Sequence record: MK250021.1
Strand: one strand, 5' to 3'
Length of the DNA stretch: 64,000 nt
In this document: positions 1 to 64,000 of the stretch, piece after piece
Layout of the letters: every line of letters starts with the position of its first letter
How positions within the stretch are numbered: position 1 is the first letter of the stretch
Notes under the pieces: model-generated
Told to the model about the DNA's origin: nothing
The model's database searches: none
Seen by the model: the letters and a program-made list of their open reading frames with translations, nothing else
Position numbers and translations under genes: made by a program

Positions 1-47
1 ATACATTAAAAAAATATAATTTTAATGATTCCAAAATTAATGATATT

Positions 48-872
48 TTGGAATCATTAAATTCATATATGGATGAAGGAATAGAGTTTGATGATGAAAC
101 ACATATTGTTTCATTCAATCCAAATCATCAAGAATATGTAGATACAAATGATCCTTGGAACCCGAAACCTATATATAATGAAGTAGAAGGTTATAAGGTA
201 ATTTCGATATTTAAACGTAAAGAAACAGAAGATAGATATGATGGTAATCCATTAATTTATGCATTAAAAGGTTTGCATGGATGGAAATTTTCAAATCCAT
301 CATATGATATATTTGCTTTATTACGTAGATTCGTTGCAGTTACAAAAGAATTAAAAGAAAAGTTTGATGTAATTATTACTATACCTTCTTCAAATAAATT
401 AAATACAGAAGTATTATATAGAGTTAAAAAACTTATTACGTGCGAACATACATATACTGATTTTTTCCAGAAGCTTGATGCAAATGACGTATATGAAGGT
501 TTTTTAAATACTGATTGGTTTGATACTCATTGTAAAAATAAAGAAGAGGAAGAAAAAATACATAAGTTAATATCAAGATCAATACGGCATATGAATTTAC
601 CAAAAAATAAAAATGGCAATGATGGAATATTTTCATATAAATTTTTAGGTAAACCATTAAGGAATGCAATTATTCAATCTATGTATATTAATGATATATA
701 TAAAGATGAAATTACATATGGAAAATATCTTAATGATAAGAAGATATTGGTTATAGATGATACAGTTACATCAGGTAAAACTATATCAGATTCTGCTGAT
801 GCTATATTGGAAACTTATGCACCAAAATCAATAACATTTTTAACTTTATTTTCTCCATTAACAAAAAATTAA
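48..872 (+). CDS. Type I phosphoribosyltransferase-domain protein (ComF/PRT-like)
   Basis: PRPP-binding motif ILVIDDTVTSGKTI; IITIPSS in the N-terminal core; TTG start uncertain. Confidence 0.7.
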   Translation: MESLNSYMDEGIEFDDETHIVSFNPNHQEYVDTNDPWNPKPIYNEVEGYKVISIFKRKETEDRYDGNPLIYALKGLHGWKFSNPSYDIFALLRRFVAVTKELKEKFDVIITIPSSNKLNTEVLYRVKKLITCEHTYTDFFQKLDANDVYEGFLNTDWFDTHCKNKEEEEKIHKLISRSIRHMNLPKNKNGNDGIFSYKFLGKPLRNAIIQSMYINDIYKDEITYGKYLNDKKILVIDDTVTSGKTISDSADAILETYAPKSITFLTLFSPLTKN

Positions 873-963
873 TATTTTTTGAAAAAAAGTTTCAAAAATG
901 AGAGACTTTTGAAAAAAATTTAGATATATATAATAAAGAAATAATTTTTAAAAACAAAAAACT

Positions 964-1077
964 ATGAAGCAATTTAATAACATATATAAAAATAACGTTG
1001 ATATTTATGCTGATTCATTTAATTGGTATGAACAAGATTGTTATGCAGATATGTTACGAGATATTGTGATTAGTTAA
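964..1077 (+). CDS. Small hypothetical protein (37 aa)
   Basis: ATG after A-rich leader, MKQFNNIYKNNVDIYADSFNWYEQ..., TAA stop. Confidence 0.35.
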   Translation: MKQFNNIYKNNVDIYADSFNWYEQDCYADMLRDIVIS

Positions 1078-1186
1078 TACGTTTATAAATAAAGAAATAA
1101 TAGTAAAACGATTAATATATTTTAAATCTTGAAACATTCTGCAATAAACAGAGAGTTTCAAGATTTTTTTCATTTATTATAGAAAT

Positions 1187-1277
1187 ACACAGATGTGCGA
1201 GTGGTTGATGCAGTTGGTCTCCAAAACCAATAACGGTATATATGTACTGTTCGAGGGTTCGAATCCTTCTCTGTGTG
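1187..1277 (+). tRNA. tRNA with CCA (Trp) anticodon and a class II (Ser-like) long variable arm
   Basis: Acceptor ACACAGA/TCTGTGT, G73, anticodon arm TTGGT-CTCCAAA-ACCAA, variable stem AACGGTA/TACTGTT, T arm GAGGG-TTCGAAT-CCTTC. Confidence 0.8.
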
Positions 1278-1469
1278 CAAATTAAAAATTTATACAAATA
1301 AAATAAGAATAATATGACAAAGTTAATACGACATATACATAAGCATCGAATACAGTTATAAATTGTTGATCTTATATTATACATTATTATATATAGGATT
1401 GACATAAGAAATCATGTTCCTATATGTTTAATGATATATTGTTGTATTATATTTAGGAACACTCCATAG

Positions 1470-1544
1470 TGGGGTGTAACTCAAAGGTCAGAGTGGTATT
1501 CTTAATAAGAATACTGGTAGTGGGTTCAACTCCCACCACCCCAA
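1470..1544 (+). tRNA. tRNA-Ile(AAT)-like, with an extended 6-bp anticodon stem
   Basis: Acceptor TGGGGTG/CACCCCA, D arm ACTC/GAGT, GTATTC-TTAATAA-GAATAC, T arm GTGGG-TTCAACT-CCCAC; anticodon register slightly ambiguous. Confidence 0.7.
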
Positions 1545-1568
1545 CTAAAAATAAATTAAATTAGAAAA

Positions 1569-1817
1569 ATGGAAAAGATTAATTTAAAATCTTTAGTTAA
1601 GGGTACAGCAGACATTGTTTGTGTAAATTCAGGTGGTATTGTTGTTTATAACATTACATCAGATGATAATCATATATATTAGTTAGAAATAGATTTATCA
1701 GATAAACATGATGTAGGTGAAACAGCAGCATTCTTGCCACATTATGATAGAGCTCTTATTCTTATGAGATGGATTAGACGTTCTATAGATAATGATACTA
1801 TAATAAAGATTAAATAA
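1569..1817 (+). CDS. Conserved phage hypothetical protein (82 aa; one in-frame TAG read as Gln)
   Basis: MEKINLKSLVKG...HIY*LEIDLSDKHDVG...ALILMRWIRRSI; TAG at 1680, frame open to TAA 1817. Confidence 0.75.
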
Positions 1818-1869
1818 AAATATTTTTGATTTTTTATCAGACAAATTTTTTTATTTGAAATATATTATG

Positions 1870-1877
1870 TATCTTTG
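1870..1877 (+). promoter_or_regulatory. Bacteroidetes primary-sigma -7 promoter element (TAnnTTTG)
   Basis: TATCTTTG; lies in a 27-nt block (1864-1890) repeated identically at 24997-25023. Confidence 0.65.
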
Positions 1878-1905
1878 TATTGTTAATAAAATAACAAACA
1901 AAAAT

Positions 1906-1917
1906 TGTTCTTTGAAA
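1906..1917 (+). promoter_or_regulatory. boxA-like antitermination element
   Basis: TGTTCTTTGAAA just downstream of the TATCTTTG element; resembles rrn boxA; recurs at 2020 and 5549. Confidence 0.5.
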
Positions 1918-1992
1918 TATTGATAACAAAATAAGAAAATAAAAATCTTGAAATTTTTTCTTAGAATATTTTTTTAATTCAAAATAAAGATG

Positions 1993-2031
1993 TATCTTTG
2001 AATTGTAATTAAAAAATAAAGTTCTTTGAAA
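1993..2031 (+). promoter_or_regulatory. Second promoter (-7 TATCTTTG, 1993-2000) plus boxA-like element (2020-2031)
   Basis: Tandem copy of the promoter/boxA unit upstream of the main tRNA run. Confidence 0.55.
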
Positions 2032-2070
2032 TTTTGATAGACAAATATAGAAATTATTCATATAATATAT

Positions 2071-2460
2071 GTTATGTTTAATGTTACTGAGAAGTTAATC
2101 AGATATAATATTGAACTTCAAATTTAAAAGTAACTTCATAAATAATTTAATTATTGTTTATGTGAGGAAACAAACATAACTATATGAATTTATAATAATG
2201 ATGCTGCCAAAGAAAAATATGATTGAAAAATATCAGGCTCTATATAAGATTTCTTATATTAGACTGCTTGTCCAAAGTGCATCAGGAGATATATATAGAA
2301 TATTAAAGTCCTTTTAATATTGCTATTGCTTTCAAAAAGATATATCTCCACGAGCTGAATAGAACAAATGAACGACTCAAGCTAATGTTTGGTTATATAC
2401 ATAAATCTTATAAGAATAAGAAGTGTCACTGTAACGGTCGGATGTGTAGTTAACTGACTT
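2071..2460 (+). ncRNA. Putative large multi-hairpin ncRNA of unknown class
   Basis: Long-range pairs GTTATGTTT(2071)/AAACATAAC(2172) and GGAGATATAT(2285)/ATATATCTCC(2340); nested GTTACT/AGTAAC and GAAGTT/AACTTC; no credible ORF. Confidence 0.4.
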
Positions 2461-2473
2461 TAAAGTTATATTT

Positions 2474-2544
2474 GGGTATTTAGCTGGAAGGCCAAGCATC
2501 TGACTGTTAATCAGAAGACGTGGGTTCGATTCCCTCAGTACCCG
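2474..2544 (+). tRNA. tRNA-Asn(GTT)
   Basis: GGGTATT/AGTACCC, TCTGA-CTGTTAA-TCAGA, T loop TTCGATT, G73. Confidence 0.85.
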
Positions 2545-2658
2545 CAAGTTAAAAACATAACATTTATATATGAAGGCTCGTACCTTTCAAATTCAGATGA
2601 TACCGTCAAGGCGGAGATATATAATGTTTCTGAATATGTTTTTGATGATTGATTAAAT

Positions 2659-2822
2659 AATAACGTAGTTTAACGGTAAATGAAGTCTTACGTTAAAGTA
2701 AGGGTTAAACAATTTAAGAAATAAAAACAGCGCTATTTCTTTTATTTCTTAAAAAGAAGGGTTCATCACTGCGTATTGCAACTATGAAGTAAGGGAAGTG
2801 CAACTCCACCCTGTTAGTTATT
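2659..2822 (+). ncRNA. Degenerate tRNA-framed RNA with internal hairpins
   Basis: tRNA-like 5' TAGTTTAACGGTAAA, 3' GTGCAACTCC, internal TTAAGAAATAAAA/TTTTATTTCTTAA stem. Confidence 0.3.
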
Positions 2823-2892
2823 TAATCTTATTTTTAATTTAAATTAAATTTTTATTATAGTATACCACTTGTGAAAGCAGTATACTAGATTT

Positions 2893-2965
2893 AGATGGTT
2901 AACTCAGTGGTTAGAGTTCTCGGCTTACATCCGAGCTGTCAGGAGTTCGAATCTCTTACCATCTA
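2893..2965 (+). tRNA. tRNA-Val(TAC)
   Basis: AGATGGT/ACCATCT, CTCGG-CTTACAT-CCGAG, canonical D and T arms. Confidence 0.92.
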
Positions 2966-2975
2966 CCTTTTGGGT

Positions 2976-3180
2976 TTGTCTTTCGTATAGACATGGTATT
3001 ACTATGGTCCTAAAGAAAAGAGAAGTAACGAGGTATGAAAATGAAATATAGATAAGGGGAAAGGAGCATTAACTGCGAGTGCAGTGTGCAAAATGGAACT
3101 GGAGTGAAAGATGATTAGTGAAGCGAAAATTGAAGTATGTATTGTAAGGATAAAGGTGTGTTCGAATCCATCAAGACAAC
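2976..3180 (+). ncRNA. tRNA-framed RNA with a purine-rich insertion of about 130 nt
   Basis: Acceptor TTGTCTT/AAGACAA, D-like GTAT..TAC, T arm GGTGTG-TTCGAAT-CCATC; anticodon stem not closed. Confidence 0.45.
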
Positions 3181-3519
3181 TAATAAAAATATTTATAATT
3201 TAAATAGACTTTTATATGTTTATTCAATATAAATATTGAATCATAAAATATGAAGATATTTATGTTTTATATATTGAGTATTTATGAATTGAGTCGTTAG
3301 AAGAATTTAATTTATAAATTATGTATGTAAAAATTAAATAAATTCATATTTTTAAAAAGATAAGATTTAGATAATTATTTTTCTATATAGTTAATATATA
3401 GTTTTTAAGGTTAACTTCATATATATTATAAAATTTATATATGTTATTAAGTTAAATATCTAAATATTGTTTTTAACTCAAAAGAATTTTATAGGGTATT
3501 ATCTAAATCTCTATAAATT

Positions 3520-3593
3520 GGGGGTATAGCTCAGTTGGCTAGAGCATCTGCTTTGCACGCAGAGGGTCATGGTTTCGAGTACCATTATCTCCA
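3520..3593 (+). tRNA. tRNA-Ala(TGC)
   Basis: GGGGGTA/TATCTCC with G3:U70, TCTGC-TTTGCAC-GCAGA. Confidence 0.93.
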
Positions 3594-3815
3594 CGCTAGG
3601 TGTGAAACATTACAGTAATAAGGATTAAACTATATTATTAGGCAATATACTTAATTACTTATTAAATAAATGAATTAAAGTAAACATGTAGGATATATTA
3701 TTAAGTCTAAATATAAAATATATTTGAAGGCGTATCTTAAATTCATTCTGGTTAGAACCTATTTTAAATCCTATAGGTGAACGGGCAGCGGTGAATGTTT
3801 CAGGTAAAATTTAAT

Positions 3816-3915
3816 GAAATATATTATCCCACAGGGCAAGGGCGTGCTATTAAAATACCGTAAAGCCGGTAAGCTATAAGAGTATTAAAAGGTTCAATTC
3901 CTTTTGTATATTTCA
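3816..3915 (+). ncRNA. Atypical tRNA-like RNA (8-bp acceptor, non-canonical middle arm)
   Basis: GAAATATA/TATATTTC, CCC/GGG D-like arm, AAAAGG-TTCAATT-CCTTTT T arm, ACCG/CGGT hairpin. Confidence 0.35.
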
Positions 3916-3923
3916 TTAATTTT

Positions 3924-4006
3924 GGGTGAGTGTCCCGAGTGGCAAAGGGGGCTGACTGTAAATCAGCTGTCATTTGACTTCGTAGGTTCGAGTCCTACCT
4001 CACCCA
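3924..4006 (+). tRNA. tRNA-Tyr(GTA)
   Basis: GGGTGAG/CTCACCC, GCTGA-CTGTAAA-TCAGC, long variable arm. Confidence 0.93.
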
Positions 4007-4011
4007 CAAAT

Positions 4012-4428
4012 ATGTCAGAATTAAAAGAATATATATGTGAATCTTGTAATAAAAAGTTTTATTCTACTAAGACTTTTAGAAAAGATAGACATATAAAATG
4101 TGATGAATGCAAACAAAAACGTAAACATTCTAAAGAAAATGAATTAAATAGTATATTAGATTGTTCTAAAAGAACAATATCTAAAATATTGAAACGTTCA
4201 AAAATAGGATGTGCAATATGTGGGTGGAATGAATCTACTTGTGATATTCATCATATAATAGAAAAATCTAATGGTGGAACTGATGATATTTCTAATTTAA
4301 TTATTGTATGTCCAAATCATCATAGAATGATACATACGAATAAATGCTATTCAATAGATTATTTACAAAGTTTATCTATTAAAAATACATTTAATAATTG
4401 GAAAGATTATTATCATCCAGAAAGATAA
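4012..4428 (+). CDS. Free-standing HNH homing endonuclease
   Basis: CAICGW...DIHHII..GGTDDISNLIIVCPNHHRMIH; N-terminal CxxC. True start is ATG 4012, because the track start overlaps tRNA-Tyr. Confidence 0.85.
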   Translation: MSELKEYICESCNKKFYSTKTFRKDRHIKCDECKQKRKHSKENELNSILDCSKRTISKILKRSKIGCAICGWNESTCDIHHIIEKSNGGTDDISNLIIVCPNHHRMIHTNKCYSIDYLQSLSIKNTFNNWKDYYHPER

Positions 4429-4450
4429 TTAGTTATGTAAGTTAAGATAT

Positions 4451-4525
4451 GGTGCGTTAGTTCAGTTTGGTCAGAATGCTACACTGTCACTGTAGAGGTC
4501 ACGGATTCGAGTTCCGTACGCACCG
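4451..4525 (+). tRNA. tRNA-Asp(GTC)
   Basis: GGTGCGT/ACGCACC, loop CTGTCAC, G73. Confidence 0.92.
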
Positions 4526-4534
4526 CAAAAATTT

Positions 4535-4770
4535 GGTTATATAGTTCAAAATAGGTGGAGTAGTTAATAACTGGTAATTGACATGAATATCTATTGGAAG
4601 TAATATAAAAACTAATATGAGATGTTTGCGGATCAAATGGTATTATTCTTAAGCTCTTTTACCGTTATTAGTTTTTATATTATGAGTAAGTAGAGAATAC
4701 AATAATTATCGTTTACTCATAGAATACCCTGGGTCGAGGGAGATTAATGGTTCGAATCCATTTATAACCG
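4535..4770 (+). ncRNA. tRNA-framed RNA (Thr GGT-like loop) with a structured insertion of about 165 nt in the variable region
   Basis: GGTTATA/TATAACC acceptor, AATGG-TTCGAAT-CCATT T arm, GTTAA..CTGGTAA..TTGAC; insert hairpins AATATAAAAACTAAT/ATTAGTTTTTATATT, TATGAGTAA/TTACTCATA, CCCT/AGGG. Confidence 0.55.
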
Positions 4771-4804
4771 CTATGAATATTATTAGATATGTTTATTGAA
4801 ACAT

Positions 4805-4875
4805 TGGACTATAGTATAATGGTAGTACAGAAGATTTTGGTTCTTCTAGACTGGGTCCGAATCCCGGTAGTCCAA
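4805..4875 (+). tRNA. tRNA-Gln(TTG)
   Basis: TGGACTA/TAGTCCA (U1-A72), GAAGA-TTTTGGT-TCTTC. Confidence 0.88.
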
Positions 4876-4915
4876 CGATTTTAGTGAATATTTAAAAATA
4901 ATAAAAATATTATAT

Positions 4916-4988
4916 TGCGGGATGGAGCAGTTGGTAGCTTGTCGGGCTCATAACCCGAAGGTCGTGTGTTCGAGTCACACTCCCGCTA
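4916..4988 (+). tRNA. Initiator tRNA-fMet(CAT)
   Basis: TCGGG-CTCATAA-CCCGA (three GC pairs), 1:72 mismatch. Confidence 0.92.
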
Positions 4989-4997
4989 CTATTAAAT

Positions 4998-5072
4998 GGA
5001 CCTTGCGTATGGCTGGTGCCTGTACATCGGACTGAAACTCCGGGGGTGGTTGTTCGATTCAACCAGGGTCCA
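4998..5072 (+). tRNA. tRNA-Phe(GAA)
   Basis: GGACCTT/AGGGTCC, loop CTGAAAC, T arm GGTTG/CAACC; D arm atypical. Confidence 0.8.
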
Positions 5073-5130
5073 CAAGTTATTAGAAATATACTTTACAGTT
5101 TTAATGTCGTATATTATCTAATAATGATAT

Positions 5131-5398
5131 AAACAAGTATAGACTTCCAAGTAGAATAATGAGTAAGTTTATAATTATATGCTAGCTAATTTATAGACAG
5201 AAGAACTGATAAGGGTTACAGGTCAATTATTGAAAGGAATTGGTTTGAACATTAGTTCATAGATGTGAAGAGCAGCAGATTTCGTAAGAAGCCATAAGTT
5301 GACACACAACAATTTCGTAAAACAGCGCAAGTGCCTAATAGCGAGTATTCCTTTATATAAAGGGTGAAAAAGTCTGTGTCTCGTAAATCTACTTGTTT
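5131..5398 (+). ncRNA. Putative structured ncRNA of about 270 nt
   Basis: Closing helix AAACAAGTA/TACTTGTTT, inner AGACT/AGTCT, CCTTT/AAAGG hairpin; locally higher GC; no ORF. Confidence 0.35.
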
Positions 5399-5403
5399 AA
5401 TTT

Positions 5404-5477
5404 TGGGTGGTAGTTCAGATGGTTAGAGCGCATCCCTGATAAGGATGAAGTCGTGAGTTCAAGTCTCACCCACCCAA
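5404..5477 (+). tRNA. tRNA-Ile(GAT)
   Basis: TGGGTGG/CCACCCA, CATCC-CTGATAA-GGATG. Confidence 0.92.
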
Positions 5478-5665
5478 CAAATATTTAATAAAAAAGTTGT
5501 TAATAATATAAACTTTTAAATATTATATTCATATAAGATTATGAATTTAGTTCTTTGAAATATGAAAGAAAATAATTTATAAAATATTTTTTAATTACAA
5601 ATAAAAATAAAAGATGTATCTTTTTAATGTAATTAAAATAGTTATGTAAATTAAAATATAGAGTT

Positions 5666-5738
5666 GTTCCGTTAGCTCATCTGGCAGAGCACGATACTTT
5701 TAATATCGGGGTAACGAGTTCGAGTCTCGTACGGAACA
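5666..5738 (+). tRNA. tRNA-Lys(TTT)
   Basis: GTTCCGT/ACGGAAC, CGATA-CTTTTAA-TATCG. Confidence 0.92.
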
Positions 5739-5830
5739 CTATAACTTGATTAGTATATCTAAAATTAATTTATTAAAAAATATAAACATTTACTTATAAA
5801 TTGAATATAATATAAGAGTTTAAAAATTAC

Positions 5831-5904
5831 ACTACAGTAACTCAGTCGGTTAGAGTTCCAAGCTTATACCTTGGCGGTCGGGGGTTCAAGTCCCTCCTGT
5901 AGTA
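5831..5904 (+). tRNA. tRNA-Ile(TAT)
   Basis: ACTACAG/CTGTAGT, CCAAG-CTTATAC-CTTGG, A73. Confidence 0.88.
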
Positions 5905-6100
5905 CAAATTGTAAATGAATTAAAGTATTTGACTTATGATGAGACTTTAATTAGTAAGAAATATAAGTGTTTATGAAAGTTTATTTATGATGATGGAAGT
6001 CAATACAGCAAACATATATAATTATGATAATGTTTACTAGAAAAAGAAAACTCAAATACTTAAAAATAAATGACTTCTGATTTTTATAATTTTGGTGAAT

Positions 6101-6174
6101 GGTTCTGTAGCTCAGTTGAACAGAGCAGTGCTCTTCTAAAGCACGGGTCGTGAGTTTGATCCTCACCAGAATCA
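6101..6174 (+). tRNA. tRNA-Arg(TCT)
   Basis: GGTTCTG/CAGAATC, GTGCT-CTTCTAA-AGCAC. Confidence 0.9.
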
Positions 6175-6219
6175 CATAATGGATTAAAGATAAATATATG
6201 AAACAATTAATTTTTATAT

Positions 6220-6516
6220 ATGATTAATCCTGAAGTAATTATCAGTTAGGAAGACGTGAAAATAATTGATAGTTATAAAATAAAATCTATTAAAAACATG
6301 AAATGTGTTATTAATAGTATACGTGAAAAATGTGATAAAACTTATGTTATTCATAAAAGGAGTATGTATAGTTTAATAAATGAATGGAGATCACATAATC
6401 TTCTTTATGATTTGCATATAAAAAGGGAATAGACAAAAGATGTGGATTTAGATAATGAAACATTATTCAGAAAAATATGTTATTCAATATTATCTATATT
6501 TTATCTACATTTTTAA
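6220..6516 (+). CDS. Conserved phage hypothetical protein (98 aa; 2 TAG=Gln)
   Basis: MINPEVIIS*EDVKIIDSY...EWRSHNLLYDLHIKRE*TKDVDLD; TAG at 6247 and 6430. Confidence 0.7.
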
Positions 6517-6523
6517 TATATAA

Positions 6524-6786
6524 CGAGAGTTAGTAGTATAGCATTGTCCGGACCATTATTAAAAGTTTTAATTATTTCTTTTAGTAATGATATGCTGATT
6601 TAAATTATAAATAAATAGATTTAAAAAATAATTATGAATATAAGTAATTTAACCTTATATTTAAGAGAGACTGAAAGATTATTTTAATCTATTGATAATT
6701 AGTTTCAGGAGTTGAATATAGTTTTAATCATGATATGTAGTTCTATTAAAATAAACTTCATGATATAGGAAGTATATGTTTTCTCG
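6524..6786 (+). ncRNA. Putative multi-hairpin ncRNA of about 260 nt
   Basis: CGAGA/TCTCG closing stem; CATTATTAAAAG/CTTTTAGTAATG, AATATAAG/CTTATATT, CTGAAA/TTTCAG and ATCATGA/TCATGAT hairpins. Confidence 0.3.
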
Positions 6787-6851
6787 GTAAAGTATACGCC
6801 TGAATATTAGAATAAAAAGAATAGTGTCCGTAGATAAACTATTCAAATTTT

Positions 6852-7066
6852 GCTTCGATAGTTCAGTTGGTTAGAACGTCTGACTGTATACAGGAAACAA
6901 CCTGATTAAATTAAACTACATAATGCTGTTAGGTATCAGACTTGCGGACGCAATATTGATTTATAACTATTATAGTAATAAATTTAAATCGCTGAAAGTT
7001 TAGTTGGTTCGAATCCAATTTATGTAGCTAATCAGAAAGTCGTAGGTTCGAGTCCTACTCGAAGCG
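6852..7066 (+). tRNA. Interrupted tRNA-Asn(GTT): 5' half 6852-6887, 141-nt insert 6888-7028, 3' half 7029-7066
   Basis: GCTTCGA/TCGAAGC, G73. Joining ...TCTGACTGT to TAATCAGA rebuilds TCTGA-CTGTTAA-TCAGA, identical to the arm of tRNA-Asn at 2474. Confidence 0.8.
6916..7028 (+). ncRNA. tRNA-like element nested inside the tRNA-Asn insert
   Basis: Own acceptor CTACATA/TATGTAG, D-like CTG/CAG, T arm GTTGG-TTCGAAT-CCAAT; no canonical anticodon arm. Confidence 0.6.
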
Positions 7067-7071
7067 CAAAT

Positions 7072-7728
7072 ATGAGAGAAAAAGAATGTCGTATATGCCA
7101 TATTCATGGTAATACATTATTTTCTTTATATACATATAATAATAAAATACATTGGGTATGTAATAAATGTTAGACAGAATATGTATAGCGACGTCGAGAA
7201 CATTTAAAATTATTATCAGTTGCATATAAAGGAAATAAATGTCAATGTTGTGGATATAATAAATGTATATCTGCATTAGAATTTCACCATATAGATCCTA
7301 ATAAAAAAGAGTTTGGAATAGGATATGCAGGTTATACACATGGATGGAATGATGTTAAATTAGAATTAGATAAATGTATTTTAGTATGCGCAAATTGTCA
7401 TAGAGAAATACATGCTAATATAATAAAATGCCCAACTGAAATTATAAAAGATGAAGAAAATGTTAATATTTTATTAAATAAATTTAAATTTGATTCTATA
7501 AATAGGAATAATGATTATAAAAAATTAGTTGAAAAAATAGAACCAATTAAAAATTATACAATTCCTACAAAAGAAGAATTAATACAATTATTTAAGAAAT
7601 ATATTACATTTGAAAATATTGGTAGATTATATGGTATTACAGGAAATGCCATTAAAAAATGGTGTAAAAAATATGATTTACCATATAAATCAAAAGAATT
7701 AAAAGAATATATAAATAAATTACCATAA
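7072..7728 (+). CDS. Free-standing HNH homing endonuclease (218 aa; 2 TAG=Gln)
   Basis: CNKC*TEYV*RRREHLK...YKGNKCQCCGYNKCISALEFHHIDP...KCILVCANCHREIH; absent from the ORF track because of TAG. Confidence 0.85.
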
Positions 7729-7872
7729 ACGTCATGAGCCTTCTTAGAAAAAGGCGGTTTTAGTAACTGTACGAAGTATGTTAATACACGTGGTTAATAT
7801 ATATTTCAATAAGGGAAATTATAATGGATGTTGGCTAAGCAACTTCTTATATACGGTAATTTTTTAATATTT

Positions 7873-7976
7873 GGGAATATCTTCTCGTTGGTATGAGAAC
7901 TCTACGGTAAGTAGAGTGCATTTGCAAACCGGTTGAAATGATCTTGCTTCACAGTGTTCGAATCCTGTTGTTCCCA
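7873..7976 (+). ncRNA. Atypical tRNA-like RNA with extra arms
   Basis: GGGAATA/TGTTCCC, TTCTC/GAGAA, CTCTAC/GTAGAG, T loop TTCGAAT with bulged stem; anticodon not assignable. Confidence 0.45.
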
Positions 7977-8076
7977 CAAATATTTTGAAAATATTTTTGA
8001 TAAATATATAGACTTTACTATAAAGATTACATATAATAATTATGAATTGAAAATAATTAAGATACGCAAATTAACT

Positions 8077-8148
8077 GGTGGGTTCGTATAGCGGTTAGTA
8101 CTAGAGATTTTCATTCTCTAAACAGGAGTTCGACTCTCCTACCCACTA
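8077..8148 (+). tRNA. tRNA-Glu(TTC)
   Basis: GGTGGGT/ACCCACT, AGAGA-TTTTCAT-TCTCT. Confidence 0.9.
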
Positions 8149-8160
8149 CTAATCAATAAT

Positions 8161-9156
8161 ATGAAATAGAATTTAGAATTTTTATCAGATGACGAATTAA
8201 TATAGGAATATAGAAATTGTAATTATTCTTTAAAAGCAGTTGATAAGAAATATAATAAATCTGGAAATACTTTATTACGATTATTTAGAAAACGTAATAT
8301 AGATTATAATAAGATAAAGAATGATTATTTATTACAATAGAAACAATTTGAAGAAAGTAAAGTTTTATATTGTGAGAATTGTGGTAAAGTAATAGATGGT
8401 TATTATGGTTCTGGAAGATTTTGTAATAGATATTGTGCAACTGCATATGGCAATTCACATAGAGCAAAAAGAACAGAAGAATCAAAAAAGAAAACATCTA
8501 TTAGTGTAAAAAATTCTATTAAATGTTAGATAGCTGCTGAACGTTCAAGAAAAATATATTAGTGCAAATATTGTAATAAAGATTTTTCTGTGTTTGATAT
8601 ACGCAATATTAGAGGAAGAACATATTGTTCAAAAGAATGTAAACACAAATATTTATCTGCACATACTGGTGGTTATCGAGAAGGTTCTGGAAGAGGCAAA
8701 CAAGGATGGTATAAAGGAATTCATTGTGATAGTTCATGGGAATTAGCATTTCTTGTTTATTATAAAGATCATAATTTAAATATAGAACGTTGTAAAGAAA
8801 AAAGGTCTTATATTTGGAATAATGAAGTTCATTCATATTATCCTGATTTTATAACAGATGACGGGATAATAGAAATAAAAGGATATTCTACAGATTAGTG
8901 GAAATTAAAAGAAAACTAGAATCCGGATGTAAAAGTTTTATATAAAGATGATATAAAACCATATTTAGATTATGTAATAAATACATATGGTACTGATTTT
9001 ATTAAATTATATGATGGTTATAATCCAAAATTAGATTTGAAAAATTATACTTATGTATGGGTTCATAATGAAAAAGAGAATCATATGATTAGAACAGAAT
9101 TATATGATGAATATATAAATAATGGTTATATAAGAGGAAGAAAAACTTTTAAATAA
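8161..9156 (+). CDS. Free-standing PD-(D/E)xK (TnsA-N-like) homing endonuclease with Zn-finger repeats (331 aa; 7 TAG=Gln)
   Basis: CENCGK..GSGRFC, CKYC..YCSKEC, CDSSWELAF, YYPDF..IIEIKGY; frame open to TAA 9156 under code 15. Confidence 0.8.
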
Positions 9157-9233
9157 AAAATAGTTAAAAATAAACAAGATTTTAAATTTACGTTATTAAA
9201 TTAAAAAGTTTCTTTATGAAATTAATTTTAAAT

Positions 9234-9314
9234 ACTCCTATAGGCGAATTGGTCTAGCCACTAGATTAAGGATCTAGGTTTAATTACGTCTCGGTTCGAG
9301 TCCGAGTAGGAGTA
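9234..9314 (+). tRNA. tRNA-Leu(AAG)
   Basis: ACTCCTA/TAGGAGT, A73, GGC/GCC D stem, CTAGA-TTAAGGA-TCTAG, extended variable arm. Confidence 0.85.
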
Positions 9315-9395
9315 CAATAATAATATAAAATATTTTCTTATTTTATTATCAATTTCAAAAATAAATTAGATAAATAATAAGTTGAAATAATTTAT

Positions 9396-9468
9396 GCTGG
9401 ATTAGCACAGTTGGTAGTGCGACGCACTTGTAATGCGTAGGTCGTTGGTTCGAATCCGACATTCAGCT
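9396..9468 (+). tRNA. tRNA-Thr(TGT)
   Basis: GCTGGAT/ATTCAGC, ACGCA-CTTGTAA-TGCGT. Confidence 0.92.
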
Positions 9469-9566
9469 CAACATAACTTAATAATGTTTTTATATTGCTG
9501 AATAATTTGTTAGCAGTGAATAAGGCATTTAGGTTATATCTGAAAAGATATGATTTAGAGTAATCA

Positions 9567-9775
9567 ATATTAAGAAGCATAAAGTTGAATTAGCCACAGT
9601 TGGCCAACTGTGAGTGACGTAAGAAAGGTCAAATCGTTTTAATGGAATGATGCTTGTAGCCTTTGAAGGTAATCAATCCTTCCTACATAAGAAGTTAGCG
9701 TCATGAACTAACTTGTAGTGACTGAATAATGTGCTTAATATGTAATGAGGTTTGATGGTAGTCAGGAATCCATCT
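9567..9775 (+). ncRNA. Putative multi-hairpin ncRNA
   Basis: ATATTAAG/CTTAATAT closing pair; perfect 18-nt palindrome CACAGTTGGCCAACTGTG (9595-9612); GAAGG/CCTTC, AAGTTAG/CTAACTT, GATGG/CCATC. Confidence 0.4.
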
Positions 9776-9809
9776 ATGAATTCATTATTATTTTTATGTT
9801 TTTATATAT

Positions 9810-9883
9810 CGCGCCTTGGAGCAGTTGGTAGCTCGCCAGGCTCATAACCTGGAGGTCCCTGATTCAAGTTCAGGAGTGCGCAA
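9810..9883 (+). tRNA. tRNA-Met(CAT), initiator-like (C1xA72) with a bulged acceptor stem
   Basis: CCAGG-CTCATAA-CCTGG, fMet-type D arm GAGC-AGTTGGTA-GCTC. Confidence 0.8.
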
Positions 9884-10005
9884 CTAGTATGATGCATTTA
9901 TTTTATGAATATAGATAACTGTTCGCGATTGTGTATCTATAAAGTAATATTATAAATGAGGAAATATGAATGACAGTGATAATAATTGTACAATAAAACA
10001 CTGCA

Positions 10006-10075
10006 TCCTGTTTGTTGTAACGAAAGCATTTTCTCTTGAAAAGTGAAGGTTACGGTTTAATTCCGTAGACAGGAA
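10006..10075 (+). tRNA. Degenerate tRNA, probably Lys(CTT)
   Basis: TCCTGTT/GACAGGA, TACGG-TTTAATT-CCGTA, loop CTCTTGA; weak D arm. Confidence 0.5.
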
Positions 10076-10216
10076 CAAATTTTAATAGTCTATATTTAAT
10101 TATATAGAATCGTAACTACAAGAACATTAAATATTTTTAGTGGAAAGTCTTGGAGACCATCGTATTGGTACTGAGTTATAAGGTTCTCACAGAGTATAAA
10201 CCTTAATTTTTTGTTT

Positions 10217-10302
10217 GGAAAGGAAATTGCGACGGCTCGCAAGCTTGTCTTGAAAACAAGTCGTACAGTGAAATGTATGGGGATCGACACCTCTCCTTTC
10301 CG
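10217..10302 (+). tRNA. tRNA-Ser(TGA)
   Basis: GGAAAGG/CCTTTCC, G73, CTTGT-CTTGAAA-ACAAG, long variable arm. Confidence 0.85.
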
Positions 10303-10396
10303 CATTTTGTTTTACATATTTAAAAGCATTATATATATTATAAATATATAATGCTTTTAATTTTTATATAAATATTGAAATTTATTTTATTCACTT

Positions 10397-11389
10397 ATGA
10401 ACAAATATATAAAGCAATTAGTTGAATATTATTTTCATAACGAAAAAGAATTATATGAAAACAATTATAGAAAATTTAGAGAGAATTTTAATTGGTCTTA
10501 TGAAAGACGATTATTATATCAATATAATAATGATGTAGATTTTGATAATATAGTAAATGAAGAATATCATATAAGTGATGTTTTTGATGATGTTATAGAT
10601 GTTATAGGAAATATTTATAAGGATAATATAGATATAAGTAATGATATAAAAGTATATACAGGATATAATTTTAATATAAAAGATTCTTTATGTAAAAAAC
10701 TAGATAATGAAAATATAAAATATCCTATATATGTTTATATATTAAACGATACAGAATCAACTTCATATTCATATATAAAAAGTGAAGATAAGAATAATAA
10801 TGAAATTGTTATATATTTAAATTCATATATGATATAGGATAATATATAGTTATTACGTGATTCATGTAAACATGAGTTTTTACATATTAGAGAAATGTAT
10901 GCATTAGAAGATAAAGATGTTTTATAGTCTAATAAAAATAAATTACCTGATGATGAAAAAAATCCTTTTATCTGGGATAATCCAAATTATTTTGATAAAA
11001 GTTTAAGATTATGTTATATATTTAATAAGTCTGAAGAAAGAGCAAGATTAAATGCAGTATATGAACATATTAAATCAGAAGATGAAGATATTGATTCATT
11101 AAATAATATAACGTTATTAAACGAAATGAAATAGTGTATAAACACATTAAGAACTATTTTTATTTCTAATAATTATGGACCTATGGAAATATATAATTAC
11201 TCATGCTATAAATATCATTTGATAAAATATAAGTTAAACAAATATCATTTTGATTATAGACCAAGATTATCTGAATATTCATAGGATGACAAAGATAAAT
11301 TTCAGGCAATGATATTTGAGTTACAAACAAATTATAGAAAATTCAAATAGGATATAAAGAAAATAATTTATAATAAATTTCATAAATAA
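10397..11389 (+). CDS. Hypothetical protein with HExxH zincin-like motif (330 aa; several TAG=Gln)
   Basis: Reads through TAG 10835 into CKHEFLHIREM and stays open to TAA 11389. Confidence 0.7.
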
Positions 11390-11420
11390 TTATGGATAGT
11401 TTTGATAAAGAAATAAAGAT

Positions 11421-12194
11421 ATGAATATAATAGGAAATTATATATATGGTTCAGAAGATTCAACTGATGTAGATATTGCATATATAGTTGATGAATTACC
11501 ATCATTACAAGAATGTAAAAAGTTTTGTTCGGCTGATAAGAATGAAAACAGAAACTTAATAACGATAAATAACGGTATTATAACTAATTGTTATAAAGGA
11601 ACAGTTGATGAATTAAATAATGCGATATTAGATACATATAAGTTACATGAACAAAATACAGAATTACTTATTAATAGAAAGGTTGGTAGAGATATACCAT
11701 TGAAACTTATTAGAGCAATACGTGCAATGTTATCACATCTTTCTAGATCGCAATATAGAAAAGAAATAAAATTAGCATTAAGAAGTAATTGGTATAAGAG
11801 GTTAGACGTATTATTAAGTATTAATTTAGAATATATTGATTTTGATAAATTAAACAATAATATGTCAAGAGAAGATATATTGAAATTATTTGCATTTCAA
11901 ATAGGTCAATGTATGGGACTTATATATGCAAGAAAAGAATTATATACAAAAAATGATGTTATTACATGGATAGGCAGTAATCTCGGTTATTGTCTTGATG
12001 ATTATTTAAAACGAAAATATACAAGTTTAAATATATTAAATTATTTAAAAGATAAATTAATCTACCAGATTCGTTATAATTTTCCAGCAATAGAGTGTGA
12101 TAATAATATAGTAAAATTTTTAAAGGACGGACATAATAAATATTATGATTTAATGCAGGAATGTCAAATAAATATTGAAAATAAAGATATTTAA
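11421..12194 (+). CDS. Putative nucleotidyltransferase (Pol-beta superfamily)
   Basis: N-terminal YIYGSEDSTDVDIAY (GS..DxD) motif. Confidence 0.55.
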   Translation: MNIIGNYIYGSEDSTDVDIAYIVDELPSLQECKKFCSADKNENRNLITINNGIITNCYKGTVDELNNAILDTYKLHEQNTELLINRKVGRDIPLKLIRAIRAMLSHLSRSQYRKEIKLALRSNWYKRLDVLLSINLEYIDFDKLNNNMSREDILKLFAFQIGQCMGLIYARKELYTKNDVITWIGSNLGYCLDDYLKRKYTSLNILNYLKDKLIYQIRYNFPAIECDNNIVKFLKDGHNKYYDLMQECQINIENKDI

Positions 12195-12197
12195 TAT

Positions 12198-12584
12198 ATG
12201 AAGTTGATTTATAACAATATTATTCCTCCACATGGATTTATAGCTATTAATATTTTTGGAAATCTTTTTGTAAGGAAAGAATATGAATATAAATTAAAGA
12301 ATGATAATTATAAGAAAAGAGTATTAAATCATGAATCTATCCATACAGAATAGATGAAAGATTTTGCAAGTTTTTTACCAGAATGTATATAGCAATATAT
12401 AGGAGGAATAATATTTTATATAATATATTTCTTTGAATGGTTATGGAGAGTTTTATTTACAAAACATAGATTTTCACATTAGGCATATAGAAATATAACA
12501 TTTGAATAGGAAGCCTTTGCAAATGAATCAGATTTAGAATATTTAAGTAAACGAAATCATTTTGATTAGTGGAAAATATATTAA
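12198..12584 (+). CDS. Bacteroidetes-type HExxH membrane-associated protein (128 aa; 5 TAG=Gln)
   Basis: MKLIYNNIIPPHGFIAINIFG..NHESIHTE*MK..YFFEW..AYRNITFE*EA; TAG at the usual Q of HExxHxxQ. Confidence 0.8.
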
Positions 12585-12588
12585 TATA

Positions 12589-12620
12589 AAAAGGATGTTA
12601 ATTAAGTTTAACATCCTTTC
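12589..12620 (+). terminator. Rho-independent terminator
   Basis: AAAGGATGTTA/TAACATCCTTT hairpin followed by a T-rich run. Confidence 0.65.
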
Positions 12621-12639
12621 TTTTTTCATATAAACAATG

Positions 12640-12647
12640 TATCTTTG
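12640..12647 (+). promoter_or_regulatory. Bacteroidetes -7 promoter element
   Basis: TATCTTTG about 45 nt upstream of ORF 12693, directly after a terminator. Confidence 0.6.
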
Positions 12648-12692
12648 TAACTGTATAAATGAAGTAATAATTAATTAAAAATTATAATAATT

Positions 12693-13049
12693 ATGGTAGA
12701 TCGTTTAAATCAAGAGTTAGAGCTGGATGACTTGGTACTTATTGCGCATCCAAAAGTTTCAACATTGCTACGTTGCATTGTTACCAAGATCAATGCAAAG
12801 ACAGTCACAGTAGCAGCACTCCCCGAGAATGACAAAGAGAATGAGGCTGCACAATATTGCCAACATAATATGGCTGCTATAGGCGATCACAAGTTTCATG
12901 GAAACTATTTCAGAATAACAAAAGGATTCAATCGTCGTCCTGAGGAAGTTGTGAAGATTGGTCATTATCAAACAGTGCAAGACAATGGCAAAGATGTTCA
13001 TTACTCTATTGTTGAAGTTGGTGATGAAGAACTTTGGCCAACTGATTAA
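12693..13049 (+). CDS. Hypothetical protein
   Basis: 118 aa, TAG-free, A-rich leader. Confidence 0.7.
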   Translation: MVDRLNQELELDDLVLIAHPKVSTLLRCIVTKINAKTVTVAALPENDKENEAAQYCQHNMAAIGDHKFHGNYFRITKGFNRRPEEVVKIGHYQTVQDNGKDVHYSIVEVGDEELWPTD

Positions 13050-13065
13050 TAATTAAATATAAATA

Positions 13066-13317
13066 ATGATTATGCAAAATATAGCAAATGAAATAAAAAA
13101 TAGTAGTATAAAATTTCATAGTAATAAATTAAATGGATTAGTAGATATGGTTATGTCTAATAATTCTAGTAATAAAATAGAATTACTACCAATTAATGAT
13201 AGAGCATTAATTTATACTATGTATTGGTGTACATCTGAACATAGTAATCTATCAAGATATGAATTTGATAGGCTATTAGAAATGTCAAGGAAATTACGTA
13301 ACTATTTAAATGAGTAA
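13066..13317 (+). CDS. Hypothetical protein
   Basis: 83 aa in a tightly packed run. Confidence 0.6.
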   Translation: MIMQNIANEIKNSSIKFHSNKLNGLVDMVMSNNSSNKIELLPINDRALIYTMYWCTSEHSNLSRYEFDRLLEMSRKLRNYLNE

Positions 13318-13630
13318 AATAATGGTAATAAATAATTCAAATATAAATAATTATATTGCGTTTGCAAGTGAGAAAGTATTGAATTATATTAAAGATTTTA
13401 ATTCATACTTTGATGCTGATGAAGTATATGACATTTTAAAAGAGTTATCTGAATATGATGTGAATATTATGAAATTTAATAAATATATCGGATTTCTTGT
13501 ATGTCAAGTGTATAAGGATTTTATTAATAATGAGATGATTATTGAAAAAAACACAGATTTTCAAAATTTCATTATTCCTATCATTATTAATATAAGTGAT
13601 AATATTTTAAAAGATAAGATTGAACTATGA
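13310..13630 (+). CDS. Hypothetical protein
   Basis: 106 aa, overlaps the previous stop. Confidence 0.6.
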   Translation: MSKIMVINNSNINNYIAFASEKVLNYIKDFNSYFDADEVYDILKELSEYDVNIMKFNKYIGFLVCQVYKDFINNEMIIEKNTDFQNFIIPIIINISDNILKDKIEL

Positions 13631-13773
13631 CGGACGAACAATTAAAGAAGATATATGATAAGATTAATGAGTTGGTAGACACTGTTAATAAATTAAAAAG
13701 TATTATTGCAACTCAAGATAATAAGATAAGAATATTAGAGATTAAGTTAAATAATGTAGAAAATATATTGTAA
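13627..13773 (+). CDS. Small coiled-coil hypothetical protein (48 aa)
   Basis: ATGA overlap; MTDEQLKKIYDKINELVDTVNKLK... Confidence 0.55.
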   Translation: MTDEQLKKIYDKINELVDTVNKLKSIIATQDNKIRILEIKLNNVENIL

Positions 13774-14135
13774 TGATAAGTAGTATAATTTTAATGTTAT
13801 GTTTTTATATGTTTATTATTTCATTAACATATCATAGAGATATTCAGGTAATAAACATATTTAATTTTTTTGGACCCATAGAATATACTATAAGATATAT
13901 TGAAGAATTTGACAATGATTCAAAAATATCAAGAAAATACTATAAAATTTATTGGAATTACTTCAGTATTTTGCCATTTTTTCGCAATTTTTTGAGTAAA
14001 ACTGATAATCAGATAGTATATACTGTAAATGATGAAACTGAGTTAATTTCCAACTATTTTGTAACATATGAGTCCGCTAGAAATTTCTTATATAAGACAA
14101 GAGATTTCACTAAATTTATATTAAATGAAGAATGA
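13773..14135 (+). CDS. Hypothetical protein with N-terminal hydrophobic segment
   Basis: 120 aa, coupled TAATG start. Confidence 0.55.
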   Translation: MISSIILMLCFYMFIISLTYHRDIQVINIFNFFGPIEYTIRYIEEFDNDSKISRKYYKIYWNYFSILPFFRNFLSKTDNQIVYTVNDETELISNYFVTYESARNFLYKTRDFTKFILNEE

Positions 14136-14518
14136 AAAATATATTTAAAATAATTAAATTACTTTTCTTTTCAAAGTAGTATGTGATATATGCTGTTGAT
14201 AAAAAGGGAGAACAAGTAAAAGAATAGTCTAGCAATATTAATGAAACGTTTTGTCACCATATATATGATGATGCAAGATAGACTTTAATTAATACTGTTG
14301 GTGAACAAACATATGGTGAAAAATTAGAATCATATGAACCAGATTTATTTAACGCATATAAAGAATCAGATTATCAAATAGCAAAATCTGAATATTTGCA
14401 AGCAGAATTAGATTACTATAAATTAGTGAATAACCCGATGAGTGGTGACGCTAATATATTATTCACAAGTTATTAGCGATTACAATAGCTAAAGAAACAA
14501 TATGAAAATTTTTAGTAA
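14132..14518 (+). CDS. Hypothetical protein (128 aa; 6 TAG=Gln)
   Basis: ATGA-coupled start; open to TAA 14518, which overlaps the next ATG. Confidence 0.7.
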
Positions 14519-14883
14519 TGATAAAGTTTAAACATAAAAAGTATAATAAAACTAATTTTGATACTATTAATGTAAAAACAGCTAAAGAAGTTTGTGATAT
14601 AATAATTAATAAGAAAACACAAGAACTTATTAAGAAATGTCCAAGAACATTTAATTATATTAATAATGCAATAAATGAATCTATACGTTTATATTTTACT
14701 TCATGTATTATTTACAATAATATATTAGATTATAATATAACATTAGATTTAAGCTGTATAAATTTTGATTTTATGAAAAAATCAAGATTTGATGTTATTA
14801 GCGATATATTAGAAGTGTATAGAAATAAAGGATATAAAATAATTCATAATGATAAAGATAAAATAACTATGTATTTTAATTAA
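14518..14883 (+). CDS. Hypothetical protein
   Basis: 121 aa, coupled start. Confidence 0.6.
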   Translation: MIKFKHKKYNKTNFDTINVKTAKEVCDIIINKKTQELIKKCPRTFNYINNAINESIRLYFTSCIIYNNILDYNITLDLSCINFDFMKKSRFDVISDILEVYRNKGYKIIHNDKDKITMYFN

Positions 14884-14930
14884 TATATATAGACTTTATT
14901 AAAATTATATTATATAAATATATAGTTAAT

Positions 14931-15015
14931 GGAGAGTTAACCTAACGGGGTTAGGGACAATCTGCTAAATTGTTCGTCCATGTATGTGGATGTGGGTCGG
15001 GACCACAGCTCTCCG
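14931..15015 (+). tRNA. tRNA-Ser(GCT)
   Basis: GGAGAGT/GCTCTCC, G73, ACAAT-CTGCTAA-ATTGT, long variable arm. Confidence 0.85.
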
Positions 15016-15020
15016 CAAAA

Positions 15021-15430
15021 AATCCACAACAGATTTAAAGATGTAGTGGTCTATAAGTTCGTTCCTTAATGAGAGATTATCACATTATATATGTGCACAA
15101 AAGAAATAATGTGATGGACCATAGTGAATAGATTATCTTAATTTTGGTATCTTCCGCAAGATTCTGATTATTGATAGAAGGTAGTTAAGCTAATTTCATA
15201 TTCATTTCTATTACAGACGAAGAAAGAGGAACATTGTTTACAAGTAATAAAGAGTAACCAAATGTTATTGTTATATTGAAATGATATAATAATAGGTGAA
15301 TGAAACACTTGGCGCCAATATTAATAAAAGTGGTTGTTTATGAAAGTAATGTGTTTGATATAACGATCTGATTAACTCATAAAGTCAAACCGGTATATAT
15401 TAAGTTTATATATAAGATAGTAAGCTTATA
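15021..15430 (+). ncRNA. Putative large ncRNA of about 400 nt between two tRNAs
   Basis: TGGTC/GACCA enclosing ATCACATTA/TAATGTGAT; no credible ORF. Confidence 0.3.
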
Positions 15431-15438
15431 GATTTTAT

Positions 15439-15509
15439 TGGGATATATTGTAATGGTAGCAACAGGGTTTCTGAGTCCCTTAGTACTGGTTCGAATCCGG
15501 TTATCCCAA
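15439..15509 (+). tRNA. tRNA-Gln(CTG)
   Basis: TGGGATA/TATCCCA, loop TTCTGAG, ACTGG-TTCGAAT-CCGGT. Confidence 0.85.
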
Positions 15510-15560
15510 CATATTCGTAATTTTTATTTTTTATTTTTAAAGGATTTATACATAAAGAGA

Positions 15561-15595
15561 AAAGGTTAATAAGATTTATTTCTTATTAACCTTTA
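15561..15595. terminator. Bidirectional terminator
   Basis: AAAGGTTAATAAGA/TCTTATTAACCTTT between convergent units. Confidence 0.7.
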
Positions 15596-15619
15596 TTATT
15601 TTATTTCTTAAAATAAATA

Positions 15620-16243
15620 TTAATCTTCATCATCCCAATAATCATAATATTCATTTGGATCATAATTTAATTCTTTATCTTCCTTAAAATTATCAATCAC
15701 CTTAGAATTTTCAACAAATTCTTTTACTTTTTCTATAATATCTGCATCGTTAATCATTATTTCTTGAGTGCCATCTGTTAACATTAAACCATCAATATTT
15801 ATTTTATCGATTTTACATTCAGTTTCATCTGGATCATCAGGTTGATCATAATCATGTGAACGCATACCTGGTGTATAATCAACCCAACAATCAATGTCTG
15901 CATTAAATGCTAAACTTACGCCATAATCTTCCATTGAACGTGTTAATATTGTTGCTGTTTCATTCTTTGGATCAACATCTGGTATAATATTACACATTAA
16001 ACAATCGTCATCTTGATCATATTGCTCTATATATCCATTATCATTAAGAAGATCCATAATTAATGAATTAATTAATTCTTGTGGAAGTGATTCCATATCA
16101 GAAAGATCAATATCTCCATTTTCATCATAATATTTTGGATCAATATTAGATGATGTTATTATACCTTCATTAAGTGATTTCTTAAGTGCTGAAGCAATAC
16201 CATTTACTAATGATTCATATAATGCTTTATTTTGTTTCTTCAT
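15620..16243 (-). CDS. Acidic hypothetical protein
   Basis: 207 aa, MKKQNKALYESLVNGIASALKKSLNE N-terminus. Confidence 0.75.
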   Translation of the reverse strand: MKKQNKALYESLVNGIASALKKSLNEGIITSSNIDPKYYDENGDIDLSDMESLPQELINSLIMDLLNDNGYIEQYDQDDDCLMCNIIPDVDPKNETATILTRSMEDYGVSLAFNADIDCWVDYTPGMRSHDYDQPDDPDETECKIDKINIDGLMLTDGTQEIMINDADIIEKVKEFVENSKVIDNFKEDKELNYDPNEYYDYWDDED

Positions 16244-16339
16244 AATTTCTATTAAATGCTAAATTATTTTTTATATTTATCATTTTTAAAACTATTTAAA
16301 ATAATTAATCTATAATAATTAAAATAAAAGGTTTGTTTT

Positions 16340-16915
16340 ATGAGTACACGTTGTAATTTACAAATACAAGATAATATAGAAGGAGAACATATATTATATC
16401 GGCACTGTGATGGCATGCCAGATTCTGCAGGTAATGAAATAAAGAATTTCCTTAATGACTATGTAAAGAATACTAATACAACATATAATTATGAAGAAAT
16501 TTCTAAAGGTATTATAGAACAGTTAGGATTTGAAGACGAAGGTAAAGTAGCAAAAGATATAAACTATTTTTATGAAATTGTTGTGCATCCAAATACAATA
16601 TTCTATACATGTTGGCATGTACCTGTATTTGGCAATTATGATATTGATAGTTTGGAGGATTATCCTGATTGTGAAGAACTAGAATGTGAGGAATTCAATA
16701 AGTGTAATATACGAAAAGAAACTATTAATAAATCAACAGATGATATTGTTGATTCTAAAGAACTATTAAAATATGTAGATAGAAGAAATAAATTTCTTGA
16801 TGAACTTTTAGATGAAGTTGAATTAAACGGTGGTATATCAAGAGATAAAATTATGAATATGTTAAAAGTAACATATGATCAGGGGTATAATTATAATAGA
16901 GTAGATAATATTTAA
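16340..16915 (+). CDS. Conserved phage hypothetical protein
   Basis: MSTRCNLQI...LYRHCDGMP, similar to the widespread phage YxHxDGYP family. Confidence 0.7.
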   Translation: MSTRCNLQIQDNIEGEHILYRHCDGMPDSAGNEIKNFLNDYVKNTNTTYNYEEISKGIIEQLGFEDEGKVAKDINYFYEIVVHPNTIFYTCWHVPVFGNYDIDSLEDYPDCEELECEEFNKCNIRKETINKSTDDIVDSKELLKYVDRRNKFLDELLDEVELNGGISRDKIMNMLKVTYDQGYNYNRVDNI

Positions 16916-16927
16916 TTTATAATTGTT

Positions 16928-17107
16928 ATGAAAAAATATTTAGAGATTCATTTGAAATATGAATTACCAGAAGATTATGATATTGATATTATAAATGATG
17001 GTATTGATAATAAAGAAGCATGGTCTTATATATTAGATTTAATGACAGATAATGAAAATAGAGAAAGTAAGGATACATGTAAATATACAACCGTTAAGAT
17101 ATACTAA
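16928..17107 (+). CDS. Small hypothetical protein (59 aa)
   Basis: Fills the gap; stop 2 nt before the next ATG. Confidence 0.55.
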   Translation: MKKYLEIHLKYELPEDYDIDIINDGIDNKEAWSYILDLMTDNENRESKDTCKYTTVKIY

Positions 17108-17109
17108 AT

Positions 17110-17793
17110 ATGAAACATTACGATTCAATAGATAATATAAAATATAATACAGAATTAGTAGGTGAACAGGTATGGGCATTTAATAAATTGGATGGACAAA
17201 ATTTTTGTGCTAAATATTCTGTAAAGAAAAAAGAATTTACAAATTTTGGTTCAAGAAAATGTATGGTAGATGAGACATCAGAACAATTTGGTGATGCTGT
17301 ACGTTATTTTAAATCACATAATTATTCATCTATATTAAGTAATATAGTTGAAAAACATAGGAGAAAGAAAGATATATTTTGTGGTGTTGATGAAATTACG
17401 TTTTTCTTCGAATGGTATGGTGATCATAGTTTTGCAGGATTTCATTCTGAAGAAGATAAAGATAATATGCATCTTGCATTAATTGATGTGTTCATCAAAA
17501 AGAAGGGATATATTGAACCAAAGATATATATGGATCTATTTAGAGATTGTGGAATAGAATTGCCGCAATTAGTTTATACGGGACCATTATCAAATGATTT
17601 TATTAAAGATATTCAAGAAAATGACTGGGCTGAACCAAATTGTAAATTTCCTTATGTAAAGGAAGGTGTTGTAATAAGGAGATCTACTATTTTAAAAGGA
17701 CAACGAATGCCTAAAGTAAAAGTTAAAACAAAATGGTGGTTAACAGAATTGCATAAGAGATATACAGAAGAAGAATGTAAATTATTAGAGTAA
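17110..17793 (+). CDS. ATP-dependent RNA ligase (Rnl2-like adenylyltransferase domain)
   Basis: Motif I KLDGQN, FFEWYG, LIDV, KEGVVIR, VKVKTKW. Confidence 0.8.
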   Translation: MKHYDSIDNIKYNTELVGEQVWAFNKLDGQNFCAKYSVKKKEFTNFGSRKCMVDETSEQFGDAVRYFKSHNYSSILSNIVEKHRRKKDIFCGVDEITFFFEWYGDHSFAGFHSEEDKDNMHLALIDVFIKKKGYIEPKIYMDLFRDCGIELPQLVYTGPLSNDFIKDIQENDWAEPNCKFPYVKEGVVIRRSTILKGQRMPKVKVKTKWWLTELHKRYTEEECKLLE

Positions 17794-17795
17794 TT

Positions 17796-18248
17796 ATGAC
17801 AACAGGTGAATTAGACGAAATTGTAAAAGATATTATTAATATTTTTGGTAAACATATAAAGCTTGCAAGTTTATCAGGAAAATCATATGCAACAGGACAT
17901 GAAAATTATTATGATATAGTGTTTGAGAATACTACATCATTTACTTCACGAATGTTCGGTTATCAATATAGAAAGTTCCTTAATAATCTTGCAAGTTTAA
18001 CTAATGGTGAAACAAGAAAAACAAATTCATATAAAGGATTTGTATATTATTGGTTTCCTGGATTTATTTACAAGAAAAATAATTTAAGAATTGAATTTGG
18101 AAGGAAAGGTTGGAATAGACATAGTGGTGATGATTCAACTACATGTTTTTATATGACGACTAATAACAAATATATTATTGAAGAAATTGTTAATAATATA
18201 TTAAGAGATAGAGATATACGTATTTTAAAGAAGAATGATTATGAATAA
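17796..18248 (+). CDS. Hypothetical protein
   Basis: 150 aa within the operon. Confidence 0.65.
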   Translation: MTTGELDEIVKDIINIFGKHIKLASLSGKSYATGHENYYDIVFENTTSFTSRMFGYQYRKFLNNLASLTNGETRKTNSYKGFVYYWFPGFIYKKNNLRIEFGRKGWNRHSGDDSTTCFYMTTNNKYIIEEIVNNILRDRDIRILKKNDYE

Positions 18249-18888
18249 TAAACCAACATTAGTGATTCCAAAAGGTAGGTTATATACAGGAATTAAACAT
18301 ATGTTTAATGTATGTAATATTGATATGCCTGATGAGAATACTAGACAATATTATTTTCCTAATTGGAGTGATGATTGTTCATTATTCATTGCAAAACCTA
18401 AAGCAATACCAGAATTAATTGCAAGTAAATTCTGTGAATTCGGTATGTGCGGATATGATATTATAAAGAATAGTGAATATGAAAATGATATAGAGCTCAT
18501 TAAACACACAGGACTAAATAGAGTAAAAGTATGTTTAGCTTCACGATATAATATTGATGAATTGTGTCATATGAATAAACCAGTTATTTGTGCCACTGAA
18601 TTTGATGTGTTAGCAAATCATTATTTTACAAAATTAGGAATTCCGCATTATATATTAAATACAGCAGGTTCAACAGAAGGATATATTGATATTGGTGCAG
18701 ATTGTATTATTGATGTTGTAGAAACAGGGAAAACACTTAAAGAAAATAATATTAATATATTAGATACACTGATTGATACTGATACATGTATATTTGAACA
18801 TGCATCATTAATGGATGCAATGTTACCATCAAATATACAAATAATTTATGATCAATGGATTAATAAGACATGGGAAACGAGAATGTAA
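18235..18888 (+). CDS. hisG: ATP phosphoribosyltransferase-like (short-form HisG, no C-terminal regulatory domain)
   Basis: IPKGRLY, KPKAIPELI, GMCGYDII, ATEF, GSTEGY, ADCIIDVVETGKTLKEN. Confidence 0.85.
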   Translation: MIMNNKPTLVIPKGRLYTGIKHMFNVCNIDMPDENTRQYYFPNWSDDCSLFIAKPKAIPELIASKFCEFGMCGYDIIKNSEYENDIELIKHTGLNRVKVCLASRYNIDELCHMNKPVICATEFDVLANHYFTKLGIPHYILNTAGSTEGYIDIGADCIIDVVETGKTLKENNINILDTLIDTDTCIFEHASLMDAMLPSNIQIIYDQWINKTWETRM

Positions 18889-19331
18889 AATATATAGTAG
18901 AATTTGATGGTAATGATGGCACAGGAAAAACTTATACGATAAAAGTATTATCAAAAGTTTTTCCTAACTGCATTTTTATAGATAGAGGATTATTCAGTAA
19001 AGCAACATTGCTATCAGACGAAAATGATGAAATGTATAAGTATATTGATGATAATATTGATATGAATAGAATTTATATTATATTGGATGATTATCCAGAA
19101 CATTGTCAAATGCTTATAAAAAGAAGAGGAGATTCTATTGAAGAGAAATATCATACAATAGAAGATTTAGAGTATTATCGTAAACAATTTACAAACTTAT
19201 ATGGTTATTGTTGTAAAAAGAATTATGATAATGTTTATTTAGTTACACGATTATTACCAGATCATGTTCAGGTAATGATTGATATTATTAAGAAATTTAC
19301 TAATTTTAATAAGGAAAATAATAATGAGTAA
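18870..19331 (+). CDS. Nucleoside monophosphate kinase (thymidylate-kinase-like P-loop)
   Basis: EFDGNDGTGKT Walker A, FIDRG motif, IKRRG lid. Confidence 0.75.
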   Translation: MGNENVKYIVEFDGNDGTGKTYTIKVLSKVFPNCIFIDRGLFSKATLLSDENDEMYKYIDDNIDMNRIYIILDDYPEHCQMLIKRRGDSIEEKYHTIEDLEYYRKQFTNLYGYCCKKNYDNVYLVTRLLPDHVQVMIDIIKKFTNFNKENNNE

Positions 19332-19974
19332 AATAATTATTGGTACCAGTAATCCAGGTAAGATTAGAGAAATTGCATCTATTCTTTCACCATTAGGATA
19401 TGAGATTGAACCGCATGCATTGGATGTTGATGAAACAGGAAAGACTATTAAAGATAATGCTATTATAAAAGCAAAAGCATATAGTAATGTATTTCCAGAT
19501 ACTTATGTTATTGCAGAAGATAGTGGATTAGTCGTTCCTAAATTGAATAATCTTCCTGGTCCGTATTCAGCAAGATTTCATGAAATTACAATAGATGATA
19601 ATTTGAATGTTATAAATGTTCCACATGAAGAATTTACTACGGATAAATCTGAACATGATAAACTTAATAATGAGAAGTTGTTGAAGTATATTAAAGATAT
19701 TCCGTTTGATGAGCGTGCAGCATATTTTGAAGTATGTTTTGTCATTGCAAAGAATGGAATTATTCAAGAAACATTTAGTGGTTATTCATATGGTTATATA
19801 GCAGATGAATTACGTGGAACAAATGGATTTGGTTATGATCCATTGTTTATTGGTGAGAATACATTTGGTAAGACATATGCAGAACTAGATTCTGCAAGAA
19901 AGAATTTAAAGAGTCACAGAAAGCAAGCATTGAAACAATTGGGCCTTTGGGTTTCACAGAATATAGAGAATTAA
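19324..19974 (+). CDS. rdgB: Non-canonical purine NTP pyrophosphatase (RdgB/HAM1 ITPase)
   Basis: GTSNPGK, ETGKTIKDNAIIKA, AEDSGL, PGPYSARF, GFGYDPLF, KSHR; start at ATG 19324. Confidence 0.9.
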   Translation: MSKIIIGTSNPGKIREIASILSPLGYEIEPHALDVDETGKTIKDNAIIKAKAYSNVFPDTYVIAEDSGLVVPKLNNLPGPYSARFHEITIDDNLNVINVPHEEFTTDKSEHDKLNNEKLLKYIKDIPFDERAAYFEVCFVIAKNGIIQETFSGYSYGYIADELRGTNGFGYDPLFIGENTFGKTYAELDSARKNLKSHRKQALKQLGLWVSQNIEN

Positions 19975-19980
19975 TAATAT

Positions 19981-20472
19981 ATGAAGAAATTTATTTTTCC
20001 AGGTTCATTTGATCCTTTTACAAATGGGCATAAAGCAATAGTAGATCAGACATATAAATTGTGTGATGAATTTATTATAGCATTAGCGACAAACTTAAAG
20101 AAAGGAGAAGGACTTATTAAACGTCCTGAGCGTATTAAGTTAATTAAAGAGATTTTTAAAGATTATCCGAATGTAAAGGTAATTGATATGACAGATACCT
20201 TGATTTCTGATTATTGTAAAAAGAATGGAGTTTCTTATATTGTTAGAGGTATCAGAAATTCGGAAGACTTTACATATGAAAAATCATTGGCAGCTACTAA
20301 CCATTATTTGGCAGGAGTAGAAACTATGTTGGTAATGGGTTTTTGCGAACCATATAATATTGATATTTCATCTACATTCGTTAGAGAATTGGTACATTAT
20401 AAATTACCTATTGGTGAGTTTGTTCCACCAGTTGTTGAACAATATATTAAAGATAATAATTTAACATGGTAA
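19981..20472 (+). CDS. coaD: Phosphopantetheine adenylyltransferase-like (CoaD; HxGH nucleotidyltransferase)
   Basis: FPGSFDPFTNGH, RGIRNSEDFTYE, ISSTFVREL. Confidence 0.85.
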   Translation: MKKFIFPGSFDPFTNGHKAIVDQTYKLCDEFIIALATNLKKGEGLIKRPERIKLIKEIFKDYPNVKVIDMTDTLISDYCKKNGVSYIVRGIRNSEDFTYEKSLAATNHYLAGVETMLVMGFCEPYNIDISSTFVRELVHYKLPIGEFVPPVVEQYIKDNNLTW

Positions 20473-21335
20473 ATAAGATTCAAGAAGAAGATTTAAAAGC
20501 AGTTGAGTATTGTAAAACTGTATTATATCCTAAATGGAATATCAAAGATTTGTATTCTATAGATTTTGATACATTTAGAAAAATGCCGTTGGTTGTAGAA
20601 GGTGAAAGTAAAGAGATACGTGCATTGGATGATGATTATTGTATCATTTATTTTAAACCTACAATTTATTCATTTACATATAATAGAACTGGTATTGTAG
20701 AAGGAAGTAATATTCCACGTGTTCATGTAAGTAAAGTATTGTGTGAGTTACTTAAAGAAAATGGTATTAAACATGCATATCTAGATTATGGTGATGAATT
20801 TGTATTAGCACGCATAATTAAAGATACACCTAATATTGAAGTTGTTGTAAAAGCAAATCATACAGGTACAAGTAAACATAGATATTTTGGTATGGGTAAA
20901 TCACATGTAAGAATGTCACATCCATATTATTCGGGAATGGAAATTAAAGACATGGAACCATATCCAGCACCTATTGTAAGATTTGATTGGCGAAATCCAT
21001 TTTGGGAACCAAATACACATAAGATGTTAGCTGATGAAGTTATGTGCGATGATCAAGCAGATTATTATATTGATGTTAAGAAAGCAAAGAAAACTGCAGC
21101 ACTAACATTCAGTGTATTAAGTGATTTTCTTGCAAGTAAAGATATTGTTATTTATGATTTGTGTTTGTTTATATCAGAAGATGGTGAAACAGTATATGGA
21201 GAAATTTCACCAGATTGTGGAAGATATAGACATTATGATTTAGGAAGTCTTGATAAGGATGTATGGCGTGCAGGAGGTTCATCAGATCAGGTATTGGAGA
21301 AGTGGAATTTACTGTATAAAATGATTACACAATAA
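20466..21335 (+). CDS. purC: Divergent SAICAR-synthetase (PurC) family protein
   Basis: VEGESKEI, IEVVVKAN.TGT, GEISPDCGR, LDKDVWR; several canonical PurC motifs are altered. Confidence 0.75.
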   Translation: MVNKIQEEDLKAVEYCKTVLYPKWNIKDLYSIDFDTFRKMPLVVEGESKEIRALDDDYCIIYFKPTIYSFTYNRTGIVEGSNIPRVHVSKVLCELLKENGIKHAYLDYGDEFVLARIIKDTPNIEVVVKANHTGTSKHRYFGMGKSHVRMSHPYYSGMEIKDMEPYPAPIVRFDWRNPFWEPNTHKMLADEVMCDDQADYYIDVKKAKKTAALTFSVLSDFLASKDIVIYDLCLFISEDGETVYGEISPDCGRYRHYDLGSLDKDVWRAGGSSDQVLEKWNLLYKMITQ

Positions 21336-21337
21336 TT

Positions 21338-21574
21338 ATGAGAAAATACGAATGTGAGATTGAAGATTATCATGGACATTTCTTTCACCATCGGTTTGAA
21401 GCAAACGATGATAATGAAGCGTTGGATAAAGCAAATGACCATGGTTATAGATATTATGCTAATGATGATACTTTATATTATGTAGAAGGAGATTATGTTG
21501 ATTATAGTAATATAAGTACAGATCATTATAAAGAGAATATAAAGAAGTACCATCAAATATGGACTTCAATTTAA
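21338..21574 (+). CDS. Hypothetical protein
   Basis: 78 aa, last gene before a terminator. Confidence 0.6.
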   Translation: MRKYECEIEDYHGHFFHHRFEANDDNEALDKANDHGYRYYANDDTLYYVEGDYVDYSNISTDHYKENIKKYHQIWTSI

Positions 21575-21585
21575 ATAGTATATTT

Positions 21586-21620
21586 AAAAGTCACTAAAAT
21601 AAAAACTTTAGTGACTTTTT
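21586..21620 (+). terminator. Rho-independent terminator
   Basis: AAAAGTCACTAAA/TTTAGTGACTTTT. Confidence 0.7.
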
Positions 21621-21660
21621 CTATTATTATATATGAATTATAATTTAAACTATAAGATAA

Positions 21661-22044
21661 ATGAATTTAATTACAAATATAAAGAAATCATACAAACATA
21701 TACCATATACATTTAAACATTGGAAGATGGTATTGAAATTAGAGAAGAAATATATAGGCTATTATAAATATCCTTTTCATGATTTAGATAAATTGTTCAT
21801 GTATATATTCTTCCCTTATTTAGGAACAAAGATAATTCAGAAAATTCATACAAAGTTTGCTAATCATCATTTACGTAAATATAAGAAACATATGAATTTT
21901 GATGAAGCTATTCTTGATTGGGAATCTGCAAGGTTTACAAAACCTGATAAACCATTGGATGCGTGGGATACATATCAAAAATATTTTACGGAATTTTCAA
22001 ATGAACTTTTACCTATATTTGAAAAATTTAACTTGAAACATTAA
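21661..22044 (+). CDS. HD-like hypothetical protein
   Basis: H..HDLDK..H..HH..DWESAR.TKPDKPL pattern. Confidence 0.6.
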   Translation: MNLITNIKKSYKHIPYTFKHWKMVLKLEKKYIGYYKYPFHDLDKLFMYIFFPYLGTKIIQKIHTKFANHHLRKYKKHMNFDEAILDWESARFTKPDKPLDAWDTYQKYFTEFSNELLPIFEKFNLKH

Positions 22045-22552
22045 AGACTTTATTTATATACGTTTATATAAAATACATAATGATTTTGTTTTAGAAGAAC
22101 ATTTATAAAAACTGTTTTAATAATTAGTGTAAAAGTGAGCACACAGAAAAAGAGAATTATGATAATTTCTGTAGAGCATGGATCAATACCAGCATTATAT
22201 AATGTACAGTTTATAGCAACGAATGTTCGAAATTTAAATTAACTATATGTCTAACATTCTTAATTTTTATTATTGGTAATAAGTGGCAAAACATGCTAGG
22301 AATAGTAAGTTATCGGTTCGAACCCGATATAATAAAGATAGAAAATGGATGATAGTTAATGATGCTAGATATAACGCTTATTATAGAAGTATTATAGGAT
22401 TTGATTGAAGTGCGGATGTTTATTATACCTGTTCTATTTTTTAATAAAACAAATGTCCCTATAGATTGAAACATGGATTGAGATGAATATAATATGATGT
22501 AATTTTAAGTTTGTTATATTTAGCATTAATTTTTTTAATAAGAATTATTAAT

Positions 22553-22996
22553 ATGTATATGTTACGATTACAAGATTTACCAGATGGTGCAATAGTTCAA
22601 TTATACTATAGGTCTTACGAAGAAGGATATGGACGTAGTAAACCAAGGTTTAGAACATATATTATATCATTTAATGATAATACTATAATTTTTTCAAATG
22701 TAGAATCTAAATACGAAGGTAATTTTAGTTTTTATTTAAATCAAACAGCACAATATATACATTTTGATCCAACAGACATAAATAATATTAATAATTTTGG
22801 ATTTGATAAAAACTATATTATTGTATATGGAATTTATACATTTGATGATTCTAATAATAAAGTAAAAATGCCATATTCAATGAAAGGCAAGTATAAAATG
22901 AACATATACAATACAAAATGTATATATCAAGAAGATATATCAAAAATTGCAGAGGATGAAATACAAGCTTACAATAGACGATACAAATATTATTAA
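22553..22996 (+). CDS. Hypothetical protein
   Basis: ORF; ATG 22553 preferred over TTG 22511. Confidence 0.55.
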   Translation: MYMLRLQDLPDGAIVQLYYRSYEEGYGRSKPRFRTYIISFNDNTIIFSNVESKYEGNFSFYLNQTAQYIHFDPTDINNINNFGFDKNYIIVYGIYTFDDSNNKVKMPYSMKGKYKMNIYNTKCIYQEDISKIAEDEIQAYNRRYKYY

Positions 22997-23507
22997 TATA
23001 AACATATTACCCGGTGCAAAATTTGAATGTACAATATATAAAGGTGACGGACATTATGAAAGTTCATATGGAACTATTATGAAATGCAATGATAGATTAG
23101 TATTAATGTTGTGTGGACTTTTGTTTTTTGGATATGACTATCATTCTTGGAATAGTATTCATACTTATAATAAAAAACATTATCTGTATTATAATTATTA
23201 TAAGAATGATAACGATAGTATGAAAATAAAAGGTATTGTATGGTATTTAGATTTTGAAAAATATCCAGATAATTTTGGATTGTCTCCAAAATTATTTGTT
23301 GTTACTGATATATGGTTTAATAATATACATATATATAAAAGTAATTATATGTTAAAGAAATACCAACCAAGTTTAAAACCAAATTATATACATGAAGCAA
23401 ATGAAAATTGTAAATGTTTTAAATATTGCGGTAGTAGTGTATATTCATCGGAAAAGTTAGAGGAATATGCAGAAGTAATACCTAATAAAAATTATAATTA
23501 TGAATAA
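22947..23507 (+). CDS. Hypothetical protein
   Basis: 186 aa; start uncertain. Confidence 0.5.
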   Translation: MQRMKYKLTIDDTNIININILPGAKFECTIYKGDGHYESSYGTIMKCNDRLVLMLCGLLFFGYDYHSWNSIHTYNKKHYLYYNYYKNDNDSMKIKGIVWYLDFEKYPDNFGLSPKLFVVTDIWFNNIHIYKSNYMLKKYQPSLKPNYIHEANENCKCFKYCGSSVYSSEKLEEYAEVIPNKNYNYE

Positions 23508-24978
23508 TATTAAAGAAAATAATTTTTTCATTCCTAGAAAAATTGCTGTAGGATTTGTAAAAAGAGCAAATACATATTCAGGAAAGTTATCTTATATTAC
23601 TTATTATGATAATACTAATAAATTACGTAAGGACGTATCTTGGAATGGTTGGAGAGATAAAAATATAGAACCTGTATATACGGATAATATTCCAACATCA
23701 GGTTTTATTATTAATAAACGTGCAGGAGGCGAAAAATGGGGATGGAACCAAAGAGCAACATATGCGCGTATATATGATCCAAGAGGATTTGAATTTGAGA
23801 TAACTATAGATAATCTTCTTTGGATTCTTGAATATACTAATTCAGAAAACAAGGAATTAAAAGGACAATTTGTATATAGTTGGTATGGAACTGAACTTGT
23901 ACTTATGCCTATTGTTTCATCTGATTATGAAGAATCTAAACGTTTATCTGAACAACAATATAATAAAACATCGTTTAAAGAACGCGATTTAATTCCTGGA
24001 ACACTTTATAAAATGAAAGGTAAGGAATTAAATGAATTGGTATATATTGGTAAAGTAAAAGTATCTACTGAATTCAATATGTCTTATGTTAATAAATTAG
24101 CATTTGTACCTATACAGGATTCTTGGAAGTTATATTCACATTATGATAAAAATATCAACAGATCTGATTTCTTTATATTTAAAAGTGTTTCGTCTGTTAT
24201 AGCAGAAATGCAACAAAATTATTTTAGTGACGATATTGTAAAAGAATATCTACATAGATTTGATATGTGCGCGTATTCATATAATTTCTGGAATAATTTT
24301 GGTAATTTCATTGATAAATTTGTTTCTGACCATCCATGTATAATGAATGATTATAAAAAACCATATAAGATAGAATATAATAGATATAGCACAGAGAAGA
24401 ATAATTATAATAATATTATTGATAAATTCGAATATAATGGTATAAAGTTAGATTCATTAAGAATTATTCCTGAATGGTTAATCCAAACAGACAGAGAACA
24501 CATATTTTATGAAAATACAAGTGTATTAAAATCAGTTATATCCGATGATGGTAAATCCGTATTGATAAAAGATCAATATCCTACTATAGAAAAGATTAAT
24601 ACATTTAATAGGATTGTATATAAACGAATGTATGATTTCATGAATATTGATTTAAATACAAATACATTTAATAAAATATGTGATCCCGGATTGTGGGATG
24701 AATATAGAGGTCATCATTCTTGCGAAGTATCAAATATTATATATAAGCATCCATCAGAAACTACAGATGTTCAGAAAGCAAGAGAAATTAATACTCAGGT
24801 TTCATTAAATGATAACAGAACATTCTTATATTATATAACGAAGGATAATTATATATCTATATCATTACAGGAAATGATACGGAATCATCGTTATATGAAA
24901 TTCGGTTTCTCGAATGGTATAGATGAGAATAAATGGGTAACATTAGATGTAATATTGTTACCAAAAAAGATTAAGTAA
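23500..24978 (+). CDS. Conserved jumbo-phage hypothetical protein
   Basis: 492 aa; VGFVKR..KLSYITYYD..SWNGWRD..RIYDPRGFEFEIT. Confidence 0.75.
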   Translation: MNNIKENNFFIPRKIAVGFVKRANTYSGKLSYITYYDNTNKLRKDVSWNGWRDKNIEPVYTDNIPTSGFIINKRAGGEKWGWNQRATYARIYDPRGFEFEITIDNLLWILEYTNSENKELKGQFVYSWYGTELVLMPIVSSDYEESKRLSEQQYNKTSFKERDLIPGTLYKMKGKELNELVYIGKVKVSTEFNMSYVNKLAFVPIQDSWKLYSHYDKNINRSDFFIFKSVSSVIAEMQQNYFSDDIVKEYLHRFDMCAYSYNFWNNFGNFIDKFVSDHPCIMNDYKKPYKIEYNRYSTEKNNYNNIIDKFEYNGIKLDSLRIIPEWLIQTDREHIFYENTSVLKSVISDDGKSVLIKDQYPTIEKINTFNRIVYKRMYDFMNIDLNTNTFNKICDPGLWDEYRGHHSCEVSNIIYKHPSETTDVQKAREINTQVSLNDNRTFLYYITKDNYISISLQEMIRNHRYMKFGFSNGIDENKWVTLDVILLPKKIK

Positions 24979-25002
24979 TTTTTTTATTTCAAAATAATTA
25001 TG

Positions 25003-25010
25003 TATCTTTG
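25003..25010 (+). promoter_or_regulatory. Bacteroidetes -7 promoter element
   Basis: TATCTTTG in a 27-nt block identical to 1864-1890. Confidence 0.65.
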
Positions 25011-25055
25011 TATTGTTAATAAACAAAAAGTATAAACAATTAAAAATATATAATT

Positions 25056-25547
25056 ATGGCAACAAATAAAAAGAATACAGTTAAGAAGTATATGCTTTCC
25101 CAAAATTTACCTTTTGGTAATTTAAAAGCAGGCATGATTTTCTCTTATGATACTATTACAAAAACTGCGGTATTTCCAAATGGACAAGAGATCTCACCAT
25201 TTGATGTAACAGATAAGAATTTCGTTAAGTCTGTCGCAGATGTAAAGTTTAATGTAGGTGATTGTGTCATTTATCATACACGATTGTATAAGATTACTGA
25301 TATTAACTATGTAACAGGTCGTTGTAAGCTTTTAGAGTTTTACGCAAATAAAGAGGTTGATTTTGTAAGTCATTCTGTATTGACAGCAGCACAAGTTTAT
25401 TGGTTTGTTAATTCGTCTGGAACTGTTTCATCATCATATATTGGCAAACAACCAGATGCAGACTTATGGAGAGCAAAAACAAAGAACATGTTTAATACCA
25501 AGGAGGAGTGTCAGAAGTATAAGAATATTGTTCTTAAAAGTAAATAA
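25056..25547 (+). CDS. Hypothetical protein
   Basis: 163 aa, TAG-free. Confidence 0.7.
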   Translation: MATNKKNTVKKYMLSQNLPFGNLKAGMIFSYDTITKTAVFPNGQEISPFDVTDKNFVKSVADVKFNVGDCVIYHTRLYKITDINYVTGRCKLLEFYANKEVDFVSHSVLTAAQVYWFVNSSGTVSSSYIGKQPDADLWRAKTKNMFNTKEECQKYKNIVLKSK

Positions 25548-25593
25548 AGAATATTTTTCAAATTTAAAATTTTAAATTAATATTTTATTTAAC

Positions 25594-25631
25594 TCTTAAA
25601 GAGATTTGTAGTGATTACAAGTCTCTTTTTT
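25594..25631 (+). terminator. Rho-independent terminator
   Basis: AAAGAGATTTGTA/TACAAGTCTCTTT plus T run. Confidence 0.65.
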
Positions 25632-25667
25632 CTTTTTAATAAATATATAAAATATAAAAGAAGTATT

Positions 25668-26261
25668 ATGCCAACAATGATGCCATTAATGGATAAAGAT
25701 ACCGTAAGATATATAACATAGAATATTACACCAGAAGAAACTAAATATGTAGCTGATATAAAATCTACTATTGATGATACAAAGTGTGAACCAGAGAAAT
25801 GTGATGATGTTATATATCTTACTAAGATTATCGCTTTTTATACTAAATTTACAAATCTTGCAAATACAACACCTAATAATCAATATAAGATGCATATTCA
25901 AGATTTTATGTGGAGATTACAGCAATATAAGGAAGATATATTTGAAGTTGTTCAATCTATCATAGGAGTTTTAAATGGTTCCGATATTACAAAGATTGAA
26001 TTACCTATAAGTGATAATCCATTAGAGATTATAAATGAATTAAAACAATGTGTACAAAATTGGTTTACACTTCATACAGATGATATTGAATATGAAGGCG
26101 CTAGATCATTAACTAGTTCATTCCTTTCTGTAATTCATAAGTTTGTTTACCTTTTTAGATTAGATAAATGCTCGACTGCTGATTATGGTCAGGATTAGAA
26201 ATTACCAAATCCTGATGCAGGATTATGTGGAGTAAACGGAGCATATGCAGTAAATTTTTAA
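25668..26261 (+). CDS. Hypothetical protein, possibly a ferritin-like four-helix bundle (197 aa; 2 TAG=Gln)
   Basis: Track fragment 25890-26198 extends to ATG 25668 and TAA 26261 under code 15. Confidence 0.65.
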
Positions 26262-26272
26262 TATGATATAAT

Positions 26273-27226
26273 ATGAATCCTATAAATCAACCATCATCTA
26301 GAAATTACAATATCAATGGTAGTACAAGAAATAATGGGTTCTTATATAAAATTATGCCTTTATCATTTAATTTACAATAGAGAGGAAATGATTTTAAAGT
26401 TAAAAAATACAATAAGTGTAAATTTAATATCGGCGATAATGTAAGAGGATTGTGTTTGGAAGATAAGAAAGAACATTCAGGACGAATTACTAATATCTTA
26501 TACAGTACAAATACAGAAGTTCCTTATTTAGTTTATATCATTGATAATAAGACAAGATAGAAATTATCATTAAACTTTAGTTCGCTAGAATTTAATAATT
26601 CTAAAATTGATGAGTCATATGGGTTTGATGTTGCCATTAAACTATATGAAACATTAAATAAAGATAAATATAATAAATTAAAACTTTAGAATAGAATGGT
26701 AAATTCAATAAAAGTTTTACTTGAAGAATATTTTAATAATACAGAACAAATGGATATGTTGTTAAATGATTATTAGAAACAACAGAAAAAAGCAAGTAAA
26801 GCATATGATTCACGTCAAGAGTTTTTAAAATCAATATTAGGTAAAGTAACATATAACAAATATCAAAATAAAGGTATGTTTGCTCCTATTCCTTTATCTG
26901 CATTGCATTTAACATTCGAAGATTTTTATTATTTGTTTCCAGAGAATAATATTAAGATGAGACCAATGGATAATGAAGCAGGTGTAGAGAAAGTAAAGAA
27001 ACTTATTGCACGTATTAATAAGGAATATCCTAATAACGGTATTAGATTGTTAGATAATGGTGTTTCTTATACATTAAGTTCAAATCTTGTATTTAAGAGA
27101 TTAGATAATATAATTGATTTTTTATAGATAATTCAGAAAAATGTTTTGAGGATTTCATCTGATAAAACAAATCCAACAGTTAATTGGAAGGCGATGATAA
27201 AGAAATTCAGAAATTATCTACGATAA
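26273..27226 (+). CDS. Hypothetical protein (317 aa; several TAG=Gln)
   Basis: Continuous frame containing track fragment 26876-27127. Confidence 0.7.
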
Positions 27227-27259
27227 TCAAATAAGTAAAATAAATTAATTAAAATAATA

Positions 27260-27763
27260 ATGATGATAACTACAAACATAAGTAACATTCCAGACGCATG
27301 GGATGGTTATTTTGAACAATAGGTTAATAAGTTCACGCCTTCTGTTGAAGTTCCTAAGCCTTGGAGACATCCGGTTGGACCTGAACCTATGATGAAACCT
27401 TGCAAGCATCATAAGACATAGTTTATTATAAAACATAAACCTGCTACATTACCAAATGGACCAGAACATGGATGTAACGTATGTGATCCATATCATCCAA
27501 ATTTGTATGATCATATGAATATGCCTTGTTTTAATCAACATAAACCATATGGTATCGCTACTAATAGATTAATGAGTCCATTTGAAGATGATGATAGACC
27601 TGATTGGCATGAATTCCATGCTAAGAATCGTAAACCTATGATGTTTGAAGAAGTTATAGATGAAAATGGTTGTTCACATGGTCCTCATGGAACAATTAAT
27701 GTTAGACCAGTTGAACCTGCTGATGATGAAGCAGATGAGATTGAAGATGAAGTAACAGTTTAA
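27260..27763 (+). CDS. Pro/His-rich hypothetical protein (167 aa; 2 TAG=Gln)
   Basis: MMITTNISNIPDAWDGYFEQ*VNK... in frame with fragment 27503-27763. Confidence 0.7.
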
Positions 27764-27796
27764 AATGAAAATTAATTAATGATAGAAATATAAATT

Positions 27797-28564
27797 ATGC
27801 AAACATCAAGTAAAGTTTCATACGATAATTGGAGTGATTGGAATTTAGGAAATTAGATAATGAATATAAGACCTGTTGGTACATATTGCTTCTGTGAACA
27901 TCATCATTGTCACCATCATCATCCTTGTGATTGTGTAGATTGTGAATTCTCAGAATCATATATTAAACCAGAATCTTGTTGTCATCATCATCCGCATCCA
28001 CCAGTACCATGTCCACCACATCATTGTGATTGTCATGATCCACATTTATTTCCAATTGATCAAGATAATGATGGATTTGTAGAAAGTGATATGATTCATA
28101 AACATCCAGAACCATATATTCCAGAACCATTACCAGGAGAAATTGGAGATAAAGAAGATGATACAACAAATAGAATGGAAGTAGGTGACGAAGTTGATGA
28201 TATTGATGATTCAACAAATTATTATGGTTCAAATTTAGTTGTAAGTATTCCTAAAGAAATTCAACCAGTAGAAACATCAGATGAAATTGATTCTATTTTA
28301 GATGAAGATACACAAGATGATATGGTAACTACTGATGAAGATGGTTATCATACATTAAGTGATGAAGTTCCAGCAGAAGAAGATAATTGGGAAACATCAA
28401 AAATGATTGATACTAATACATCTAAAATTATTGAAGAAACACCAGTTCCTGAATAGGAATTAAAGGAAGTTGAAACTATTCCATCTGTAGAATCAGTAGA
28501 AGAGAAACCCACACGTGGACGTAGAAGAGTTAATCGTGGAGGAAGACGTAAAAAAGAAGAATAA
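27797..28564 (+). CDS. His/Cys-rich, acidic, basic-tailed protein (255 aa; 2 TAG=Gln)
   Basis: CFCEHHHCHHHHPCDCVDC..CCHHHPHPPVPCPPHHCDCH; acidic middle; RGRRRVNRGGRRKKEE C-terminus. Confidence 0.75.
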
Positions 28565-28587
28565 TTTTTATTCTATATATAATAGAA

Positions 28588-28622
28588 AAGAGACTTAGAA
28601 CAAAAATACTAAGTCTCTTTTT
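28588..28622. terminator. Bidirectional terminator
   Basis: AAGAGACTTAG/CTAAGTCTCTT between convergent genes. Confidence 0.7.
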
Positions 28623-28660
28623 ATTTTTTATAAACATTCACATTTAATTTTACTATAAAA

Positions 28661-29287
28661 TTAAAGCATACATTCATCCCACCAGTCAGCGCGGAAAGTC
28701 ATATCACAAGACATCAAATCTGTACTGTCATAATTAAGTGTAGGACCAGGTACACCTGTTGTAGGGAAAATGTAATAGAATACCCATTGCCAATATGGAT
28801 TACCAGCACGATCTTGCATAGTAATAGTCATTGATGGCGCCACGTAATCTTTCTTAAGGCCTTCACGACCTGTAAGAGGATCATAAATAAGGTCAACCCA
28901 TTCACGAAGGAACTTATATGTGTAGTTCTCAGGTGAACCGTTATCATATGAAAGGTTAAGGTTAAAGTGTAATGTCAAGTCGACATTAGTTCTATCTGGT
29001 TTTGCACCAGCGAATGAACGTTGTGCAAATTTATACTTTTGCTCTGTTGCGTTAGCACCAAATGAAGTAGAAATCTGACCAACACTTTGTACACCTTCAA
29101 GAATAATATTCAAACGTTCATCATCTGTTGTATCAACCATACCTTGAGGACAACTTAATTGAACAGTAAACAAGTTCAAATATATAGGTTCCCATAATGA
29201 GGTAGATACACGGCTATTTCTAAAATGTGATAATCCTAACAAACCTGGAGATTTCTTAGGTAAAGTAGGTCCATTTGTTACTGCCAT
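28661..29287 (-). CDS. Putative tail tube protein (T4 gp19-like)
   Basis: 208 aa; EPIYLNLFTVQL, KYKFAQRSFAG, FLREWVDLIYDPLTG, DRAGNP, FRADWWDE; next to baseplate-like genes. Confidence 0.65.
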   Translation of the reverse strand: MAVTNGPTLPKKSPGLLGLSHFRNSRVSTSLWEPIYLNLFTVQLSCPQGMVDTTDDERLNIILEGVQSVGQISTSFGANATEQKYKFAQRSFAGAKPDRTNVDLTLHFNLNLSYDNGSPENYTYKFLREWVDLIYDPLTGREGLKKDYVAPSMTITMQDRAGNPYWQWVFYYIFPTTGVPGPTLNYDSTDLMSCDMTFRADWWDECML

Positions 29288-29440
29288 ATTATTATTAAAG
29301 TATATTTTATTTTATTTATCTGTGAAAAATAGGTAGATTAAATGTAGACAAAAATATTTTTTTATAGTATAAATTAAGAATTTAAAAAAAATAGAGATAA
29401 ATAATTAAGTTCAAAAAATAAATTTTAAATAAAGAAGAAA

Positions 29441-29614
29441 ATGAAGAAGATTTTATTTGTACTTGCTGCTGTTGTAACAATGAGTTTCGCTTCTTGTGGT
29501 AACAAGACTACTACATGTGGAACAGCAAATGATTCAACTGCAACAGATACTACAGTTGTTGATTCTACAGCTACAGATTCAACTGCAGCTGATTCTACAG
29601 TTTGTCCTATGTAA
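29441..29614 (+). CDS. Small Bacteroidetes-type lipoprotein with D-S/T repeats (57 aa)
   Basis: MKKILFVLAAVVTMSFAS-C lipobox, then NDSTATDTTVVDSTATDSTAADSTV; the antisense ORF in the track is the shadow. Confidence 0.85.
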   Translation: MKKILFVLAAVVTMSFASCGNKTTTCGTANDSTATDTTVVDSTATDSTAADSTVCPM

Positions 29615-29787
29615 TTCATAAGACAAACTTTATTTTAGAGAAGATTATTGTGTAATTAAAATATAACCTAATATAAGGTTTATATTAAACTAATTTTAGA
29701 GATATACTAAATATATTCATTTATATTTGGTATATCTTTTTTTATTTAATAAATATTTAAAATTTATTTAACTGAATTATATAATAT

Positions 29788-30684
29788 ATGGCAACATGGA
29801 ATCAAGCAGTTCAATAGATGGGTAAGTTTTATCAATAGAATATACATACATATCAAGGAGGTAAATCAGGACATGCGACAGGTGCTAGACGTTCTTATTC
29901 ATGTCCTTTAGTTGGACACAGTGTAGGAGATGATTGTTCAGGATTTACTTCTGCGTGTTTATAGTTATTTGGAGCATTTCCAGGCTCATATATTGTTTCA
30001 TCTAGTGGTTTTGCATCAACATCTGGTGCAACAGCCGCATATTTAAGAAAAGCTGGATTTTCACCGTTAAGATATATTAGTTACTCATCTTTATAGCCAT
30101 ATGATATTGTTGCAAGAAATGGACATGTTGAAGTATTTTGTGGTATGAAGGGAAGTTCACCAATGTCATACGCATGGGGAAATATTCATGATGGCATAAA
30201 TGGACATGTTGGTATGCCATGTTGGTTTTCTAAACAGTCTTATTCTATTGTATGGAGAAATTCTGGTGTAAGTATAGATACACCATTAGATTTTTCTTCA
30301 GTGTCTGGCGGTTCATTACAACAATAGATGAATTCTGGATATGGTACAGGTGGAACATTAAATGGGTAGACAGGTTCATAGTTTAATTATACATCAAATA
30401 CATATCCTGTTCATGATGAATATGAAACTATTTCATCTGGTAATGGTTCAAAATCTGTATTTGAAATTGTAGGTGAAAATACATTACGTATGGCATATAC
30501 AAATTCATCATATATACAACAATTAGATTCATCTAATTATTAGTTAAAAAATACTCGTATATATTCAACTAATGATGCATCTATAATATTAGATGAATTA
30601 TCAATACCATTAGATCCATTTGATACGAGTGTTAATACATTAGATTCAAGTGTTATTGATAATTCAGTTAAAACAAATAATTAA
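29788..30684 (+). CDS. NlpC/P60-type peptidoglycan endopeptidase, baseplate-associated (298 aa; many TAG=Gln)
   Basis: GDDCSGFTSACL, L*PYDIV (LQPxD), NGHVE; C-terminal module shared with the next gene. Confidence 0.75.
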
Positions 30685-30690
30685 TAATAT

Positions 30691-31731
30691 ATGGCTGGCA
30701 AGAAATTACTTAATGGTGTTTATATAACAAAGAAAATAATGGAAGCTTTTAATCTTAAAGATTATCAGGCTGCTGGATTTGCTGGTTGTTTTATGGAAGA
30801 ATCTGGTTGTGATCCCGGTGCATATAATGCCGCTGAAAAATCTGGAAGATTTAAAGGTTCATCAGCGAACGGTGCAGGTTATGGTGCAGGTCTTGCATAG
30901 TGGTCTAATGCATGGAAACGGTAGATATAGAGATAGTTTAATAATTCAAGGCCTATAGAAAATTGGACATTAGATTAGCAAATAGCTATTGTTACTAAAG
31001 GCTGTTCATAGTCTTTTGTAAATTTATTAAGAAAATGTACATCAGTAGGTTAGTCTACAGATATTGTTTTAAGAGGATATGAAAATGGTTCTGCAGGTAA
31101 AGGTACTAAATTACGTTCATAGCAATCAATGAAAGCATATACGTGGTGTAAGACATCATATATGGCAGATGGTAGTAGACGTACGTTTAGTGATGGATAT
31201 ATTGGTGCATTAACATGTAGAACATCATGGGCTAATGCAGTTTTAAGTAAAATGGGATCAGTTAATCTTGCAGATTTATCCGGATTAGGAACAGAAGTAG
31301 GTGGAGGATTAGGTGATGATGGCTCTTTTGGTTCTACTGGTGGAGGAGGAACTGGAGATTCAAACGCATATCCTGTTCATGATGAATATGAAACATTTAC
31401 TGGACAAGGTGGAAATATATTTGCAAATGCAAAAGATAATGCATTTCAATTAGCTGCTGATGCATCAAAATCTAAATTTTCATCTAAAGATTCTGAAGCA
31501 TCTAAGCATACACGTATATATTCTACAAATGATTCTTGTATTGTTTTAGATGAATTAAGTATACCATATGATCCAAATGATCCAACTATTGAATATGCAA
31601 ATCAAAATGTAAAAGCGGAAGATGTTAAGAAAGATACATCTACTAATGCAAAAGATAATACTAAAGACACATCTACAAATAAAAGTACAAATAAATCTAA
31701 TACTACAAAAAAGACAACTAAATCTAAATAA
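30691..31731 (+). CDS. Phage tail lysozyme-like protein (346 aa; many TAG=Gln)
   Basis: QAAGFAGCFMEESG..GAGLA*WS (GLxQW)..LD*QI..GYE; C-terminal YPVHDEYET..TRIYSTND module. Confidence 0.8.
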
Positions 31732-31733
31732 TT

Positions 31734-34700
31734 ATGATTACAATAAATGGTATTAAATATTTAAAAAAAGGAGAGACATCAAATGATAAAACAATAACGC
31801 ATTATTATTATACAGATTCATTAAAGAAAACTTATAACATAATATATAATGGCAAAAATGCTAAATTATATACAGATACTAAAGTATACAAGGATTCTGA
31901 TACAAATTAGATTATAAAGAAAGATTTCTTTAATTATACTATTGATTACGGAACAGGAAAATATGGAGGTGTTTGTTATTCAAAATCAGATGAAGATAAG
32001 ATATTAGGTATGGTCGATTCTGATAGTAATATAGATGGAAGTTCTAATGGAGATTCTACAACTGATGGTGATAATAGTTCAAACTCTGGAAATAATTCTG
32101 ATGATTCTGATAATAATGACGGTAATAGTTCAAATAATGGTAATGGAACAGGTGATGATACAAATGATTCTGATAGTAATGGATCTGGTAATAAAGATAC
32201 TAATAATAAAGGTATATTTGAGGATTCAATGGGTAATAAAGATAAAGATAATCCTCGAAGTTCATTACCATTAGGAGCAGATATTAAAGATCCTGATGTT
32301 ACAGGTTTTAGCATTGATGAAGTAACAGCGCCACATCCACGAGAAAACAATTGGTATAATAAAGGTTCTGTTTGTCCAATAATACGTATAAATGATCATT
32401 ATTTTTCTGATACTGAAATATAGCATTTTTCTATGGAAACTGGATATTATAAGTATTTTTATGATTATCAAGTATACCAAGCACCGTTAACAGGTGTTTT
32501 ACCAACTATGAGGCTTATTGTTACAACAACAGATCCAGGTTTATTAAAGAAAGATTTTATAAAGCAAGGTGATAGATGTAATGTATTTTTCTAGAGTAAT
32601 CATTCTATGATTAAATCTATGAGATGTGATTTCAGAATTACTAATGTTGTAACAGATTAGTTAGATTAGACGTAGTATTAGAAATATCAAACATAGATTA
32701 TAACAGGTGAACTTTATGTCCCGGATTTAAGAAATGAAGAAACTCGTTATAATTTTAATGGTTCATCAAGAGATGCTATGATGGATTTGGCAAAGAGATT
32801 AAGATTAAGTTTTTTCTTTTGTGATCCTGATGATACTAATGATAAAATGGTTTGGTGTAATTGTAAAACACCTGAAATGTTCATTCATGATTTAACAACG
32901 CATGCATGGAAAAATTCTATATCATTCTTTGAATCTTGGATTGATCCACGTTATGGATTATCTTTTATGAATATTAATAGATTATTAGGTGAAGATGGAT
33001 TTGATGAATCAATAGATATGACATTCTGGACTAATACATTTATTAATAATAGATCAGTTGATGGAAAATCTGCAAATGAAACAGATACAGAATAGAAAAA
33101 TAGTACACATATTCAAACAAAATGTTTTACTAATATTATTAATGATAATGAATCTGCTACAGTATATCATGTTAATAGTTGGAGATTGGTTAATAATGCA
33201 TAGGAAATACAAGATTTTGTTGGATTGAATTGTAAAATGCAATATTCATCTGTTAATCCTGGATTATTATCAGATGAGAATAATAATCCAAATTATAGTG
33301 TAGAATTTTCATTATGTTTAAATAGAACTAAATTTGATCCAACTAAAAAGGATAATGATTTTTATGTATTATTAGGACCTGGTAGAAATATGACATATGC
33401 GAGTGGCGATGCCGCCATGGGAACATCTGAAACACAATCTTCAAATAAAAATGAACCTGAACAAGTTACAAATCAAATGTCTGATGGTGATGCAGATGCA
33501 ATGGATAGTACAGGAAATAATATGATGTCTTCTGGTAATACACATCAATTTTATGAAGTTGCTTATGAACATAATATGAGAAATTTACTATAGTTATAGA
33601 AATAGTATTTACTTGTAGAATTAAATGGTGCAAACTTAAGTATTGTTCGCGGTGAAAAAATGCCTATTGTATTAATGGATTTAAATAAAGCAGAACAAGC
33701 TATTAGAACTAGTCAAGCACGTACAAAAATAGAAGAATGTATGTATGAAGCTGAATCCGGTTGGTATATAATTGATGGTATTGAATGGGTTTTTGATCCT
33801 GATAATGATTAGGGACAAGGTACAAACTGGCGAACTAATGTGAAATTAGTTAGAAGAGAATGGCCAATACCATCAAAAATAAAAGATGCAAATGGTAATA
33901 CTGTTTCAAAAAATGTCGCAAATAGTATTGTTTTGGTAGATATTGGAAACGGACAATAGATAAGAATGGCTTATTATGATGCAGTAAAGAAATATAGTTA
34001 GGAAATAAAAAATGGTGATGTCAAAATATTAGGTGGAACAACATCTGAAGACGCAGTTGTAATTGGTCAGAAAAAACAAAACATATCTTCAACTAATGAT
34101 GAATAGAATTCAGATGATCTAGAAGAAAGTGGTAAATTATATACTGCAAATGGTGTAGAGACTGTAAGTGCAGTTAATTTTAATCTTGATTTAATGGATC
34201 AATATGTAAAAGATTCTGATTATGTTGGTTAGTCTACAATACCTTTAACTGGTTTGAAAGATTTTATGAAAAATATTTATAAAACAATATTATCTGAATC
34301 CGATAATAAATGTAAATTGGTATCTGGAAGACGGTGGGCAGTAGATGAATATGGTAATAAGGTAAATGGAAATGCGTTTGTAAAGAAATATGATTATTAT
34401 AAATGTATGAATGCTATAGGTGAAGTAATGTATTTTAAAAAAAATAATTCAAGTCATTTATATGGTGAAGCTATTGATATTATTAATAATGGTATAGATT
34501 TTACTGAACTTATGACTAATGTAATAATGAAATCACCTGCGATATTAAAATTATTTTATGATAATGGTGTTTCTGCTTATATAGAGCAAGCAAAGGATGA
34601 TACAGGCGCAACTACTAAACATTACCATATTGGAACTGATACAATAAAACAACGAGAATTTTGGGAATCTGTTAAAGCTATATTAGGTTCTGATATGATT

Positions 34701-34823
34701 CCAGGAACTATGATAACATTTATGAACTATATGACAAAAAATACATAGAGAACAACAGAATTCTCTGTAAGTAGTGAAATAGACGAAAACACATTACAAA
34801 AAAATAGTAATAATGATAAATGA
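31734..34823 (+). CDS. Large baseplate-hub-like protein with C-terminal peptidase M15-like domain (1029 aa; many TAG=Gln)
   Basis: One frame unites track fragments 32010, 32778, 33225 and 34254, ending at TGA 34823; D/N/S/G linker; SGRR..SSHLYGEAIDI..HYH. Confidence 0.7.
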
Positions 34824-34827
34824 AAAT

Positions 34828-34858
34828 AAGGGAATAGATATTTGTAATCTATTCCCTT
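34828..34858. terminator. Bidirectional terminator at the major strand switch
   Basis: AAGGGAATAGAT/ATCTATTCCCTT. Confidence 0.75.
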
Positions 34859-34865
34859 TATTATA

Positions 34866-35831
34866 TTAAATATGTTTTCTTTTTAATATTTGAATAAATT
34901 CATCTTCAGTTATTTGAGCACCTGCTGCACCTTCATGTCCTCCACCATGATAATATTCTTGAAGATATTTACCACAATGGAATTCATGTGTATCTGTAGG
35001 ATTATACAATGAAATTGCCCACATACCATCAGGTAATCTCTTAAATACAATACCGTTTTTGATTTTATCTTTACATGTTTTAAATATCTGTGAATTTGTT
35101 GGTTTCTGAATAAACAAAGCACATGCAGATCGATTATCAAATCCTACAGTCCATGTAAAATCACCATATGAATTAATGAGGTTCTTATTGTTTCTATCAA
35201 TAATCTCTGATTCTAACTTACCTAATTCTTTAAGTTTCCCTAGTTCACATGCTAATTCTTCTGGTTTTGCTTGATATATTATATAATATACATGATTAAT
35301 AATTTCACTTACATTTAAATCATATTTATTATTAACACCAATGTTTACATATCTACAAAAATCAAAATTAATATTCTCCGCATCATAACTCCAGCTATCC
35401 CATGCAGACAATACTTTAAACAAATCCGGTATTCTTCCAATAAAATTATACAAATAGCTAAAAGCATTATATAATGCAGAATGATCGATTGTCCTTAAAC
35501 CCTGAATATCGTCAAAATGTAATTCTTTTGAACTATTAATCATAGGCGCATGATGGTCAAACCAATATAGTTTATCACCAAAATGTTTTTTCAGTTTAAG
35601 CATTGTTTCTGCTGTATCAAACGAAATATCTGATATATAAACATAATCATATACACCTATAATATCATTTTGAATATTTAAGTTCTCCATCCCATTATAA
35701 TCTTCACCTAATAGTGTGATCATATTTGGATGTATTCCTTTTTCAATTACAAGAAAATTATATATGATAGCCATCGAAAATAAACCATCATTATCTTCCT
35801 TGTGATATATAATTAAATATTTGTCATCCAT
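34866..35831 (-). CDS. DHH/DHHA1 family phosphoesterase
   Basis: YHKEDNDG, FDHHAP, WDSW, GGGHEGAAG. Confidence 0.85.
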   Translation of the reverse strand: MDDKYLIIYHKEDNDGLFSMAIIYNFLVIEKGIHPNMITLLGEDYNGMENLNIQNDIIGVYDYVYISDISFDTAETMLKLKKHFGDKLYWFDHHAPMINSSKELHFDDIQGLRTIDHSALYNAFSYLYNFIGRIPDLFKVLSAWDSWSYDAENINFDFCRYVNIGVNNKYDLNVSEIINHVYYIIYQAKPEELACELGKLKELGKLESEIIDRNNKNLINSYGDFTWTVGFDNRSACALFIQKPTNSQIFKTCKDKIKNGIVFKRLPDGMWAISLYNPTDTHEFHCGKYLQEYYHGGGHEGAAGAQITEDEFIQILKRKHI

Positions 35832-35843
35832 TATATTATTAAT

Positions 35844-36029
35844 TTAATAATTAGTTTTCTGTTTCTCTAACATTTCTATTGCTTTTGCTTGTCTATCTAC
35901 TGTCTCTTGAAGTTGTTCACACTTATATTTGTAATAATGAGCTTCACCAGCTGCAATCAATATACAAACACATGTAAGTCCCAATATATAAATATCAAGC
36001 TTATTAAAAATCTTTTTTATTGTTTCCAT
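35844..36029 (-). CDS. Small membrane-anchored coiled-coil protein
   Basis: Hydrophobic ILGLTCVCILIAAG followed by a coiled coil. Confidence 0.55.
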   Translation of the reverse strand: METIKKIFNKLDIYILGLTCVCILIAAGEAHYYKYKCEQLQETVDRQAKAIEMLEKQKTNY

Positions 36030-36040
36030 TTAATATATAA

Positions 36041-36742
36041 TTATTTTGATAAAGTACAATTATTAAAGAAAGTACAATATGATATATTAACTATATCATT
36101 ATATATAATTGTATCAACAAGTTCATCATATCTCAAAAGAGATGCTATGAAATTTTTATTATTCTGAAATTTAACACCTGGTTGCAATATCTTCGTTTCA
36201 TAATGCATCCATATATTAACATTATTAAACTTATTTTTTAATATATCTATATACTTATGATAATCATCAAATGTATTAAATACACCTTTAAATAATGTAT
36301 CTATTATGTTAATATCATTGAAATCAACACTATTTAATAAATTTAATTCATCTGTATTACATGTTTCATATATTACATTATTATCTTTATCATATGATTT
36401 TGTATTATATAAAATAAGTTGTATATCCTTTTCAGTTGTATTAATTATTTTTATATTTCTAACTATCAACGGACATGATATAATATATGATATAGGACAT
36501 AGTATGCAGTTCTTTTTAATATTACTATCAAATATTAATGTAACACCACCATCTGAATATTCTATATCATCTATATTATGAACAATATTAATGTTTATAT
36601 TATAATCATTCTTTTGTTTCTTTAATTTCAGTATATCATCTTTCCATCGTTTGAATTTTAATTCTCTTTGTTCATTTAGAACCTTTGAACCAACAGATTC
36701 ATTATTTACTATGTTATCAAATTCTTCGTCAAATAAATTCAT
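36041..36742 (-). CDS. Hypothetical protein
   Basis: 233 aa. Confidence 0.6.
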   Translation of the reverse strand: MNLFDEEFDNIVNNESVGSKVLNEQRELKFKRWKDDILKLKKQKNDYNININIVHNIDDIEYSDGGVTLIFDSNIKKNCILCPISYIISCPLIVRNIKIINTTEKDIQLILYNTKSYDKDNNVIYETCNTDELNLLNSVDFNDINIIDTLFKGVFNTFDDYHKYIDILKNKFNNVNIWMHYETKILQPGVKFQNNKNFIASLLRYDELVDTIIYNDIVNISYCTFFNNCTLSK

Positions 36743-36831
36743 ACCTTTTTAAAATTAATCAATAATTATATAGAAAAATGATGAAAAAGTTATATATTTT
36801 CTTAAAAATATTGATATTTTAACAATAAAAA

Positions 36832-36861
36832 ATGATTCCAGTAGAAGTATACTGGAATCAT
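36832..36861 (-). terminator. Terminator downstream of nrdD
   Basis: AATGATTCCAGTA/TACTGGAATCATT. Confidence 0.65.
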
Positions 36862-36887
36862 TAAAATATTAAAATAAAATAGTTAAA

Positions 36888-39800
36888 TTAAATATTTTCT
36901 TTTGGTAAATAAACACGTGTCTTTTGTTCTTTCTGACGTCCATCAGACCAATTCGAAATTTTAGTTAAATCACAATATACCCGAACTTTCATTCTATTTT
37001 AAAGGGGTTAGACTATACCACTAACTTCTTGAGTTACATCTTGGTAGTCGTTGAGGGCTTTTATTTGTTTCGTATCAAATAACTATCCCTGCTGATTATC
37101 CATTGTTATATCATTAGAATTTTTACACTTTGGTATCTAATGCTTTAGGAACTTCCAGCATATTCGATGTTTGCTATATATGTCACCATATATAGGGGCA
37201 TTTAATTAAAAATTTACCCGATTATTCTGTCATATAAACTTACATGAACTGATCCACACTTTGGACATACACTAAATGGTGTCTTTGAAATATATCCACA
37301 ATCTTCACATTTACAATTAGGAACATTAAATGTCCAATATTGACAACCATTCTCTGCCGCAAATTTCATAATGTGAACAATCTGTTTCTTAGACAAGTGC
37401 TCTGACAAATTGAGATGCGCTGCTGAACCACCATCCAAAAAATCTCCAATATAGTTCTTACCATGTAAGGTAATCTTATCAAAGATTGACAATGTTTTAT
37501 CATTTGGTTTGAATATGTAAGACGCATACAGGTTAGTGTCTGTTGGTACCCAATCAACTCTGTTACATGATTACATAATAATTTTAATATTATTGTTGAA
37601 TGTAATCTGATTTATTAATATATTCATTTAGATTTATTAAACCTGCATGAATTTTCCTATGACAATTTGAACATACACATACACATTTTTTTATTTCTTC
37701 ATATAGTTTTTCTTTACCTCTCCCTCGATGTTTACCTATTGTAAAATCTTTTTCATTTGGATCTATATGATGAAAATCTATACAACATGGTTCATATTCA
37801 CTACATATTATACATGGATTCTTTAATGAATATAACCATTCTGTTTTTCTTTTTTGTGAACGCTTATTTTTGTTCATTATGTATTTCAGGATGTGCTTTT
37901 CTCATCTATTTCCTATATAATTTTCTACATTCTTTACATACTGCACGTCCTTTTTCAAACATTTCTATAGACAATTCTTTACCACATTTATTACATATTT
38001 TTGTTGTCATATATATTAAATTATGTTTTATTATTTATCACCGGAACATGACAAAAATAACATAACCCAATTATATTAATAAACGCTTAATTATTTCTAA
38101 TCAAGTCTCTATGTTACCATAGAGTTCGGACTATTGCATAGTTTTGTTTCACAACAAAACTCCTTTTTATTTAGTCTCTCAGGCTGCCCATAACATTGTT
38201 GTTATTGCTTGCCCCTCGTTATCCTTACTACCGGTACCTAAGGTAATAAAATGTAAGGAACTTCGAGTCAATTAAAAAAGGTTTTACATGGACATTGTTG
38301 TCTATCCATCTTCAGAATCCCAATTATAATTCTTTATTGCCAAACTTTCAGCTGGTATACATTCAGTATTGAACGTTAACTTATGACCGTTAAATGTACC
38401 TGCAGCTTCTTGATTCTTTTGCTTTATATATCCAAATATTGTTTGACAAAGTTTTTCATAATGAGGATTTACATTACAAGTAATTCCTAAGAATTCTGCC
38501 ATTTGATTAAGACCATTCAAACCAATTGTTAAATATTGCTTATTCAAATTAATAAACCCTGCTTTATATACAGGTAATAATCCTGCGTCATACATATCCC
38601 AAAGAAGTTCATTATATGCTGTATGATATTTATATACTCTATCAAGAATATTACCAAAATATTCGCACATATCATCATAATGCTCTTCTACATTTTCTTT
38701 TGTTACTCCAGATTTCTTAACACTGTTAAACCAGTCTTGAGTTATGCGACTAAGATTCAGGGTTATCACACTTTTACTTCCTGTTTGACGTTTTCTCCAT
38801 ATATTTCTATATGGTCCGGGTCATATCTTATGTTTATTTAAATAATAAACATTGCACTATTTCGGCATTTAAAACGATTCGTTTCCTAAAACGTTACTAC
38901 GTATCAATAGTAGTCCTACTCCACCTGCTCATCACTTAGGGGATGACCTCCACACACATTAATAATTTTTATATGTTCTACCTATTAACATATTCCTAAA
39001 ATTATTCATTAAATAATTTTTATATTTACCGATTTTTAATTCTTCAATAGATTTGCCATTATTATATTGTTCTCTTAAATAAACAACTTCATCTTTAGAT
39101 AACAATGGTAACTTCTATTTACATTTATCAGTTCTAATAGGCATTTTTACATGCATATATGATTTTCCAAATAATATTTTATTAAATCCACTCCATGAAT
39201 ATAAATTACTATATTCTTTAAAAATATCATCTTCTTTTTCACCATTTACAAAATATCTTATTCTTATGTTTAATACTTCTTCATCAGATAAATTCTTAGA
39301 ATTTGCATGCATATTTCCTCTACGTGTTCTTCGATCTGATTTATAAAAATCATTTACTTTATCTGTATTATATTCTATACCAATTTCAGGTCTTGTATAA
39401 TAATGCCAATATTTTGAAAATCCACTTTTTGACATTCTATCTTTATACATTTCATATACTTCTCCAAAAGTATATTTCATAGAATAACGTATTTTTCTTA
39501 ATTCTAATAATTCATTATCATTTAATATTGCTTTGGGATGCTCCTCCCCAACTTTTATTATAGTTGCAGAATGTCCACCCAATGTAGAATTATATCCATT
39601 ATTATAACTATCATATAATTTAATGTAATATATTTCTTTATTATCAGCTTCATCCTAATTAGGAACATTATCTTCTAATATTGAAAAATTTGATTCATTA
39701 ATATTATATTTTCTCATTGCTCTATATAATTTATAATCACTATGTTTCATATCATTTAAATGTTCTCTTACTCTTATATGATAATGATGTGTCTACCCAA

Positions 39801-42800
39801 TATATACTTTTCCATTAGGAAATGATATTTTATAAATTGTAAATATTTTATTCATATATTATAAATGTAAAATTATAACATATTTATATTAACTTGGCTC
39901 GGTATTACCATGCATATAGTTTCACAACTTATGTTTAGGCTTCACCGATGCATTAATATCGCTATATTAATACATTGCTTGATTAGCAATTAAGCACATA
40001 AAGGACCCAAGTTGATCCCTAAATTTCCATTTGTGAAGTTGAATTCCTTTGTTTGTATCTTATTCTTAAGTCTGCAGTTATGTGTTATATTTCCATTAGG
40101 CATTAAGAAATATGGTTCAAGATTCTTATCGCAGAGTTCTACACAATAATAATCTTTTGGTTCATCAAGATTTACAACTTCAACCTTTGTAATTTTTCTT
40201 ATAACAATGTCTTGATCTACATCTTTAAAATCATTTCTAAACATACCCATATATTGTCCATACTCAAAGATAAGTTGATCTCCTGTTTGAAGCAAATATG
40301 CTTGCTTATCTTTAATCATCTTATCATCATCAATAATAGGGAATATATGATCCGGTGTAACTCTCATTACATTTCGTGATTCATCCGGATTAAAATCGTC
40401 TGGAGCGAAATAAATTCTTACTTCTTGAACTGCTTCTGCTTTTACAAACTTAGCATTTACCCATTCACCTGTACATTTACCTGTTGTACCATTAAAATTC
40501 ATATGATATACATTAATAATTTCATCCTTATGCTTTTCATATGCATTTTTAAATGACTCAACCATATATGCGTTTGAACCTGCGTTTTCTTCCATATTAC
40601 AAGGTTCTACATACATGAATGGAGTATCACCATCGAAACAACAACTTGATAATGAATCAACTGTATCTGACATATATGTAAAGAATGAATGACCTCTTGC
40701 ATATTCATCCGCCACAAAATCTGCAGATTCCTTATCAAGGAATTCTCCATCCTTATATACTAATGCGAAACTTTCCCATTTATATTCTATATAGTTCGTT
40801 ACACTATATACGTTCATAATAATGAACTGCTTTATGTTACCATAAAGATTAGACTATATCACAATCCTATAAATATAGGATTCTCCCCATTTCCACTCAC
40901 TTGAGTGTACTTCCTTTCGGAATAGTCGTTGAACCTTATTATATAAATGAATATTTATGACCATAATATAATCTATTTGCATTTATCGATTTTACTAATC
41001 CTGATATACATGCAGTTCCTCCAATATTTTTAATAACTTCGGACATTGATGAATATATTATATTATTATCTAAACATTTTATTTTCTTTGGAAACGTTTT
41101 TCCCTTCATCGTATTACCAAATGTTTTAATAGAATATAATTCATTCTCTGATTGTGTGCACCATTCTAAATTATCTACTCTATTATCTGATCTATTACCA
41201 TTTAAATGATTTACAAATGGTTTATTTTCAGGATTTGGTATAAATTCTTGAGCAACAAGTCTATGACATAAATATCTAGTTTTAATAGAATTTTGCATTA
41301 ATGATATTCTTAAATAACCATCTAATGTATATTCTACTTTTAATGGTTTACCTTTATACGGACGTAATCCACCCCATCTACAAGGCACCATTCTATCTTT
41401 ACTTCTGAAATTACCTAAATTACTAACTTCAAATGCGCCATCATATCCTGTTATACTTTTCCAAATTTCTTCCATAATATTCTCTTATATAATCTTGGTT
41501 GCTGATTATCTAATAACTTCGCATATTTATTAGAGTTCCCAGCAGTTAAAGGAGTTTTTCAATAATAAATTACTTTATTATGCCGCAGATTGATTTACGG
41601 GGAAGGTGATTATCGTACGAAGACGTTCCTTATTAAACCATATCATGAAGTCTTTCTGTAACCATGAAACACTTTCCCAACATGGTCTTGTTCCTTCTTC
41701 ATCAGGAAATACAAATTCACCAAACATACCTTCAAAGAACGGTTTATCAAAATAAGAGAAATTTACAACATTTTTTCTTCTACATAAATCGTTACTTTAT
41801 GTACGTTACTATTTGTAACTGCTCTATGATTTCCATAGACGATTAACGAATTTCACGTTAAAAGGGTTTGTTTAAACCGTTTAGACTATATCACCAAATT
41901 TAATTTTCTTAAATTTGCACCTACACTTCCATAACACTTGTTATGTACTCTACTAACTCATTTAAAGTTTTCGATAGTCGTTGAACTTTTATCCTTGTAG
42001 GATAATTAGCTGCGTATGATTACCCAATCTTTATCGTTTTTACAATCTGATAGCCGTTATACTATCTGCTACTATCTATGTTACCATGATATGCTGTAGA
42101 TAAAGCTCTAAGGGACTTCCCGCAATTCAAGGTGTTTATTAACGTCAGCACATGTAATTTCTCTTATAATTTAATTATTACCAAAATTATGTATTTTATA
42201 CATGTGACAATTTTTACAATATGTTATAAGATTATCTATGTTATTAAGTTCTTTATTTTTTATCGCTAAATTAAATAATTCATCAAAATTATCAGTAGGA
42301 TTTAATTCTGGATGTTCTGATAATAAATTATGAAATAATATTTTAAATGGAACTATATGATGAACTTGAAGATTTTCATGACAACCGCATAGCTAACAAG
42401 TATTATGATCTCTCTCTATAACTTCTGGAACTAATCGATTAAAATATGTTCTTATTTTATTACCTAATCTTGTAGTATCTGTTGTATATGGAATATTAGT
42501 AATATTTAAACTATTTAATACTCTATTAATTACAGCTATTGTACAATTATATCTCCGTGCCAATTCTGTTTTTGATATTGACTATTCAATATATAAATTA
42601 TATAATTTTTTATAATCATTAAAATCTTCTGGTATTTCTTTTTTATGATAATTCCACATAGATTCTGCAAAAGTACGTCTTTTAATCCCATTATGTTTTA
42701 AATGACTTCTTATAGTAGTTGCTGAACAGTTAAATATTTTACCTATTTCTACTGTAGATTTACCATCATTATATAATTTTATTATTTCCTAATCATTTGT

Positions 42801-44293
42801 ATCATCATATTGTTCATAAACTTCATAATTAGTATTTTTTATATTATATTTTTTAAAATATCTATTAATAGTACCTTTATGACATTTATATATTTCTGAA
42901 ATTTCTTTCATTGTTAAACCATTATTAACATAATTTATTAAATCTTCTTTTTTAATTATTAATTTAGATTTTTCAATATTCCATTTTCTTAAATATTCTT
43001 TAATATTTGCTAATGTTGTATTTCCTTCTTTAGCACACTATTTTCGTGTTAAACCTTTAATAACATAATTTTCATATAACCAATCTCTATCTTTTGTAAA
43101 ATATCTATAATTAGACATAATTTCAGATATGTAAAATTACATACAGGATTATGTAATTTTTAATTTATTTTAGTTTATGCTGACTATAATCCTCTGGAGG
43201 CCGCAGGTTGGTTAATTGAATACACGACCTATTGAAAGAATTGTTGAATACATGAACCAATAGTTCTTGTACCATCACCTATCTTAATAGGATTCGTAAA
43301 ATCTTTTATTGAACCTTCAACATCATATTGTGATAATTCTTTCTCATATGCTTCAAGTTCTTCATCTGTTAACTCTCTTTCTGAATTATAAACAAGTTCA
43401 TCACGAAGTTTGTTTAATTCGTCTGAACCAAAATCATGTTTTCTCAATGTATCTACATCTTTACACCAATAATTAGATTCATTAAGAAGTTTCCTATATT
43501 TAGGCCCAATCTTATAAAATTCTTTACTATGCAAATGATAATCTTCACCAAACTCTTTTCTTGCAAAATAATCAAAATAAACAAGAAATTCCGATGTTGC
43601 AACTGCACCTGCAAATTGAGCAGCAACTGCAAATACAAGATTTACATACATACCACAATAAGAATCAAGATTTTGTGGATGACATGAAAGACCTCCTATT
43701 TTTTCTAAACCATTATGAAGGAATGGATACATAGTTATACTTGTGCAATACGGACTTATGGCACCAGCGAAGCTAGACTCATCGTTCTTATATATAATAT
43801 GGTTTTTTAAATCTTTTTGATATTGTTTTGCTTTAAAATTTGGATATAGTTCTTTAAGTTTCCTTGTAATCATACCTCTGCTTACAAGAATATTATCAGC
43901 TTTATGAATTTCAGCATTTAATACACCGATATTCTTAGAAGAAACATTAGAATTATCATCTACAGTACTATTTGCAGTATTAGATGCATTCTTATATCTT
44001 TCAATAAATGCTTCCTTATTAGCAACCCATTCTCTAATTTCCTTTTTCTTGTTACGATAAAGAATAAATTCTTTCGCAACTTTAGGATAATCATGAGAAT
44101 ACAAACTTGTTTCAATTTGATCCTGTATTTCCTCTACAGGAATACCATCATATGGTGTTATTGAGTTTGCAATATTAGCTATAGTATCTTTAGTATACTT
44201 AGTTTTCGTAGACTTAAACGCCTCACGAATCGCTCGTTTAACTGTCTAAACACTATAGTTCTCAAAACTACCATCACGTTTCGTTACCTTCAT
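36888..44293 (-). CDS. nrdD: Class III anaerobic ribonucleotide reductase in six exons: 44293-43177, 41768-41597, 40776-40015, 38788-38304, 37554-37216, 36970-36888
   Basis: ATP cone MKVTKRDG; junctions rebuild QSA-FVNFSYFD, TFP-VESFAL, NLG-IQTGSKSV, EDG-YWVP, RIIG-YLTK. Exons total 2958 nt = 985 aa, or 797 aa after intein removal; 3 TAG=Gln. Confidence 0.92.
36971..37215 (-). mobile_element. Group I intron 5 of nrdD (245 nt, no ORF), within the glycyl-radical motif
   Basis: 5' exon ends U, intron ends G; P ATGCTGGAA, Q AATCAGCAGG, R CTCAACGACTA, S GGTATAGTCT. Confidence 0.88.
37555..38303 (-). mobile_element. Group I intron 4 of nrdD (749 nt) with an HNH gene in its 3' part
   Basis: U/G boundaries; R CCTGAGAGACTA, S GCAATAGTCC. 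Confidence 0.85.
37590..38010 (-). pseudogene. Intron-encoded HNH endonuclease with an apparent 1-nt frameshift
   Basis: MTTKICNKCGK..CKECR (38010-37864, ends TAA); continues in another frame as NKRSQK..CIICSE..DFHHIDP..CSNCHRKIH; A5 run at the junction. Confidence 0.65.
38789..40014 (-). mobile_element. Group I intron 3 of nrdD (1226 nt) with GIY-YIG gene
   Basis: U/G boundaries; ATCGGTGAAGCC, GGTAATACCGAGCCAAG, P7 variant GAGGTCAT/ATATGACC. Confidence 0.8.
38959..39855 (-). CDS. GIY-YIG homing endonuclease (298 aa; 3 TAG=Gln)
   Basis: TIYKISFPNGKVYIG*T (YIGQT), EIYYI, NGYNSTLGG; open to TAA 38959. Confidence 0.85.
40077..40640 (-). mobile_element. Mini-intein (188 aa, no endonuclease) in NrdD
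   Basis: SLSSC|CFDGDTP ... VTPDHIFP ... YCVE..YFLMPNGNITHN|CRL. Confidence 0.9.
40777..41596 (-). mobile_element. Group I intron 2 of nrdD (820 nt)
   Basis: U/G boundaries; CTGCTGGGAA, AATCAGCAACC, GTTCAACGACTA, GATATAGTCT. Confidence 0.88.
40939..41475 (-). CDS. NUMOD4-HNH homing endonuclease in intron 2
   Basis: EEIWKSITGYDGAFEVSNLGNFRS (NUMOD4), HRLVAQEF, VNHLNGNRSDNRVDNLEW. Confidence 0.9.
   Translation of the reverse strand: MEEIWKSITGYDGAFEVSNLGNFRSKDRMVPCRWGGLRPYKGKPLKVEYTLDGYLRISLMQNSIKTRYLCHRLVAQEFIPNPENKPFVNHLNGNRSDNRVDNLEWCTQSENELYSIKTFGNTMKGKTFPKKIKCLDNNIIYSSMSEVIKNIGGTACISGLVKSINANRLYYGHKYSFI
41769..43176 (-). mobile_element. Group I intron 1 of nrdD (1408 nt)
   Basis: U/G boundaries; AATTGCGGGAA, AATCATACGCAGC, GTTCAACGACTA, GATATAGTCT. 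Confidence 0.85.
42171..43118 (-). CDS. HNH homing endonuclease with HTH repeats in intron 1 (315 aa; 4 TAG=Gln)
   Basis: RDHNTC*LCG (TCQLCG), LQVHHI, DNLITYCKNCH; absent from the ORF track. Confidence 0.8.
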
Positions 44294-44430
44294 ACTTAGT
44301 TTTCTTTCTATTTTATTTTTGGTAAAATATTTATTCTCGACTATGAGAATTTTTCAAAATATTATTTTATATATTATATAAAAAAATGCAAATGAAGTCT
44401 TATAACAAACATCATTTGCATTAAAATATT

Positions 44431-45150
44431 TTAATTATTTTTAAAAATTTTTTCTTTCCAATAATTAAAGTCAATATCTTTGATTTGATATTGAATTAAA
44501 TTTCCAGTTAATACATCAGAAAGTTTTACAGGTTTATAATCATTTCCATCAACACCAACATCATATGTCATTGCTTTTTCTTTTAATTTCTTAGCAATAT
44601 TTGCATCTGTACCTGTATATGTTTCAACATTCTTTGGTGTATGCAGATGTCCATGTATATTGAACTTTCCTAAAAATTGACCATCACAATGTGGATAATG
44701 TGAAACTGTAAATTGAAGAATTATTTTATCTTTATAATCGTCATATATTTGTACAATAAGTTCTGTACTCCAATATACTTTACTATTCTCATTATATGGC
44801 ATCATATTCCTTCTTTGCAATACATTCTTTACATCATGATTTCCAATAATATTATAAATCTTTTCAGCATTAATATTATTAACCATTTCATCATATGTAC
44901 TTACATTACTAAATATAAAATCACCACAATTTATAAGTATTGGATTAACGCATTCAGATAAAGTTTCATTAAGATTATCAAATAAAACTTTATTCATTTC
45001 TTGTACATCTTTAAATGGTCGATTACAATATTTTATTATATTTGCATGATTTGCATGTATATCACTAGTAAAAAATATTCTATTTATATCAGATACTTTA
45101 AACTTTAATATATGCGGCCCCATTACTACTGTTTTCTTTTCTTGCTTCAT
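44431..45150 (-). CDS. Calcineurin-like metallophosphoesterase
   Basis: FTSDIH, CGDF, GNHD, SHYPH, HGHLH, DVGVD. Confidence 0.85.
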   Translation of the reverse strand: MKQEKKTVVMGPHILKFKVSDINRIFFTSDIHANHANIIKYCNRPFKDVQEMNKVLFDNLNETLSECVNPILINCGDFIFSNVSTYDEMVNNINAEKIYNIIGNHDVKNVLQRRNMMPYNENSKVYWSTELIVQIYDDYKDKIILQFTVSHYPHCDGQFLGKFNIHGHLHTPKNVETYTGTDANIAKKLKEKAMTYDVGVDGNDYKPVKLSDVLTGNLIQYQIKDIDFNYWKEKIFKNN

Positions 45151-45153
45151 TAT

Positions 45154-45408
45154 TTACCAAAATCCCCTTTTATAATCTTCATATTCTACATAACATCTTT
45201 CTACATTCCTAAATAGAATTTTAAAATAACGTGGAAGTTCATCATACATTAATGCTAAACATTGATCTACACTTAATGGATCAACTATATATTCATGTCC
45301 AGATAATTCCCAACATTTAGTTATAAGTTTTGCTTCACTTTCAACATAATCACACATAAATGGAGCAATCCATATATTACCAGAGTTCTTAATTGTTACA
45401 ATTCTCAT
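45154..45408 (-). CDS. Hypothetical protein
   Basis: 84 aa in an operon. Confidence 0.6.
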   Translation of the reverse strand: MRIVTIKNSGNIWIAPFMCDYVESEAKLITKCWELSGHEYIVDPLSVDQCLALMYDELPRYFKILFRNVERCYVEYEDYKRGFW

Positions 45409-45410
45409 TA

Positions 45411-46214
45411 TTACATATTTCTAAATGAAGTTTTTGGATCAAAACCTGCATTTATAATTTTTGTTTTATTATCAGGTAAGCATTCAGGTTCTTTCTTTGT
45501 TTCCCAAAGAAAATTCTCTATATCTATATAAACATTCTGTTCATTCGTTATTCTACTTCTATTTGAACCTAATACATCAAACTTTTGTTTTACAAATATA
45601 GGATTAATTGTTAATCCTGCATTACCATCAAGATAGTGAGAAATATCATCTGATTCATTAGCATACATAAAAGTAGGTGATTCAAGCTTTCTGAATATAT
45701 CTGGATTCTCTATTTTCCAACTTTGTTTTTCAAATTCAAATTTAGGAATATACCACCTACTATTTCTATCATACAATTTATCAATATGAAGCTTTTCTCT
45801 TAATCCATTTTTCTTACAATATTCATCAAATTTACATTGGACCTTATTATAAATTTTATCCCACAAATTCTTATCATGTACATATTCTTCAGCAACTGGT
45901 ATAGGATTTAATTCAATAGGGACATATGTATTTCTTGTAATTTTATGCATAATTACATAAAATGGACATATATAGATATAAGGATAAAATCCACATACAA
46001 TAGATTCCATCCATGCTACATAATCTTCTTTAAATCCATATGTATGAAAATAAAGATGTCCATAATCATGAATTTCCTTTATAATAGATTTATATTTTTT
46101 ATCATCTTTATCTATTTGTATAGGATTACGTACATAGGTAATACTTTCATCTGGTTTACCAAGAATAAATCCAAATGAATCATAAAAATCCTTATATTTT
46201 GATACTATTTTCAT
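45411..46214 (-). CDS. Conserved phage hypothetical protein
   Basis: MKIVSKYKDFYDS..KIINAGFDPKTSFR. Confidence 0.7.
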   Translation of the reverse strand: MKIVSKYKDFYDSFGFILGKPDESITYVRNPIQIDKDDKKYKSIIKEIHDYGHLYFHTYGFKEDYVAWMESIVCGFYPYIYICPFYVIMHKITRNTYVPIELNPIPVAEEYVHDKNLWDKIYNKVQCKFDEYCKKNGLREKLHIDKLYDRNSRWYIPKFEFEKQSWKIENPDIFRKLESPTFMYANESDDISHYLDGNAGLTINPIFVKQKFDVLGSNRSRITNEQNVYIDIENFLWETKKEPECLPDNKTKIINAGFDPKTSFRNM

Positions 46215-46219
46215 AATGA

Positions 46220-46672
46220 TTAAACTTTCATTTCTTTGTTAGATTCTGCAATATAAAGTTTCATATGTGTAAATATCATATATCCCCTATATACAGTATC
46301 TAAATTTTCATTTTCGTAAAAATGCTTTACTGCATTCTTCCTTTGTTCTTCACGTATTTCATCTATTCCTCTCCATTGAGATTCAGACCTATATGTATAT
46401 TCATTAAATTTAAATCCATATGAATATTGTTCATATAAATCATTATTTAGTTTTCGAACGTGATTATATATATTTTCCCAAAGTTTCTTATCTATCCGTT
46501 TATTTGCATTCATAAAAAGATAAATCATGTCATAATTATCTTCTATATATGTAGCAAATGTTTCTTTAATATATGGCTGAAATTCTTCATATGGATGATG
46601 TTTCTTTGGACGACCTCGTTTTCTTTTAACCGGTTGTTCAATAATTTCTTCAGTATCTTTAATTTCTTCCAT
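46220..46672 (-). CDS. Hypothetical protein with AT-hook-like KRGRPKK
   Basis: PVKRKRGRPKKH. Confidence 0.65.
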   Translation of the reverse strand: MEEIKDTEEIIEQPVKRKRGRPKKHHPYEEFQPYIKETFATYIEDNYDMIYLFMNANKRIDKKLWENIYNHVRKLNNDLYEQYSYGFKFNEYTYRSESQWRGIDEIREEQRKNAVKHFYENENLDTVYRGYMIFTHMKLYIAESNKEMKV

Positions 46673-46674
46673 TT

Positions 46675-46869
46675 TTACTTTGCAAACTTTAATTTCATAA
46701 TAAGTTCATCCACTAATTCACCTGGAACATCATTCACTTTAATATATTGATTATCAAACTCAGACCATACACATGTGCATTCAGTCCACTTCAATACATC
46801 AATTAACTTTTGAACCATATCCTTTGAAAGTGATACTTGATTATTATTTCCTTTAAGTGTAAAATCCAT
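46675..46869 (-). CDS. Hypothetical protein
   Basis: 64 aa in an operon. Confidence 0.55.
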   Translation of the reverse strand: MDFTLKGNNNQVSLSKDMVQKLIDVLKWTECTCVWSEFDNQYIKVNDVPGELVDELIMKLKFAK

Positions 46870-46990
46870 TATCGTTTTAATTTAAGTTATTAATATACAT
46901 ATATTACTTTAAAAATATTGATTTGTTTACTCATATAAAATAAAAAATCTCTAATAATCTTTCAAAATTATTAGAGATAAAAATATAAAA

Positions 46991-47785
46991 TTACTTTCCA
47001 AGAATTAAATTAGGAATTCCGTGACTACCAACATATGTTTTTGGTAGTTCTCCTGTCCATTTTTCAATTGCCATTTTTTGAATAAGCAAAGGTGTAAGAG
47101 ACTGTTCTTTCAACTTATTTGCTTTAGCTTCTGCTTCTGCAAGAACAATCTTTTTCTTTGCTTCTGCTTCTGCCACGCGTATCTCATTGCTGACTCGCAT
47201 TTCATCTTGTATAGCTTTGTTTTTAGCATTAATAGCTTCTTCATAAGATTTCGGATAACCAATACCTGGTGTTAGTTGCTGAAGAATAAAATGTTCTTTT
47301 GCAAATGATTTTCTAACTCTATCCTCAAATGATTTATCAACTGATTCTCGATTTGATACAATCTGATCTGCTGTATACTTGTTGAATTCAATACGAGCAG
47401 CGTCTCTAATATATACATATAATGTATTCTTTACAATATCATCAAGTTGCTTACGATATTTCTTAAATATAATAGGCGATTTCCCATCTTCTATTTTTAC
47501 AAGAACTGCTGGATCAACTGTAAATTTTGTTCCATCTTTACTGTTTACTTCAAATGATGGATAATCTACTGTCTGAATATATGTAGGATATTCAAATACG
47601 TCATTCGTAAATGGACAATACCATTTAACGCCTGTACATAGACTTACTTCACCCACACCCTTATCATCACCATAAAGATTTACATAAATACCTTCACACC
47701 CTGCGTCTATCCTCTCATACCAGCAAGATGTCAAACTCATACATGCTATAATAGCAACAATAAAATTCAATAGAATTTTCTTCAT
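46991..47785 (-). CDS. SPFH/Band 7 (prohibitin-like) lipoprotein
   Basis: Signal/lipobox SLTSC, ERIDAGCEGIYV, SKDG, AINAK..AEAEAKANK..IEKWTG.LP. Confidence 0.85.
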   Translation of the reverse strand: MKKILLNFIVAIIACMSLTSCWYERIDAGCEGIYVNLYGDDKGVGEVSLCTGVKWYCPFTNDVFEYPTYIQTVDYPSFEVNSKDGTKFTVDPAVLVKIEDGKSPIIFKKYRKQLDDIVKNTLYVYIRDAARIEFNKYTADQIVSNRESVDKSFEDRVRKSFAKEHFILQQLTPGIGYPKSYEEAINAKNKAIQDEMRVSNEIRVAEAEAKKKIVLAEAEAKANKLKEQSLTPLLIQKMAIEKWTGELPKTYVGSHGIPNLILGK

Positions 47786-47810
47786 ATAAAATTATATTTT
47801 AAATAGTTAA

Positions 47811-48062
47811 TTAATGTTGTATATTCTTATTCATTTCTTTTTGTCTCTTCATATATCTAATATAAAAATCATTATAATATCGCAATACAATAATACAGCA
47901 ATATATAGTAAATAATATAACAAATAACGCTACAATATTTAAAATCGTAGATGTTACAGAAAGTAATGTAGGTATTGCATATCCAAACATTACAACCAGC
48001 AGAATAATAAATCCTGATGTTACTGTATAAATTCCTAATTTTCTAAGTGGATTATGATACAT
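47811..48062 (-). CDS. Small two-TM membrane protein
   Basis: Two hydrophobic stretches. Confidence 0.55.
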   Translation of the reverse strand: MYHNPLRKLGIYTVTSGFIILLVVMFGYAIPTLLSVTSTILNIVALFVILFTIYCCIIVLRYYNDFYIRYMKRQKEMNKNIQH

Positions 48063-48171
48063 AGTTTTAATTTTTATAATTATAATTTTATATAATTATT
48101 TATTACATTTGTCTACTTTTAATATAAAGAAAAGAGAATAACAAGTTAATGTTATTCTCTTCAATATAAAA

Positions 48172-50208
48172 TTACTTTTCAATCATCTTAATAGATCTCT
48201 TAACGAATTTCGCTAAATCTTCACCTTGAAGCAAACCATACTGCAACAATGCAATATCAATCAACTCGTGAATATGATTATCTGTATGTGCATGATTATT
48301 GATGATTTCTTTCTTCTTCTCTAGGACTTTATCAAGTTCTTCCTTAATAGGTTTCTTTGCATCATCATTTTCTGCGTTTTCAAGGCGTGAATTAATGTCT
48401 TTAACTTGTTCATTAATTTCATTAATTGCAGGTCCAATTTCTTTTTCTGCAATCTTAATAATTTTCTTAACAACCTTTGAATCTGCATTAATTACAAATT
48501 TAATATTTGCATTATCCTCAAGATACATACCAGCATTATTAAGCATAGACATTTCTTTCATACGACGGAAGAACTCATCTGCGATAATAGTAATAGGCAA
48601 AGCATCCTTGCCATCTTGCTTAACCTGGAATTGATGTGTAATCTTAGGAAGATTCAAATCAATACAATCAAACAAAGAAATAAGCATACTAATAATATTA
48701 TCAGAAATTGGTTTAACTTTCTTTGTATCATCTTCTTTCTGAATAAGTTCCTCTGGTACTGCAGAGTCAATTCTCTTAAATGTTACATTCTTATCCTGAA
48801 GTTTCATCTCGAATGTATGAACTTCAAATGCACCATATTGACTATTAAACAACAAGATGTTATATCCATATTCCTTCAATGCTTCAATATATGTATATTG
48901 TGTAGCAGTATCATATGTATAAAGATATACAATCTTTCCATTCTTATCTTTCTGTGTCTCTAATACCTTATCATAATATTCATCAAAAGTATACATCTTA
49001 TTATCTGTATCAACAAGAAGAATAATATCCTTTGCCTTGTCAAAAATATTAGGCTCCGTTACAACACCAAGGTTAATAAATGTTTTAATCGTCTCCCATT
49101 TCTTTTCATATGTTTCACGATCTTTCTTCATAAGAGTTCTCAATGAACTCATTACCTTATTTGTAATATGTGAACTAATCTTCTTAACATTCGCATCATT
49201 CTGAAGAACTGATCTTGAAACATTCAAAGGAATATCAGGGGAATCAATCACACCATGAAGAAGACTCAAATAATCTGGCAATACACCATCAACATCATCT
49301 GTAACGAATACGCGGTTACAATACAAATTCAAATGTCTACGTTCAAAAATAGGATGTTTTTGATCGAATGCTGGGAAATAAAGAATACCCTTAAATGTAA
49401 ATGGTGTATCAATATTAATATGAATCCAGAAAAGAGGGTCAGGTCTACCAGGAAATGTATCCTTATAAAACTTAATATAATCTTCATCTTTAAGTTCTGA
49501 TGCAGACTTCAACCACAATGGTTCATCTCTTGTAATCAAATTTTCTGTAGGCTCTGGATATGTAACTTCACCTGTAGACGCATCTGTTGTAGGTGCAGGA
49601 ATATCTTTAAGATAAATCTTTACAGGAAGATATTCAGCATATTTCTTAAGAAGTTCAGAAAGTTTTGAATTATTTACATATTCCTTATACTCATCAGAAA
49701 TATGCATAATTACATCTGTACCAACAGTTTCTTTATCATCATCTACAAGAGTAAATTCTGTTGTTCCTTCACAAGTCCAACGACATGCTGTTGAACCTTC
49801 CTTATAACTCTTTGTGACAATCTCAACCTTTGAACTCACCATGAAACTTGAATAGAATCCAAGTCCAAAATGTCCAATAATCTGAGTATCTTTATATTTC
49901 TCAAGAAAATCATTAGCACCCGAAAATGCAATCTGATTAATATACTTCTCTACTTCATCAGCAGTCATACCGATACCCATATCAGATACAGTAATAGTAT
50001 TATCTTCATGATTAATAGATACTGTAACTTTCAAATCATCGGGATTTGCATTATACTCATTTGCGCTAATAACCTTAACAAGTTTCTCTGTTGCATCAAC
50101 TGCATTACTAACAATCTCACGGATAAAAATATCCTGATCGTTGTACATGAACTTTTTTATCAATGGAAAAATATCCTAACTAGTAACTCCAATATTACCT
50201 TTTTGCAT
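48172..50208 (-). CDS. htpG: HtpG (Hsp90) chaperone, Bacteroidetes type (678 aa; single TAG=Gln at codon 11)
   Basis: MQKGNIGVTS*DIFPLIKKF..FIREIVSNAVDA, DMGIGM, IGHFGLGFYS, DSPDIPLNVSRS. Confidence 0.93.
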
Positions 50209-50887
50209 ATTTAATTATCAATAAAATTTTTATTTAATTATTATACTCTAATATAAGTTAATTGTTTGAATTATTTTAAAATAAAAAAGGGTATAACCTT
50301 TAGAGTTATACCCTTTAAAAATTAATAGTATGTTTTTAATAATTATTCAAAATCTAAAAGTCCAATAAAATCTCCGCTTTAAATTAACCTCCAATAACAC
50401 AGGGACATTCATTACTCATTAATCATCCAATTAATCTATAATACTATTTTCATCTCATTTTCAACTCCTAAACTTATATCAAACTTTTATTTTAAAATAA
50501 AAATCTTTATAAAAATTATCATCTCATTTTCAATTCCAATATATTACTTCATAATCTTCAAATTAACTTTCTTGGGTATAATACTACTGTACTATTAAAA
50601 TAAAGTTTCAATAATACCTTCCTAATAAACTGAAATAACTAATAAATAGTATCTAATTTATGTTTTTACTTGATTTATGGGATTATCAGAAATATGTATA
50701 TTGTTTATTCTTAAATATATTTAATCGTTCATATTCTATTATATATTACTACAACTATACATATATTCATATCATATTTCTAATTATAAATATCTATTGA
50801 TACTTATCTGATAAAGGAAATGGTCATAAAATCATAATGGTTTAGCCTATAGATTCAGTTATACTATTATTTTTTATATTATATCTT

Positions 50888-51313
50888 TTACTTATTAGTA
50901 CTATCCTCTTTATTATTTTGAGCAATATCTTCATTCATCATTCGATAAATACGCTCAGGTGATTCATTGAATGTTGCAGACTCAATTGTCTCATTATTAA
51001 AGTAAATAGTTGATACATACTTTCCAGATTCCTCTGTTTGAGAAATAACAGAAATAATATCTGTATTTACAATCATTACAGAATTATCGTCATTCGAATG
51101 AAGCTTCAAAAAATCTGTATTACCAAAATCAATAATATTTTGATAAATTTTCTCGGGTGTTTCATTCACTGTAATACTATCAATATTATCATCATCAAAA
51201 TATACAGTTGTTACTTTATCTTCTGTACATACAATACTAATCTTATTAATACGTATAATAATAACACTGTTATCTTCCTTTGAATGAAGTTTCAAAAACT
51301 TATTTGTTGACAT
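50888..51313 (-). CDS. Protein made of two tandem FlbD/SwrD-like repeats
   Basis: FLKLHS..NSV.I....I...YF....I.S.T.NE.PE.IY occurs twice. Confidence 0.55.
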   Translation of the reverse strand: MSTNKFLKLHSKEDNSVIIIRINKISIVCTEDKVTTVYFDDDNIDSITVNETPEKIYQNIIDFGNTDFLKLHSNDDNSVMIVNTDIISVISQTEESGKYVSTIYFNNETIESATFNESPERIYRMMNEDIAQNNKEDSTNK

Positions 51314-51408
51314 ATTTGTTATTTAGTTTATATTACTTTATTAAATTCAAATTACAATAATCATATAATGTAAATTAGATAAAGTCTATAATTTATTTAA
51401 AATATTTT

Positions 51409-51813
51409 TTACTTACAAGGAATCCAATTAAACTCCATAGAAAATACTTGCAATCCTGGTTCATACTTAATATGATACATTTTGCAATCATTTCTATTTA
51501 ATGTAAATATAGTTCCTTGTGGTCCTTCTACTTGCTTAAGAATTAATACATTAAGAAGTTGACTTTTTGATGTATAAATAAACTTCTTACATATATATTT
51601 CTTAACTATTTCTCTTGATCCACAAACTGACTTTTGCCTAAGCATATACTTTTGTCCAATAACAAACTTTTTGTTAACAAGAGCTTTTGCATTATTCTTT
51701 GCCTCTTGTTTTGATAATTCAACAATAGGTTCAATTAATGCGTCTTGCTCTTGTTCTTGCTTAGTCTTTAGTTCAGATTTTTTTGGACTCGCTTCCATCA
51801 AAAAAAATCCCAT
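51409..51813 (-). CDS. Hypothetical protein
   Basis: 134 aa; start uncertain. Confidence 0.55.
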   Translation of the reverse strand: MGFFLMEASPKKSELKTKQEQEQDALIEPIVELSKQEAKNNAKALVNKKFVIGQKYMLRQKSVCGSREIVKKYICKKFIYTSKSQLLNVLILKQVEGPQGTIFTLNRNDCKMYHIKYEPGLQVFSMEFNWIPCK

Positions 51814-51830
51814 AACTATATATACTAAAA

Positions 51831-52952
51831 TTACTTTTTATCTGTATCTGTCAATGATACTTCAAGTTGACGTGCAAATTCACGCAAATGATGCTCATAT
51901 TCTTTTCGCTCCTCTGCACCACGTTCATGAATATTCTTAACTTCCTGAATAGTCTGAATAAGTTCCTGAGTTGTGTCCTTAAGTGTATCAAGTTTAATAA
52001 CCGATTCCTCACTTGCCTTTGCAACATTAACAGAATTCATATGCAATGCCTTTGCATTTTCACGAAGGATCTTATTCGTTGTATCAGTAATTCTTTGTTG
52101 TGCCTCAATAGAATTTTTCTGATTATTCATAATGATACTAATAGAAATCTGATTCTTCCACAACGGTAAAACATTATTTACAATATTATCAGACTTATCT
52201 GCAATTGCAATATTATTTTGCTGAGTTGCTCTAATCTGAAGAAGATTCTGCGTCAATACATATTCAGTTGTCTCCATATCAACAACCTTCTTCTGGATCT
52301 GATTCAAGAAATTCTGAGTATCATTAATCTCATACATTTCATAATCATTTGCATGTGCCTTCATATTTTCAAGTTCATCCTTTACTGCTTGCTCACGAAT
52401 TTTAGCAGCCAAAATCAACTCTCGTATTTGCTCAATATATGATACATTAGCATCAAAAATAACATTAAGTGTTGAGTTATCTCTCAATGCAACAGTACGT
52501 GCTTGGTCAATCTTTTCACCAATCTTAGATACACTATCCTTAATAGTATCATATTTTGTCATAATAGACTCAACAGAAGTCATCATCTTTCCAATAATAG
52601 GGAAATTACGCCAAAACTTCTTCCATCGTGTATTAGTATTAATCTCATCAATATCAATAAGATTAAGTTGTCCAAGAAGTTCATTTGTCAACTGAACAAC
52701 AACAGATGAATTATCGCCACGAACAGAATTCAAAAGGTTATCACCATTTCGAGAAATAACAGAGCTAAGTTCCTTACCATATGATGTAACAGTTGTCATA
52801 TCATGTCGATCAAGTTTCTCTGTCTTTTGTAGATACTTTTGCTTTTCATCAGCAGACATAACAGCAATACGCTGATCATAGTTATACTGATTTTGAGTAA
52901 GGGTTTCTACTTGTCCCTTCTCATTAAACATTGCTACTTTTGTATTATCCAT
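51831..52952 (-). CDS. telA: Toxic anion resistance protein TelA family
   Basis: 373-aa helical protein; VTSYG, FPIIGKM..KYDTI, DNSTL, QIRATQQNN, VLPLWKNQ. Confidence 0.8.
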   Translation of the reverse strand: MDNTKVAMFNEKGQVETLTQNQYNYDQRIAVMSADEKQKYLQKTEKLDRHDMTTVTSYGKELSSVISRNGDNLLNSVRGDNSSVVVQLTNELLGQLNLIDIDEINTNTRWKKFWRNFPIIGKMMTSVESIMTKYDTIKDSVSKIGEKIDQARTVALRDNSTLNVIFDANVSYIEQIRELILAAKIREQAVKDELENMKAHANDYEMYEINDTQNFLNQIQKKVVDMETTEYVLTQNLLQIRATQQNNIAIADKSDNIVNNVLPLWKNQISISIIMNNQKNSIEAQQRITDTTNKILRENAKALHMNSVNVAKASEESVIKLDTLKDTTQELIQTIQEVKNIHERGAEERKEYEHHLREFARQLEVSLTDTDKK

Positions 52953-53025
52953 TAACTTTAGTAATTTAAAATTATTAATTAAAATTTACATTAATATATA
53001 TAATAACTTATTAAAAATGTTTAAT

Positions 53026-53589
53026 TTACCAACCACATTTTTCAGTTATTAACTTTAATTTGTCTTTCTCCTCTTTTTTCAATGCATCAACTTCTTCTTT
53101 TACCATATGTGGATCATCATATATTTGAATTTTAGGTAAAACTTTTTTATTCTTATTACGACCCCACATTTCATTTAGATATTTGCTATATTTAGACATC
53201 GCTTCAAATCTATAATCAGGTGCATATCTATTATTATTTGTTGCAATATAATATAATTCTTCCTTTTTCTTATCAACGAAATCTTCTAATGTTTTGTTAT
53301 TACCTATATATCTTTCCAATAATCTATAATTAAAAGATGTATTTTGAATATTATCCGGAGTAATAGTATTTGCAAGAATTTTTTTACGTTCTCTATCAAT
53401 AACAATATATCTAAGTTCACATACGTTAAGTTCTTCGATAAAATTATCACAAACAGACTTATCATCAAATTCTTCTGCTTGTTCATTATCTGAATTTTGT
53501 GGAATACCGTAATTATTGATAGATCTAATCTTATCTATATAAATAACTACATATCTCTTATGCCATAAATATCTTCTATAATTATTCAT
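53026..53589 (-). CDS. Hypothetical protein
   Basis: 187 aa. Confidence 0.6.
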   Translation of the reverse strand: MNNYRRYLWHKRYVVIYIDKIRSINNYGIPQNSDNEQAEEFDDKSVCDNFIEELNVCELRYIVIDRERKKILANTITPDNIQNTSFNYRLLERYIGNNKTLEDFVDKKKEELYYIATNNNRYAPDYRFEAMSKYSKYLNEMWGRNKNKKVLPKIQIYDDPHMVKEEVDALKKEEKDKLKLITEKCGW

Positions 53590-53594
53590 AATAA

Positions 53595-54374
53595 TTAAAC
53601 TTTATCTTGACTAAATATATTATATGAAATATTAAATTCTTTCTCGTTATTTGTTATATTTTTAATAGTACCGAATTCATCTATCATAAATCCAGCTCTA
53701 CAATCCAAACATGCATATGTTTCTCTAAATATAGGTGTTTCTTGTTGTTGTGTATGTCCAAATATCTGATAATAAATATCATCTAATTTATTATCTTCAT
53801 ATTGTAATTCGCATTCATCAGCCCAAAGTATTGAACCGTATTTAGAATACCCTCCACGTGCATATCCTACATAATCAAAAACTTTTGCTAACTTTTGATT
53901 ATCATGTTTCCGTATAAGTTCATTTAAATATGTAATAGAATCATAAATATTCTTATGTTTTATTTCACCTACATATTCGTTTTTCCATTGATTACCAATA
54001 CATGAATGACTAAATGTTACCATACAATCATTTATCATTCTGTATGTAACTACTTTAAAATATTTTATATTATCAATAAACAATTTACGATATTCATCAG
54101 CATGCTCATAATCATATCGCGATCTAGATAAAAATTTCTTGCTGATATATTGTATATCATGATTTCCTAATAATAGTGTTACTTTATCAATATTTTTAGA
54201 TTTAAAATCAAGAATTTCTTTGAAATTACTTATAGCATCATCTATAGTTATTCCTTCATATCTATATGGATCCAAATAATCACCTAAGAATATAATTTCA
54301 TCACATTCTTGATTCACACATTCTTTCCAAAATGTACGTCCATGAATATCCGGTATAATTATAATTTTACTCAT
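53595..54374 (-). CDS. Metallophosphoesterase (Ser/Thr phosphatase-like)
   Basis: IPDIHGR, FLGDYLD, LGNHD, FSHS, FGHT. Confidence 0.85.
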   Translation of the reverse strand: MSKIIIIPDIHGRTFWKECVNQECDEIIFLGDYLDPYRYEGITIDDAISNFKEILDFKSKNIDKVTLLLGNHDIQYISKKFLSRSRYDYEHADEYRKLFIDNIKYFKVVTYRMINDCMVTFSHSCIGNQWKNEYVGEIKHKNIYDSITYLNELIRKHDNQKLAKVFDYVGYARGGYSKYGSILWADECELQYEDNKLDDIYYQIFGHTQQQETPIFRETYACLDCRAGFMIDEFGTIKNITNNEKEFNISYNIFSQDKV

Positions 54375-54427
54375 TAAATAAAATACTTTTATAAATTATA
54401 TTCATTAGATGATTATTTGTTTGATAA

Positions 54428-55474
54428 TTATTCAGATACATTATCTTTCATAACTTCATGATATTGTTCCTTTGCATATTCTTGCATATCAGGAACGTCA
54501 TCTGTTTCATCAATAATTTCAATATTGAGTATTGTTTCGATAACATCCTCCAATGTTACAATACCTCTAAACGTTCCATATTCATCAGTAATTGCAGAAA
54601 TATGTTCATGATTCTTTACCATATCATTAAATATATCTGATACATCTGTAGTATCAATATAGTTATGAATATCATGGACATAATCAGAAATCTTAATATC
54701 CTCCTTTGTTAAATCCAATTCATTCTTAAGAATATAACCACTACAATAGTTATTCATATTCATACAAGGAATACGAGAGAATGTATCACCATTAGAAAGA
54801 TATTTATATAAATCTGTATCTTTATGAACTGTTATATAATCCGCAATAGTTTCAACAACAGTTGCAGGCGTCATAATATCTTCAGCTTTATATTGATTAA
54901 GTTTCAATATACGTTGAATAATCATATTCTCTTTCTTATCAATTACTCCCTCTTTTGCACCTTCATCTGTCATTGCAATAATCTCTTCACGTGAAATAGC
55001 AACAGCATTATCATTACTAATAAGACGTGTTACAAAATTAAGAATCTTAACCAGTGGATATGTAATATAAATCATTATATTAATTACACGAGTAACATAC
55101 AATGTAATATTTTTCCAATAATTTGCACCTATAGTTTTTGGTAAAATCTCAGCAAACATAAGAATCAATACTGTAAATATTGCTGATATGATACCTATAA
55201 ATGAAGCGCCATCAATACCTTGTTCAACTGCATATGCTGATGCAGCTGAACCAACAATAGATGCACCTACTGTATTTGCAATAGTATTAATAATAAGGAT
55301 AGCAGACAATGGTTTATCCATATTTTCCTTAAAATTTCTTAATATATCTGCCCCAGATTTTCCTTTAAGTGTAGATACAAAAGACATAGGTGTAGAAGAC
55401 AAACATGCTTCACATAACGAGCAAATTGCTGATACCACAATGGCAATCAACATATAAATTATAATTGTTTCCAT
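54428..55474 (-). CDS. CNNM/DUF21-CBS membrane protein (CorB/TlyC-like)
   Basis: SLCEACL, ILIINTIANT, EILPKTIG, IMTP, FSRIP, DEYGTFRGIVTLEDVIE. Confidence 0.9.
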   Translation of the reverse strand: METIIIYMLIAIVVSAICSLCEACLSSTPMSFVSTLKGKSGADILRNFKENMDKPLSAILIINTIANTVGASIVGSAASAYAVEQGIDGASFIGIISAIFTVLILMFAEILPKTIGANYWKNITLYVTRVINIMIYITYPLVKILNFVTRLISNDNAVAISREEIIAMTDEGAKEGVIDKKENMIIQRILKLNQYKAEDIMTPATVVETIADYITVHKDTDLYKYLSNGDTFSRIPCMNMNNYCSGYILKNELDLTKEDIKISDYVHDIHNYIDTTDVSDIFNDMVKNHEHISAITDEYGTFRGIVTLEDVIETILNIEIIDETDDVPDMQEYAKEQYHEVMKDNVSE

Positions 55475-55479
55475 TTAGC

Positions 55480-55788
55480 TTAATCTTTTTTATAATAATC
55501 ATTCAGCCAATCACATTTTTTAAGATAATGGATATATTCACCATTACGGAATGATCCCTCTAAATATTGTGTATCATCCCATGTTTCTTCATGTGTATAA
55601 CCTGTCTGAAGACTATGACATAATACTCTTACATCATTACATTCATCTTCATTGAAATCAGTTAATAATGTAAATACCATATCACCTTCACCACCACCAT
55701 TACGGAATGTATAACCAGTTTTCAGATATTGAGGACGAGACCAGAAATCTGAATGATTCATAGGATAGAATTGTACTTTATTACTCAT
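55480..55788 (-). CDS. Hypothetical protein
   Basis: 102 aa. Confidence 0.6.
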   Translation of the reverse strand: MSNKVQFYPMNHSDFWSRPQYLKTGYTFRNGGGEGDMVFTLLTDFNEDECNDVRVLCHSLQTGYTHEETWDDTQYLEGSFRNGEYIHYLKKCDWLNDYYKKD

Positions 55789-55826
55789 AATTATTTTATT
55801 TTTAATTGTTTAATATACCATATTAA

Positions 55827-56090
55827 TTAGAATGGCAGTTCAGATTCAATAACACCTGGCTCTCCTAATGGGAGAAAATCCATACATGTATTAGTATTAA
55901 ATACACGATCAAATGCATACATTACAGAAAACTTTACAAACTCATCCTTATCAACAATAAGATCTGATGTTTCCTGCTGAATATATGATGCTTCTGCAAC
56001 TAATGTATTTAATGTATCATTATCAGTTAATTCTTTATTAAAACGATTCTTATATTCGTTTTTAATCATTTCTATTAATGTTGTATTCAT
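55827..56090 (-). CDS. Hypothetical protein
   Basis: 87 aa, downstream of promoter 56125-56132. Confidence 0.6.
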   Translation of the reverse strand: MNTTLIEMIKNEYKNRFNKELTDNDTLNTLVAEASYIQQETSDLIVDKDEFVKFSVMYAFDRVFNTNTCMDFLPLGEPGVIESELPF

Positions 56091-56124
56091 ATTTCTTATT
56101 TTTTATAATTGAATTATTACATCA

Positions 56125-56132
56125 CAAAGATA
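56125..56132 (-). promoter_or_regulatory. Bacteroidetes -7 promoter element
   Basis: CAAAGATA on plus = TATCTTTG on minus, 35 nt upstream of ORF 56090. Confidence 0.6.
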
Positions 56133-56202
56133 CACATATTTTTTAAAACAAAAAAATGATGATACTATATTTTTCAATATAATACCATCATTTAATATTT
56201 AA

Positions 56203-57366
56203 TTATTGTTCGTCAATATAACTATTTGAATCATCATTATCAATATTTTCAGATTGTTCATCTTCAATATTAGTTATACTCTTTAATATATTATCTTTAT
56301 ATTTTTTATTTATACATTTATTTAATATATATGGTTCCATAGTTTCCGATCTACTAAACATAAATCCATTTGATTCATATAAATTTGAATTCTTTTTACA
56401 TAAAGCAGATATTCTAGAAAATGCAACACCTGTTATCTTTTCCGCATCTTTTAATTTATTACATTTATATAACAATTTTCCGTTTAAATTAAATACATTT
56501 ACTCCTTTTTGTGTTAATAATATATCTTTATTTTTATAATTTACACAATAATTATATATTTCATTAGTCCATTTTCTAGTTAATGTAGGTAACTAATATT
56601 TTATTATATAATTTTCATAATAATATTTAAAAATAGTTCTTGCTTTCTTAGATGATATAATATAATAACCAAAATTTTTTGTTTTATCTTCTATAAAAAT
56701 ATTTGATGTTTTATCCTATAATATTTCTTCAAATCTTTGTTTTATATATAATAGTGTTTCATATGTTCCTACACAACTTATATATAAACGTTTACTTTTA
56801 TGTCTATTTTCATTATATACTCCTATAGAACCATCTCCATCTATTACACCTATAATAAAGCAATCCTTATATATAGTTTCTAATATTGGTGGTATATATA
56901 CATTCGTTTTCTATTTAGTAATATTAAAATTTTTATATAAATCATTCACTATCTACTCAGATAAAATATGAAAACTTACATTTTTAAATTTTTTATTATT
57001 TAAAATATTATAACCATAATATAATTTATATGTTGATGATATATTATATTTCAACTATTTTAAAAAATTCTCATCTTTTATTGATAATTTTATATTCAAA
57101 TTTTTATTTGTTTTATCTATAGAACCATCGGCAGCTATAAACCCTGCATAGTAAGAATTTATCGGATTTATTAATGAAAAATAATTATCATTAACATTAT
57201 AAATACGTTCTCCTTTAATATTTTTCTTTAGTTGTAAATTATATACCTTTTTCCAATATGTTAAATTCTTACAAATTTTACCGGTAATTTCTTTTGATGC
57301 AACCTATTCTGAAATATTTTTATTATTTGCATAATCTATAATTTCCTATAATATATTTTTATCCAT
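56203..57366 (-). CDS. Double-motif LAGLIDADG homing endonuclease (387 aa; several TAG=Gln)
   Basis: YYAGFIAADGSI and FIIGVIDGDGSI; track shows only the last 90 aa. Confidence 0.85.
56252..56279. repeat. 28-bp direct repeat, copy 2 (copy 1 at 57458-57485)
   Basis: GATTGTTCATCTTCAATATTAGTTATAC, encoding ITNIEDEQS in both the RNA ligase and the HEG. Confidence 0.9.
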
Positions 57367-57435
57367 TTATTAAAAAATATTTTATATATTTATATAAAAT
57401 ATGGAAGCATTTAAACTTAAATGCTTCCATAAATA

Positions 57436-58947
57436 TTAATTAGTTTCATTTTCTGATGATTGTTCATCTTCAATATTAGTTATACCTGCATCTAATTCTT
57501 TTTCTTCCTTATTAACAAAACGATAGCACTTCAATTTGAATGCACGAGGTATCATATCATCTATTTTAATTACAACACCTTCATGTGGAACTTTATTATT
57601 ACATTCAGGTGATAACATTTCCATATAAAAATTCTTATCACTTGACATCTTATTCCAAAAATTTTCGTGCCAATGATTAGTTATATCAAGCTCAGGATAC
57701 AAATCTTTAGCTTTACCATAATAATATTCAATTACAGGTGTTAATTCATGTTGAATACACCATACTTGTACTTCTCGTGGTGAAAATTCATGTACATCTC
57801 CATCAACATTTGTTAAAGTAATACGATATATCATTATCTTAAAATGCTTTCCATATGTATACTCTTCACCAGACTTTAAAGGTACACATCCATAATCATA
57901 TCCCTTTTGTATATAATTATTATTTGGAAGATAACCTACAATTTCTGCATAAATCATCATTCCCTTTATCATGTGTGGCTTTAATACATTAAATGCTTCA
58001 CCCCATATATCAAAATTATAGAATCCCTTATGATATACATTACCATTTTTTTCAGATTCCTTCATTATATACTGGTTTTTTATAACAGTTCTTGATGAAT
58101 ATAAATAATCATAATCATTAAATTCATAACCTGTTAAAAATTTCGCAATTTTCTGCTTTATAGTTAATTGTTTCTTACATAAAACATAACCAACACAAAG
58201 AGAAGTACCGTGCCATTTAGAACTTATATGTATATAATCATTAGGTTGAACAACAAATGGAACCTTCTTAACAAGTGCAGTGTCGTAATGGAACCTAAAT
58301 TGTTCTGGTATAACTCTGTTAAATCTCTTTAACTTTCGTTGTCTTCTCTTATATCTAGATTGATCACCTCCAGTTTTATTTCTCTTTATAAATATCTTTG
58401 GTATAAATTTCTTTGATAACCAAAATGATTTACCATTATGTTCAATAGTATCAAACCATGTTCCATCCTTTATATCATTCTCATTAACTTCTATATTAAA
58501 ATTATCTAATATAAAATTAAGAACTACTTGTAATTCTATCAAGAAACCATCTGATACACCATTAGGTAAAAATACTTTTTCAACTTCTCCAGTAGATGGA
58601 TCAATTTTATCCATTGTTGCTCGTAGTCTAATGGACTTCACTCTACCATTATCATCAAATAACCCAGTTTTATTAGGATTACTATTCATTTCATTTTTAC
58701 GATATAAATTAGCATATCTTAAAAATTCAGGATTTATTTGTGTACTTGATGGAAAGAATACATATTTTCCTGGTTGTGAATCCTTACTTACTATAACATT
58801 ATAAATTGTATCTCCACCTATTCTACAACACTTTAACTTGTTAACTTCAGGATTAGGATGTGGAGAGAAATCCTCTTCCTTGATATAAATTACACGTGAA
58901 ACATAATTAGGGTGTAATTCACTTTCCTTCGACTTAATAAACTTCAT
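57436..58947 (-). CDS. ATP-dependent RNA ligase with N-terminal extension (Rnl2/DRB0094-like)
   Basis: SKWHGTS, YAEIVG, YRIT, PHEGVVIK, FKLKC. Confidence 0.8.
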   Translation of the reverse strand: MKFIKSKESELHPNYVSRVIYIKEEDFSPHPNPEVNKLKCCRIGGDTIYNVIVSKDSQPGKYVFFPSSTQINPEFLRYANLYRKNEMNSNPNKTGLFDDNGRVKSIRLRATMDKIDPSTGEVEKVFLPNGVSDGFLIELQVVLNFILDNFNIEVNENDIKDGTWFDTIEHNGKSFWLSKKFIPKIFIKRNKTGGDQSRYKRRQRKLKRFNRVIPEQFRFHYDTALVKKVPFVVQPNDYIHISSKWHGTSLCVGYVLCKKQLTIKQKIAKFLTGYEFNDYDYLYSSRTVIKNQYIMKESEKNGNVYHKGFYNFDIWGEAFNVLKPHMIKGMMIYAEIVGYLPNNNYIQKGYDYGCVPLKSGEEYTYGKHFKIMIYRITLTNVDGDVHEFSPREVQVWCIQHELTPVIEYYYGKAKDLYPELDITNHWHENFWNKMSSDKNFYMEMLSPECNNKVPHEGVVIKIDDMIPRAFKLKCYRFVNKEEKELDAGITNIEDEQSSENETN

Positions 58948-59049
58948 ACTAGATTTAATTTTATTTTCCTATGTCATTCTTTAGTTCGAGTCTCCACTAC
59001 TCACGTATCACCAGATTATTTTTTAATAGGAAAATAATCAAACCTATTA

Positions 59050-59322
59050 TTAATATTTAGAAAACTGTTCATTCAGAACAGATAATTCTTTTTCTTTCTT
59101 AAAAATTAGCTTATCTAGGAAATCATCCATCATTCTCATTTCATCTTGATTTAGAATAATGTCAATATATGGTTTTCCATAATGATATGTTTGATAATCA
59201 CTTTTCATTATCCATTCAATATCATGCAACTTTTTTAATTCTTTACATGCGGATATAATACCTTTAGTCTTTAATATTCTTTCATGTAAAGAATTAATTT
59301 TTTTTAAAGTATCTTCATTCAT
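59050..59322 (-). CDS. Hypothetical protein
   Basis: 90 aa. Confidence 0.6.
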   Translation of the reverse strand: MNEDTLKKINSLHERILKTKGIISACKELKKLHDIEWIMKSDYQTYHYGKPYIDIILNQDEMRMMDDFLDKLIFKKEKELSVLNEQFSKY

Positions 59323-59325
59323 AAT

Positions 59326-59817
59326 TTAAAATAGTTTAACGGACGCATTAGTATCCATTCTTTCCTTCATACCATTATTATAATAATCAGCCAAAATTTC
59401 AGCTTTAATTTTAGGTGACAATACTTTCCGTACTACATAATCATAATTAAAATTAAAGAATTCATTTATAGCTATTACCATTTCATATGCAGATAATGTC
59501 TTCACCTCTGCTAATTTATTTTTCATGTAATAGAAGATTTTCCCTGTTTCTTCCTTAGGTATTTTTGGAACGACGAATGTAGATGTATCAACTTTATATT
59601 GTTCTGCAAATGGAGATTCTATCCATATGCTATATAATTTTTCTGCTGTATCTTTCCTTTCATGCAACAAGACTATATCATCTGTCATCGCATAATCATA
59701 CTAATCTGCGACTAAAGGAGATACAGTCATTGTTTGACTTGAAAGATCTGCATTATAGTCTGAACTCGCAAAATACCCATCATTACTAAGCATCTTCTAT
59801 GTATTAATTCTTGCCAT
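59326..59817 (-). CDS. Hypothetical protein (163 aa; 2 TAG=Gln)
   Basis: MARINT*KML..VAD*YDYAMTDD in frame with track ORF 59326-59688. Confidence 0.65.
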
Positions 59818-59883
59818 ATAATGTTTGATATTTTTTCTTTTACTATAATTATATGATAAAAATAGCAAATTGTTTATAATATT

Positions 59884-61392
59884 TTACATAGAAAATAAAT
59901 CTTGTGCTTGTATTTGTGTTTCAGTTAATCCTAATTGCGGAGTACTCATAGAATCAGATGCACCGGGACGAATACCAACAGATGAAGAATAATTATTTGA
60001 ATTATTATGTTGGTAATTATTATCTCCTTTATGCTTATCTTTTACTAATCCATCCAATGAAACATTCTCAGGAATAATATTTTCCTCAAGATTCTCTTCA
60101 ATTCTTAAATATGTAGGATTAAAATCAAATTTCTTCTTATCTCCCATGTGTCCAGAATTACGTATTGCTACTGCTTTCAAATAATATGTATTATCTACAC
60201 GCATTAAAGATGACTGAATAATACCGAACAAACTATCAACAGTTGCGATAAGACCTCCAGATTCTGAAACGTTACTCATACCAATATCAGTAGAATCATA
60301 TGCAGTTCTATTTGTCTGTGTTAATGATACAACACACCAATTATTTCTCTGAGCCATCGCACGAACATCCTCGCAGATAGATTTAATCTTTAAATATGTA
60401 CTTTCAGAATTTGGATTCTTTGCGTCTTTCATAATATTAACATAATCAATGAAAATGTTCTTAAACTTAAATGGTTTATCTTCTGTAGATAACTCTTCTT
60501 CTTGCTTAAGTAAGAATGACTCAATATCATAAACAGTTGCAGATGATGTAGGGAACTCTTCTATAATAAACTTACCTGGATTAATAAGTGAATTCATATA
60601 AAATTCCTTCATTTTCTGCATCATAAGATTTGTGTCTGATGCATACTTATCATATTCTTCAATTGGAATATTAAAAAGATTTGAACCTATACGTTGTGCT
60701 ACAAGCTGATAAGCCATCTCCAATGTAATATATGCAGAATTCTCACCATTTCTTACAGAATTCGCACATAGGTTACAAAGCCACATAGATTTACCAACTT
60801 TAGGTGACCCCATAAATACATTAAGAGTCTTATTTGCCCATCCGCCTTTCAAACATTGATCAACAAAATTATAACCTGTTTTCCTTGTTTCAAGTTCAGT
60901 TTGTTTATGATTAATTGGGTCAAAGAAATCATGTCCTTTAGAATTATTTAATGTAAAATTAGTTTCACTCTGAAATAATGATTTTATATGTTGTACAATT
61001 TCTGCACAATTTTCAAATGTAACTTCAGATTCTGTTGTCTTTACATATTCAATAACTCTTCGGAGACCTGTCATTAAATTCTACCATTCGCCAAATGCTA
61101 CTGTATTCTGTTCCAACCATTCATCTGTATATTGACTAACCATATCACGAGTTTGCCATAATGTATGAATTTGATCTTCTGTTACTTTATCATCTTTAGC
61201 TGCTAATCTAATAAGATCTATTGTTTGTTGCTCAGTTGGTTCTGCTCTAAAATCTAATATATGCGGTTTAACCACATCAAATATAATTTTTAATGCAGGA
61301 TTAGTAAAATATCTTCCTTTAAAAGACTATACAAGATTTAAATTCTTAATTATATAAAAGAATATGACGTTTTCAAGATACGTATTATTCAT
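59884..61392 (-). CDS. Replicative DnaB/T4 gp41-like helicase (502 aa; 2 TAG=Gln)
   Basis: GSPKVGKS, YITLEM, IFIDYVNIM, TQTNR, VSESGG; joins track ORFs 61081-61275 and 59884-61074. Confidence 0.85.
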
Positions 61393-61517
61393 AAATAAAT
61401 TATTCTACCTTTGTTTTAATTTATAGTGAGTAAAAGTATTAAAGTTTATTAGCAATTCAAAAATTAAGAAAATTATATATAGTTTTGTAAAACTATAAAA
61501 ATTTCTCAATTTTTATA

Positions 61518-62330
61518 TCATTTTATTGGAATTTTTGATGTTTTTTCAAAGATTTTTCTATTGTTTTCATCATTAAGTATATACCCACTGTGAATAACAA
61601 ATTTATCTCTATCAAACTCCCCATATTCATCTGATTTCATATGAACAGTTTCCTTATATACAAATCTTCCATATTTCTTTCCATCATCAAATGTATTCCA
61701 ATCAATATCAGTTGATTCTTTCAAAATATCTATAAGTTCATCTGCTTTCTTTGATGTACATTCCTTATGTGACAAATAAGTTCTTACTGTTTGTTGCTTG
61801 CTGTTTCTTATACAATCAAGTTGTCTATATAAGAACCATGTATAAACATCATTATATGATGGAACATTCCATGCTTTACAATCGAACTCATGTAATTTTA
61901 TATTATTAATAATATCAATAAGTTCAGATTTACTGAATTGCTCTTTACATGTTCTATTAATTGCTTCAATAATCATTAATTGATTAAACTTAGATGTTGC
62001 CATTGATGCACATAGTGGTAATATTTTCTCCAATCTATAACCAAAAAATGAATCTGTTTCTGGTGTATCAAAATCCGTAATAACAAGAGATATTTCATCT
62101 GACTGGACATATGCGAATTTACATCCTTGTATACATTCACATAAATATCTTGCGGTTTCATTCATAATATTAATGAATGTATCATCAAATGGTTTCTTGA
62201 AATATTTTTTAATGGTTGATGAAAATGATCTACCGTCTAACATAACCATTACATAACTATTTGGCATTAACTTATAATCTGTTAAACCACGAAGATATAG
62301 CATTCTATCTTCAATATTCTTAAATTTCAT
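61518..62330 (-). CDS. thg1: tRNA(His) guanylyltransferase Thg1-like
   Basis: MLDGRSFS, YVQSDEISL, FDCKAWNVP, RQLDCIRNS. Confidence 0.9.
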   Translation of the reverse strand: MKFKNIEDRMLYLRGLTDYKLMPNSYVMVMLDGRSFSSTIKKYFKKPFDDTFINIMNETARYLCECIQGCKFAYVQSDEISLVITDFDTPETDSFFGYRLEKILPLCASMATSKFNQLMIIEAINRTCKEQFSKSELIDIINNIKLHEFDCKAWNVPSYNDVYTWFLYRQLDCIRNSKQQTVRTYLSHKECTSKKADELIDILKESTDIDWNTFDDGKKYGRFVYKETVHMKSDEYGEFDRDKFVIHSGYILNDENNRKIFEKTSKIPIK

Positions 62331-62417
62331 AATTATACAAATATAATAAAAGGATATTATCAAATAAATCAAATATTTGGTAATATCCTCATGTTATTAA
62401 AAATTAAATATTCATTA

Positions 62418-62654
62418 TTAATATACAAATTGAATCTTTGATTCAGCCATATTTGTGATACGCCATGAGAACATAGTACCACTCATTTGCTCAGTTACCT
62501 TGTGTTCACAATTTGTAACATTTGTAGCCTCAACAAGATGCACTTCCTTAATTTTCTTAGGCTTACCATTATCTGGATTTTCTCCATCAATAACAACAGT
62601 ACACATATAGAACTTATTGCCTTCTGATGGTTGCATTACTTTCATGTCTTCCAT
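62418..62654 (-). CDS. DUF4494-like Bacteroidetes protein
   Basis: FYMCTV..ENPDNGKPKKIKEVHLVEA. Confidence 0.55.
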   Translation of the reverse strand: MEDMKVMQPSEGNKFYMCTVVIDGENPDNGKPKKIKEVHLVEATNVTNCEHKVTEQMSGTMFSWRITNMAESKIQFVY

Positions 62655-62850
62655 AAATTAAACAATTAAATTTGATTTTTTACTTCTTGCTTATCCTTCT
62701 TAGTTTTAGTTTTTAAATTAATTATTTTTAAAAAACCTATGTTTCTTGTTTCATAGACACACTACTTTTTAGTATAGTTATTATTTATAACTTCTGTCAT
62801 CCATAGTTAGTATCTCCACAAGCGTAAATTCGGTAAAACTCAACCCTATT

Positions 62851-63165
62851 TTAAACTATTAAATTTAATTTTTTCTCTTCTTGCTTATCATTTTTATTCT
62901 TCATATTCTTTCTACTTTCAAAAAGTTTCTTATCATATGGACTTAATTCCCTACAATTAGCACATATAAAAACTTTCAATGGAACTTGTGTAGTTTCTGA
63001 ACCTTGACCAATAAGCATACCAGGAACTTTCTTAAAAATAATACCAGGTATAAAAACCTCACATCCACAATTTGGACATACTTCTGAAGGATAATCTAAC
63101 GGATTTACCGCTGGCATATTTGCATTAGTACCAGCGGCATTTCCAAATAGTTTGCTATTTTCCAT
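62851..63165 (-). CDS. Zn-ribbon hypothetical protein
   Basis: CPNCG..FICANC. Confidence 0.65.
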   Translation of the reverse strand: MENSKLFGNAAGTNANMPAVNPLDYPSEVCPNCGCEVFIPGIIFKKVPGMLIGQGSETTQVPLKVFICANCRELSPYDKKLFESRKNMKNKNDKQEEKKLNLIV

Positions 63166-63998
63166 TAGTCAACTTTATTTTCTTCTTTTTCTGCATCAGC
63201 TGCAGCTTCTTCAGCCTCACGACGTGCAATAACAGCATCACGTTCATCAGATGGTACATCTGACAAAATTACACGATTCTTCTCAATCTTATGTACATAT
63301 ACCTGTACATTTGCACCTGCAGGAATTTCATTATTTCTCATTGCCTCGCGAGTCTCATCCTTTACAAGTGTCTTATGCAACATACCTGTAATAAACTCGT
63401 CAAGCTCGACGAACACACCAAATGAGGTTGTACCTGTTACTTTACCCTCAAATACATGGTCCTTATCATTCTCCAACAAATCCTCAAGTTCACGAAGCTT
63501 GACTGGAAGCATTGTTCTCAAGAACTTCTTACGTGATACAACAAAACCATAATTTGGATCATAAGATTCAATCATAACCTCAAACTTAGTACCAACCATG
63601 CTCTCAAAATCAGTTACACGGTTAGCTGCTGCCATTGAACCAGGCATAAATGCCTTAACCGTATTCATAATATCAACAACAAATCCACCCTTATTAGTAG
63701 ACAAAATTGTTGCGTAATATGCCTTAGACTTCTTGGTAATCTGTTCCTTCATCTCTCTCTCAAGAGTTTCAACATAACCATTCCAGATAGACGCTTTCTC
63801 AACATCACCCTCTGTAATCTTAGCATTCAAATCCATACCAAGAAGTTGTTCCTTAAACTTAGGGTCCTTCAATGCGGTTACAAACATATCCTTATCCATT
63901 GTCTTATCATCACCGACATTGAACTGATTAAAGAACTGATGTTCCTTATTAAGATCAACGATAACATTGTTAGAACCACCATTAATTGTCAACATCAA
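63165..63998 (-). CDS. Ribosomal protein S1-like protein (two S1 domains); 5' end may lie outside the window
   Basis: STNKGGFVVDI..AFMPGS, GKVTGTTSFGVFVELDEFITGMLH. Confidence 0.8.
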   Translation of the reverse strand: MMLTINGGSNNVIVDLNKEHQFFNQFNVGDDKTMDKDMFVTALKDPKFKEQLLGMDLNAKITEGDVEKASIWNGYVETLEREMKEQITKKSKAYYATILSTNKGGFVVDIMNTVKAFMPGSMAAANRVTDFESMVGTKFEVMIESYDPNYGFVVSRKKFLRTMLPVKLRELEDLLENDKDHVFEGKVTGTTSFGVFVELDEFITGMLHKTLVKDETREAMRNNEIPAGANVQVYVHKIEKNRVILSDVPSDERDAVIARREAEEAAADAEKEENKVD

Positions 63999-64000
63999 TG

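What the first reader, a model, noticed from the sequence alone, without database searches (positions are those of the whole stretch)
6852..7066. tRNA inside a tRNA: tRNA-Asn anticodon loop interrupted by a 141-nt insert that is itself tRNA-shaped
Seen: both halves of a well-formed tRNA-Asn flank an insert. The last 113 nt of the insert have their own acceptor stem (CTACATA/TATGTAG), D-like arm and GGTTCGAATCC T arm, and end exactly at the 3' junction. With the Asn junction the insert ends in C, and it lacks group I P7 motifs and is short, so it is not a standard self-splicing intron. Inference: tRNA-processing enzymes may cut out the inner cloverleaf, and a ligase (two RNA ligases are in this window) may join the halves. 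It could also be a decoy or shield against host anticodon nucleases. An intact tRNA-Asn exists at 2474, so the insert may simply be tolerated. tRNA introns may already be noted for Lak phages; I cannot verify whether this form is described.
Basis: partly seen in the sequence, partly recalled or inferred. Interest (0 to 1): 0.8.

Follow-up and report, generated by a model that had tools for sequence, protein, structure and literature searches.

The report
tRNA-shaped intron splitting phage tRNA-Asn
A giant gut phage's asparagine tRNA gene is split in its anticodon loop by a 141-base insert that partly folds like a tRNA; such "enigmatic" Lak-phage tRNA introns were reported in 2019, and here they prove to be a conserved, mobile family, also present in other large phages, whose way of splicing fits no known intron class.

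Summary
Window 6852-7066 is a tRNA-Asn(GTT) gene whose anticodon loop (between U35 and U36) holds a 141-nt insert (6888-7028). The window is Prevotella phage Lak-B. This exact insert was published in 2019 (Devoto et al.) as an "enigmatic" intron, there mis-typed as tRNA-Tyr(GTA).

New here: the insert belongs to a family of at least 20 distinct variants in tRNA-Asn, Thr, Gly, Phe, Pro, Tyr and Lys genes of Lak phages and four unrelated large phage contigs. All share one plan: WUA, a 3-5 bp hairpin, an A-rich linker (consensus AAAUNAAN), a tRNA "top half" (13-bp acceptor/T stack, UUCG T loop, GG loop) and a terminal C. The three helices covary.

It is not a group I or II intron, not an archaeal bulge-helix-bulge intron and not a known ribozyme.

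The 3' splice site lies exactly where RNase Z would cut. The RNase P site lies 28 nt inside the intron, so RNase P and Z alone cannot make the 5' exon end. A further cut at N|WUA is needed, then sealing, plausibly by one of the two Rnl2-family ligases in the window.

Splicing itself is inferred, not shown.

The parts
6852..6887 (+). 5' exon of tRNA-Asn(GTT): acceptor 5' strand, D arm, anticodon stem 5' strand and loop nucleotides C32 U33 G34 U35
   Evidence: uninterrupted orthologue in Lak-A2
6888..7028 (+). 141-nt intron-like insert between anticodon positions 35 and 36
   Evidence: Boundaries from the empty site in Lak-A2. Family model R1 scores it 79.3 bits, E 2e-11.
6888..6890 (+). AUA: conserved WUA at the intron 5' end; the 5' splice site lies just before it
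   Evidence: Starts AUA or UUA in every member when delimited by its empty site or outer anticodon stem
6891..6904 (+). Hairpin H1: CAGG AAACAA CCUG (4 bp, A-rich hexaloop)
   Evidence: Predicted in the MFE fold of all 8 variants folded. 4 of 4 pairs covary and 100% of cells are paired.
6905..6915 (+). A-rich linker AUUAAAUUAAA holding the conserved motif AAAUNAAN, just 5' of the inner stem
   Evidence: Motif columns invariant in the 14 Lak sequences of alignment A1. The central AAA stays invariant and the rest is 80% or more conserved in 18 sequences that include non-Lak members; L191 Lys departs (AAACACAU). It is unlike the leaders of 102 genuine Lak tRNAs.
6916..6923 (+). 5' strand of the acceptor-like stem (CUACAUAA)
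   Evidence: Pairs with 7020-7027. Covaries across types; the 8th pair is A-U here and G-C in L006.
6924..6940 (+). D-like region with the GG loop (UGCUGUUAGGUAUCAGA)
   Evidence: A GG is kept at the matching place in nearly all members, while the stem is weak and variable. Its function is inferred.
6940..6999 (+). Extended arm closed by ACUU/AAGU, in the place of an anticodon arm. It is 48 nt longer than in the 93-nt Lak-A/C version.
   Evidence: Comparison with the 93- and 129-nt variants. No other copy of the extra segment in the window or loci.
7003..7019 (+). T arm: GUUGG UUCGAAU CCAAU (first pair G-U)
   Evidence: 4 of 5 pairs covary and 100% are paired. GUUCG is invariant in the Lak members; one non-Lak member, L191 Lys, has GUCCG.
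7020..7027 (+). 3' strand of the acceptor-like stem (UUAUGUAG). Together with the T stem it makes a 13-bp stack.
   Evidence: from T loop to junction there are always 13 paired nucleotides plus 1.
7028..7028 (+). Invariant unpaired C in the discriminator position; the 3' splice site lies just after it
   Evidence: Invariant in all members
7029..7066 (+). 3' exon of tRNA-Asn: U36 A37 A38, anticodon stem 3' strand, variable loop, T arm, acceptor 3' strand and discriminator G. No CCA is encoded.
2474..2545 (+). Intact paralogue tRNA-Asn(GTT) ('Asn-1'). This gene carries the 93-nt form of the same intron in Lak-A/C.
17110..17793 (+). RNA ligase gene (Pfam RNA_ligase PF09414, the Rnl2-like family). 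Candidate sealing enzyme; its link to the intron is inferred only.
57436..58947 (-). Second RNA ligase gene (PF09414; PHROG 968 'RNA ligase'). Its link to the intron is inferred only.

Best explanation
The insert is a member of a distinct, mobile family of tRNA introns of large phages. It is most likely removed from the pre-tRNA by protein enzymes, not by self-splicing.

The intron has two modules.
- The 3' module is a tRNA 'top half': a 13-bp acceptor/T stack, a T loop, a GG loop and one unpaired C. It presents the 3' splice site to the host tRNA 3'-end endonuclease RNase Z, which cuts after the first unpaired nucleotide and leaves a 5'-phosphate on the 3' exon. RNase P may also cut at the 5' end of this module (before 6916).
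- The 5' module (WUA, hairpin H1, AAAUNAAN linker) marks the 5' splice site for a second endonucleolytic cut at N|WUA. That cut would be made by a single-strand-specific host RNase of the RNase E/G kind or by an unidentified phage protein, and would leave a 3'-OH.

The two tRNA halves stay paired through the acceptor and anticodon stems. A phage Rnl2-family ATP-dependent ligase, which needs exactly 3'-OH and 5'-phosphate ends, then seals the anticodon loop to give tRNA-Asn(GUU).

Shown: the anatomy, the family, the covariation, the mobility, and the fit of the 3' site to the RNase Z rule.
Inferred: that splicing happens at all, which enzymes act, and the chemistry of the ends.
For: - Exact boundaries come from the empty site, and the joined exons form a perfect tRNA-Asn.
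- The family has one common plan in at least 20 distinct variants from seven tRNA species. The CM score gap is >=40 bits for members against <=32 bits for noise in most searches; one member, the L214 Tyr intron, scores 32.2 and was accepted on inspection.
- Helices covary: 90% of cells are paired against 32-43% when partners are slid, 13 of 17 pairs change on both sides, and no shuffle out of 500 reaches the observed score. G-U pairs occur in the stems (window T arm; L191 Asn acceptor-like stem), which favours an RNA-level structure.
- The 3' splice site always lies 13 paired nucleotides plus one C after the T loop. The published rule for tRNase Z says that substrates with more than 11 bp in acceptor plus T stem are cut only after the discriminator, that D and anticodon arms are dispensable, and that trailers starting with C are the worst (PMC9141469). 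No family member has a 3' exon starting with C, and none has CCA after the C.
- Lak tRNA genes encode no CCA, and Lak encodes its own CCA-adding enzyme and Rnl2. So tRNA 3'-end cutting by RNase Z or an equivalent 3'-end nuclease is needed for every phage tRNA anyway.
- There are two PF09414 ligase genes in the window and one inside the intron-rich tRNA array of the unrelated phage contig L191.
- The 5' splice site is always N|W-U. U at +2 is the known preference of RNase E (my own knowledge, not tested).
- Exons of intron-bearing alleles keep the cloverleaf through compensatory changes. Between the window and L061, one D-stem pair and two anticodon-stem pairs changed on both sides with none broken, while the introns diverged in parallel (72% identity).
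Against: - There are no RNA data. No spliced molecule has been seen.
- RNase P and Z alone leave 28 nt on the 5' exon, and the enzyme for the 5' site is unknown.
- The conserved single-stranded motifs (WUA, AAAUNAAN, C) at what would be a three-way junction would suit a ribozyme core equally well.
- The linker is unlike genuine Lak tRNA leaders, which have U at -1 in 74% of cases where the introns have A. So the inner domain is not simply an ordinary pre-tRNA.
- A possible relative in L225 (tRNA-Trp, 68 nt; starts AUACAGG, ends in C) lacks the T arm altogether. If it is related, the tRNA mimic is not essential.
- Rnl2-type ligases prefer nicks in duplex RNA, whereas T4 uses Rnl1 for anticodon loops.
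- Every lineage whose array I could see in full keeps one intact tRNA-Asn(GTT). The interrupted copy might therefore be dispensable.
Confidence: 0.4

Rival explanations
1. The intron is autocatalytic: a new small self-splicing or doubly self-cleaving RNA. The outer anticodon stem, hairpin H1 and the inner acceptor-like stem form a three-way junction. Its conserved joiners (N|WUA, AAAUNAAN, C|N) make the active site, and the tRNA-like domain serves as a rigid scaffold. If it is self-cleaving, the ends would then be healed and sealed.
For: - The only near-invariant nucleotides outside the T loop are the single-stranded joiners next to both splice sites.
- Non-Lak members keep the 5' module almost letter for letter (AUACAGAGUAAACUGAAAAUCAAACU) while the inner domain is swapped freely. 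For example, the same tRNA-Tyr exons carry two different inner domains in L191 and L214.
- The terminal C is invariant although RNase Z does not need a particular discriminator.
- The window encodes metallophosphoesterases that could heal cyclic ends.
Against: - No match to any Rfam ribozyme or intron family, even at E<=10 in a 241-nt search.
- The smallest member is 79 nt, much of it a plain tRNA mimic.
- No conserved guanosine-binding or branch-point feature is evident.
- The strict retention of the tRNA elbow (T loop plus GG) and of the 13+1 geometry is more simply read as mimicry for tRNA-processing proteins.
Confidence: 0.18
2. The insert is not spliced to give a working tRNA. Either it is a selfish mobile insert that has knocked out a redundant tRNA copy, or the useful product is the insert RNA itself: a stable tRNA-like small RNA released by RNase P/Z, with the tRNA halves as a mere carrier.
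For: - Presence/absence polymorphism: L027 has both Asn genes intact. Lak-A/C carry the insert in Asn-1, and Lak-B carries it in Asn-2.
- The 93-nt insert is 100% identical in genes whose exons are only 79% identical, which suggests recent spread.
- An intact Asn(GTT) paralogue is present wherever the whole array is visible.
- tRNA-like modules as free small RNAs are known (bacterial YrlA, mascRNA).
Against: - Every member sits so that its removal restores an exact 7-nt anticodon loop, in seven different tRNA species.
- Exons of intron-bearing alleles keep all stems through compensatory changes.
- No free-standing copy outside a tRNA gene was found in the window or in about 2.5 Mb of loci.
- A dead gene would not keep the intron helices covarying unless the insert RNA itself matters. 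This argues only against the 'junk' half of this rival.
Confidence: 0.2
3. A dedicated, so far unrecognised phage-encoded splicing endonuclease binds the tRNA-like domain as a handle. It cuts both sites by measuring from it, as the eukaryotic tRNA splicing endonuclease measures from the mature domain. A phage ligase then joins the exons.
For: - Both splice sites are fixed relative to intron structures rather than to the position in the anticodon loop: 35/36 in Asn but 36/37 in Thr, Gly, Pro and Lys.
- The intron-specific conserved motifs differ from ordinary tRNA leaders.
- Most Lak genes have no known function (PMC6784885).
Against: - No candidate gene was identified.
- The family occurs in unrelated large phages, which would all need the enzyme.
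- The distance between H1 and the inner stem varies (linker 9-15 nt), which a rigid ruler would not tolerate well.
Confidence: 0.12
4. It is a degenerate group I intron, an archaeal-type bulge-helix-bulge intron, or a DNA-level miniature transposon of the IS200/IS605 (PATE) kind.
For: - Bacterial and phage tRNA introns known so far are group I.
- The insertion left no target duplication, and hairpins lie near both ends, as in IS200/IS605 elements.
Against: Group I:
- No Rfam hit.
- 79-141 nt long.
- The 5' exon ends in U, C, A or G.
- The intron ends in an invariant C instead of G.

Bulge-helix-bulge:
- No 4-bp helix links the two sites. Intron +2..+5 (UACA) cannot pair with exon A37-C40 (AAUC).
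- Candidate pairings are not conserved.

PATE:
- The tetranucleotide 5' of the insert differs in every type (CTGT, TTGT, TGAA, TTCC, TTGG).
- There are G-U pairs and strict tRNA T-loop and GG motifs.
- All copies lie on the sense strand of tRNA genes.
Confidence: 0.05
5. The main role is defensive: the split anticodon loop hides the phage pre-tRNA from host anticodon nucleases, or the inner tRNA mimic acts as a decoy for them.
For: - The window carries an RNA-repair kit (two ligases, a Thg1-like enzyme, phosphoesterases). So attack on tRNA is evidently an issue for this phage.
Against: - Nothing in the sequence tests it.
- The inner domain has no anticodon loop to act as bait.
- It does not explain the conserved 5' module.
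- It still needs a splicing mechanism to yield a usable tRNA.
Confidence: 0.05

Closest known systems
The 'enigmatic' tRNA introns of Lak megaphages (Devoto et al. 2019, Nat Microbiol, PMC6784885, Table S6)
   Same: This is the same object. The window is 100% identical to Lak-B2. The paper lists one intron per B-Lak genome, 'related but longer' than the A1/A2/C1 one, and notes that the Thr intron 'itself may encode a tRNA'.
   Different: The paper types the gene as Tyr(GTA), using the default intron position of eukaryote-mode tRNAscan. The empty site shows Asn(GTT). The paper gives no common architecture, no covariation, no mechanism and no members outside Lak.
Bacterial group I tRNA introns (cyanobacterial tRNA-Leu(UAA) and tRNA-fMet, Azoarcus tRNA-Ile)
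   Same: They sit in the anticodon loop of bacterial-type tRNA genes and are sporadically distributed and mobile.
   Different: Those are about 200-250 nt long with a P1-P9 core, a U-G pair at the 5' site, a terminal G and GTP-dependent self-splicing. All the features that could be tested fail here.
Protein-spliced tRNA introns of archaea and eukaryotes (splicing endonuclease plus RtcB or Trl1 ligase)
   Same: The likely logic is the same: endonucleolytic excision from a folded pre-tRNA, with the halves held together by the mature domain, followed by ligation.
   Different: There is no bulge-helix-bulge motif. The position is 35/36 or 36/37, not 37/38. The host is bacterial. The ligases at hand are ATP-dependent Rnl2-type enzymes that use 3'-OH and 5'-phosphate ends, not cyclic-phosphate chemistry.
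tRNA-like elements used as RNase P/RNase Z processing signals (mitochondrial 'tRNA punctuation', MALAT1 mascRNA, MHV68 tRNA-miRNA transcripts)
   Same: A tRNA-shaped module inside a longer transcript dictates where the tRNA end-processing enzymes cut. The 3' junction here falls exactly at the RNase Z position.
   Different: None of those lies inside another tRNA, and none requires the flanks to be rejoined.
Phage T4 anticodon-loop repair (PrrC break healed by Pnkp and sealed by Rnl1)
   Same: A phage-encoded RNA ligase seals a break in a tRNA anticodon loop while the tRNA body holds the ends together.
   Different: T4 repairs damage inflicted by the host. Here the break would be a programmed step of maturation, and the ligases are of the Rnl2 family.
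tRNA-like domains of tmRNA and of bacterial/phage Y-RNA-like YrlA
   Same: An acceptor stem, T arm and reduced D loop, with another helix in place of the anticodon arm.
   Different: Those are free-standing RNAs with a CCA or Ro-binding function. The stack here is 13 bp, and the module is embedded in an intron.

Membership tests
Lak-phage tRNA introns (Devoto 2019) / the intron family defined here (model R1) | Lies in the anticodon loop of a phage tRNA gene, and its removal restores a 7-nt loop | tested here: met
Lak-phage tRNA introns (Devoto 2019) / the intron family defined here (model R1) | Sequence identity to the published intron | tested here: met
   Identical in Lak-B2/B4/B7/B8. 96.7% identical to the A1/A2/C1 intron over the part of the query they share, in two aligned pieces. 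Published sequence.
Lak-phage tRNA introns (Devoto 2019) / the intron family defined here (model R1) | Common plan: WUA, hairpin, AAAUNAAN linker, 13-bp acceptor/T stack, terminal C | tested here: met
   79.3 bits, full-length match to R1; segments located
Group I intron | Conserved catalytic core (P3-P9), detectable with Rfam RF00028 | tested here: not met
   No hit at E<=1 in 16 kb or at E<=10 in 241 nt
Group I intron | 5' exon ends in U, paired to G of the guide sequence | tested here: not met
   The family's 5' exons end in U, C, A or G
Group I intron | Terminal guanosine at the intron 3' end | tested here: not met
   Invariant C
Archaeal/eukaryotic endonuclease-spliced tRNA intron | Bulge-helix-bulge: both sites in 3-nt bulges separated by a 4-bp helix | tested here: not met
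   By inspection and the folds. The two sites flank different helices, and the required pairing (UACA with AAUC) is absent.
Archaeal/eukaryotic endonuclease-spliced tRNA intron | EndA-type endonuclease available in phage or host | not tested
   Only 64 kb of a 550-kb genome was read. None is listed in the functional table of Devoto 2019.
Genuine tRNA (for the inner 113 nt) | Reaches the Rfam tRNA gathering score (29 bits) | tested here: not met
   No hit over 6916-7028 at E<=10. By contrast, the inner domains of the Thr intron (30.4 bits) and of the L214 Tyr intron (34 bits) pass.
Genuine tRNA (for the inner 113 nt) | 5-bp anticodon stem with a 7-nt loop; 7+5 = 12-bp acceptor/T stack | tested here: not met
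   A 60-nt arm replaces the anticodon arm, and the stack is 8+5 = 13 bp
Genuine tRNA (for the inner 113 nt) | T loop UUCRANY and a GG loop able to form the elbow | tested here: met
   UUCGAAU at 7008-7014 and UAGGU at 6929-6933
RNase Z substrate (works-like, not a family) | More than 11 bp in acceptor plus T stem, then an unpaired nucleotide, no CCA, and a trailer that does not start with C | tested here: met
   13 bp, then C, then UAAUC
RNase Z substrate (works-like, not a family) | Actual cleavage after C7028 | not testable with these tools
   Needs an enzyme assay or RNA end mapping
Known self-cleaving ribozymes (hammerhead, twister, twister-sister, pistol, hatchet, HDV-like, hairpin) | Match to the Rfam model | tested here: not met
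   The hammerhead core CUGANGA is not kept: CUGAUUA here and CUGAAAA in non-Lak members.
IS200/IS605-type miniature element (PATE) | A constant target tetranucleotide 5' of the insertion | tested here: not met
   CTGT, TTGT, TGAA, TTCC, TTGG
IS200/IS605-type miniature element (PATE) | A Y1 transposase (TnpA) in the genome | not tested
   The whole genome was not screened

The most novel reading that the evidence does not exclude
These inserts are a new class of tRNA intron, confined so far to large phages, that is spliced by a route unknown in bacteria. One possibility is that the host's own tRNA end-processing enzymes are tricked by a built-in tRNA mimic, and a phage RNA ligase re-seals the anticodon loop. 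That would be the first protein-dependent tRNA splicing pathway in the bacterial world. The other possibility is a new small ribozyme built around a tRNA scaffold. The 3'-terminal tRNA 'top half' could also serve the element's spread, for example CCA addition and copying from the 3' end. This would fit its precise jumps between paralogous tRNA genes.
Probability: 0.55. Interest if true: 0.85.

Novelty: already known. Interest (0 to 1): 0.6.

Why it matters
All bacterial and phage tRNA introns characterised so far are self-splicing group I RNAs. Protein-dependent tRNA splicing is considered a trait of archaea and eukaryotes.

A conserved, mobile intron family that fails every group I, group II and bulge-helix-bulge test would open a new chapter in RNA processing. 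This family carries a tRNA mimic that places its 3' splice site at the RNase Z position. It would also make the 2019 puzzle of the 'enigmatic' Lak introns directly testable, because defined motifs can now be mutated.

Practical consequences:
- Gene finders mis-type these genes. This one is called Tyr in the literature and Ser by ARAGORN, but it is Asn. That distorts the tRNA and codon-usage inventories of huge phages.
- The family model allows a census of these introns.
- A natural cassette that is cut out by tRNA-processing enzymes and re-sealed could be useful for RNA engineering.

Tried and rejected
- Group I/II introns and known ribozymes: no Rfam match at permissive thresholds, and the terminal nucleotides are wrong.
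- Bulge-helix-bulge: the required pairing is absent. An alternative 7-bp pairing of exon CUGU plus AUA with the 3' strand UAUGUAG exists in the Lak Asn type only. It is absent from Gly, Thr and the L191 Asn intron, so I dropped it.
- The linker as an ordinary tRNA 5' leader: none of 102 genuine Lak tRNAs has AAAUNAAN, and they have U at -1. Rejected.
- The HNH endonuclease gene just downstream (7072-7728) as the intron's homing enzyme: the gene is present next to intact Asn-2 in Lak-A and L027, and absent next to interrupted Asn-2 in L057 and L061. No correlation.
- Free-standing copies outside tRNA genes: none in the window or in about 2.5 Mb of fetched loci.
- The 48-nt extra segment of the Lak-B form as a nested mobile element: no other copy anywhere.
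- An intron-less allele with exactly the window's exons: no exact match in IMG/VR.
- Bacterial genomes: 120 pattern hits in GTDB species representatives. My structural scanner read all 120 and the family model read 88 of them; both found only ordinary tRNAs.
- My first joining of the exons was off by one base and gave 'Tyr'. I corrected it. This shows how the published mis-typing arises.
- Searches for a later paper explaining these introns found none.
Full report
WHAT IS THERE. Window 6852-7066 (+) holds the two halves of a class I tRNA around a 141-nt insert. The 5' half (6852-6887) ends ...UCUGA-CUGU. The 3' half (7029-7066) begins UAA-UCAGA and ends with discriminator G, with no encoded CCA. 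Joined at these points, the halves give a textbook 75-nt tRNA-Asn(GTT) in ARAGORN. Without its intron option ARAGORN misses the gene. With that option it reports 'tRNA-Ser(GCT)' with a 141-nt intron, because it places the junction one base to the left. The window contains no N.

ORIGIN AND EXACT BOUNDARIES. Window 6000-9000 is 100% identical to Prevotella phage Lak-B2, B4, B7 and B8, and 99.8-99.9% identical to the other B-Lak genomes. Lak-A2 has the orthologous gene, between tRNA-Arg(TCT) and tRNA-Glu(TTC), uninterrupted (L001:2243-2317, loop CTGTTAA). Comparing the filled and empty sites leaves only one solution. The insert is ATACAGG...TATGTAGC (6888-7028), it lies between U35 and U36, and there is no duplicated target. 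The short variable loop, G73 and the intact orthologue settle the identity as Asn.

PRIOR DESCRIPTION. Devoto et al. [quoted passage not shown] They count one intron per B-Lak genome, 'in tRNA Tyr (GTA)', which is 'related but longer' than the A1/A2/C1 one. They note that the tRNA-Thr(TGT) intron 'itself may encode a tRNA'. They found no Rfam class and call the introns enigmatic. The Tyr assignment comes from eukaryote-mode tRNAscan, which puts introns at 37/38. I found no later paper that explains them. So the existence of this feature, and the 'tRNA in a tRNA' idea for one relative, are already published. Its identity, architecture, spread and mechanism are not.

A FAMILY WITH ONE PLAN. I started from the Lak-A2 tRNA-Thr gene (L001:3474-3660). 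From it, the published Table S6 and pattern, structure and covariance-model searches, I collected at least 20 distinct variants.
- In Lak-like phages they interrupt Asn (93, 129 and 141 nt), Thr (114), Gly (84, 87), Phe (79, 86) and Pro (91).
- They also occur in four non-Lak large phage contigs:
  - L191 (235 kb): Asn, Tyr, Thr and Lys.
  - L214 (150 kb): Phe and Tyr.
  - L245 (303 kb): Phe.
  - L225 (194 kb): Tyr.

All read, 5' to 3':
- WUA;
- a 3-5 bp hairpin (H1) with an A-rich loop of 6-7 nt;
- an A-rich linker ending in AAAUNAAN in all but the most divergent member (L191 Lys, AAACACAU);
- a closing stem of 7-9 bp that usually starts CU;
- a hairpin or loop that in nearly all members contains GG;
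- sometimes a further arm;
- a T arm of 4-6 bp with a UUCG-type 7-nt loop;
- the 3' strand of the closing stem;
- one C.

The T stem plus the closing stem always add up to 13 bp (8+5, 7+6 or 9+4). The last 26 columns of the alignment have no gap.

Independent MFE folds recover H1 and the closing stem in all 8 variants folded. A covariance model built from 14 Lak sequences scores members at 40-90 bits and everything else at 32 bits or less, except that the divergent L214 Tyr intron itself scores only 32.2 bits and was accepted on inspection. The model finds exactly one member in the window.

On the model-fitted alignment, 90% of cells are paired, against 32-43% when partners are slid. 13 of 17 pairs change on both sides, and no shuffle in 500 reaches the observed covariation. 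The alignment leans towards the structure, as the tool warns. G-U pairs in the stems (window T arm; L191 Asn closing stem CUCAGCAA/UUGUUGGG) speak for RNA rather than DNA structure.

The inner domain of the window's member is only a partial tRNA. Rfam's tRNA model does not see it, while the inner domains of the Thr intron (30.4 bits) and of the L214 Tyr intron (34 bits) pass the threshold. What is conserved is the tRNA 'top half' and elbow, not a cloverleaf.

SPLICE SITES FOLLOW THE INTRON, NOT THE LOOP. The 5' junction is always 3 nt upstream of H1 (N|WUA). The 3' junction is always one C after the 13-bp stack. In the anticodon loop this falls at 35/36 in Asn, but at 36/37 in Thr, Gly, Pro, Lys and Lak Phe. 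So the sites are specified by two separate intron modules.

MOBILITY.
- The 93-nt Asn intron sits in the 'Asn-1' gene in Lak-A/C (L004/L005:4501-4593; the orthologue of the intact window gene 2474-2545).
- It sits in the 'Asn-2' locus in L057/L058/L060.
- The 129- and 141-nt forms sit in Asn-2.
- L027, a 553-kb Lak-like contig, has both Asn genes intact.
- The 93-nt intron is 100% identical between genes whose exons are 79% identical.
- In L057 the exon parts next to the intron look Asn-1-like, while the acceptor and T stems look Asn-2-like. This is what co-conversion during DNA-level homing would produce (inference).
- The Thr, Phe, Gly and Pro introns are likewise present or absent among close relatives.

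The HNH endonuclease gene 5 nt downstream (7072-7728, with two in-frame TAG codons; only its stop-free piece 7189-7725 was searched) does not correlate with the intron.

IS THE INTERRUPTED GENE STILL A GENE? The window and L061 both carry the intron in Asn-2. Their introns have diverged to 72% identity and their exons to 85%. The exon differences in stems are all compensatory: D stem U-A to C-G, and anticodon stem U-A to A-U and U-A to G-C. That argues for continued selection on the cloverleaf while interrupted, and hence for splicing. The evidence is modest, and every fully visible lineage also keeps an intact Asn(GTT) copy.

WHAT IT IS NOT.
- Not a group I intron. There is no core and no Rfam hit. 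It is 79-141 nt long. The 5' exons end in U, C, A or G, and the terminal nucleotide is C rather than G.
- Not a group II intron.
- Not a bulge-helix-bulge intron. No 4-bp helix links the sites.
- Not a known self-cleaving ribozyme.
- Not an IS200/IS605-like element. The target tetranucleotide is not constant, and copies occur only on the sense strand of tRNA genes.

HOW IT MOST LIKELY WORKS. The following points are shown.
- The 3' site has the geometry of an RNase Z site. The published rule for tRNase Z has three parts (PMC9141469): substrates with more than 11 bp in acceptor plus T stem are cut only after the discriminator; D and anticodon arms are dispensable; and trailers beginning with C are the worst substrates. 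All members have 13 bp plus one unpaired C, none has CCA after it, and no 3' exon starts with C.
- Lak tRNA genes lack CCA. Lak encodes a CCA-adding enzyme and Rnl2 but no RNase P or Z. Host RNase Z, or an equivalent 3'-end nuclease, must therefore act on every phage tRNA.
- The window encodes two PF09414 (Rnl2-family) ligases, a Thg1-like enzyme, two metallophosphoesterases and a DHH phosphoesterase. The unrelated contig L191 has a PF09414 ligase inside its intron-rich tRNA array.

The following steps are inferred.
- RNase Z cuts after C7028, leaving a 5'-phosphate on the 3' exon.
- RNase P may cut before C6916.
- A further endonuclease cuts at U35|A6888. The constant W at +1 and U at +2 fit the RNase E preference (my own knowledge), but a dedicated phage protein is equally possible.
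- The halves, held together by the acceptor and anticodon stems, are sealed by an Rnl2-type ligase, which needs exactly 3'-OH and 5'-phosphate ends.

The RNase P site is 28 nt inside the intron, and those 28 nt are a conserved module of their own.

Three observations count against the protein route. The conserved single-stranded joiners at a three-way junction would suit a ribozyme. The linker is unlike real Lak tRNA leaders. A possible relative in L225 tRNA-Trp (68 nt; starts AUACAGG, ends in C) has no T arm.

My estimates are as follows.

| Explanation | Probability |
|---|---|
| Host tRNA-processing enzymes plus phage ligase | 0.40 |
| Dedicated phage endonuclease | 0.12 |
| New ribozyme | 0.18 |
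| Not spliced, or the insert RNA is the product | 0.20 |
| Other known classes | 0.05 |
| Defensive role as the main function | 0.05 |

NOVELTY AND VALUE. The feature at these coordinates is already in the literature, so I file it as already known. It remains mechanistically unassigned.
- the correct isotype;
- the modular consensus with covariation;
- the 13+1 rule and its fit to RNase Z;
- the invariant WUA, AAAUNAAN (near-invariant outside Lak) and C;
- evidence of precise jumps between paralogous genes;
- members in four non-Lak large phages.

If splicing is confirmed, it must proceed by a route not known in bacteria.

LIMITS. There are no RNA data. Only 64 kb of the genome was read. E-values of the home-made model are rough.

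Noticed in passing
window 7072-7728 (+): An HNH endonuclease gene starts 5 nt after the interrupted tRNA. It has two in-frame TAG codons (7171-7173, 7186-7188), in keeping with the TAG recoding (code 15) that the 2019 paper reports for Lak. Its relatives in IMG/VR almost all lie inside phage tRNA arrays: 2-27 tRNAs in each of the 30 loci (L027-L056) that were scanned.
   Followed up: partly
window 1187-1278 (+): tRNA-Trp(CCA) of 92 nt with an 8-bp long variable arm, a class II shape that is unusual for tRNA-Trp. tRNA-Trp genes of 91-92 nt also occur in the other Lak-like loci, but only the window copy was folded.
   Followed up: no
window 17110-17793 (+), 57436-58947 (-), 61518-62372 (-), 53595-54374 (-), 44431-45150 (-), 34866-35831 (-): An RNA repair and maturation set: two Rnl2-family RNA ligases, a Thg1-like 3'-5' nucleotidyltransferase, two calcineurin-type phosphoesterases and a DHH/DHHA1 phosphoesterase.
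   Followed up: partly
L225 3389-3528 (reverse strand): tRNA-Trp(CCA) with a 68-nt insert that starts AUACAGG (the same start and hairpin as the family) and ends in C. It has no T arm and no closing stem. It may be a relative without the tRNA mimic.
   Followed up: partly
L011 about 5800-5920 (reverse strand) and the neighbouring tRNA-Met; L225 5243-5366 and 6063-6183 (reverse strand): Another recurring kind of insert in phage tRNAs. After the D arm (GAGCACGUAA) comes a 5-7 bp hairpin, then CAAAC/ACAAAA-rich sequence. It is not matched by the family model and was not analysed.
   Followed up: no
L057 2100-2264 (also L058, L060): The tRNA-Asn at the Asn-2 locus has mosaic exons. Its D arm, anticodon stem and intron are like Lak-A Asn-1. 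Its acceptor and T stems are like Asn-2. This looks like a co-conversion tract from intron homing.
   Followed up: partly
L214 823-2076 (+); L191 6844-7515 (+) and 4096-4689 (+): A reverse transcriptase gene lies about 2 kb upstream of an intron-bearing tRNA in L214. In L191, an RNA ligase (PF09414, 95 bits) and an HNH endonuclease lie inside the array that holds four intron-bearing tRNAs.
   Followed up: no
L191 2965-3048 versus L214 5518-5632: The same tRNA-Tyr exons and the same 5' intron module carry two quite different inner domains: a minimal top half in one, and a full class II-like cloverleaf that passes the Rfam tRNA threshold in the other. The modules seem to be exchangeable.
   Followed up: partly
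L225 8977-9405 (reverse strand): A GOLLD-like RNA match (77.8 bits, below the gathering score of 150) lies among the tRNA genes.
   Followed up: no
window 39990-40817 (-), 40939-41475 (-), 43229-44104 (-): An intein splicing-domain fragment, an HNH/NUMOD4 endonuclease and an anaerobic ribonucleotide reductase (NrdD) fragment lie close together, which suggests an nrdD gene invaded by mobile elements.
   Followed up: no
window 6852-7066: Gene finders mis-type this gene: Ser(GCT) from ARAGORN's intron mode and Tyr(GTA) from eukaryote-mode tRNAscan in the literature. The 141-nt form is also missed by the Rfam tRNA model.
   Followed up: yes

What the first reader, a model, noticed from the sequence alone, without database searches (positions are those of the whole stretch)
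18235..21335. Phage operon hisG-like + NMP kinase + HAM1 + coaD-like + divergent purC: candidate coformycin/pentostatin-type nucleotide pathway, possibly anti-defence
Seen: five nucleotide-handling genes with overlapping or near-abutting start/stop codons, all free of TAG (translatable in the host code, so probably early). No other his or pur genes are present, so this is not a histidine or purine operon. Established: a HisG homolog plus a SAICAR-synthetase homolog is the signature pair of pentostatin biosynthesis (PenA/PenC). In coformycin biosynthesis the SAICAR-synthetase homolog CofB converts a histidine-pathway intermediate into 8-ketocoformycin-5'-phosphate, the scaffold of adenosine-deaminase inhibitors. 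Several antiphage systems rely on adenosine deaminases (RADAR RdrB, CRISPR-associated Cad1, Kongming KomA). This PurC departs from canonical motifs (GESK for GKAK; FKPTIYSF; RFDWRNP). Inference: the phage pushes flux through HisG, cyclises an intermediate to a diazepine nucleotide, activates it with the kinase and/or adenylyltransferase, and so blocks deaminase-based immunity while HAM1 removes inosine triphosphates. Alternatives are a new modified-base pathway or unrelated auxiliary genes. No PenB/CofA-type reductase is visible in the window.
Basis: partly seen in the sequence, partly recalled or inferred. Interest (0 to 1): 0.92.

Follow-up and report, generated by a model that had tools for sequence, protein, structure and literature searches.

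The report
Viral histidine-branch nucleotide-analogue gene module
A Prevotella megaphage carries a four-gene set (HisG, a small kinase, HAM1 and a PurC-like enzyme that has lost its ligase residues) that recurs, often fused into one protein and joined to HisA/HisI/HisE, in huge phages, giant-virus contigs, ultra-small symbiotic bacteria and predatory bacteria; it most likely turns an early histidine-pathway intermediate into an unusual purine-like nucleotide, and nobody seems to have described it.

Summary
The five genes are at the stated coordinates in Prevotella phage Lak-B2/B4. They are tightly packed, TAG-free and under purifying selection. Four of them form a real unit: a short-form HisG, a minimal thymidylate-kinase-like P-loop protein, HAM1 and a divergent PurC-fold protein. 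In 61 non-redundant loci from cells and viruses, these four recur next to each other or fused in many orders. They are often joined to a HisA-HisI-HisE fusion. CoaD is found only in Lak and is not part of the unit.

The PurC-like protein belongs to a small, strongly conserved family with no curated model. It keeps the ribotide-binding residues of SAICAR synthetase but has replaced the ATP/Mg residues, so it is not a canonical PurC. Its substrate is very probably the HisA product PRFAR. That is the branch point used for pentostatin, coformycin and adechlorin.

Three things remain inference: that the product is a diazepine nucleotide, what the kinase and HAM1 do, and any role against deaminase-based immunity. 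CofB and PenC did not come back as named relatives, and no reductase is linked to the module. No paper in the library describes this module. I rate it a new variant of a known kind, of high interest.

The parts
18235..18888 (+). Short-form ATP phosphoribosyltransferase (HisG, 217 aa, no C-terminal regulatory domain); entry enzyme of the module
   Evidence: TIGR00070 at 111.6 bits, above its cut-off; PF01634; PDB HisG hits. A HisG is adjacent or fused to the PurC-like gene in 30 of 61 loci. dN/dS 0.21 against Lak-A.
18870..19331 (+). Minimal P-loop kinase-like protein (153 aa), thymidylate-kinase-like fold, substrate unknown
   Evidence: No hit alone. A profile of module-linked relatives matches thymidylate kinase 2pbr at 4.7e-9. 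AF2 model pLDDT 90.5; best folds are thymidylate kinases and Fap7-type adenylate kinases, TM about 0.65. Fused to HisG, HAM1 or PurC-like in other genomes. dN/dS 0.33.
19324..19974 (+). HAM1/RdgB-type non-canonical purine NTP pyrophosphatase (216 aa from ATG 19324; a TTG at 19279 is an alternative start)
   Evidence: TIGR00042 at 157.5 bits against 145.35. The catalytic Asp aligns with that of E. coli RdgB. Adjacent or fused to the PurC-like gene in 28 of 61 loci. dN/dS 0.07.
19981..20472 (+). Pantetheine-phosphate adenylyltransferase (CoaD, 163 aa); in the same gene string but a Lak-specific insertion, not part of the conserved module
   Evidence: TIGR01510 at 132.5 bits against 103.3. Present only in Lak-type loci, 4 of 61. 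Relatives outside Lak are at most 41% identical and unlinked to the module. dN/dS 0.02.
20466..21335 (+). PurC-fold (SAICAR-synthetase-like) enzyme of a distinct family, ligase residues replaced; proposed committed enzyme acting on PRFAR
   Evidence: PF01259 at 39.8 bits, but TIGR00081 at 26 against 190. Only 293 cluster representatives among 1.84 billion proteins. 55-77% identical to proteins of Myxococcales, Blastocatellia, CPR and other phages. AF2 pLDDT 93.9, SAICAR synthetase fold, TM 0.68/0.80, 26% identity. GKxK becomes GESK; the K/E of the D-x-K-x-E strand become C233/F235; the D before E-I-S-P-D becomes G245. dN/dS 0.07.
21586..21619 (+). Terminator-like hairpin (13-bp stem, T-rich tail) closing the co-directional gene block
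   Evidence: 5 terminator-like sites in 7.5 kb against 1.1 expected. Its partner at 15561-15594 lies at the other end of the block.

Best explanation
Shown. HisG, the small kinase, HAM1 and the PurC-like protein are one conserved, mobile pathway module. Elsewhere it also includes a HisA-HisI-HisE fusion.

Strongly inferred. The module feeds ATP (or dATP or another adenine nucleotide) plus PRPP through the first histidine steps: HisG, then HisE/HisI/HisA, which in Lak must come from the Prevotella host. These steps yield PRFAR, and the PurC-fold enzyme takes PRFAR as its substrate. That enzyme keeps the ribotide-binding residues of SAICAR synthetase but has lost the ATP/Mg ligase residues. It therefore rearranges or cyclises its substrate rather than ligating aspartate.

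Inferred by analogy. The precedents are pentostatin, coformycin and adechlorin biosynthesis. By analogy the product is a ring-expanded (1,3-diazepine, 8-ketocoformycin-type) purine nucleotide that stays phosphorylated. The kinase either supplies the NTP substrate for HisG or raises the product's phosphorylation state. HAM1 keeps 6-oxo-type purine triphosphates (ITP/dITP, or the analogue's own triphosphate) out of polymerases.

Speculative. The nucleotide inhibits adenine-nucleotide deaminases and so protects the adenylate pool of a virus, symbiont or predator. In phages this would include deaminase-based immunity.

CoaD is an unrelated Lak-specific passenger.
For: Rosetta-stone fusions: PurC-like+HAM1; PurC-like+HAM1+kinase; PurC-like+HAM1+HisG; kinase+HisG+PurC-like+HAM1; HisG+kinase+PurC-like; HisA+HisI+HisE+HisG+PurC-like.

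Gene order HisAIE-HisG-PurC-like-HAM1-kinase recurs in CPR, Myxococcales, Planctomycetia and Woesearchaeota. In viral contigs the set appears as:
- HisG-kinase-HAM1-PurC-like (L050, L058);
- HAM1-HisG-PurC-like-HisAIE (L059);
- one 1235-aa PurC-like-HisA-I-E-HisG protein (L069);
- about 800-aa HisG-kinase-PurC-like proteins in GVMAG contigs.

The Lak flanking genes are not shared with these phages, so the four genes travel as a unit.

Active site. The equivalents of human PAICS Lys17, Lys191, Glu193, Asp207 and Asp133 are replaced by E47, C233, F235, G245 and P178. The equivalents of Glu97, Asp212, Arg215, Lys228 and Arg232 are kept (residue list from PMC9376930).

Precedents. PenA (HisG homologue) + host HisI/E/A + PenC (SAICAR synthetase homologue) make pentostatin (PMC11611020, PMC12648386). 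The ade cluster recruits homologues of HisG, HisA and SAICAR synthetase (PMC13055916).

A distant branch of the same family is fused or adjacent to a HAD phosphatase, in contexts that look like natural-product clusters. This fits a nucleotide product that can be dephosphorylated.

Coformycin 5'-phosphate is cited as an AMP deaminase inhibitor (PMC13733733). HAM1 keeps its catalytic Asp. All genes are under purifying selection.
Against: - No characterised CofB, PenC or AdeA came back as a named relative, and no actinomycete appeared among the hits. No such structure is in the PDB. Likeness to CofB therefore rests on context and fold, not on demonstrated orthology.
- No CofA/PenB-type reductase is conserved next to the module in any locus. 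The 8-hydroxyl that makes coformycin a transition-state analogue may therefore never be formed.
- A kinase and an NTP pyrophosphatase in one module look opposed if both act on the product.
- In six CPR loci a canonical PurA sits in or beside the module. This suggests ordinary purine interconversion.
- Occurrence in free-living bacteria argues against a purely anti-phage-defence role.
- Lak lacks HisE/I/A, and their supply by the host was not verified.
Confidence: 0.45

Rival explanations
1. Deaminase-independent purine interconversion or salvage. The module opens the adenine ring by HisG/HisE/HisI/HisA, and the PurC-fold enzyme recloses or cleaves PRFAR to IMP, ITP or AICAR. HAM1 would bring the triphosphate to IMP, and the kinase and PurA would rebalance AMP and ADP. 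This would be useful to organisms that live on scavenged nucleotides: phages, giant viruses, CPR/DPANN and predators.
For: The distribution is biased to nucleotide scavengers. A canonical PurA lies inside or beside the module in six CPR loci from several phyla. HAM1 scores as a standard ITP/XTP pyrophosphatase. The PurC-like enzyme keeps the residues that bind AICAR-type ribotides.
Against: A six-enzyme route that consumes PRPP would be doing the work of a single deaminase. Lak is about 26% G+C, so it needs more A, not less. PurA works in the opposite direction. The related branch fused to a HAD phosphatase sits near P450, aminotransferase and SAH-hydrolase-like genes, which fits a specialised nucleoside better than inosine or AICA-riboside. 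No GuaA, GuaB or PurH neighbours recur.
Confidence: 0.2
2. A different new nucleotide. The PurC-fold enzyme makes some other PRFAR- or ProFAR-derived nucleotide (not a diazepine). It would be phosphorylated by the kinase and used as a signal, a cofactor-like molecule, a polymerase poison against the host or prey, or a precursor of a nucleic-acid modification. HAM1 would act as self-protection.
For: Same context evidence as the best explanation. The family is far from every characterised protein: at most 27% identity to any solved structure and no curated family model. The kinase-plus-pyrophosphatase pairing resembles the control of phosphorylation state seen in other nucleotide-analogue systems (own knowledge).
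Against: No modification, polymerase or receptor gene is consistently linked. Genome-wide base replacement is implausible in Myxococcales or CPR. The one known precedent for a PurC-fold enzyme acting after HisA is diazepine formation.
Confidence: 0.2
3. Unrelated auxiliary metabolic genes. An ordinary HisG and an ordinary, merely divergent PurC would boost host histidine and purine synthesis, next to a housekeeping HAM1, a dNMP kinase and CoaD.
For: Each gene hits a housekeeping family. Huge phages are known to carry many nucleotide-metabolism genes (PMC6784885).
Against: Repeated fusions and conserved adjacency across domains of life and viruses. The ATP/Mg residues of PurC are lost. The TIGR00081 score is 26 against a cut-off of 190. 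An exhaustive search reaches only 293 cluster representatives and not the canonical PurC mass. Lak has no other pur or his genes.
Confidence: 0.03

Closest known systems
Pentostatin / coformycin / adechlorin biosynthetic core of actinomycetes (PenA-PenC-PenB; CofB-CofA; AdeC/AdeL-AdeK-AdeA)
   Same: A dedicated HisG homologue is combined with a SAICAR-synthetase-fold enzyme and draws on HisE/HisI/HisA chemistry. In the ade cluster a dedicated HisA homologue is recruited too. The branch point lies after HisA (PMC11611020, PMC12648386, PMC13055916). The short, regulator-free HisG fits unregulated entry into a side pathway.
   Different: - No short-chain dehydrogenase (PenB/CofA) is linked.
- HAM1 and a P-loop kinase are linked instead, so the product presumably stays a nucleotide rather than becoming a secreted nucleoside.
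- The carriers are huge phages, giant-virus contigs, CPR/DPANN and predatory bacteria, not actinomycetes.
- No named CofB/PenC relative was recovered, so common descent from those enzymes is unproven.
Canonical SAICAR synthetase (PurC; human PAICS SAICARs domain)
   Same: Same fold (Foldseek TM 0.64-0.70 by query length, 0.80-0.84 by target length). Same ribotide-binding residues: the equivalents of Glu97, Asp212, Arg215, Lys228 and Arg232.
   Different: At most 27% identity. The TIGR00081 score is far below its cut-off. The ATP/Mg residues (Lys17, Lys191, Glu193, Asp207, Asp133) are replaced. The genomic partners are his-type genes, not pur genes.
Phage pathways that remodel the purine nucleotide pool (for example the PurZ/MazZ/DatZ set for 2-aminoadenine genomes; own knowledge)
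   Same: A purine-biosynthesis enzyme homologue is repurposed by a phage. It is paired with an NTP pyrophosphatase that sets the phosphorylation state, and it relies on host enzymes for the remaining steps.
   Different: The enzymes and chemistry differ. The module also occurs in cellular organisms, where a replaced genomic base is implausible. No polymerase or dATPase partner is present.
Kongming KomB and housekeeping RdgB/ITPA (HAM1 family)
   Same: The Lak protein is a HAM1-family member and is linked to adenine/inosine nucleotide biology.
   Different: KomB has His in place of the catalytic Asp and acts as a dITP sensor (bioRxiv 10.1101/2024.12.20.629578). The Lak HAM1 keeps the Asp and scores as an active RdgB-type enzyme.

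Membership tests
Canonical PurC (SAICAR synthetase, TIGR00081 equivalog) | Score above the curated equivalog cut-off | tested here: not met
   26.1 bits against a cut-off of 189.9.
Canonical PurC (SAICAR synthetase, TIGR00081 equivalog) | ATP/Mg2+ ligase residues (equivalents of human PAICS Lys17, Lys191, Glu193, Asp207, Asp133/137) | tested here: not met
   Alignments to two archaeal PurC structures and the family alignment show E47, C233, F235, G245 and P178 at these positions. The residue roles come from PMC9376930. I mapped them by motif spacing, which is an inference.
Canonical PurC (SAICAR synthetase, TIGR00081 equivalog) | SAICAR synthetase fold and ribotide-binding residues | tested here: met
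   PF01259 at 39.8 bits. All 38 significant Foldseek hits (E <= 0.001) are PurC/PAICS. E125, D250, R253, K264 and R268 are conserved.
CofB/PenC/AdeA-type diazepine-forming PurC homologues | Genomic coupling to a HisG homologue and/or HisA homologue, with reliance on HisE/HisI/HisA | tested here: met
   Adjacency and fusions with HisG and HisA-HisI-HisE. The precedent is in PMC11611020 and PMC13055916.
CofB/PenC/AdeA-type diazepine-forming PurC homologues | Closer in sequence to CofB/PenC than to PurC | tested here: inconclusive
   No named CofB/PenC or actinomycete protein was returned, and none is in the PDB. The tools cannot fetch these proteins, so no direct comparison was possible.
CofB/PenC/AdeA-type diazepine-forming PurC homologues | Partner short-chain dehydrogenase (CofA/PenB) that reduces the 8-keto group | tested here: not met
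   The only neighbour family that recurs beyond the Lak and Myxococcales loci is PurA; no reductase recurs. None is seen in the Pfam tables, and none among the window ORFs that I scanned.
CofB/PenC/AdeA-type diazepine-forming PurC homologues | Product is 8-ketocoformycin-type 5'-phosphate | not testable with these tools
   This needs chemical or structural data.
HisG, short form (TIGR00070) | Score above cut-off; catalytic core without the C-terminal regulatory domain | tested here: met
   111.6 bits against 75.75. 217 aa covering profile positions 3-182 of 183. Best PDB hits are HisG.
HAM1/RdgB non-canonical purine NTP pyrophosphatase (TIGR00042) | Score above cut-off and catalytic Asp retained | tested here: met
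   157.5 bits against 145.35. The Asp aligns with the RdgB residue that is Ala in the mutant chain 2pyu.
CoaD (TIGR01510) as a member of the conserved module | Co-occurrence with the PurC-like gene outside Lak | tested here: not met
   0 of 57 non-Lak loci.
Known anti-phage defence or anti-defence families (PADLOC, PHROGs) | Match to a catalogued family | tested here: not met
   No PADLOC hit for HisG, HAM1, CoaD, PurC-like or two fusion proteins; the kinase has one weak mads_8 match (E 0.0025, 15.4 bits). PHROGs gives only weak or unannotated matches.

The most novel reading that the evidence does not exclude
Viruses of bacteria and of eukaryotes, together with ultra-small symbionts and predatory bacteria, share a compact pathway. 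It converts ATP and PRPP, by way of borrowed histidine chemistry, into a phosphorylated transition-state-type inhibitor of adenine-nucleotide deaminases. This would be a virus-made small molecule that shields the adenylate pool from deaminase-based immunity or toxins, with HAM1 clearing any inosine triphosphates that still form.
Probability: 0.2. Interest if true: 0.95.

Novelty: new variant of a known kind. Interest (0 to 1): 0.82.

Why it matters
If the reading is right, phages and giant viruses make their own nucleotide-analogue metabolite from a primary-metabolism intermediate. That kind of chemistry is so far known only from actinomycete antibiotic clusters. It would add small-molecule biosynthesis to the viral counter-defence repertoire.

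It would also explain the puzzling partial histidine pathways in CPR and DPANN genomes. It would define a new, sharply conserved enzyme family with a PurC fold but no ligase site. And it would give genome miners a signature for diazepine-type or other ring-modified nucleotides well outside the Actinomycetota.

Even under the salvage rival, it would be an undescribed, deaminase-independent route of purine interconversion.

Tried and rejected
- Canonical PurC/HisG auxiliary genes: rejected on scores, the lost ligase residues and the fusions.
- CoaD as a pathway enzyme: rejected, because it is absent from all non-Lak loci.
- Looking for CofB/PenC as named relatives. I tried protein searches from the Lak protein and from a distant Nostocales member, the exhaustive representative search, two cluster look-ups, PDB searches by sequence, profile and fold, plasmids and the genome scan. 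None returned an actinomycete or a named CofB/PenC. The Ren et al. 2020 paper is not held.
- HisA/HisIE and PurA elsewhere in Lak genomes: none found.
- Defence catalogues: only a weak mads_8 match for the kinase in PADLOC, and weak or unannotated PHROGs matches.
- Promoter scan: no more sites than chance.
- The first alignment was too diverse for the locus scan.
- Literature searches linking the module to phages, CPR or giant viruses found nothing.

The residue statements in this report rest on alignments printed by the tools and on the residue list in PMC9376930.

Full report
**Where the window comes from.** The PurC-like protein is 100% identical to sequence in Prevotella phage Lak-B2 and Lak-B4, and 93% identical in Lak-A and Lak-C. 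The window is about 26% G+C. It carries a 20-tRNA array. Twelve long reading frames appear only if TAG is read as sense, as expected for these alternatively coded megaphages.

Five + strand ORFs sit at 18235-21335 with overlaps of 19, 8 and 7 nt and one 6-nt gap. All start with ATG, stop with TAA and lack in-frame TAG. They lie in a co-directional block bracketed by terminator-like hairpins at 15561-15594 and 21586-21619. Promoter-like matches are no more frequent than chance.

Curated models identify most of the genes:
- a short-form HisG (TIGR00070, 111.6 bits against a cut-off of 75.75);
- a HAM1/RdgB pyrophosphatase (TIGR00042, 157.5 against 145.35);
- a pantetheine-phosphate adenylyltransferase (TIGR01510, 132.5 against 103.3);
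- a protein with the SAICAR synthetase domain (PF01259, 39.8 bits) that fails the PurC equivalog badly (26.1 against 189.9).

The 153-aa protein has no family hit on its own. A profile of its relatives matches thymidylate kinase. A confident model (pLDDT 90.5) superposes best on thymidylate kinases and Fap7-type adenylate kinases. Between Lak-B and Lak-A all five genes are under purifying selection, with dN/dS from 0.02 to 0.33.

**The PurC-like protein defines its own family.** An exhaustive HMMER search of 1.84 billion cluster representatives found only 293 with E <= 0.001, so the mass of canonical PurC is not reached. Members from Myxococcales, Blastocatellia, Armatimonadetes, CPR bacteria and other phages are nevertheless 55-77% identical to the Lak protein.

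The AlphaFold model (pLDDT 93.9) has the SAICAR synthetase fold. All 38 significant Foldseek hits (E <= 0.001) are PurC or PAICS, at 14-27% identity.

HMMER alignments to two archaeal PurC structures let me compare active sites. I used the active-site list for human PAICS (PMC9376930), mapping positions by motif spacing.
- Kept: the equivalents of Glu97, Asp212, Arg215, Lys228 and Arg232, which bind the ribotide (E125, D250, R253, K264, R268).
- Replaced: Lys17, Lys191, Glu193, Asp207 and Asp133, which hold ATP and its magnesium ions (E47, C233, F235, G245, P178).

The protein therefore probably still binds an AICAR-type ribotide but is not an ATP-dependent aspartate ligase.

**Context shows what the enzyme works on.** Long family members are fusion proteins. 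The combinations seen are:
- PurC-like+HAM1;
- PurC-like+HAM1+kinase;
- PurC-like+HAM1+HisG;
- kinase+HisG+PurC-like+HAM1;
- HisG+kinase+PurC-like;
- HisA+HisI+HisE+HisG+PurC-like.

Bacterial chromosomes show the same set as neighbouring genes. I scanned one genome per species and IMG/VR and annotated the loci with HMMs built in the sandbox. This gave 61 non-redundant loci.
- Of 46 cellular loci, 19 have HisG, 22 HAM1, 18 the kinase and 13 a HisA-HisI-HisE fusion on the same strand within 7 kb. The typical order is HisAIE-HisG-PurC-like-HAM1-kinase.
- Of 15 viral loci, 11 have HisG, 12 the kinase, 6 HAM1 and 2 HisAIE.

One 335-kb viral contig carries the complete set (L059). One 481-kb contig encodes it as a single 1235-aa protein (L069). 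Contigs named as giant-virus MAGs encode proteins of about 800 aa in the order HisG-kinase-PurC-like.

The Lak flanking genes are not shared with the other phages that carry the module, so the four genes move as a unit. CoaD was found only in Lak-type loci, 4 of 61. Its relatives elsewhere are at most 41% identical and unlinked to the module. It is a lineage-specific insertion, not a pathway member.

**The most likely mechanism.** HisA is part of the fusions, so the PurC-fold enzyme must act on or after the HisA product, PRFAR. This is the branch point used in actinomycetes to build the 1,3-diazepine nucleosides. In pentostatin biosynthesis PenA, a HisG homologue, couples PRPP to dATP or ATP. 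HisI, HisE and HisA process the adduct. PenC, a SAICAR synthetase homologue, converts the result, and PenB reduces it (PMC11611020; PMC12648386). The adechlorin cluster recruits homologues of HisG (AdeC, AdeL), HisA (AdeK) and SAICAR synthetase (AdeA) (PMC13055916).

From my own knowledge of Ren et al. 2020 (PNAS; not held), CofB converts the branch-point intermediate to 8-ketocoformycin 5'-monophosphate without a phosphorylated or adenylated intermediate. That would fit a PurC fold that has lost its ligase residues.

The most economical reading is that the module makes a related ring-modified nucleotide. Lak encodes no HisA, HisI or HisE, so it would depend on its host for those steps.

**What remains inference.**
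- Searches starting from the Lak protein and from a distant Nostocales member returned no named CofB/PenC and no actinomycete. None is in the PDB. Orthology to the characterised enzymes is therefore untested.
- No reductase is conserved beside the module, so a coformycin-type 8-hydroxyl may never be formed.
- The partners that are conserved, a kinase and HAM1, point to a product kept at the nucleotide level. The kinase may supply HisG with its triphosphate substrate; adechlorin biosynthesis is said to start from a nucleoside monophosphate (PMC13055916). Or it may phosphorylate the product.
- HAM1 retains its catalytic aspartate, unlike the sensor KomB of Kongming. It probably removes 6-oxo-type purine triphosphates, whether ITP/dITP or the analogue's own triphosphate.
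- A more distant branch of the family (Bradyrhizobium, Nostocales) is fused or adjacent to a HAD phosphatase and lies near aminotransferase, P450, SAH-hydrolase-like and amidotransferase genes. That is what a pathway ending in a free nucleoside would look like.

**Biological role.** Coformycin 5'-phosphate is cited as an AMP deaminase inhibitor (PMC13733733). ATP- and dAMP-level deaminases are used in bacterial immunity (PMC9994260 and PMC11645235, listed; Kongming). A phosphorylated inhibitor combined with an ITP-clearing enzyme would make sense as protection of the adenylate pool.

The carriers are huge phages, giant-virus contigs, CPR and DPANN symbionts, Myxococcota, Bdellovibrionota and Oligoflexia. 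All of them live off other cells. This fits such a role, but it fits nucleotide scavenging equally well.

The main rival is a deaminase-independent adenine-to-inosine or AICAR route. It is favoured by the canonical PurA found inside or beside the module in six CPR loci. It is disfavoured by its cost, by the opposite direction of PurA, by Lak's AT-rich genome and by the natural-product-like context of the HAD-fused branch.

No catalogued defence or phage family matches beyond a weak mads_8 hit for the kinase. No paper in the library mentions the module, including the Lak papers.

**Verdict.** The nature of the product, the roles of the kinase and HAM1, and the anti-deaminase purpose remain hypotheses. 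I rate it a new variant of a known kind, namely histidine-branch nucleotide-analogue biosynthesis in viruses and symbionts with a new set of partner genes.

Noticed in passing
window 1187-15510: Array of 20 tRNA genes on the + strand, including three Ile, two Met, two Lys and two Gln; none with a CTA anticodon in this stretch.
   Followed up: no
window, e.g. 31728-34823 (+), 8122-9156 (+), 56203-57366 (-): Twelve frames of 300 aa or more are open only if TAG is read as sense, with 1-19 in-frame TAGs each. The five genes of the finding have none. This is consistent with alternative coding confined to part of the gene set.
   Followed up: partly
window about 34000-36000: GC skew and AT skew change sign here, and gene orientation flips from + to -. 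This may be a replication or transcription divergence point.
   Followed up: no
window 48-872 (+): A 274-aa ORF with a weak phosphoribosyltransferase-domain match at its C-terminus (PF00156, 25.7 bits, just under the cut-off). No PDB hit by sequence. A PRPP-using or PRPP-making enzyme would be relevant to a HisG-based pathway.
   Followed up: partly
window 17110-17793 (+) and 57436-58947 (-): Two RNA-ligase-family genes. The first lies two genes upstream of HisG. A phage contig carrying the module (L050) also has an RNA-ligase-domain gene upstream, but the two are not detectably similar by phmmer.
   Followed up: partly
window 51831-52952 (-); L050 11137-12375: TelA/tellurite-resistance-like gene in the window. 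In phage contig L050 a TelA-domain gene lies a short distance downstream of the module, after one 73-aa ORF.
   Followed up: no
L012, L014, L016, L017, L018, L043 (CPR genomes): A canonical adenylosuccinate synthetase (PurA, about 40% identical to enterobacterial PurA) sits inside or next to the module, at varying positions, in six CPR loci from several phyla.
   Followed up: partly
L032 9935-11440; L035 9935-11440; L039 7552-12350: A distant branch of the PurC-like family (35-40% identity) is fused or adjacent to a HAD phosphatase. In Bradyrhizobium it lies near MetRS-like, aminotransferase and P450 genes. In a Nostocales genome it lies near SAH-hydrolase-like and glutamine amidotransferase genes. 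This looks like an uncharacterised nucleoside natural-product locus.
   Followed up: partly
L060-L066 (IMG/VR contigs named GVMAG) and L069: Giant-virus-labelled contigs encode proteins of about 800 aa in the order HisG-kinase-PurC-like, without HAM1 nearby. A 481-kb viral contig encodes PurC-like-HisA-HisI-HisE-HisG as one 1235-aa protein.
   Followed up: partly
window 34866-35831 (-) and 59884-61074 (-): A DHH-family phosphoesterase and a DnaB-like helicase fragment. The helicase frame continues across in-frame TAGs.
   Followed up: no

What the first reader, a model, noticed from the sequence alone, without database searches (positions are those of the whole stretch)
36888..44293. nrdD carrying five group I introns, four endonuclease genes of different types and an intein
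Seen: 7.4 kb encodes a 797-aa mature enzyme. Every junction follows the U/G rule and restores conserved motifs. The introns carry HTH-HNH, NUMOD4-HNH, GIY-YIG and a broken HNH; the fifth is ORF-less and splits RIIG|YL at the glycyl radical. Six splicing events are needed for activity. Two intact HEGs use TAG=Gln, showing adaptation to the recoded host phage.
Basis: seen in the sequence. Interest (0 to 1): 0.65.

Follow-up and report, generated by a model that had tools for sequence, protein, structure and literature searches.

The report
Phage nrdD with five introns
The anaerobic ribonucleotide reductase gene of a Lak megaphage is cut up by five group I introns (four carrying homing-endonuclease genes) and one intein: a real, unannotated and extreme case of something phage reductase genes are already known to do.

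Summary

- **Gene model.** On the minus strand (44293-36888), six exons collinear with uninterrupted homologues encode a 985-codon NrdD precursor. This includes a 188-aa mini-intein, leaving a 797-aa mature protein.
- **Junctions.** All five intron boundaries are confirmed base for base by intron-less alleles in other Lak phages.
- **Intron type.** Each intron has a U|...G| junction pair and P1/P10 guide pairing. Each has a group I core, matched by Rfam RF00028 below its cut-off for I1, I2, I4 and I5. I3 is supported only through an ORF-less relative. The I2-type core shows 20 compensatory base pairs.
- **Endonuclease genes.** I1 carries HTH+HNH, I2 NUMOD4+HNH, I3 GIY-YIG and I4 a frameshifted HNH. 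I5 has no ORF.
- **Identity.** The window is 100% identical to Prevotella phages Lak-B2/B4/B8, whose GenBank records are unannotated.
- **New details.** Lak nrdD alleles use seven insertion sites and carry one to five introns. I1 shows a homing co-conversion tract. The I1 and I3 endonuclease genes are TAG-rich inside a TAG-poor gene.
- **Not shown.** Splicing itself could not be tested, because the RNA runs did not cover the exons.

Multi-intron, intein-bearing genes are already described in crAss-like and Jug phages, so this is a new member of a known kind.

The parts
43177..44293 (-). nrdD exon 1 (372 codons + 1 nt): ATP-cone plus the N-terminal part of NrdD. In-frame TAG codons start at 44248, 43231 and 43186.
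   Evidence: Pfam ATP-cone E=3.5e-18 and NRDD E=6.4e-23. tblastn to rulers E=1e-72 to 1e-81. TAG at codons 355 and 370 aligns with conserved Gln of the rulers and with CAA/CAG in L004, L006, Lak-A1 and Lak-A2.
41769..43176 (-). Intron I1 (1408 nt), group I. The endonuclease ORF sits in the P1 loop and the contiguous ribozyme core is about 42170-41769. The internal guide at 42151-42144 pairs with the last 8 nt of exon 1, and an adjacent 5-bp P10 follows.
   Evidence: The empty site in L004 reads straight through. RF00028 aligns to the full model 1-253 at 28.3 bits, E=2e-5. P1/P10. The related L004 site-A intron scores 56.2 bits, above gathering. A co-conversion tract flanks it.
42171..43118 (-). 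I1 homing-endonuclease gene, 315 aa: several HTH domains plus a C-terminal HNH. It has 4 in-frame TAG codons.
   Evidence: Pfam HTH_28 and others, HNH_2 E=4e-6. phrog_8446 HNH endonuclease E=3e-31. TAGs are kept in L002 and L005.
41597..41768 (-). nrdD exon 2 (172 nt).
   Evidence: tblastn to rulers at 63-67% identity, E about 1e-20.
40777..41596 (-). Intron I2 (820 nt), group I with a P7.1/P7.2 insertion (IA-like). The ORF lies in the P6 loop. The guide GCGG is at 41586-41583.
   Evidence: Empty sites in L004 and L005. The 3' half matches RF00028 at 43.3 bits, E=3e-10, model 119-253. Alignment with 6 relatives gives 20 of 36 pairs with compensatory changes. Introns occupy the same FPV| site in L011, L027 and L039.
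40939..41475 (-). I2 homing-endonuclease gene, 178 aa, NUMOD4 + HNH_3. It has no TAG codons.
   Evidence: Pfam NUMOD4 E=3e-14, HNH_3 E=9e-12. phrog_59 E=8e-39. Homologues at 58-60% aa identity occur in the same-site introns of L011, L027 and L039.
40015..40776 (-). nrdD exon 3 (762 nt), which contains the intein.
   Evidence: tblastn. The junction was placed by alignment to the rulers.
40077..40640 (-). Mini-intein, 188 aa, with no endonuclease domain. It is inserted between the two Cys of the conserved SSCCRL motif. Cys1, T-P-D-H (block B), terminal H-N and a +1 Cys are present.
   Evidence: The motif is contiguous in the uninterrupted rulers. Splicing residues are invariant in 5 copies that are 80-99% identical. 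Pfam Intein_splicing E=6e-6, below cut-off. A low-confidence model (pLDDT 53.5) nevertheless has almost only inteins/HINT domains among its top ~35 PDB matches.
38789..40014 (-). Intron I3 (1226 nt), an atypical group I intron with the ORF inside the core. The guide GUCCUU at 40006-40001 pairs with the exon 3 end, with an adjacent 4-bp P10. P7 is GGUCA/UGACC.
   Evidence: Empty site in L004. P1/P10. There is no direct Rfam match. Its ORF-less relative L006:13036-13299 matches RF00028 over the full model at 31 bits. P7 differs from that relative by three compensatory pairs.
38959..39855 (-). I3 homing-endonuclease gene, 298 aa, GIY-YIG type, with 3 in-frame TAG codons.
   Evidence: Pfam GIY-YIG E=1.7e-4, 22.2 bits against a cut-off of 22.6. 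phrog_7168 E=3.5e-20 and phrog_5123 'GIY-YIG motif' E=4e-13. Against the L005 copy (87.6% nt identity) there are no gaps, the TAGs are kept, and differences by codon position are 28/18/67.
38304..38788 (-). nrdD exon 4 (485 nt).
   Evidence: Pfam NRDD 274-428, E=6e-16. tblastn.
37555..38303 (-). Intron I4 (749 nt), group I, with a compact core at 38303-38107 lacking a P7.1/P7.2 insertion. The ORF lies in the 3' part. The guide GUCCAU is at 38293-38288, with an adjacent 4-bp P10.
   Evidence: Empty sites in L002 and L007 with identical flanks, and also in L004 and L005. RF00028 aligns to the full model at 44.1 bits, E=3e-10, with P1 aligned to the exon end.
37590..38013 (-). Broken HNH endonuclease gene in I4. 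The two overlapping pieces are in different frames: 38013-37864 (49 aa, zinc ribbon) and 37877-37590 (95 aa, HNH).
   Evidence: The pieces match consecutive parts of phrog_2255: positions 52-98 (E=0.0015) and 96-175 (E=1e-22).
37216..37554 (-). nrdD exon 5 (339 nt): Cys-rich zinc site, ending in ...YDRIIG.
   Evidence: Pfam NRDD 434-541, E=1e-17. It aligns to T. maritima NrdD 549-621, ending at ...YMRIVG.
36971..37215 (-). Intron I5 (245 nt), an ORF-less group I intron. The guide is UUAAAU-GCCC at 37205-37196, giving a 6-bp P10 with exon 6 and a 4-bp P1 with exon 5.
   Evidence: Empty sites in L004 and L005. RF00028 24 bits, E=3e-4, covering P4-P6-P7. P1/P10. MFE z=-2.1.
36888..36970 (-). nrdD exon 6 (83 nt, 26 codons + stop): (Y)LTKISNWSDGRQKE..., the C-terminal tail after the radical glycine.
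   Evidence: It aligns gap-free to the ruler tail YLKRISNFSEARQKE. It has no in-frame start codon.

Best explanation
This is the class III (anaerobic) ribonucleotide reductase gene nrdD of a baboon-gut Prevotella megaphage (Lak-B2/B4/B8). It has been colonised by six selfish elements: five group I introns and one mini-intein.

The proposed pathway is as follows.

1. The gene is transcribed as one 7.4-kb pre-mRNA.
2. Each intron folds into a group I ribozyme. Its internal guide pairs with the end of the upstream exon (P1, closed by a U-G pair) and with the start of the downstream exon (P10). The intron then removes itself by two guanosine-initiated transesterifications.
3. The ligated 2958-nt message is translated with TAG read as Gln.
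4. The 188-aa intein then excises itself from between the two cysteines of SSCCRL, giving a 797-aa enzyme.

Three introns carry apparently intact homing-endonuclease genes that spread the introns to intron-less alleles by double-strand-break repair. One endonuclease gene is decayed and one intron has none.

Shown here: the anatomy, the exact boundaries, the ribozyme cores, the polymorphism, selection on the exons and on the I3 endonuclease ORF, and the homing footprint. Inferred: that the RNA and protein splicing occur and are efficient.
For: - **Exons.** They are collinear with uninterrupted homologues. The frame is open over 985 codons.
- **Junctions.** All five are confirmed by empty sites in relatives.
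- **Ribozyme elements.** U|...G| at all five junctions, with P1 plus adjacent P10 in the expected place.
- **Rfam RF00028 matches with ORFs excluded.** I1 28.3 bits, I2 43.3, I4 44.1, I5 24.0, all with E between 3e-4 and 3e-10 in their small search spaces.
- **Relatives.** The ORF-less I3 relative scores 31 bits. The I1 relative in L004 scores 56.2 bits, above gathering.
- **Covariation.** Three compensatory pairs in P7 between I3 and its relative. 20 of 36 pairs compensatory in the I2-type core across Lak, other gut-phage and Staphylococcus-phage copies.
- **Endonuclease genes.**
- **Purifying selection.** On every exon against the intron-poor L004 allele, for example E1 differences by codon position 30/8/104. 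On the I3 endonuclease ORF, 28/18/67.
- **Homing footprint around I1.** Exon identity to L005 rises from 82-90% to 97-100% within about 100 nt of the intron. The intron itself is about 100% identical. Identity decays to 87% in exon 2. Lak-C1 shows the same shape.
- **Intein.** Splicing residues are invariant and the fold search returns HINT proteins.
- **TAG=Gln.** Window TAGs align with CAA/CAG in relatives. ORFs with up to 19 TAGs lie nearby. The complete relative G002 has two tRNA-CUA genes. Code 15 is published for Lak phages (PMC6784885).
Against: - No intron in the window reaches Rfam's gathering score, and the whole-window scans found none.
- I3's 3' half has no Rfam match. Its group I identity rests on homology and hand-assigned helices.
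- I2's P1 (4 bp) and P10 (3 bp) are short, and short helices of this kind also occur by chance.
- No spliced RNA was seen. The four RNA-labelled runs did not cover the exons.
- The intein model has low confidence (pLDDT 53.5, TM about 0.4), and its sequence matches are below the curated cut-offs.
- No suppressor tRNA lies in this window, and the window's own genome was not available.
- No clear nrdG activase was found next to the gene. Only weak radical-SAM matches appear in the relative's genome.
Confidence: 0.9

Rival explanations
1. Genes in pieces. The endonuclease genes have split nrdD into separately translated fragments that reassemble as a multi-subunit enzyme, as in the Aeromonas phage Aeh1 nrdA split by mobE. 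No RNA splicing would be involved.
For: Split but functional phage reductase genes exist (reviewed in PMC3653736). No spliced RNA was observed here.
Against: - All five junctions fall inside codons.
- Exon 6 has no in-frame start codon. In exons 2-5 the first in-frame start lies 7-21 codons in and would delete conserved residues.
- Fragments would be as short as 26 and 57 aa.
- Ribozyme cores with covariation flank every ORF.
- I5 has no ORF at all, yet it interrupts the gene one residue after the radical glycine.
Confidence: 0.03
2. Decaying gene. In the Lak-B clade nrdD is a pseudogene overrun by mobile elements, and at least one of the six splicing steps no longer works. Candidates are the atypical I3, I4 with its dead endonuclease gene, or the endonuclease-less intein.
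For: - The load of insertions is unusually heavy.
- The I3 core deviates from the consensus and gets no Rfam match.
- The I4 endonuclease gene is frameshifted.
- Splicing is untested.
Against: - Every exon is intact and in frame.
- Against the single-intron L004 allele, exon differences are strongly third-position biased, with synonymous far exceeding non-synonymous changes.
- The catalytic motifs (SSCCRL, Cys-rich site, RIIGY) are kept.
- Ribozyme helices are maintained by compensatory changes.
- Loss of an endonuclease gene does not impair a ribozyme.
- The selection signal averages over the time since divergence, so a very recent inactivation cannot be excluded.
Confidence: 0.06
3. The 188-aa insertion in SSC|CRL is a clade-specific inserted domain that stays in the mature enzyme, not a splicing intein.
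For: - Sequence matches to intein models are below the curated cut-offs.
- There is no PDB sequence hit.
- The structure model is poor.
- All sampled Lak alleles carry it, so no empty site exists within the clade.
Against: - It sits between two adjacent active-site cysteines that are contiguous in 39 homologues.
- It begins with Cys, has a T-x-x-H block, ends in H-N and is followed by Cys. All of these are invariant while the rest of the insertion varies.
- Nearly all top fold matches are inteins or HINT domains.
Confidence: 0.05

Closest known systems
Phage T4 nrdD (sunY) group I intron with I-TevII, and the T4 td and nrdB introns
   Same: [quoted passage not shown] It carries a homing-endonuclease ORF in a peripheral loop and moves by homing with co-conversion of flanking exons (PMC2988022, PMC1865063, found).
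   Different: T4 has one intron per gene and no intein. Here there are five introns plus an intein, a recoded genetic code, and different insertion sites. I did not compare the T4 insertion site directly.
Bacillus phage SPbeta bnrdE/bnrdF (introns plus intein in reductase genes)
   Same: An intron and an intein coincide in one phage reductase gene ('lightning strikes twice'), cited in PMC3653736.
   Different: That is a class Ib reductase with one intron and one intein in bnrdE. Here it is a class III reductase with five introns.
Staphylococcus phage Twort and other Twortvirinae group I introns
   Same: The I2 ribozyme 3' half is 81-96% identical over 50-130 nt to unannotated stretches of Silviavirus and Kayvirus-type genomes. 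One of these lies next to an annotated 'intron encoded nuclease'. The helices covary. From my own knowledge, Twort orf142 has three introns.
   Different: The host phylum, target genes and genetic code all differ. At most three introns per gene are reported there (from memory, not checked).
crAss-like Zeta/Delta phages (Yutin et al. 2021, PMC7886860)
   Same: These are gut Bacteroidota phages with stop-codon recoding and a high density of group I introns and inteins. Examples include an MCP gene in five fragments and intron ORFs and inteins containing recoded stop codons.
   Different: The phage lineage and the genes differ. Those introns were recognised by their protein domains. Here the ribozyme cores, exact junctions and empty sites are defined, and one gene holds five introns plus an intein.
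Jug phages (Sci Adv 2026, PMC12880540)
   Same: nrdD is fragmented by group I introns, endonuclease genes or intein domains in 95 of 104 genomes of huge gut phages.
   Different: Jug phages use the standard code. That paper contrasts Lak phages only for their code and does not describe Lak introns.

Membership tests
Group I intron | The 5' exon ends in U, which forms a U-G wobble with the internal guide in P1. The last intron base is G. | tested here: met
   All five junctions are U|...G|. The boundaries were set independently by empty sites. A guide G pairs with the terminal U in each intron. I4 and I5 have a 1-nt positional ambiguity.
Group I intron | The internal guide also pairs with the start of the 3' exon (P10), adjacent to P1. 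| tested here: met
   P10 is 5, 3, 4, 4 and 6 bp for I1-I5, with 0-1 nt spacing. I2's P10 is weak, and helices this short also arise by chance.
Group I intron | Conserved catalytic core P3-P9, tested as a match to Rfam RF00028 at its gathering score of 50 bits. | tested here: inconclusive
   None in the window reaches 50 bits. The scores are I4 44.1, I2 43.3 (3' half), I1 28.3, I5 24.0 and I3 none. The E-values of 3e-4 to 3e-10 apply to small search spaces. Relatives score 56.2 bits (L004 site A) and 31 bits (L006 site B).
Group I intron | Core helices supported by covariation. | tested here: met
   In the I2-type 3' half, 20 of 36 predicted pairs show compensatory changes across 7 sequences. 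P7 is invariant, and P7.1, P7.2, P8 and P9 covary. In the I3 family, P7 changes from GACUA/UAGUC to GGUCA/UGACC. This was not tested for I4 or I5.
Group I intron | Guanosine-dependent self-splicing of the transcript. | not testable with these tools
   The RNA runs did not cover the exons. An in-vitro assay is needed.
Intein (HINT domain) | N-terminal Cys/Ser, a block B T-x-x-H, a C-terminal H-N, and a +1 Cys/Ser/Thr. | tested here: met
   Cys1, T95-P-D-H98, H187-N188 and a +1 Cys are invariant in 5 copies that are 80-99% identical.
Intein (HINT domain) | HINT fold, or a family-model match above the curated cut-off. | tested here: inconclusive
   Pfam Intein_splicing scores 26.5 bits against a cut-off of 35.8. 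The model has pLDDT 53.5. The top Foldseek matches are almost all inteins, but with TM of only 0.38-0.44.
Intein (HINT domain) | In-frame insertion in a conserved host-protein motif that is contiguous in homologues. | tested here: met
   SSCCRL is contiguous in all uninterrupted rulers. The 564-nt insertion occurs only in Lak-type alleles.
Class III ribonucleotide reductase NrdD | NRDD family domain, C-terminal glycyl-radical motif R-[IV]-x-G-Y, and a Cys-rich zinc site. | tested here: met
   Pfam NRDD matches exons 1, 4 and 5, and ATP-cone matches exon 1. Exon 5 aligns to T. maritima NrdD up to ...RIVG621. The exon 5/6 junction restores RIIG-Y.
HNH homing endonucleases (I1, I2, I4 ORFs) | A match to HNH family models. 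| tested here: met
   I1: HNH_2 26.9 bits (cut-off 21) and phrog_8446 E=3e-31. I2: HNH_3 44.8 bits and NUMOD4 53.3 bits. I4 pieces: phrog_2255. Nuclease activity was not tested.
GIY-YIG homing endonuclease (I3 ORF) | A match to the GIY-YIG catalytic domain model. | tested here: inconclusive
   Pfam GIY-YIG scores 22.2 bits, just under the 22.6 cut-off. PHROG homing-endonuclease families match at E=3.5e-20 and E=4e-13, the latter a 'GIY-YIG motif' family. The N-terminus reads ...GKVYIG(TAG)T.

The most novel reading that the evidence does not exclude
The intron endonuclease genes are written in the phage's 'late' dialect inside an 'early'-dialect gene. In the I1 and I3 endonuclease ORFs, 7 of 10 Gln codons are TAG. 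That compares with 3 of 33 in nrdD and 1 of 47 in its same-strand neighbours, and is similar to the TAG-rich plus-strand genes (35 of 71).

On this reading, the code switch (suppressor tRNA supply) times endonuclease production, and therefore homing, to late infection.

In addition, homing co-conversion carries TAG codons from the donor allele into the flanking exon. Codon 370 is TAG in every I1-bearing allele and CAA/CAG in every I1-free one. Mobile introns would then be vehicles that spread recoded codons into otherwise standard-code-compatible genes.
Probability: 0.3. Interest if true: 0.65.

Novelty: new member of a known kind. Interest (0 to 1): 0.5.

Why it matters
1. **Annotation.** The deposited Lak genomes are unannotated, and the Lak papers describe only tRNA introns. 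A core replication gene is therefore invisible to gene callers in these much-studied megaphages. Part of their 'large intergenic regions' may be introns.
2. **Scale.** Five group I introns plus an intein exceeds every single-gene case in the phage papers I read. I did not check this claim systematically. Six independent self-splicing events must all succeed to make one enzyme.
3. **A natural experiment.** The Lak clade has alleles with one to five introns, at seven insertion sites in all. They include exact empty sites, a visible co-conversion tract, one intact and one frameshifted copy of the same endonuclease gene, and related cores at sites 45 nt apart. This is good material for studying the homing cycle in uncultivated phages.
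4. **Recoding.** The contrast in TAG use between endonuclease ORFs and host gene gives a concrete test case for the idea that stop-codon recoding times gene expression.

Tried and rejected
- **Rfam on the whole window and on the 8.2-kb region.** Neither found a group I match, because the speed filters and the ORF insertions hide the introns. Narrow sub-regions were needed.
- **Rfam on the I3 3' half.** No match.
- **RNA evidence.** This used the one run search and the one read-laying run. The four RNA-labelled runs held mainly an I1-like element at 97-98% identity in other flanks, plus scattered core fragments. The nrdD exons were essentially uncovered and no exon-exon joint appeared. This is no evidence for or against splicing.
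- **The window's own genome.** It is not held. The suppressor tRNA was therefore sought in the complete relative G002.
- **PDB sequence search with the intein.** Nothing was found. NCBIfam gave only a weak match to the intein-bearing part of archaeal PolII.
- **HEG TAG positions in standard-code homologues.** The test was uninformative. It returned only 2 sequences, with L/T/F at the aligned positions.
- **nrdG next to nrdD.** Not found. G002 gave only weak sub-threshold radical-SAM matches.
- **Joined product.** Scripts concatenated exon coordinates only to count codons, stops and Gln codons, and nothing joined was printed or saved.
- **Costly searches.** The large protein searches (search for homologous proteins, the search of protein representatives) were not needed and were not used.

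Full report
**What is there**

The region 36888-44293 holds one gene on the minus strand. ORF listing under table 11 and under TAG=Gln shows NrdD-like pieces alternating with endonuclease-like ORFs.

Pfam places an ATP-cone and the NRDD family on the pieces. It places HTH+HNH, NUMOD4+HNH_3 and GIY-YIG on three of the intervening ORFs, and an intein splicing domain inside the third NrdD piece.

About 30 of them carry an uninterrupted nrdD of 686-736 aa. I used several of these as rulers against the window.

The six pieces are collinear with the rulers. At each break the ruler sequence continues without gap across the proposed joint:
- ...QSAF|VNFSYFD
- ...TFPV|ESFAL
- ...GNLGI|QTGSKS
- ...DGY|WVP
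- ...RIIG|YL

This gives the exons:

| Exon | Coordinates |
|---|---|
| E1 | 44293-43177 |
| E2 | 41768-41597 |
| E3 | 40776-40015 |
| E4 | 38788-38304 |
| E5 | 37554-37216 |
| E6 | 36970-36888 |

The introns are 1408, 820, 1226, 749 and 245 nt. The frame is 985 codons long with only its terminal stop. The in-frame insertion is 188 aa (40640-40077).

**Junctions proved by nature's own deletions**

The close relatives are polymorphic for the introns.
- L001 has the same five introns.
- L002 and L007 lack I4, with identical flanks.
- L004 lacks I1-I5.
- L005 lacks I2, I4 and I5.
- Lak-A1 has only I3, Lak-C1 only I1, and Lak-A2 has I3 plus another intron.

At every one of the five sites, at least one relative reads straight through exactly where the model joins the exons. 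The boundaries are therefore established to the base for I1-I3, and to within one base for I4 and I5. All five are U|...G|.

**Identity of the phage**

The 7,406 nt are 100% identical to Prevotella phages Lak-B2, B4 and B8, and 99.6-99.9% identical to B1, B7 and B9. B3, B5 and B6 match in two pieces covering 90%. The missing part is the size of I4, which is an inference from coverage.

All of these GenBank records are without annotation. The original Lak paper reports code 15, tRNA introns and 'highly expressed large intergenic regions'. It says nothing about introns or inteins in protein genes. The follow-up paper lists the reductase only as a conserved family.

**Are they group I introns?**

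Rfam found nothing at the gathering threshold in the window, or at E<=10 in the 8-kb region. When only the contiguous ribozyme parts are given, RF00028 matches as follows:

| Target | Score | E-value | Model coverage |
|---|---|---|---|
| I4 core | 44.1 bits | 3e-10 | full model, P1 on the exon 4 end |
| I2 3' half | 43.3 bits | 3e-10 | 119-253 |
| I1 core | 28.3 bits | 2e-5 | full model |
| I5 | 24 bits | 3e-4 | P4-P6-P7 |
| I3 3' half | none | - | - |

All of these are under the 50-bit curated cut-off, so formal Rfam membership is not met in the window.

Relatives do better.
- The intron that L004 carries 45 nt upstream of the I1 site has a core about 73% identical to I1. It scores 56.2 bits.
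- The ORF-less intron that L006 carries inside exon 5 shares 82-87% identity with the 5' half of I3. It aligns to the full model at 31 bits.

Between that intron and I3, the P7 helix changes from GACUA/UAGUC to GGUCA/UGACC. That is three compensatory pairs, and it explains why the sequence-weighted model misses I3.

Each intron has a guide sequence whose G pairs with the terminal exon U, with an adjacent P10. The guide lies 9-17 nt into the intron in I2-I5. In I1 it lies directly after the endonuclease ORF, so that ORF occupies the P1 loop.

The I2 3' half is 81-96% identical over 50-130 nt to unannotated stretches in Staphylococcus, Enterococcus, Bacillus, Vibrio, Alteromonas and Rhizobium phages. 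One such stretch lies beside an annotated 'intron encoded nuclease'.

I aligned the I2 3' half with six relatives. RNAalifold recovers P7, P7.1, P7.2, P8, P9 and a further 3' hairpin, and 20 of 36 pairs show double compensatory changes. The P7.1/P7.2 insertion after P7 in I1, I2 and the I3 family is the pattern of subgroup IA. I4 lacks it. The subgroup assignment is my inference.

**The endonuclease genes**

- **I1.** 315 aa, several HTH domains plus HNH, four TAG codons.
- **I2.** 178 aa, NUMOD4 + HNH_3, no TAG codon.
- **I3.** 298 aa, GIY-YIG type, three TAG codons. Pfam is just under its cut-off, and the PHROG homing-endonuclease families match at E=3.5e-20 and 4e-13.
- **I4.** Two overlapping pieces in different frames. 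They match consecutive parts of one HNH family, phrog_2255 positions 52-98 and 96-175. This is a frameshifted gene.

The I3 ORF compared with its copy in L005 (87.6% nt identity) has no gaps. It keeps all three TAGs and changes mostly at third positions (28/18/67). It is therefore a maintained reading frame in which TAG is sense.

In L002-type alleles the I1 ORF has an extra A near codon 30, so that copy may be inactivated.

**The intein**

The insertion lies between the two cysteines of SSCCRL, which is contiguous in every uninterrupted homologue. It starts with Cys, has T-P-D-H, ends in H-N and is followed by Cys. All of these are invariant among five copies down to 80% identity.

Sequence models match only below their cut-offs, and PDB sequences do not match at all. 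The AlphaFold model from a five-sequence alignment is poor (pLDDT 53.5). Nearly all of its best ~35 PDB matches are nonetheless inteins or HINT domains, at TM about 0.4.

I take it as a mini-intein without an endonuclease domain. Protein splicing itself is untested. It is present in all sampled Lak alleles.

**Is the gene alive?**

Against the one-intron L004 allele (80-89% nt identity), every exon shows synonymous changes far exceeding non-synonymous ones and strong third-position bias. For E1 the counts are 98 synonymous-only against 23 non-synonymous codons, with differences by position 30/8/104.

- Exon 5 aligns with T. maritima NrdD through the Cys-rich site to ...RIVG621.
- The exon 5/6 joint restores RIIG-Y.
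- Exon 6 has no in-frame start codon, and the joints fall inside codons.

These points argue against both a pseudogene and separately translated pieces.

**Genetic code**

The genome itself shows the recoding.
- Neighbouring plus-strand ORFs need 8-19 TAGs read as sense.
- The window's exon TAGs at codons 355 and 370 align with conserved Gln in the rulers and with CAA/CAG in relatives.
- The complete 553.7-kb relative G002 carries two tRNA genes with anticodon CUA.
- The window's own array of 20 tRNAs has none.

**Mobility**

In L005, I1 is 99.2% identical to the window's copy, while exons 1 and 2 are 88.6% and 90.7% identical.

In 60-nt bins, exon identity climbs from 82-90% to 97% and then 100% over the last ~100 nt before the intron. 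It stays near 100% through the intron, then falls to 95, 92 and 87% in exon 2. Lak-C1 shows the same shape with a shorter upstream tract.

This is the classic co-conversion footprint of endonuclease-driven homing. It implies that I1 moved recently between diverged Lak lineages.

Codon 370 lies 10 nt from the intron. It is TAG in all I1-bearing alleles (B clade, L005, C1) and CAA/CAG in all I1-free ones (L004, L006, A1, A2). Codon 355 is TAG only where the tract is longer.

Altogether the Lak alleles use seven insertion sites and carry one to five introns. The more distant phages carry none to two. Some of theirs are at the I2 site, with an endonuclease 58-60% identical to that of I2. Others are at or near the exon 5 site.

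**TAG usage**

| Gene set | TAG / all Gln codons |
|---|---|
| I1 + I3 endonuclease ORFs | 7 / 10 |
| nrdD | 3 / 33 |
| Six same-strand neighbours | 1 / 47 |
| Three plus-strand ORFs (one a tail lysozyme) | 35 / 71 |

Fisher p is 3.5e-4 for the endonuclease ORFs against nrdD, and 3e-6 against the same-strand neighbours.

The numbers are small. The pattern matches the published proposal that a recoded intron endonuclease in an early gene is held back until the suppressor is available (Agate phages, 10.1101/2021.08.26.457843).

**Comparison with what is known**

- Reductase genes are the classic phage targets of group I introns and inteins: T4 nrdD and nrdB, SPbeta bnrdE/F and others (PMC3653736).
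- crAss-like Zeta phages have an MCP gene in five fragments. They also have intron ORFs and inteins with recoded stops (PMC7886860).
- Jug phages have nrdD fragmented in 95 of 104 genomes (PMC12880540).

The finding is therefore a new, well-resolved and extreme member of a known kind, not a new kind.

**What was not possible**

No RNA evidence could be obtained. The window's own genome is not held.

The joined coding sequence was not sent to any search or fold tool. All searches were made exon by exon, by reference. Scripts joined the exons only to count codons, stops and Gln codons.

Noticed in passing
window 41785-43176 (I1), seen in runs X5, X7, X8, X9: An element 97-98% identical to I1, including its endonuclease gene, occurs in contigs of four RNA-labelled metagenome runs (pig, wastewater and others). 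Its flanks do not match this nrdD. One contig stops matching exactly at the intron's 5' end (43176), and another switches at 41924 to a P8 region like that of the L004 site-A intron. I1 may therefore live in other genes or phages, or recombine with related introns.
   Followed up: partly
L004:11073-11438, L006 same site, L081 (Lak-A2):3573-4944: A different intron sits 45 nt upstream of the I1 site (after E1 nt 1072, ...VV|YSIN). It is 366 nt and ORF-less in L004 and L006, and 1372 nt in Lak-A2. Its core is about 73% identical to I1 and scores 56 bits on RF00028. Related ribozymes therefore occupy two neighbouring sites in different Lak lineages.
   Followed up: partly
L006:13027-13311, L005:5124-6205: A seventh Lak insertion site lies inside exon 5 (after E5 nt 125, ...LDG|GS). 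The intron there is 285 nt and ORF-less in L006, and 1082 nt in L005. Its 5' half resembles I3. Distant loci L030 and L035 have about 1058-nt insertions at or near the same protein position.
   Followed up: partly
L040:10535-11764: A more distant phage's nrdD is one 1115-aa ORF with a 1230-nt in-frame insertion at another site (ruler aa 178). Pfam identifies it as an intein with a LAGLIDADG endonuclease. Its insertion site differs from that of the Lak intein.
   Followed up: partly
L059:592-666 and 1501-1573; L061:1501-1573 (genome G002): The complete Lak-type relative encodes two tRNAs with anticodon CUA and one with anticodon UUA, which would read TAA. The window's own 20-tRNA array (1187-15510) has neither.
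   Followed up: no
window 29788-34823 (+) versus 34866-36742 and 44431-50208 (-): TAG usage contrasts sharply. Three plus-strand ORFs (one a phage tail lysozyme, one of 1029 aa with 19 TAGs) use TAG for about half of their Gln codons. The minus-strand genes around nrdD (DHH/DHHA1-like, metallophosphoesterase, Band 7, Hsp90-like) have 0-1 TAG each.
   Followed up: partly
L002:11118-12526 (equivalent to window 43032): In the L002, L003 and L007 alleles the I1 endonuclease ORF has one extra A in an A-run near codon 30. This would frameshift it. The intron is otherwise 99.9% identical.
   Followed up: no
G002:C1:168834-169007 and 300650-300898: There are two further sub-threshold RF00028 matches (42 and 24 bits) elsewhere in the complete Lak-type genome. 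Other Lak genes probably carry group I introns too.
   Followed up: no
L079 (Staphylococcus phage CF5): 2761-2846, 3010-3126, 3298-3412: Three I2-like ribozyme-core copies lie within about 700 nt of each other. They sit in an unannotated gap between structural-gene fragments, next to an 'intron encoded nuclease' gene.
   Followed up: no
window 48175-50208 (-): A 678-aa Hsp90/HtpG-like chaperone gene (Pfam HSP90 E=2e-42) lies 4 kb upstream of nrdD in the phage genome.
   Followed up: no
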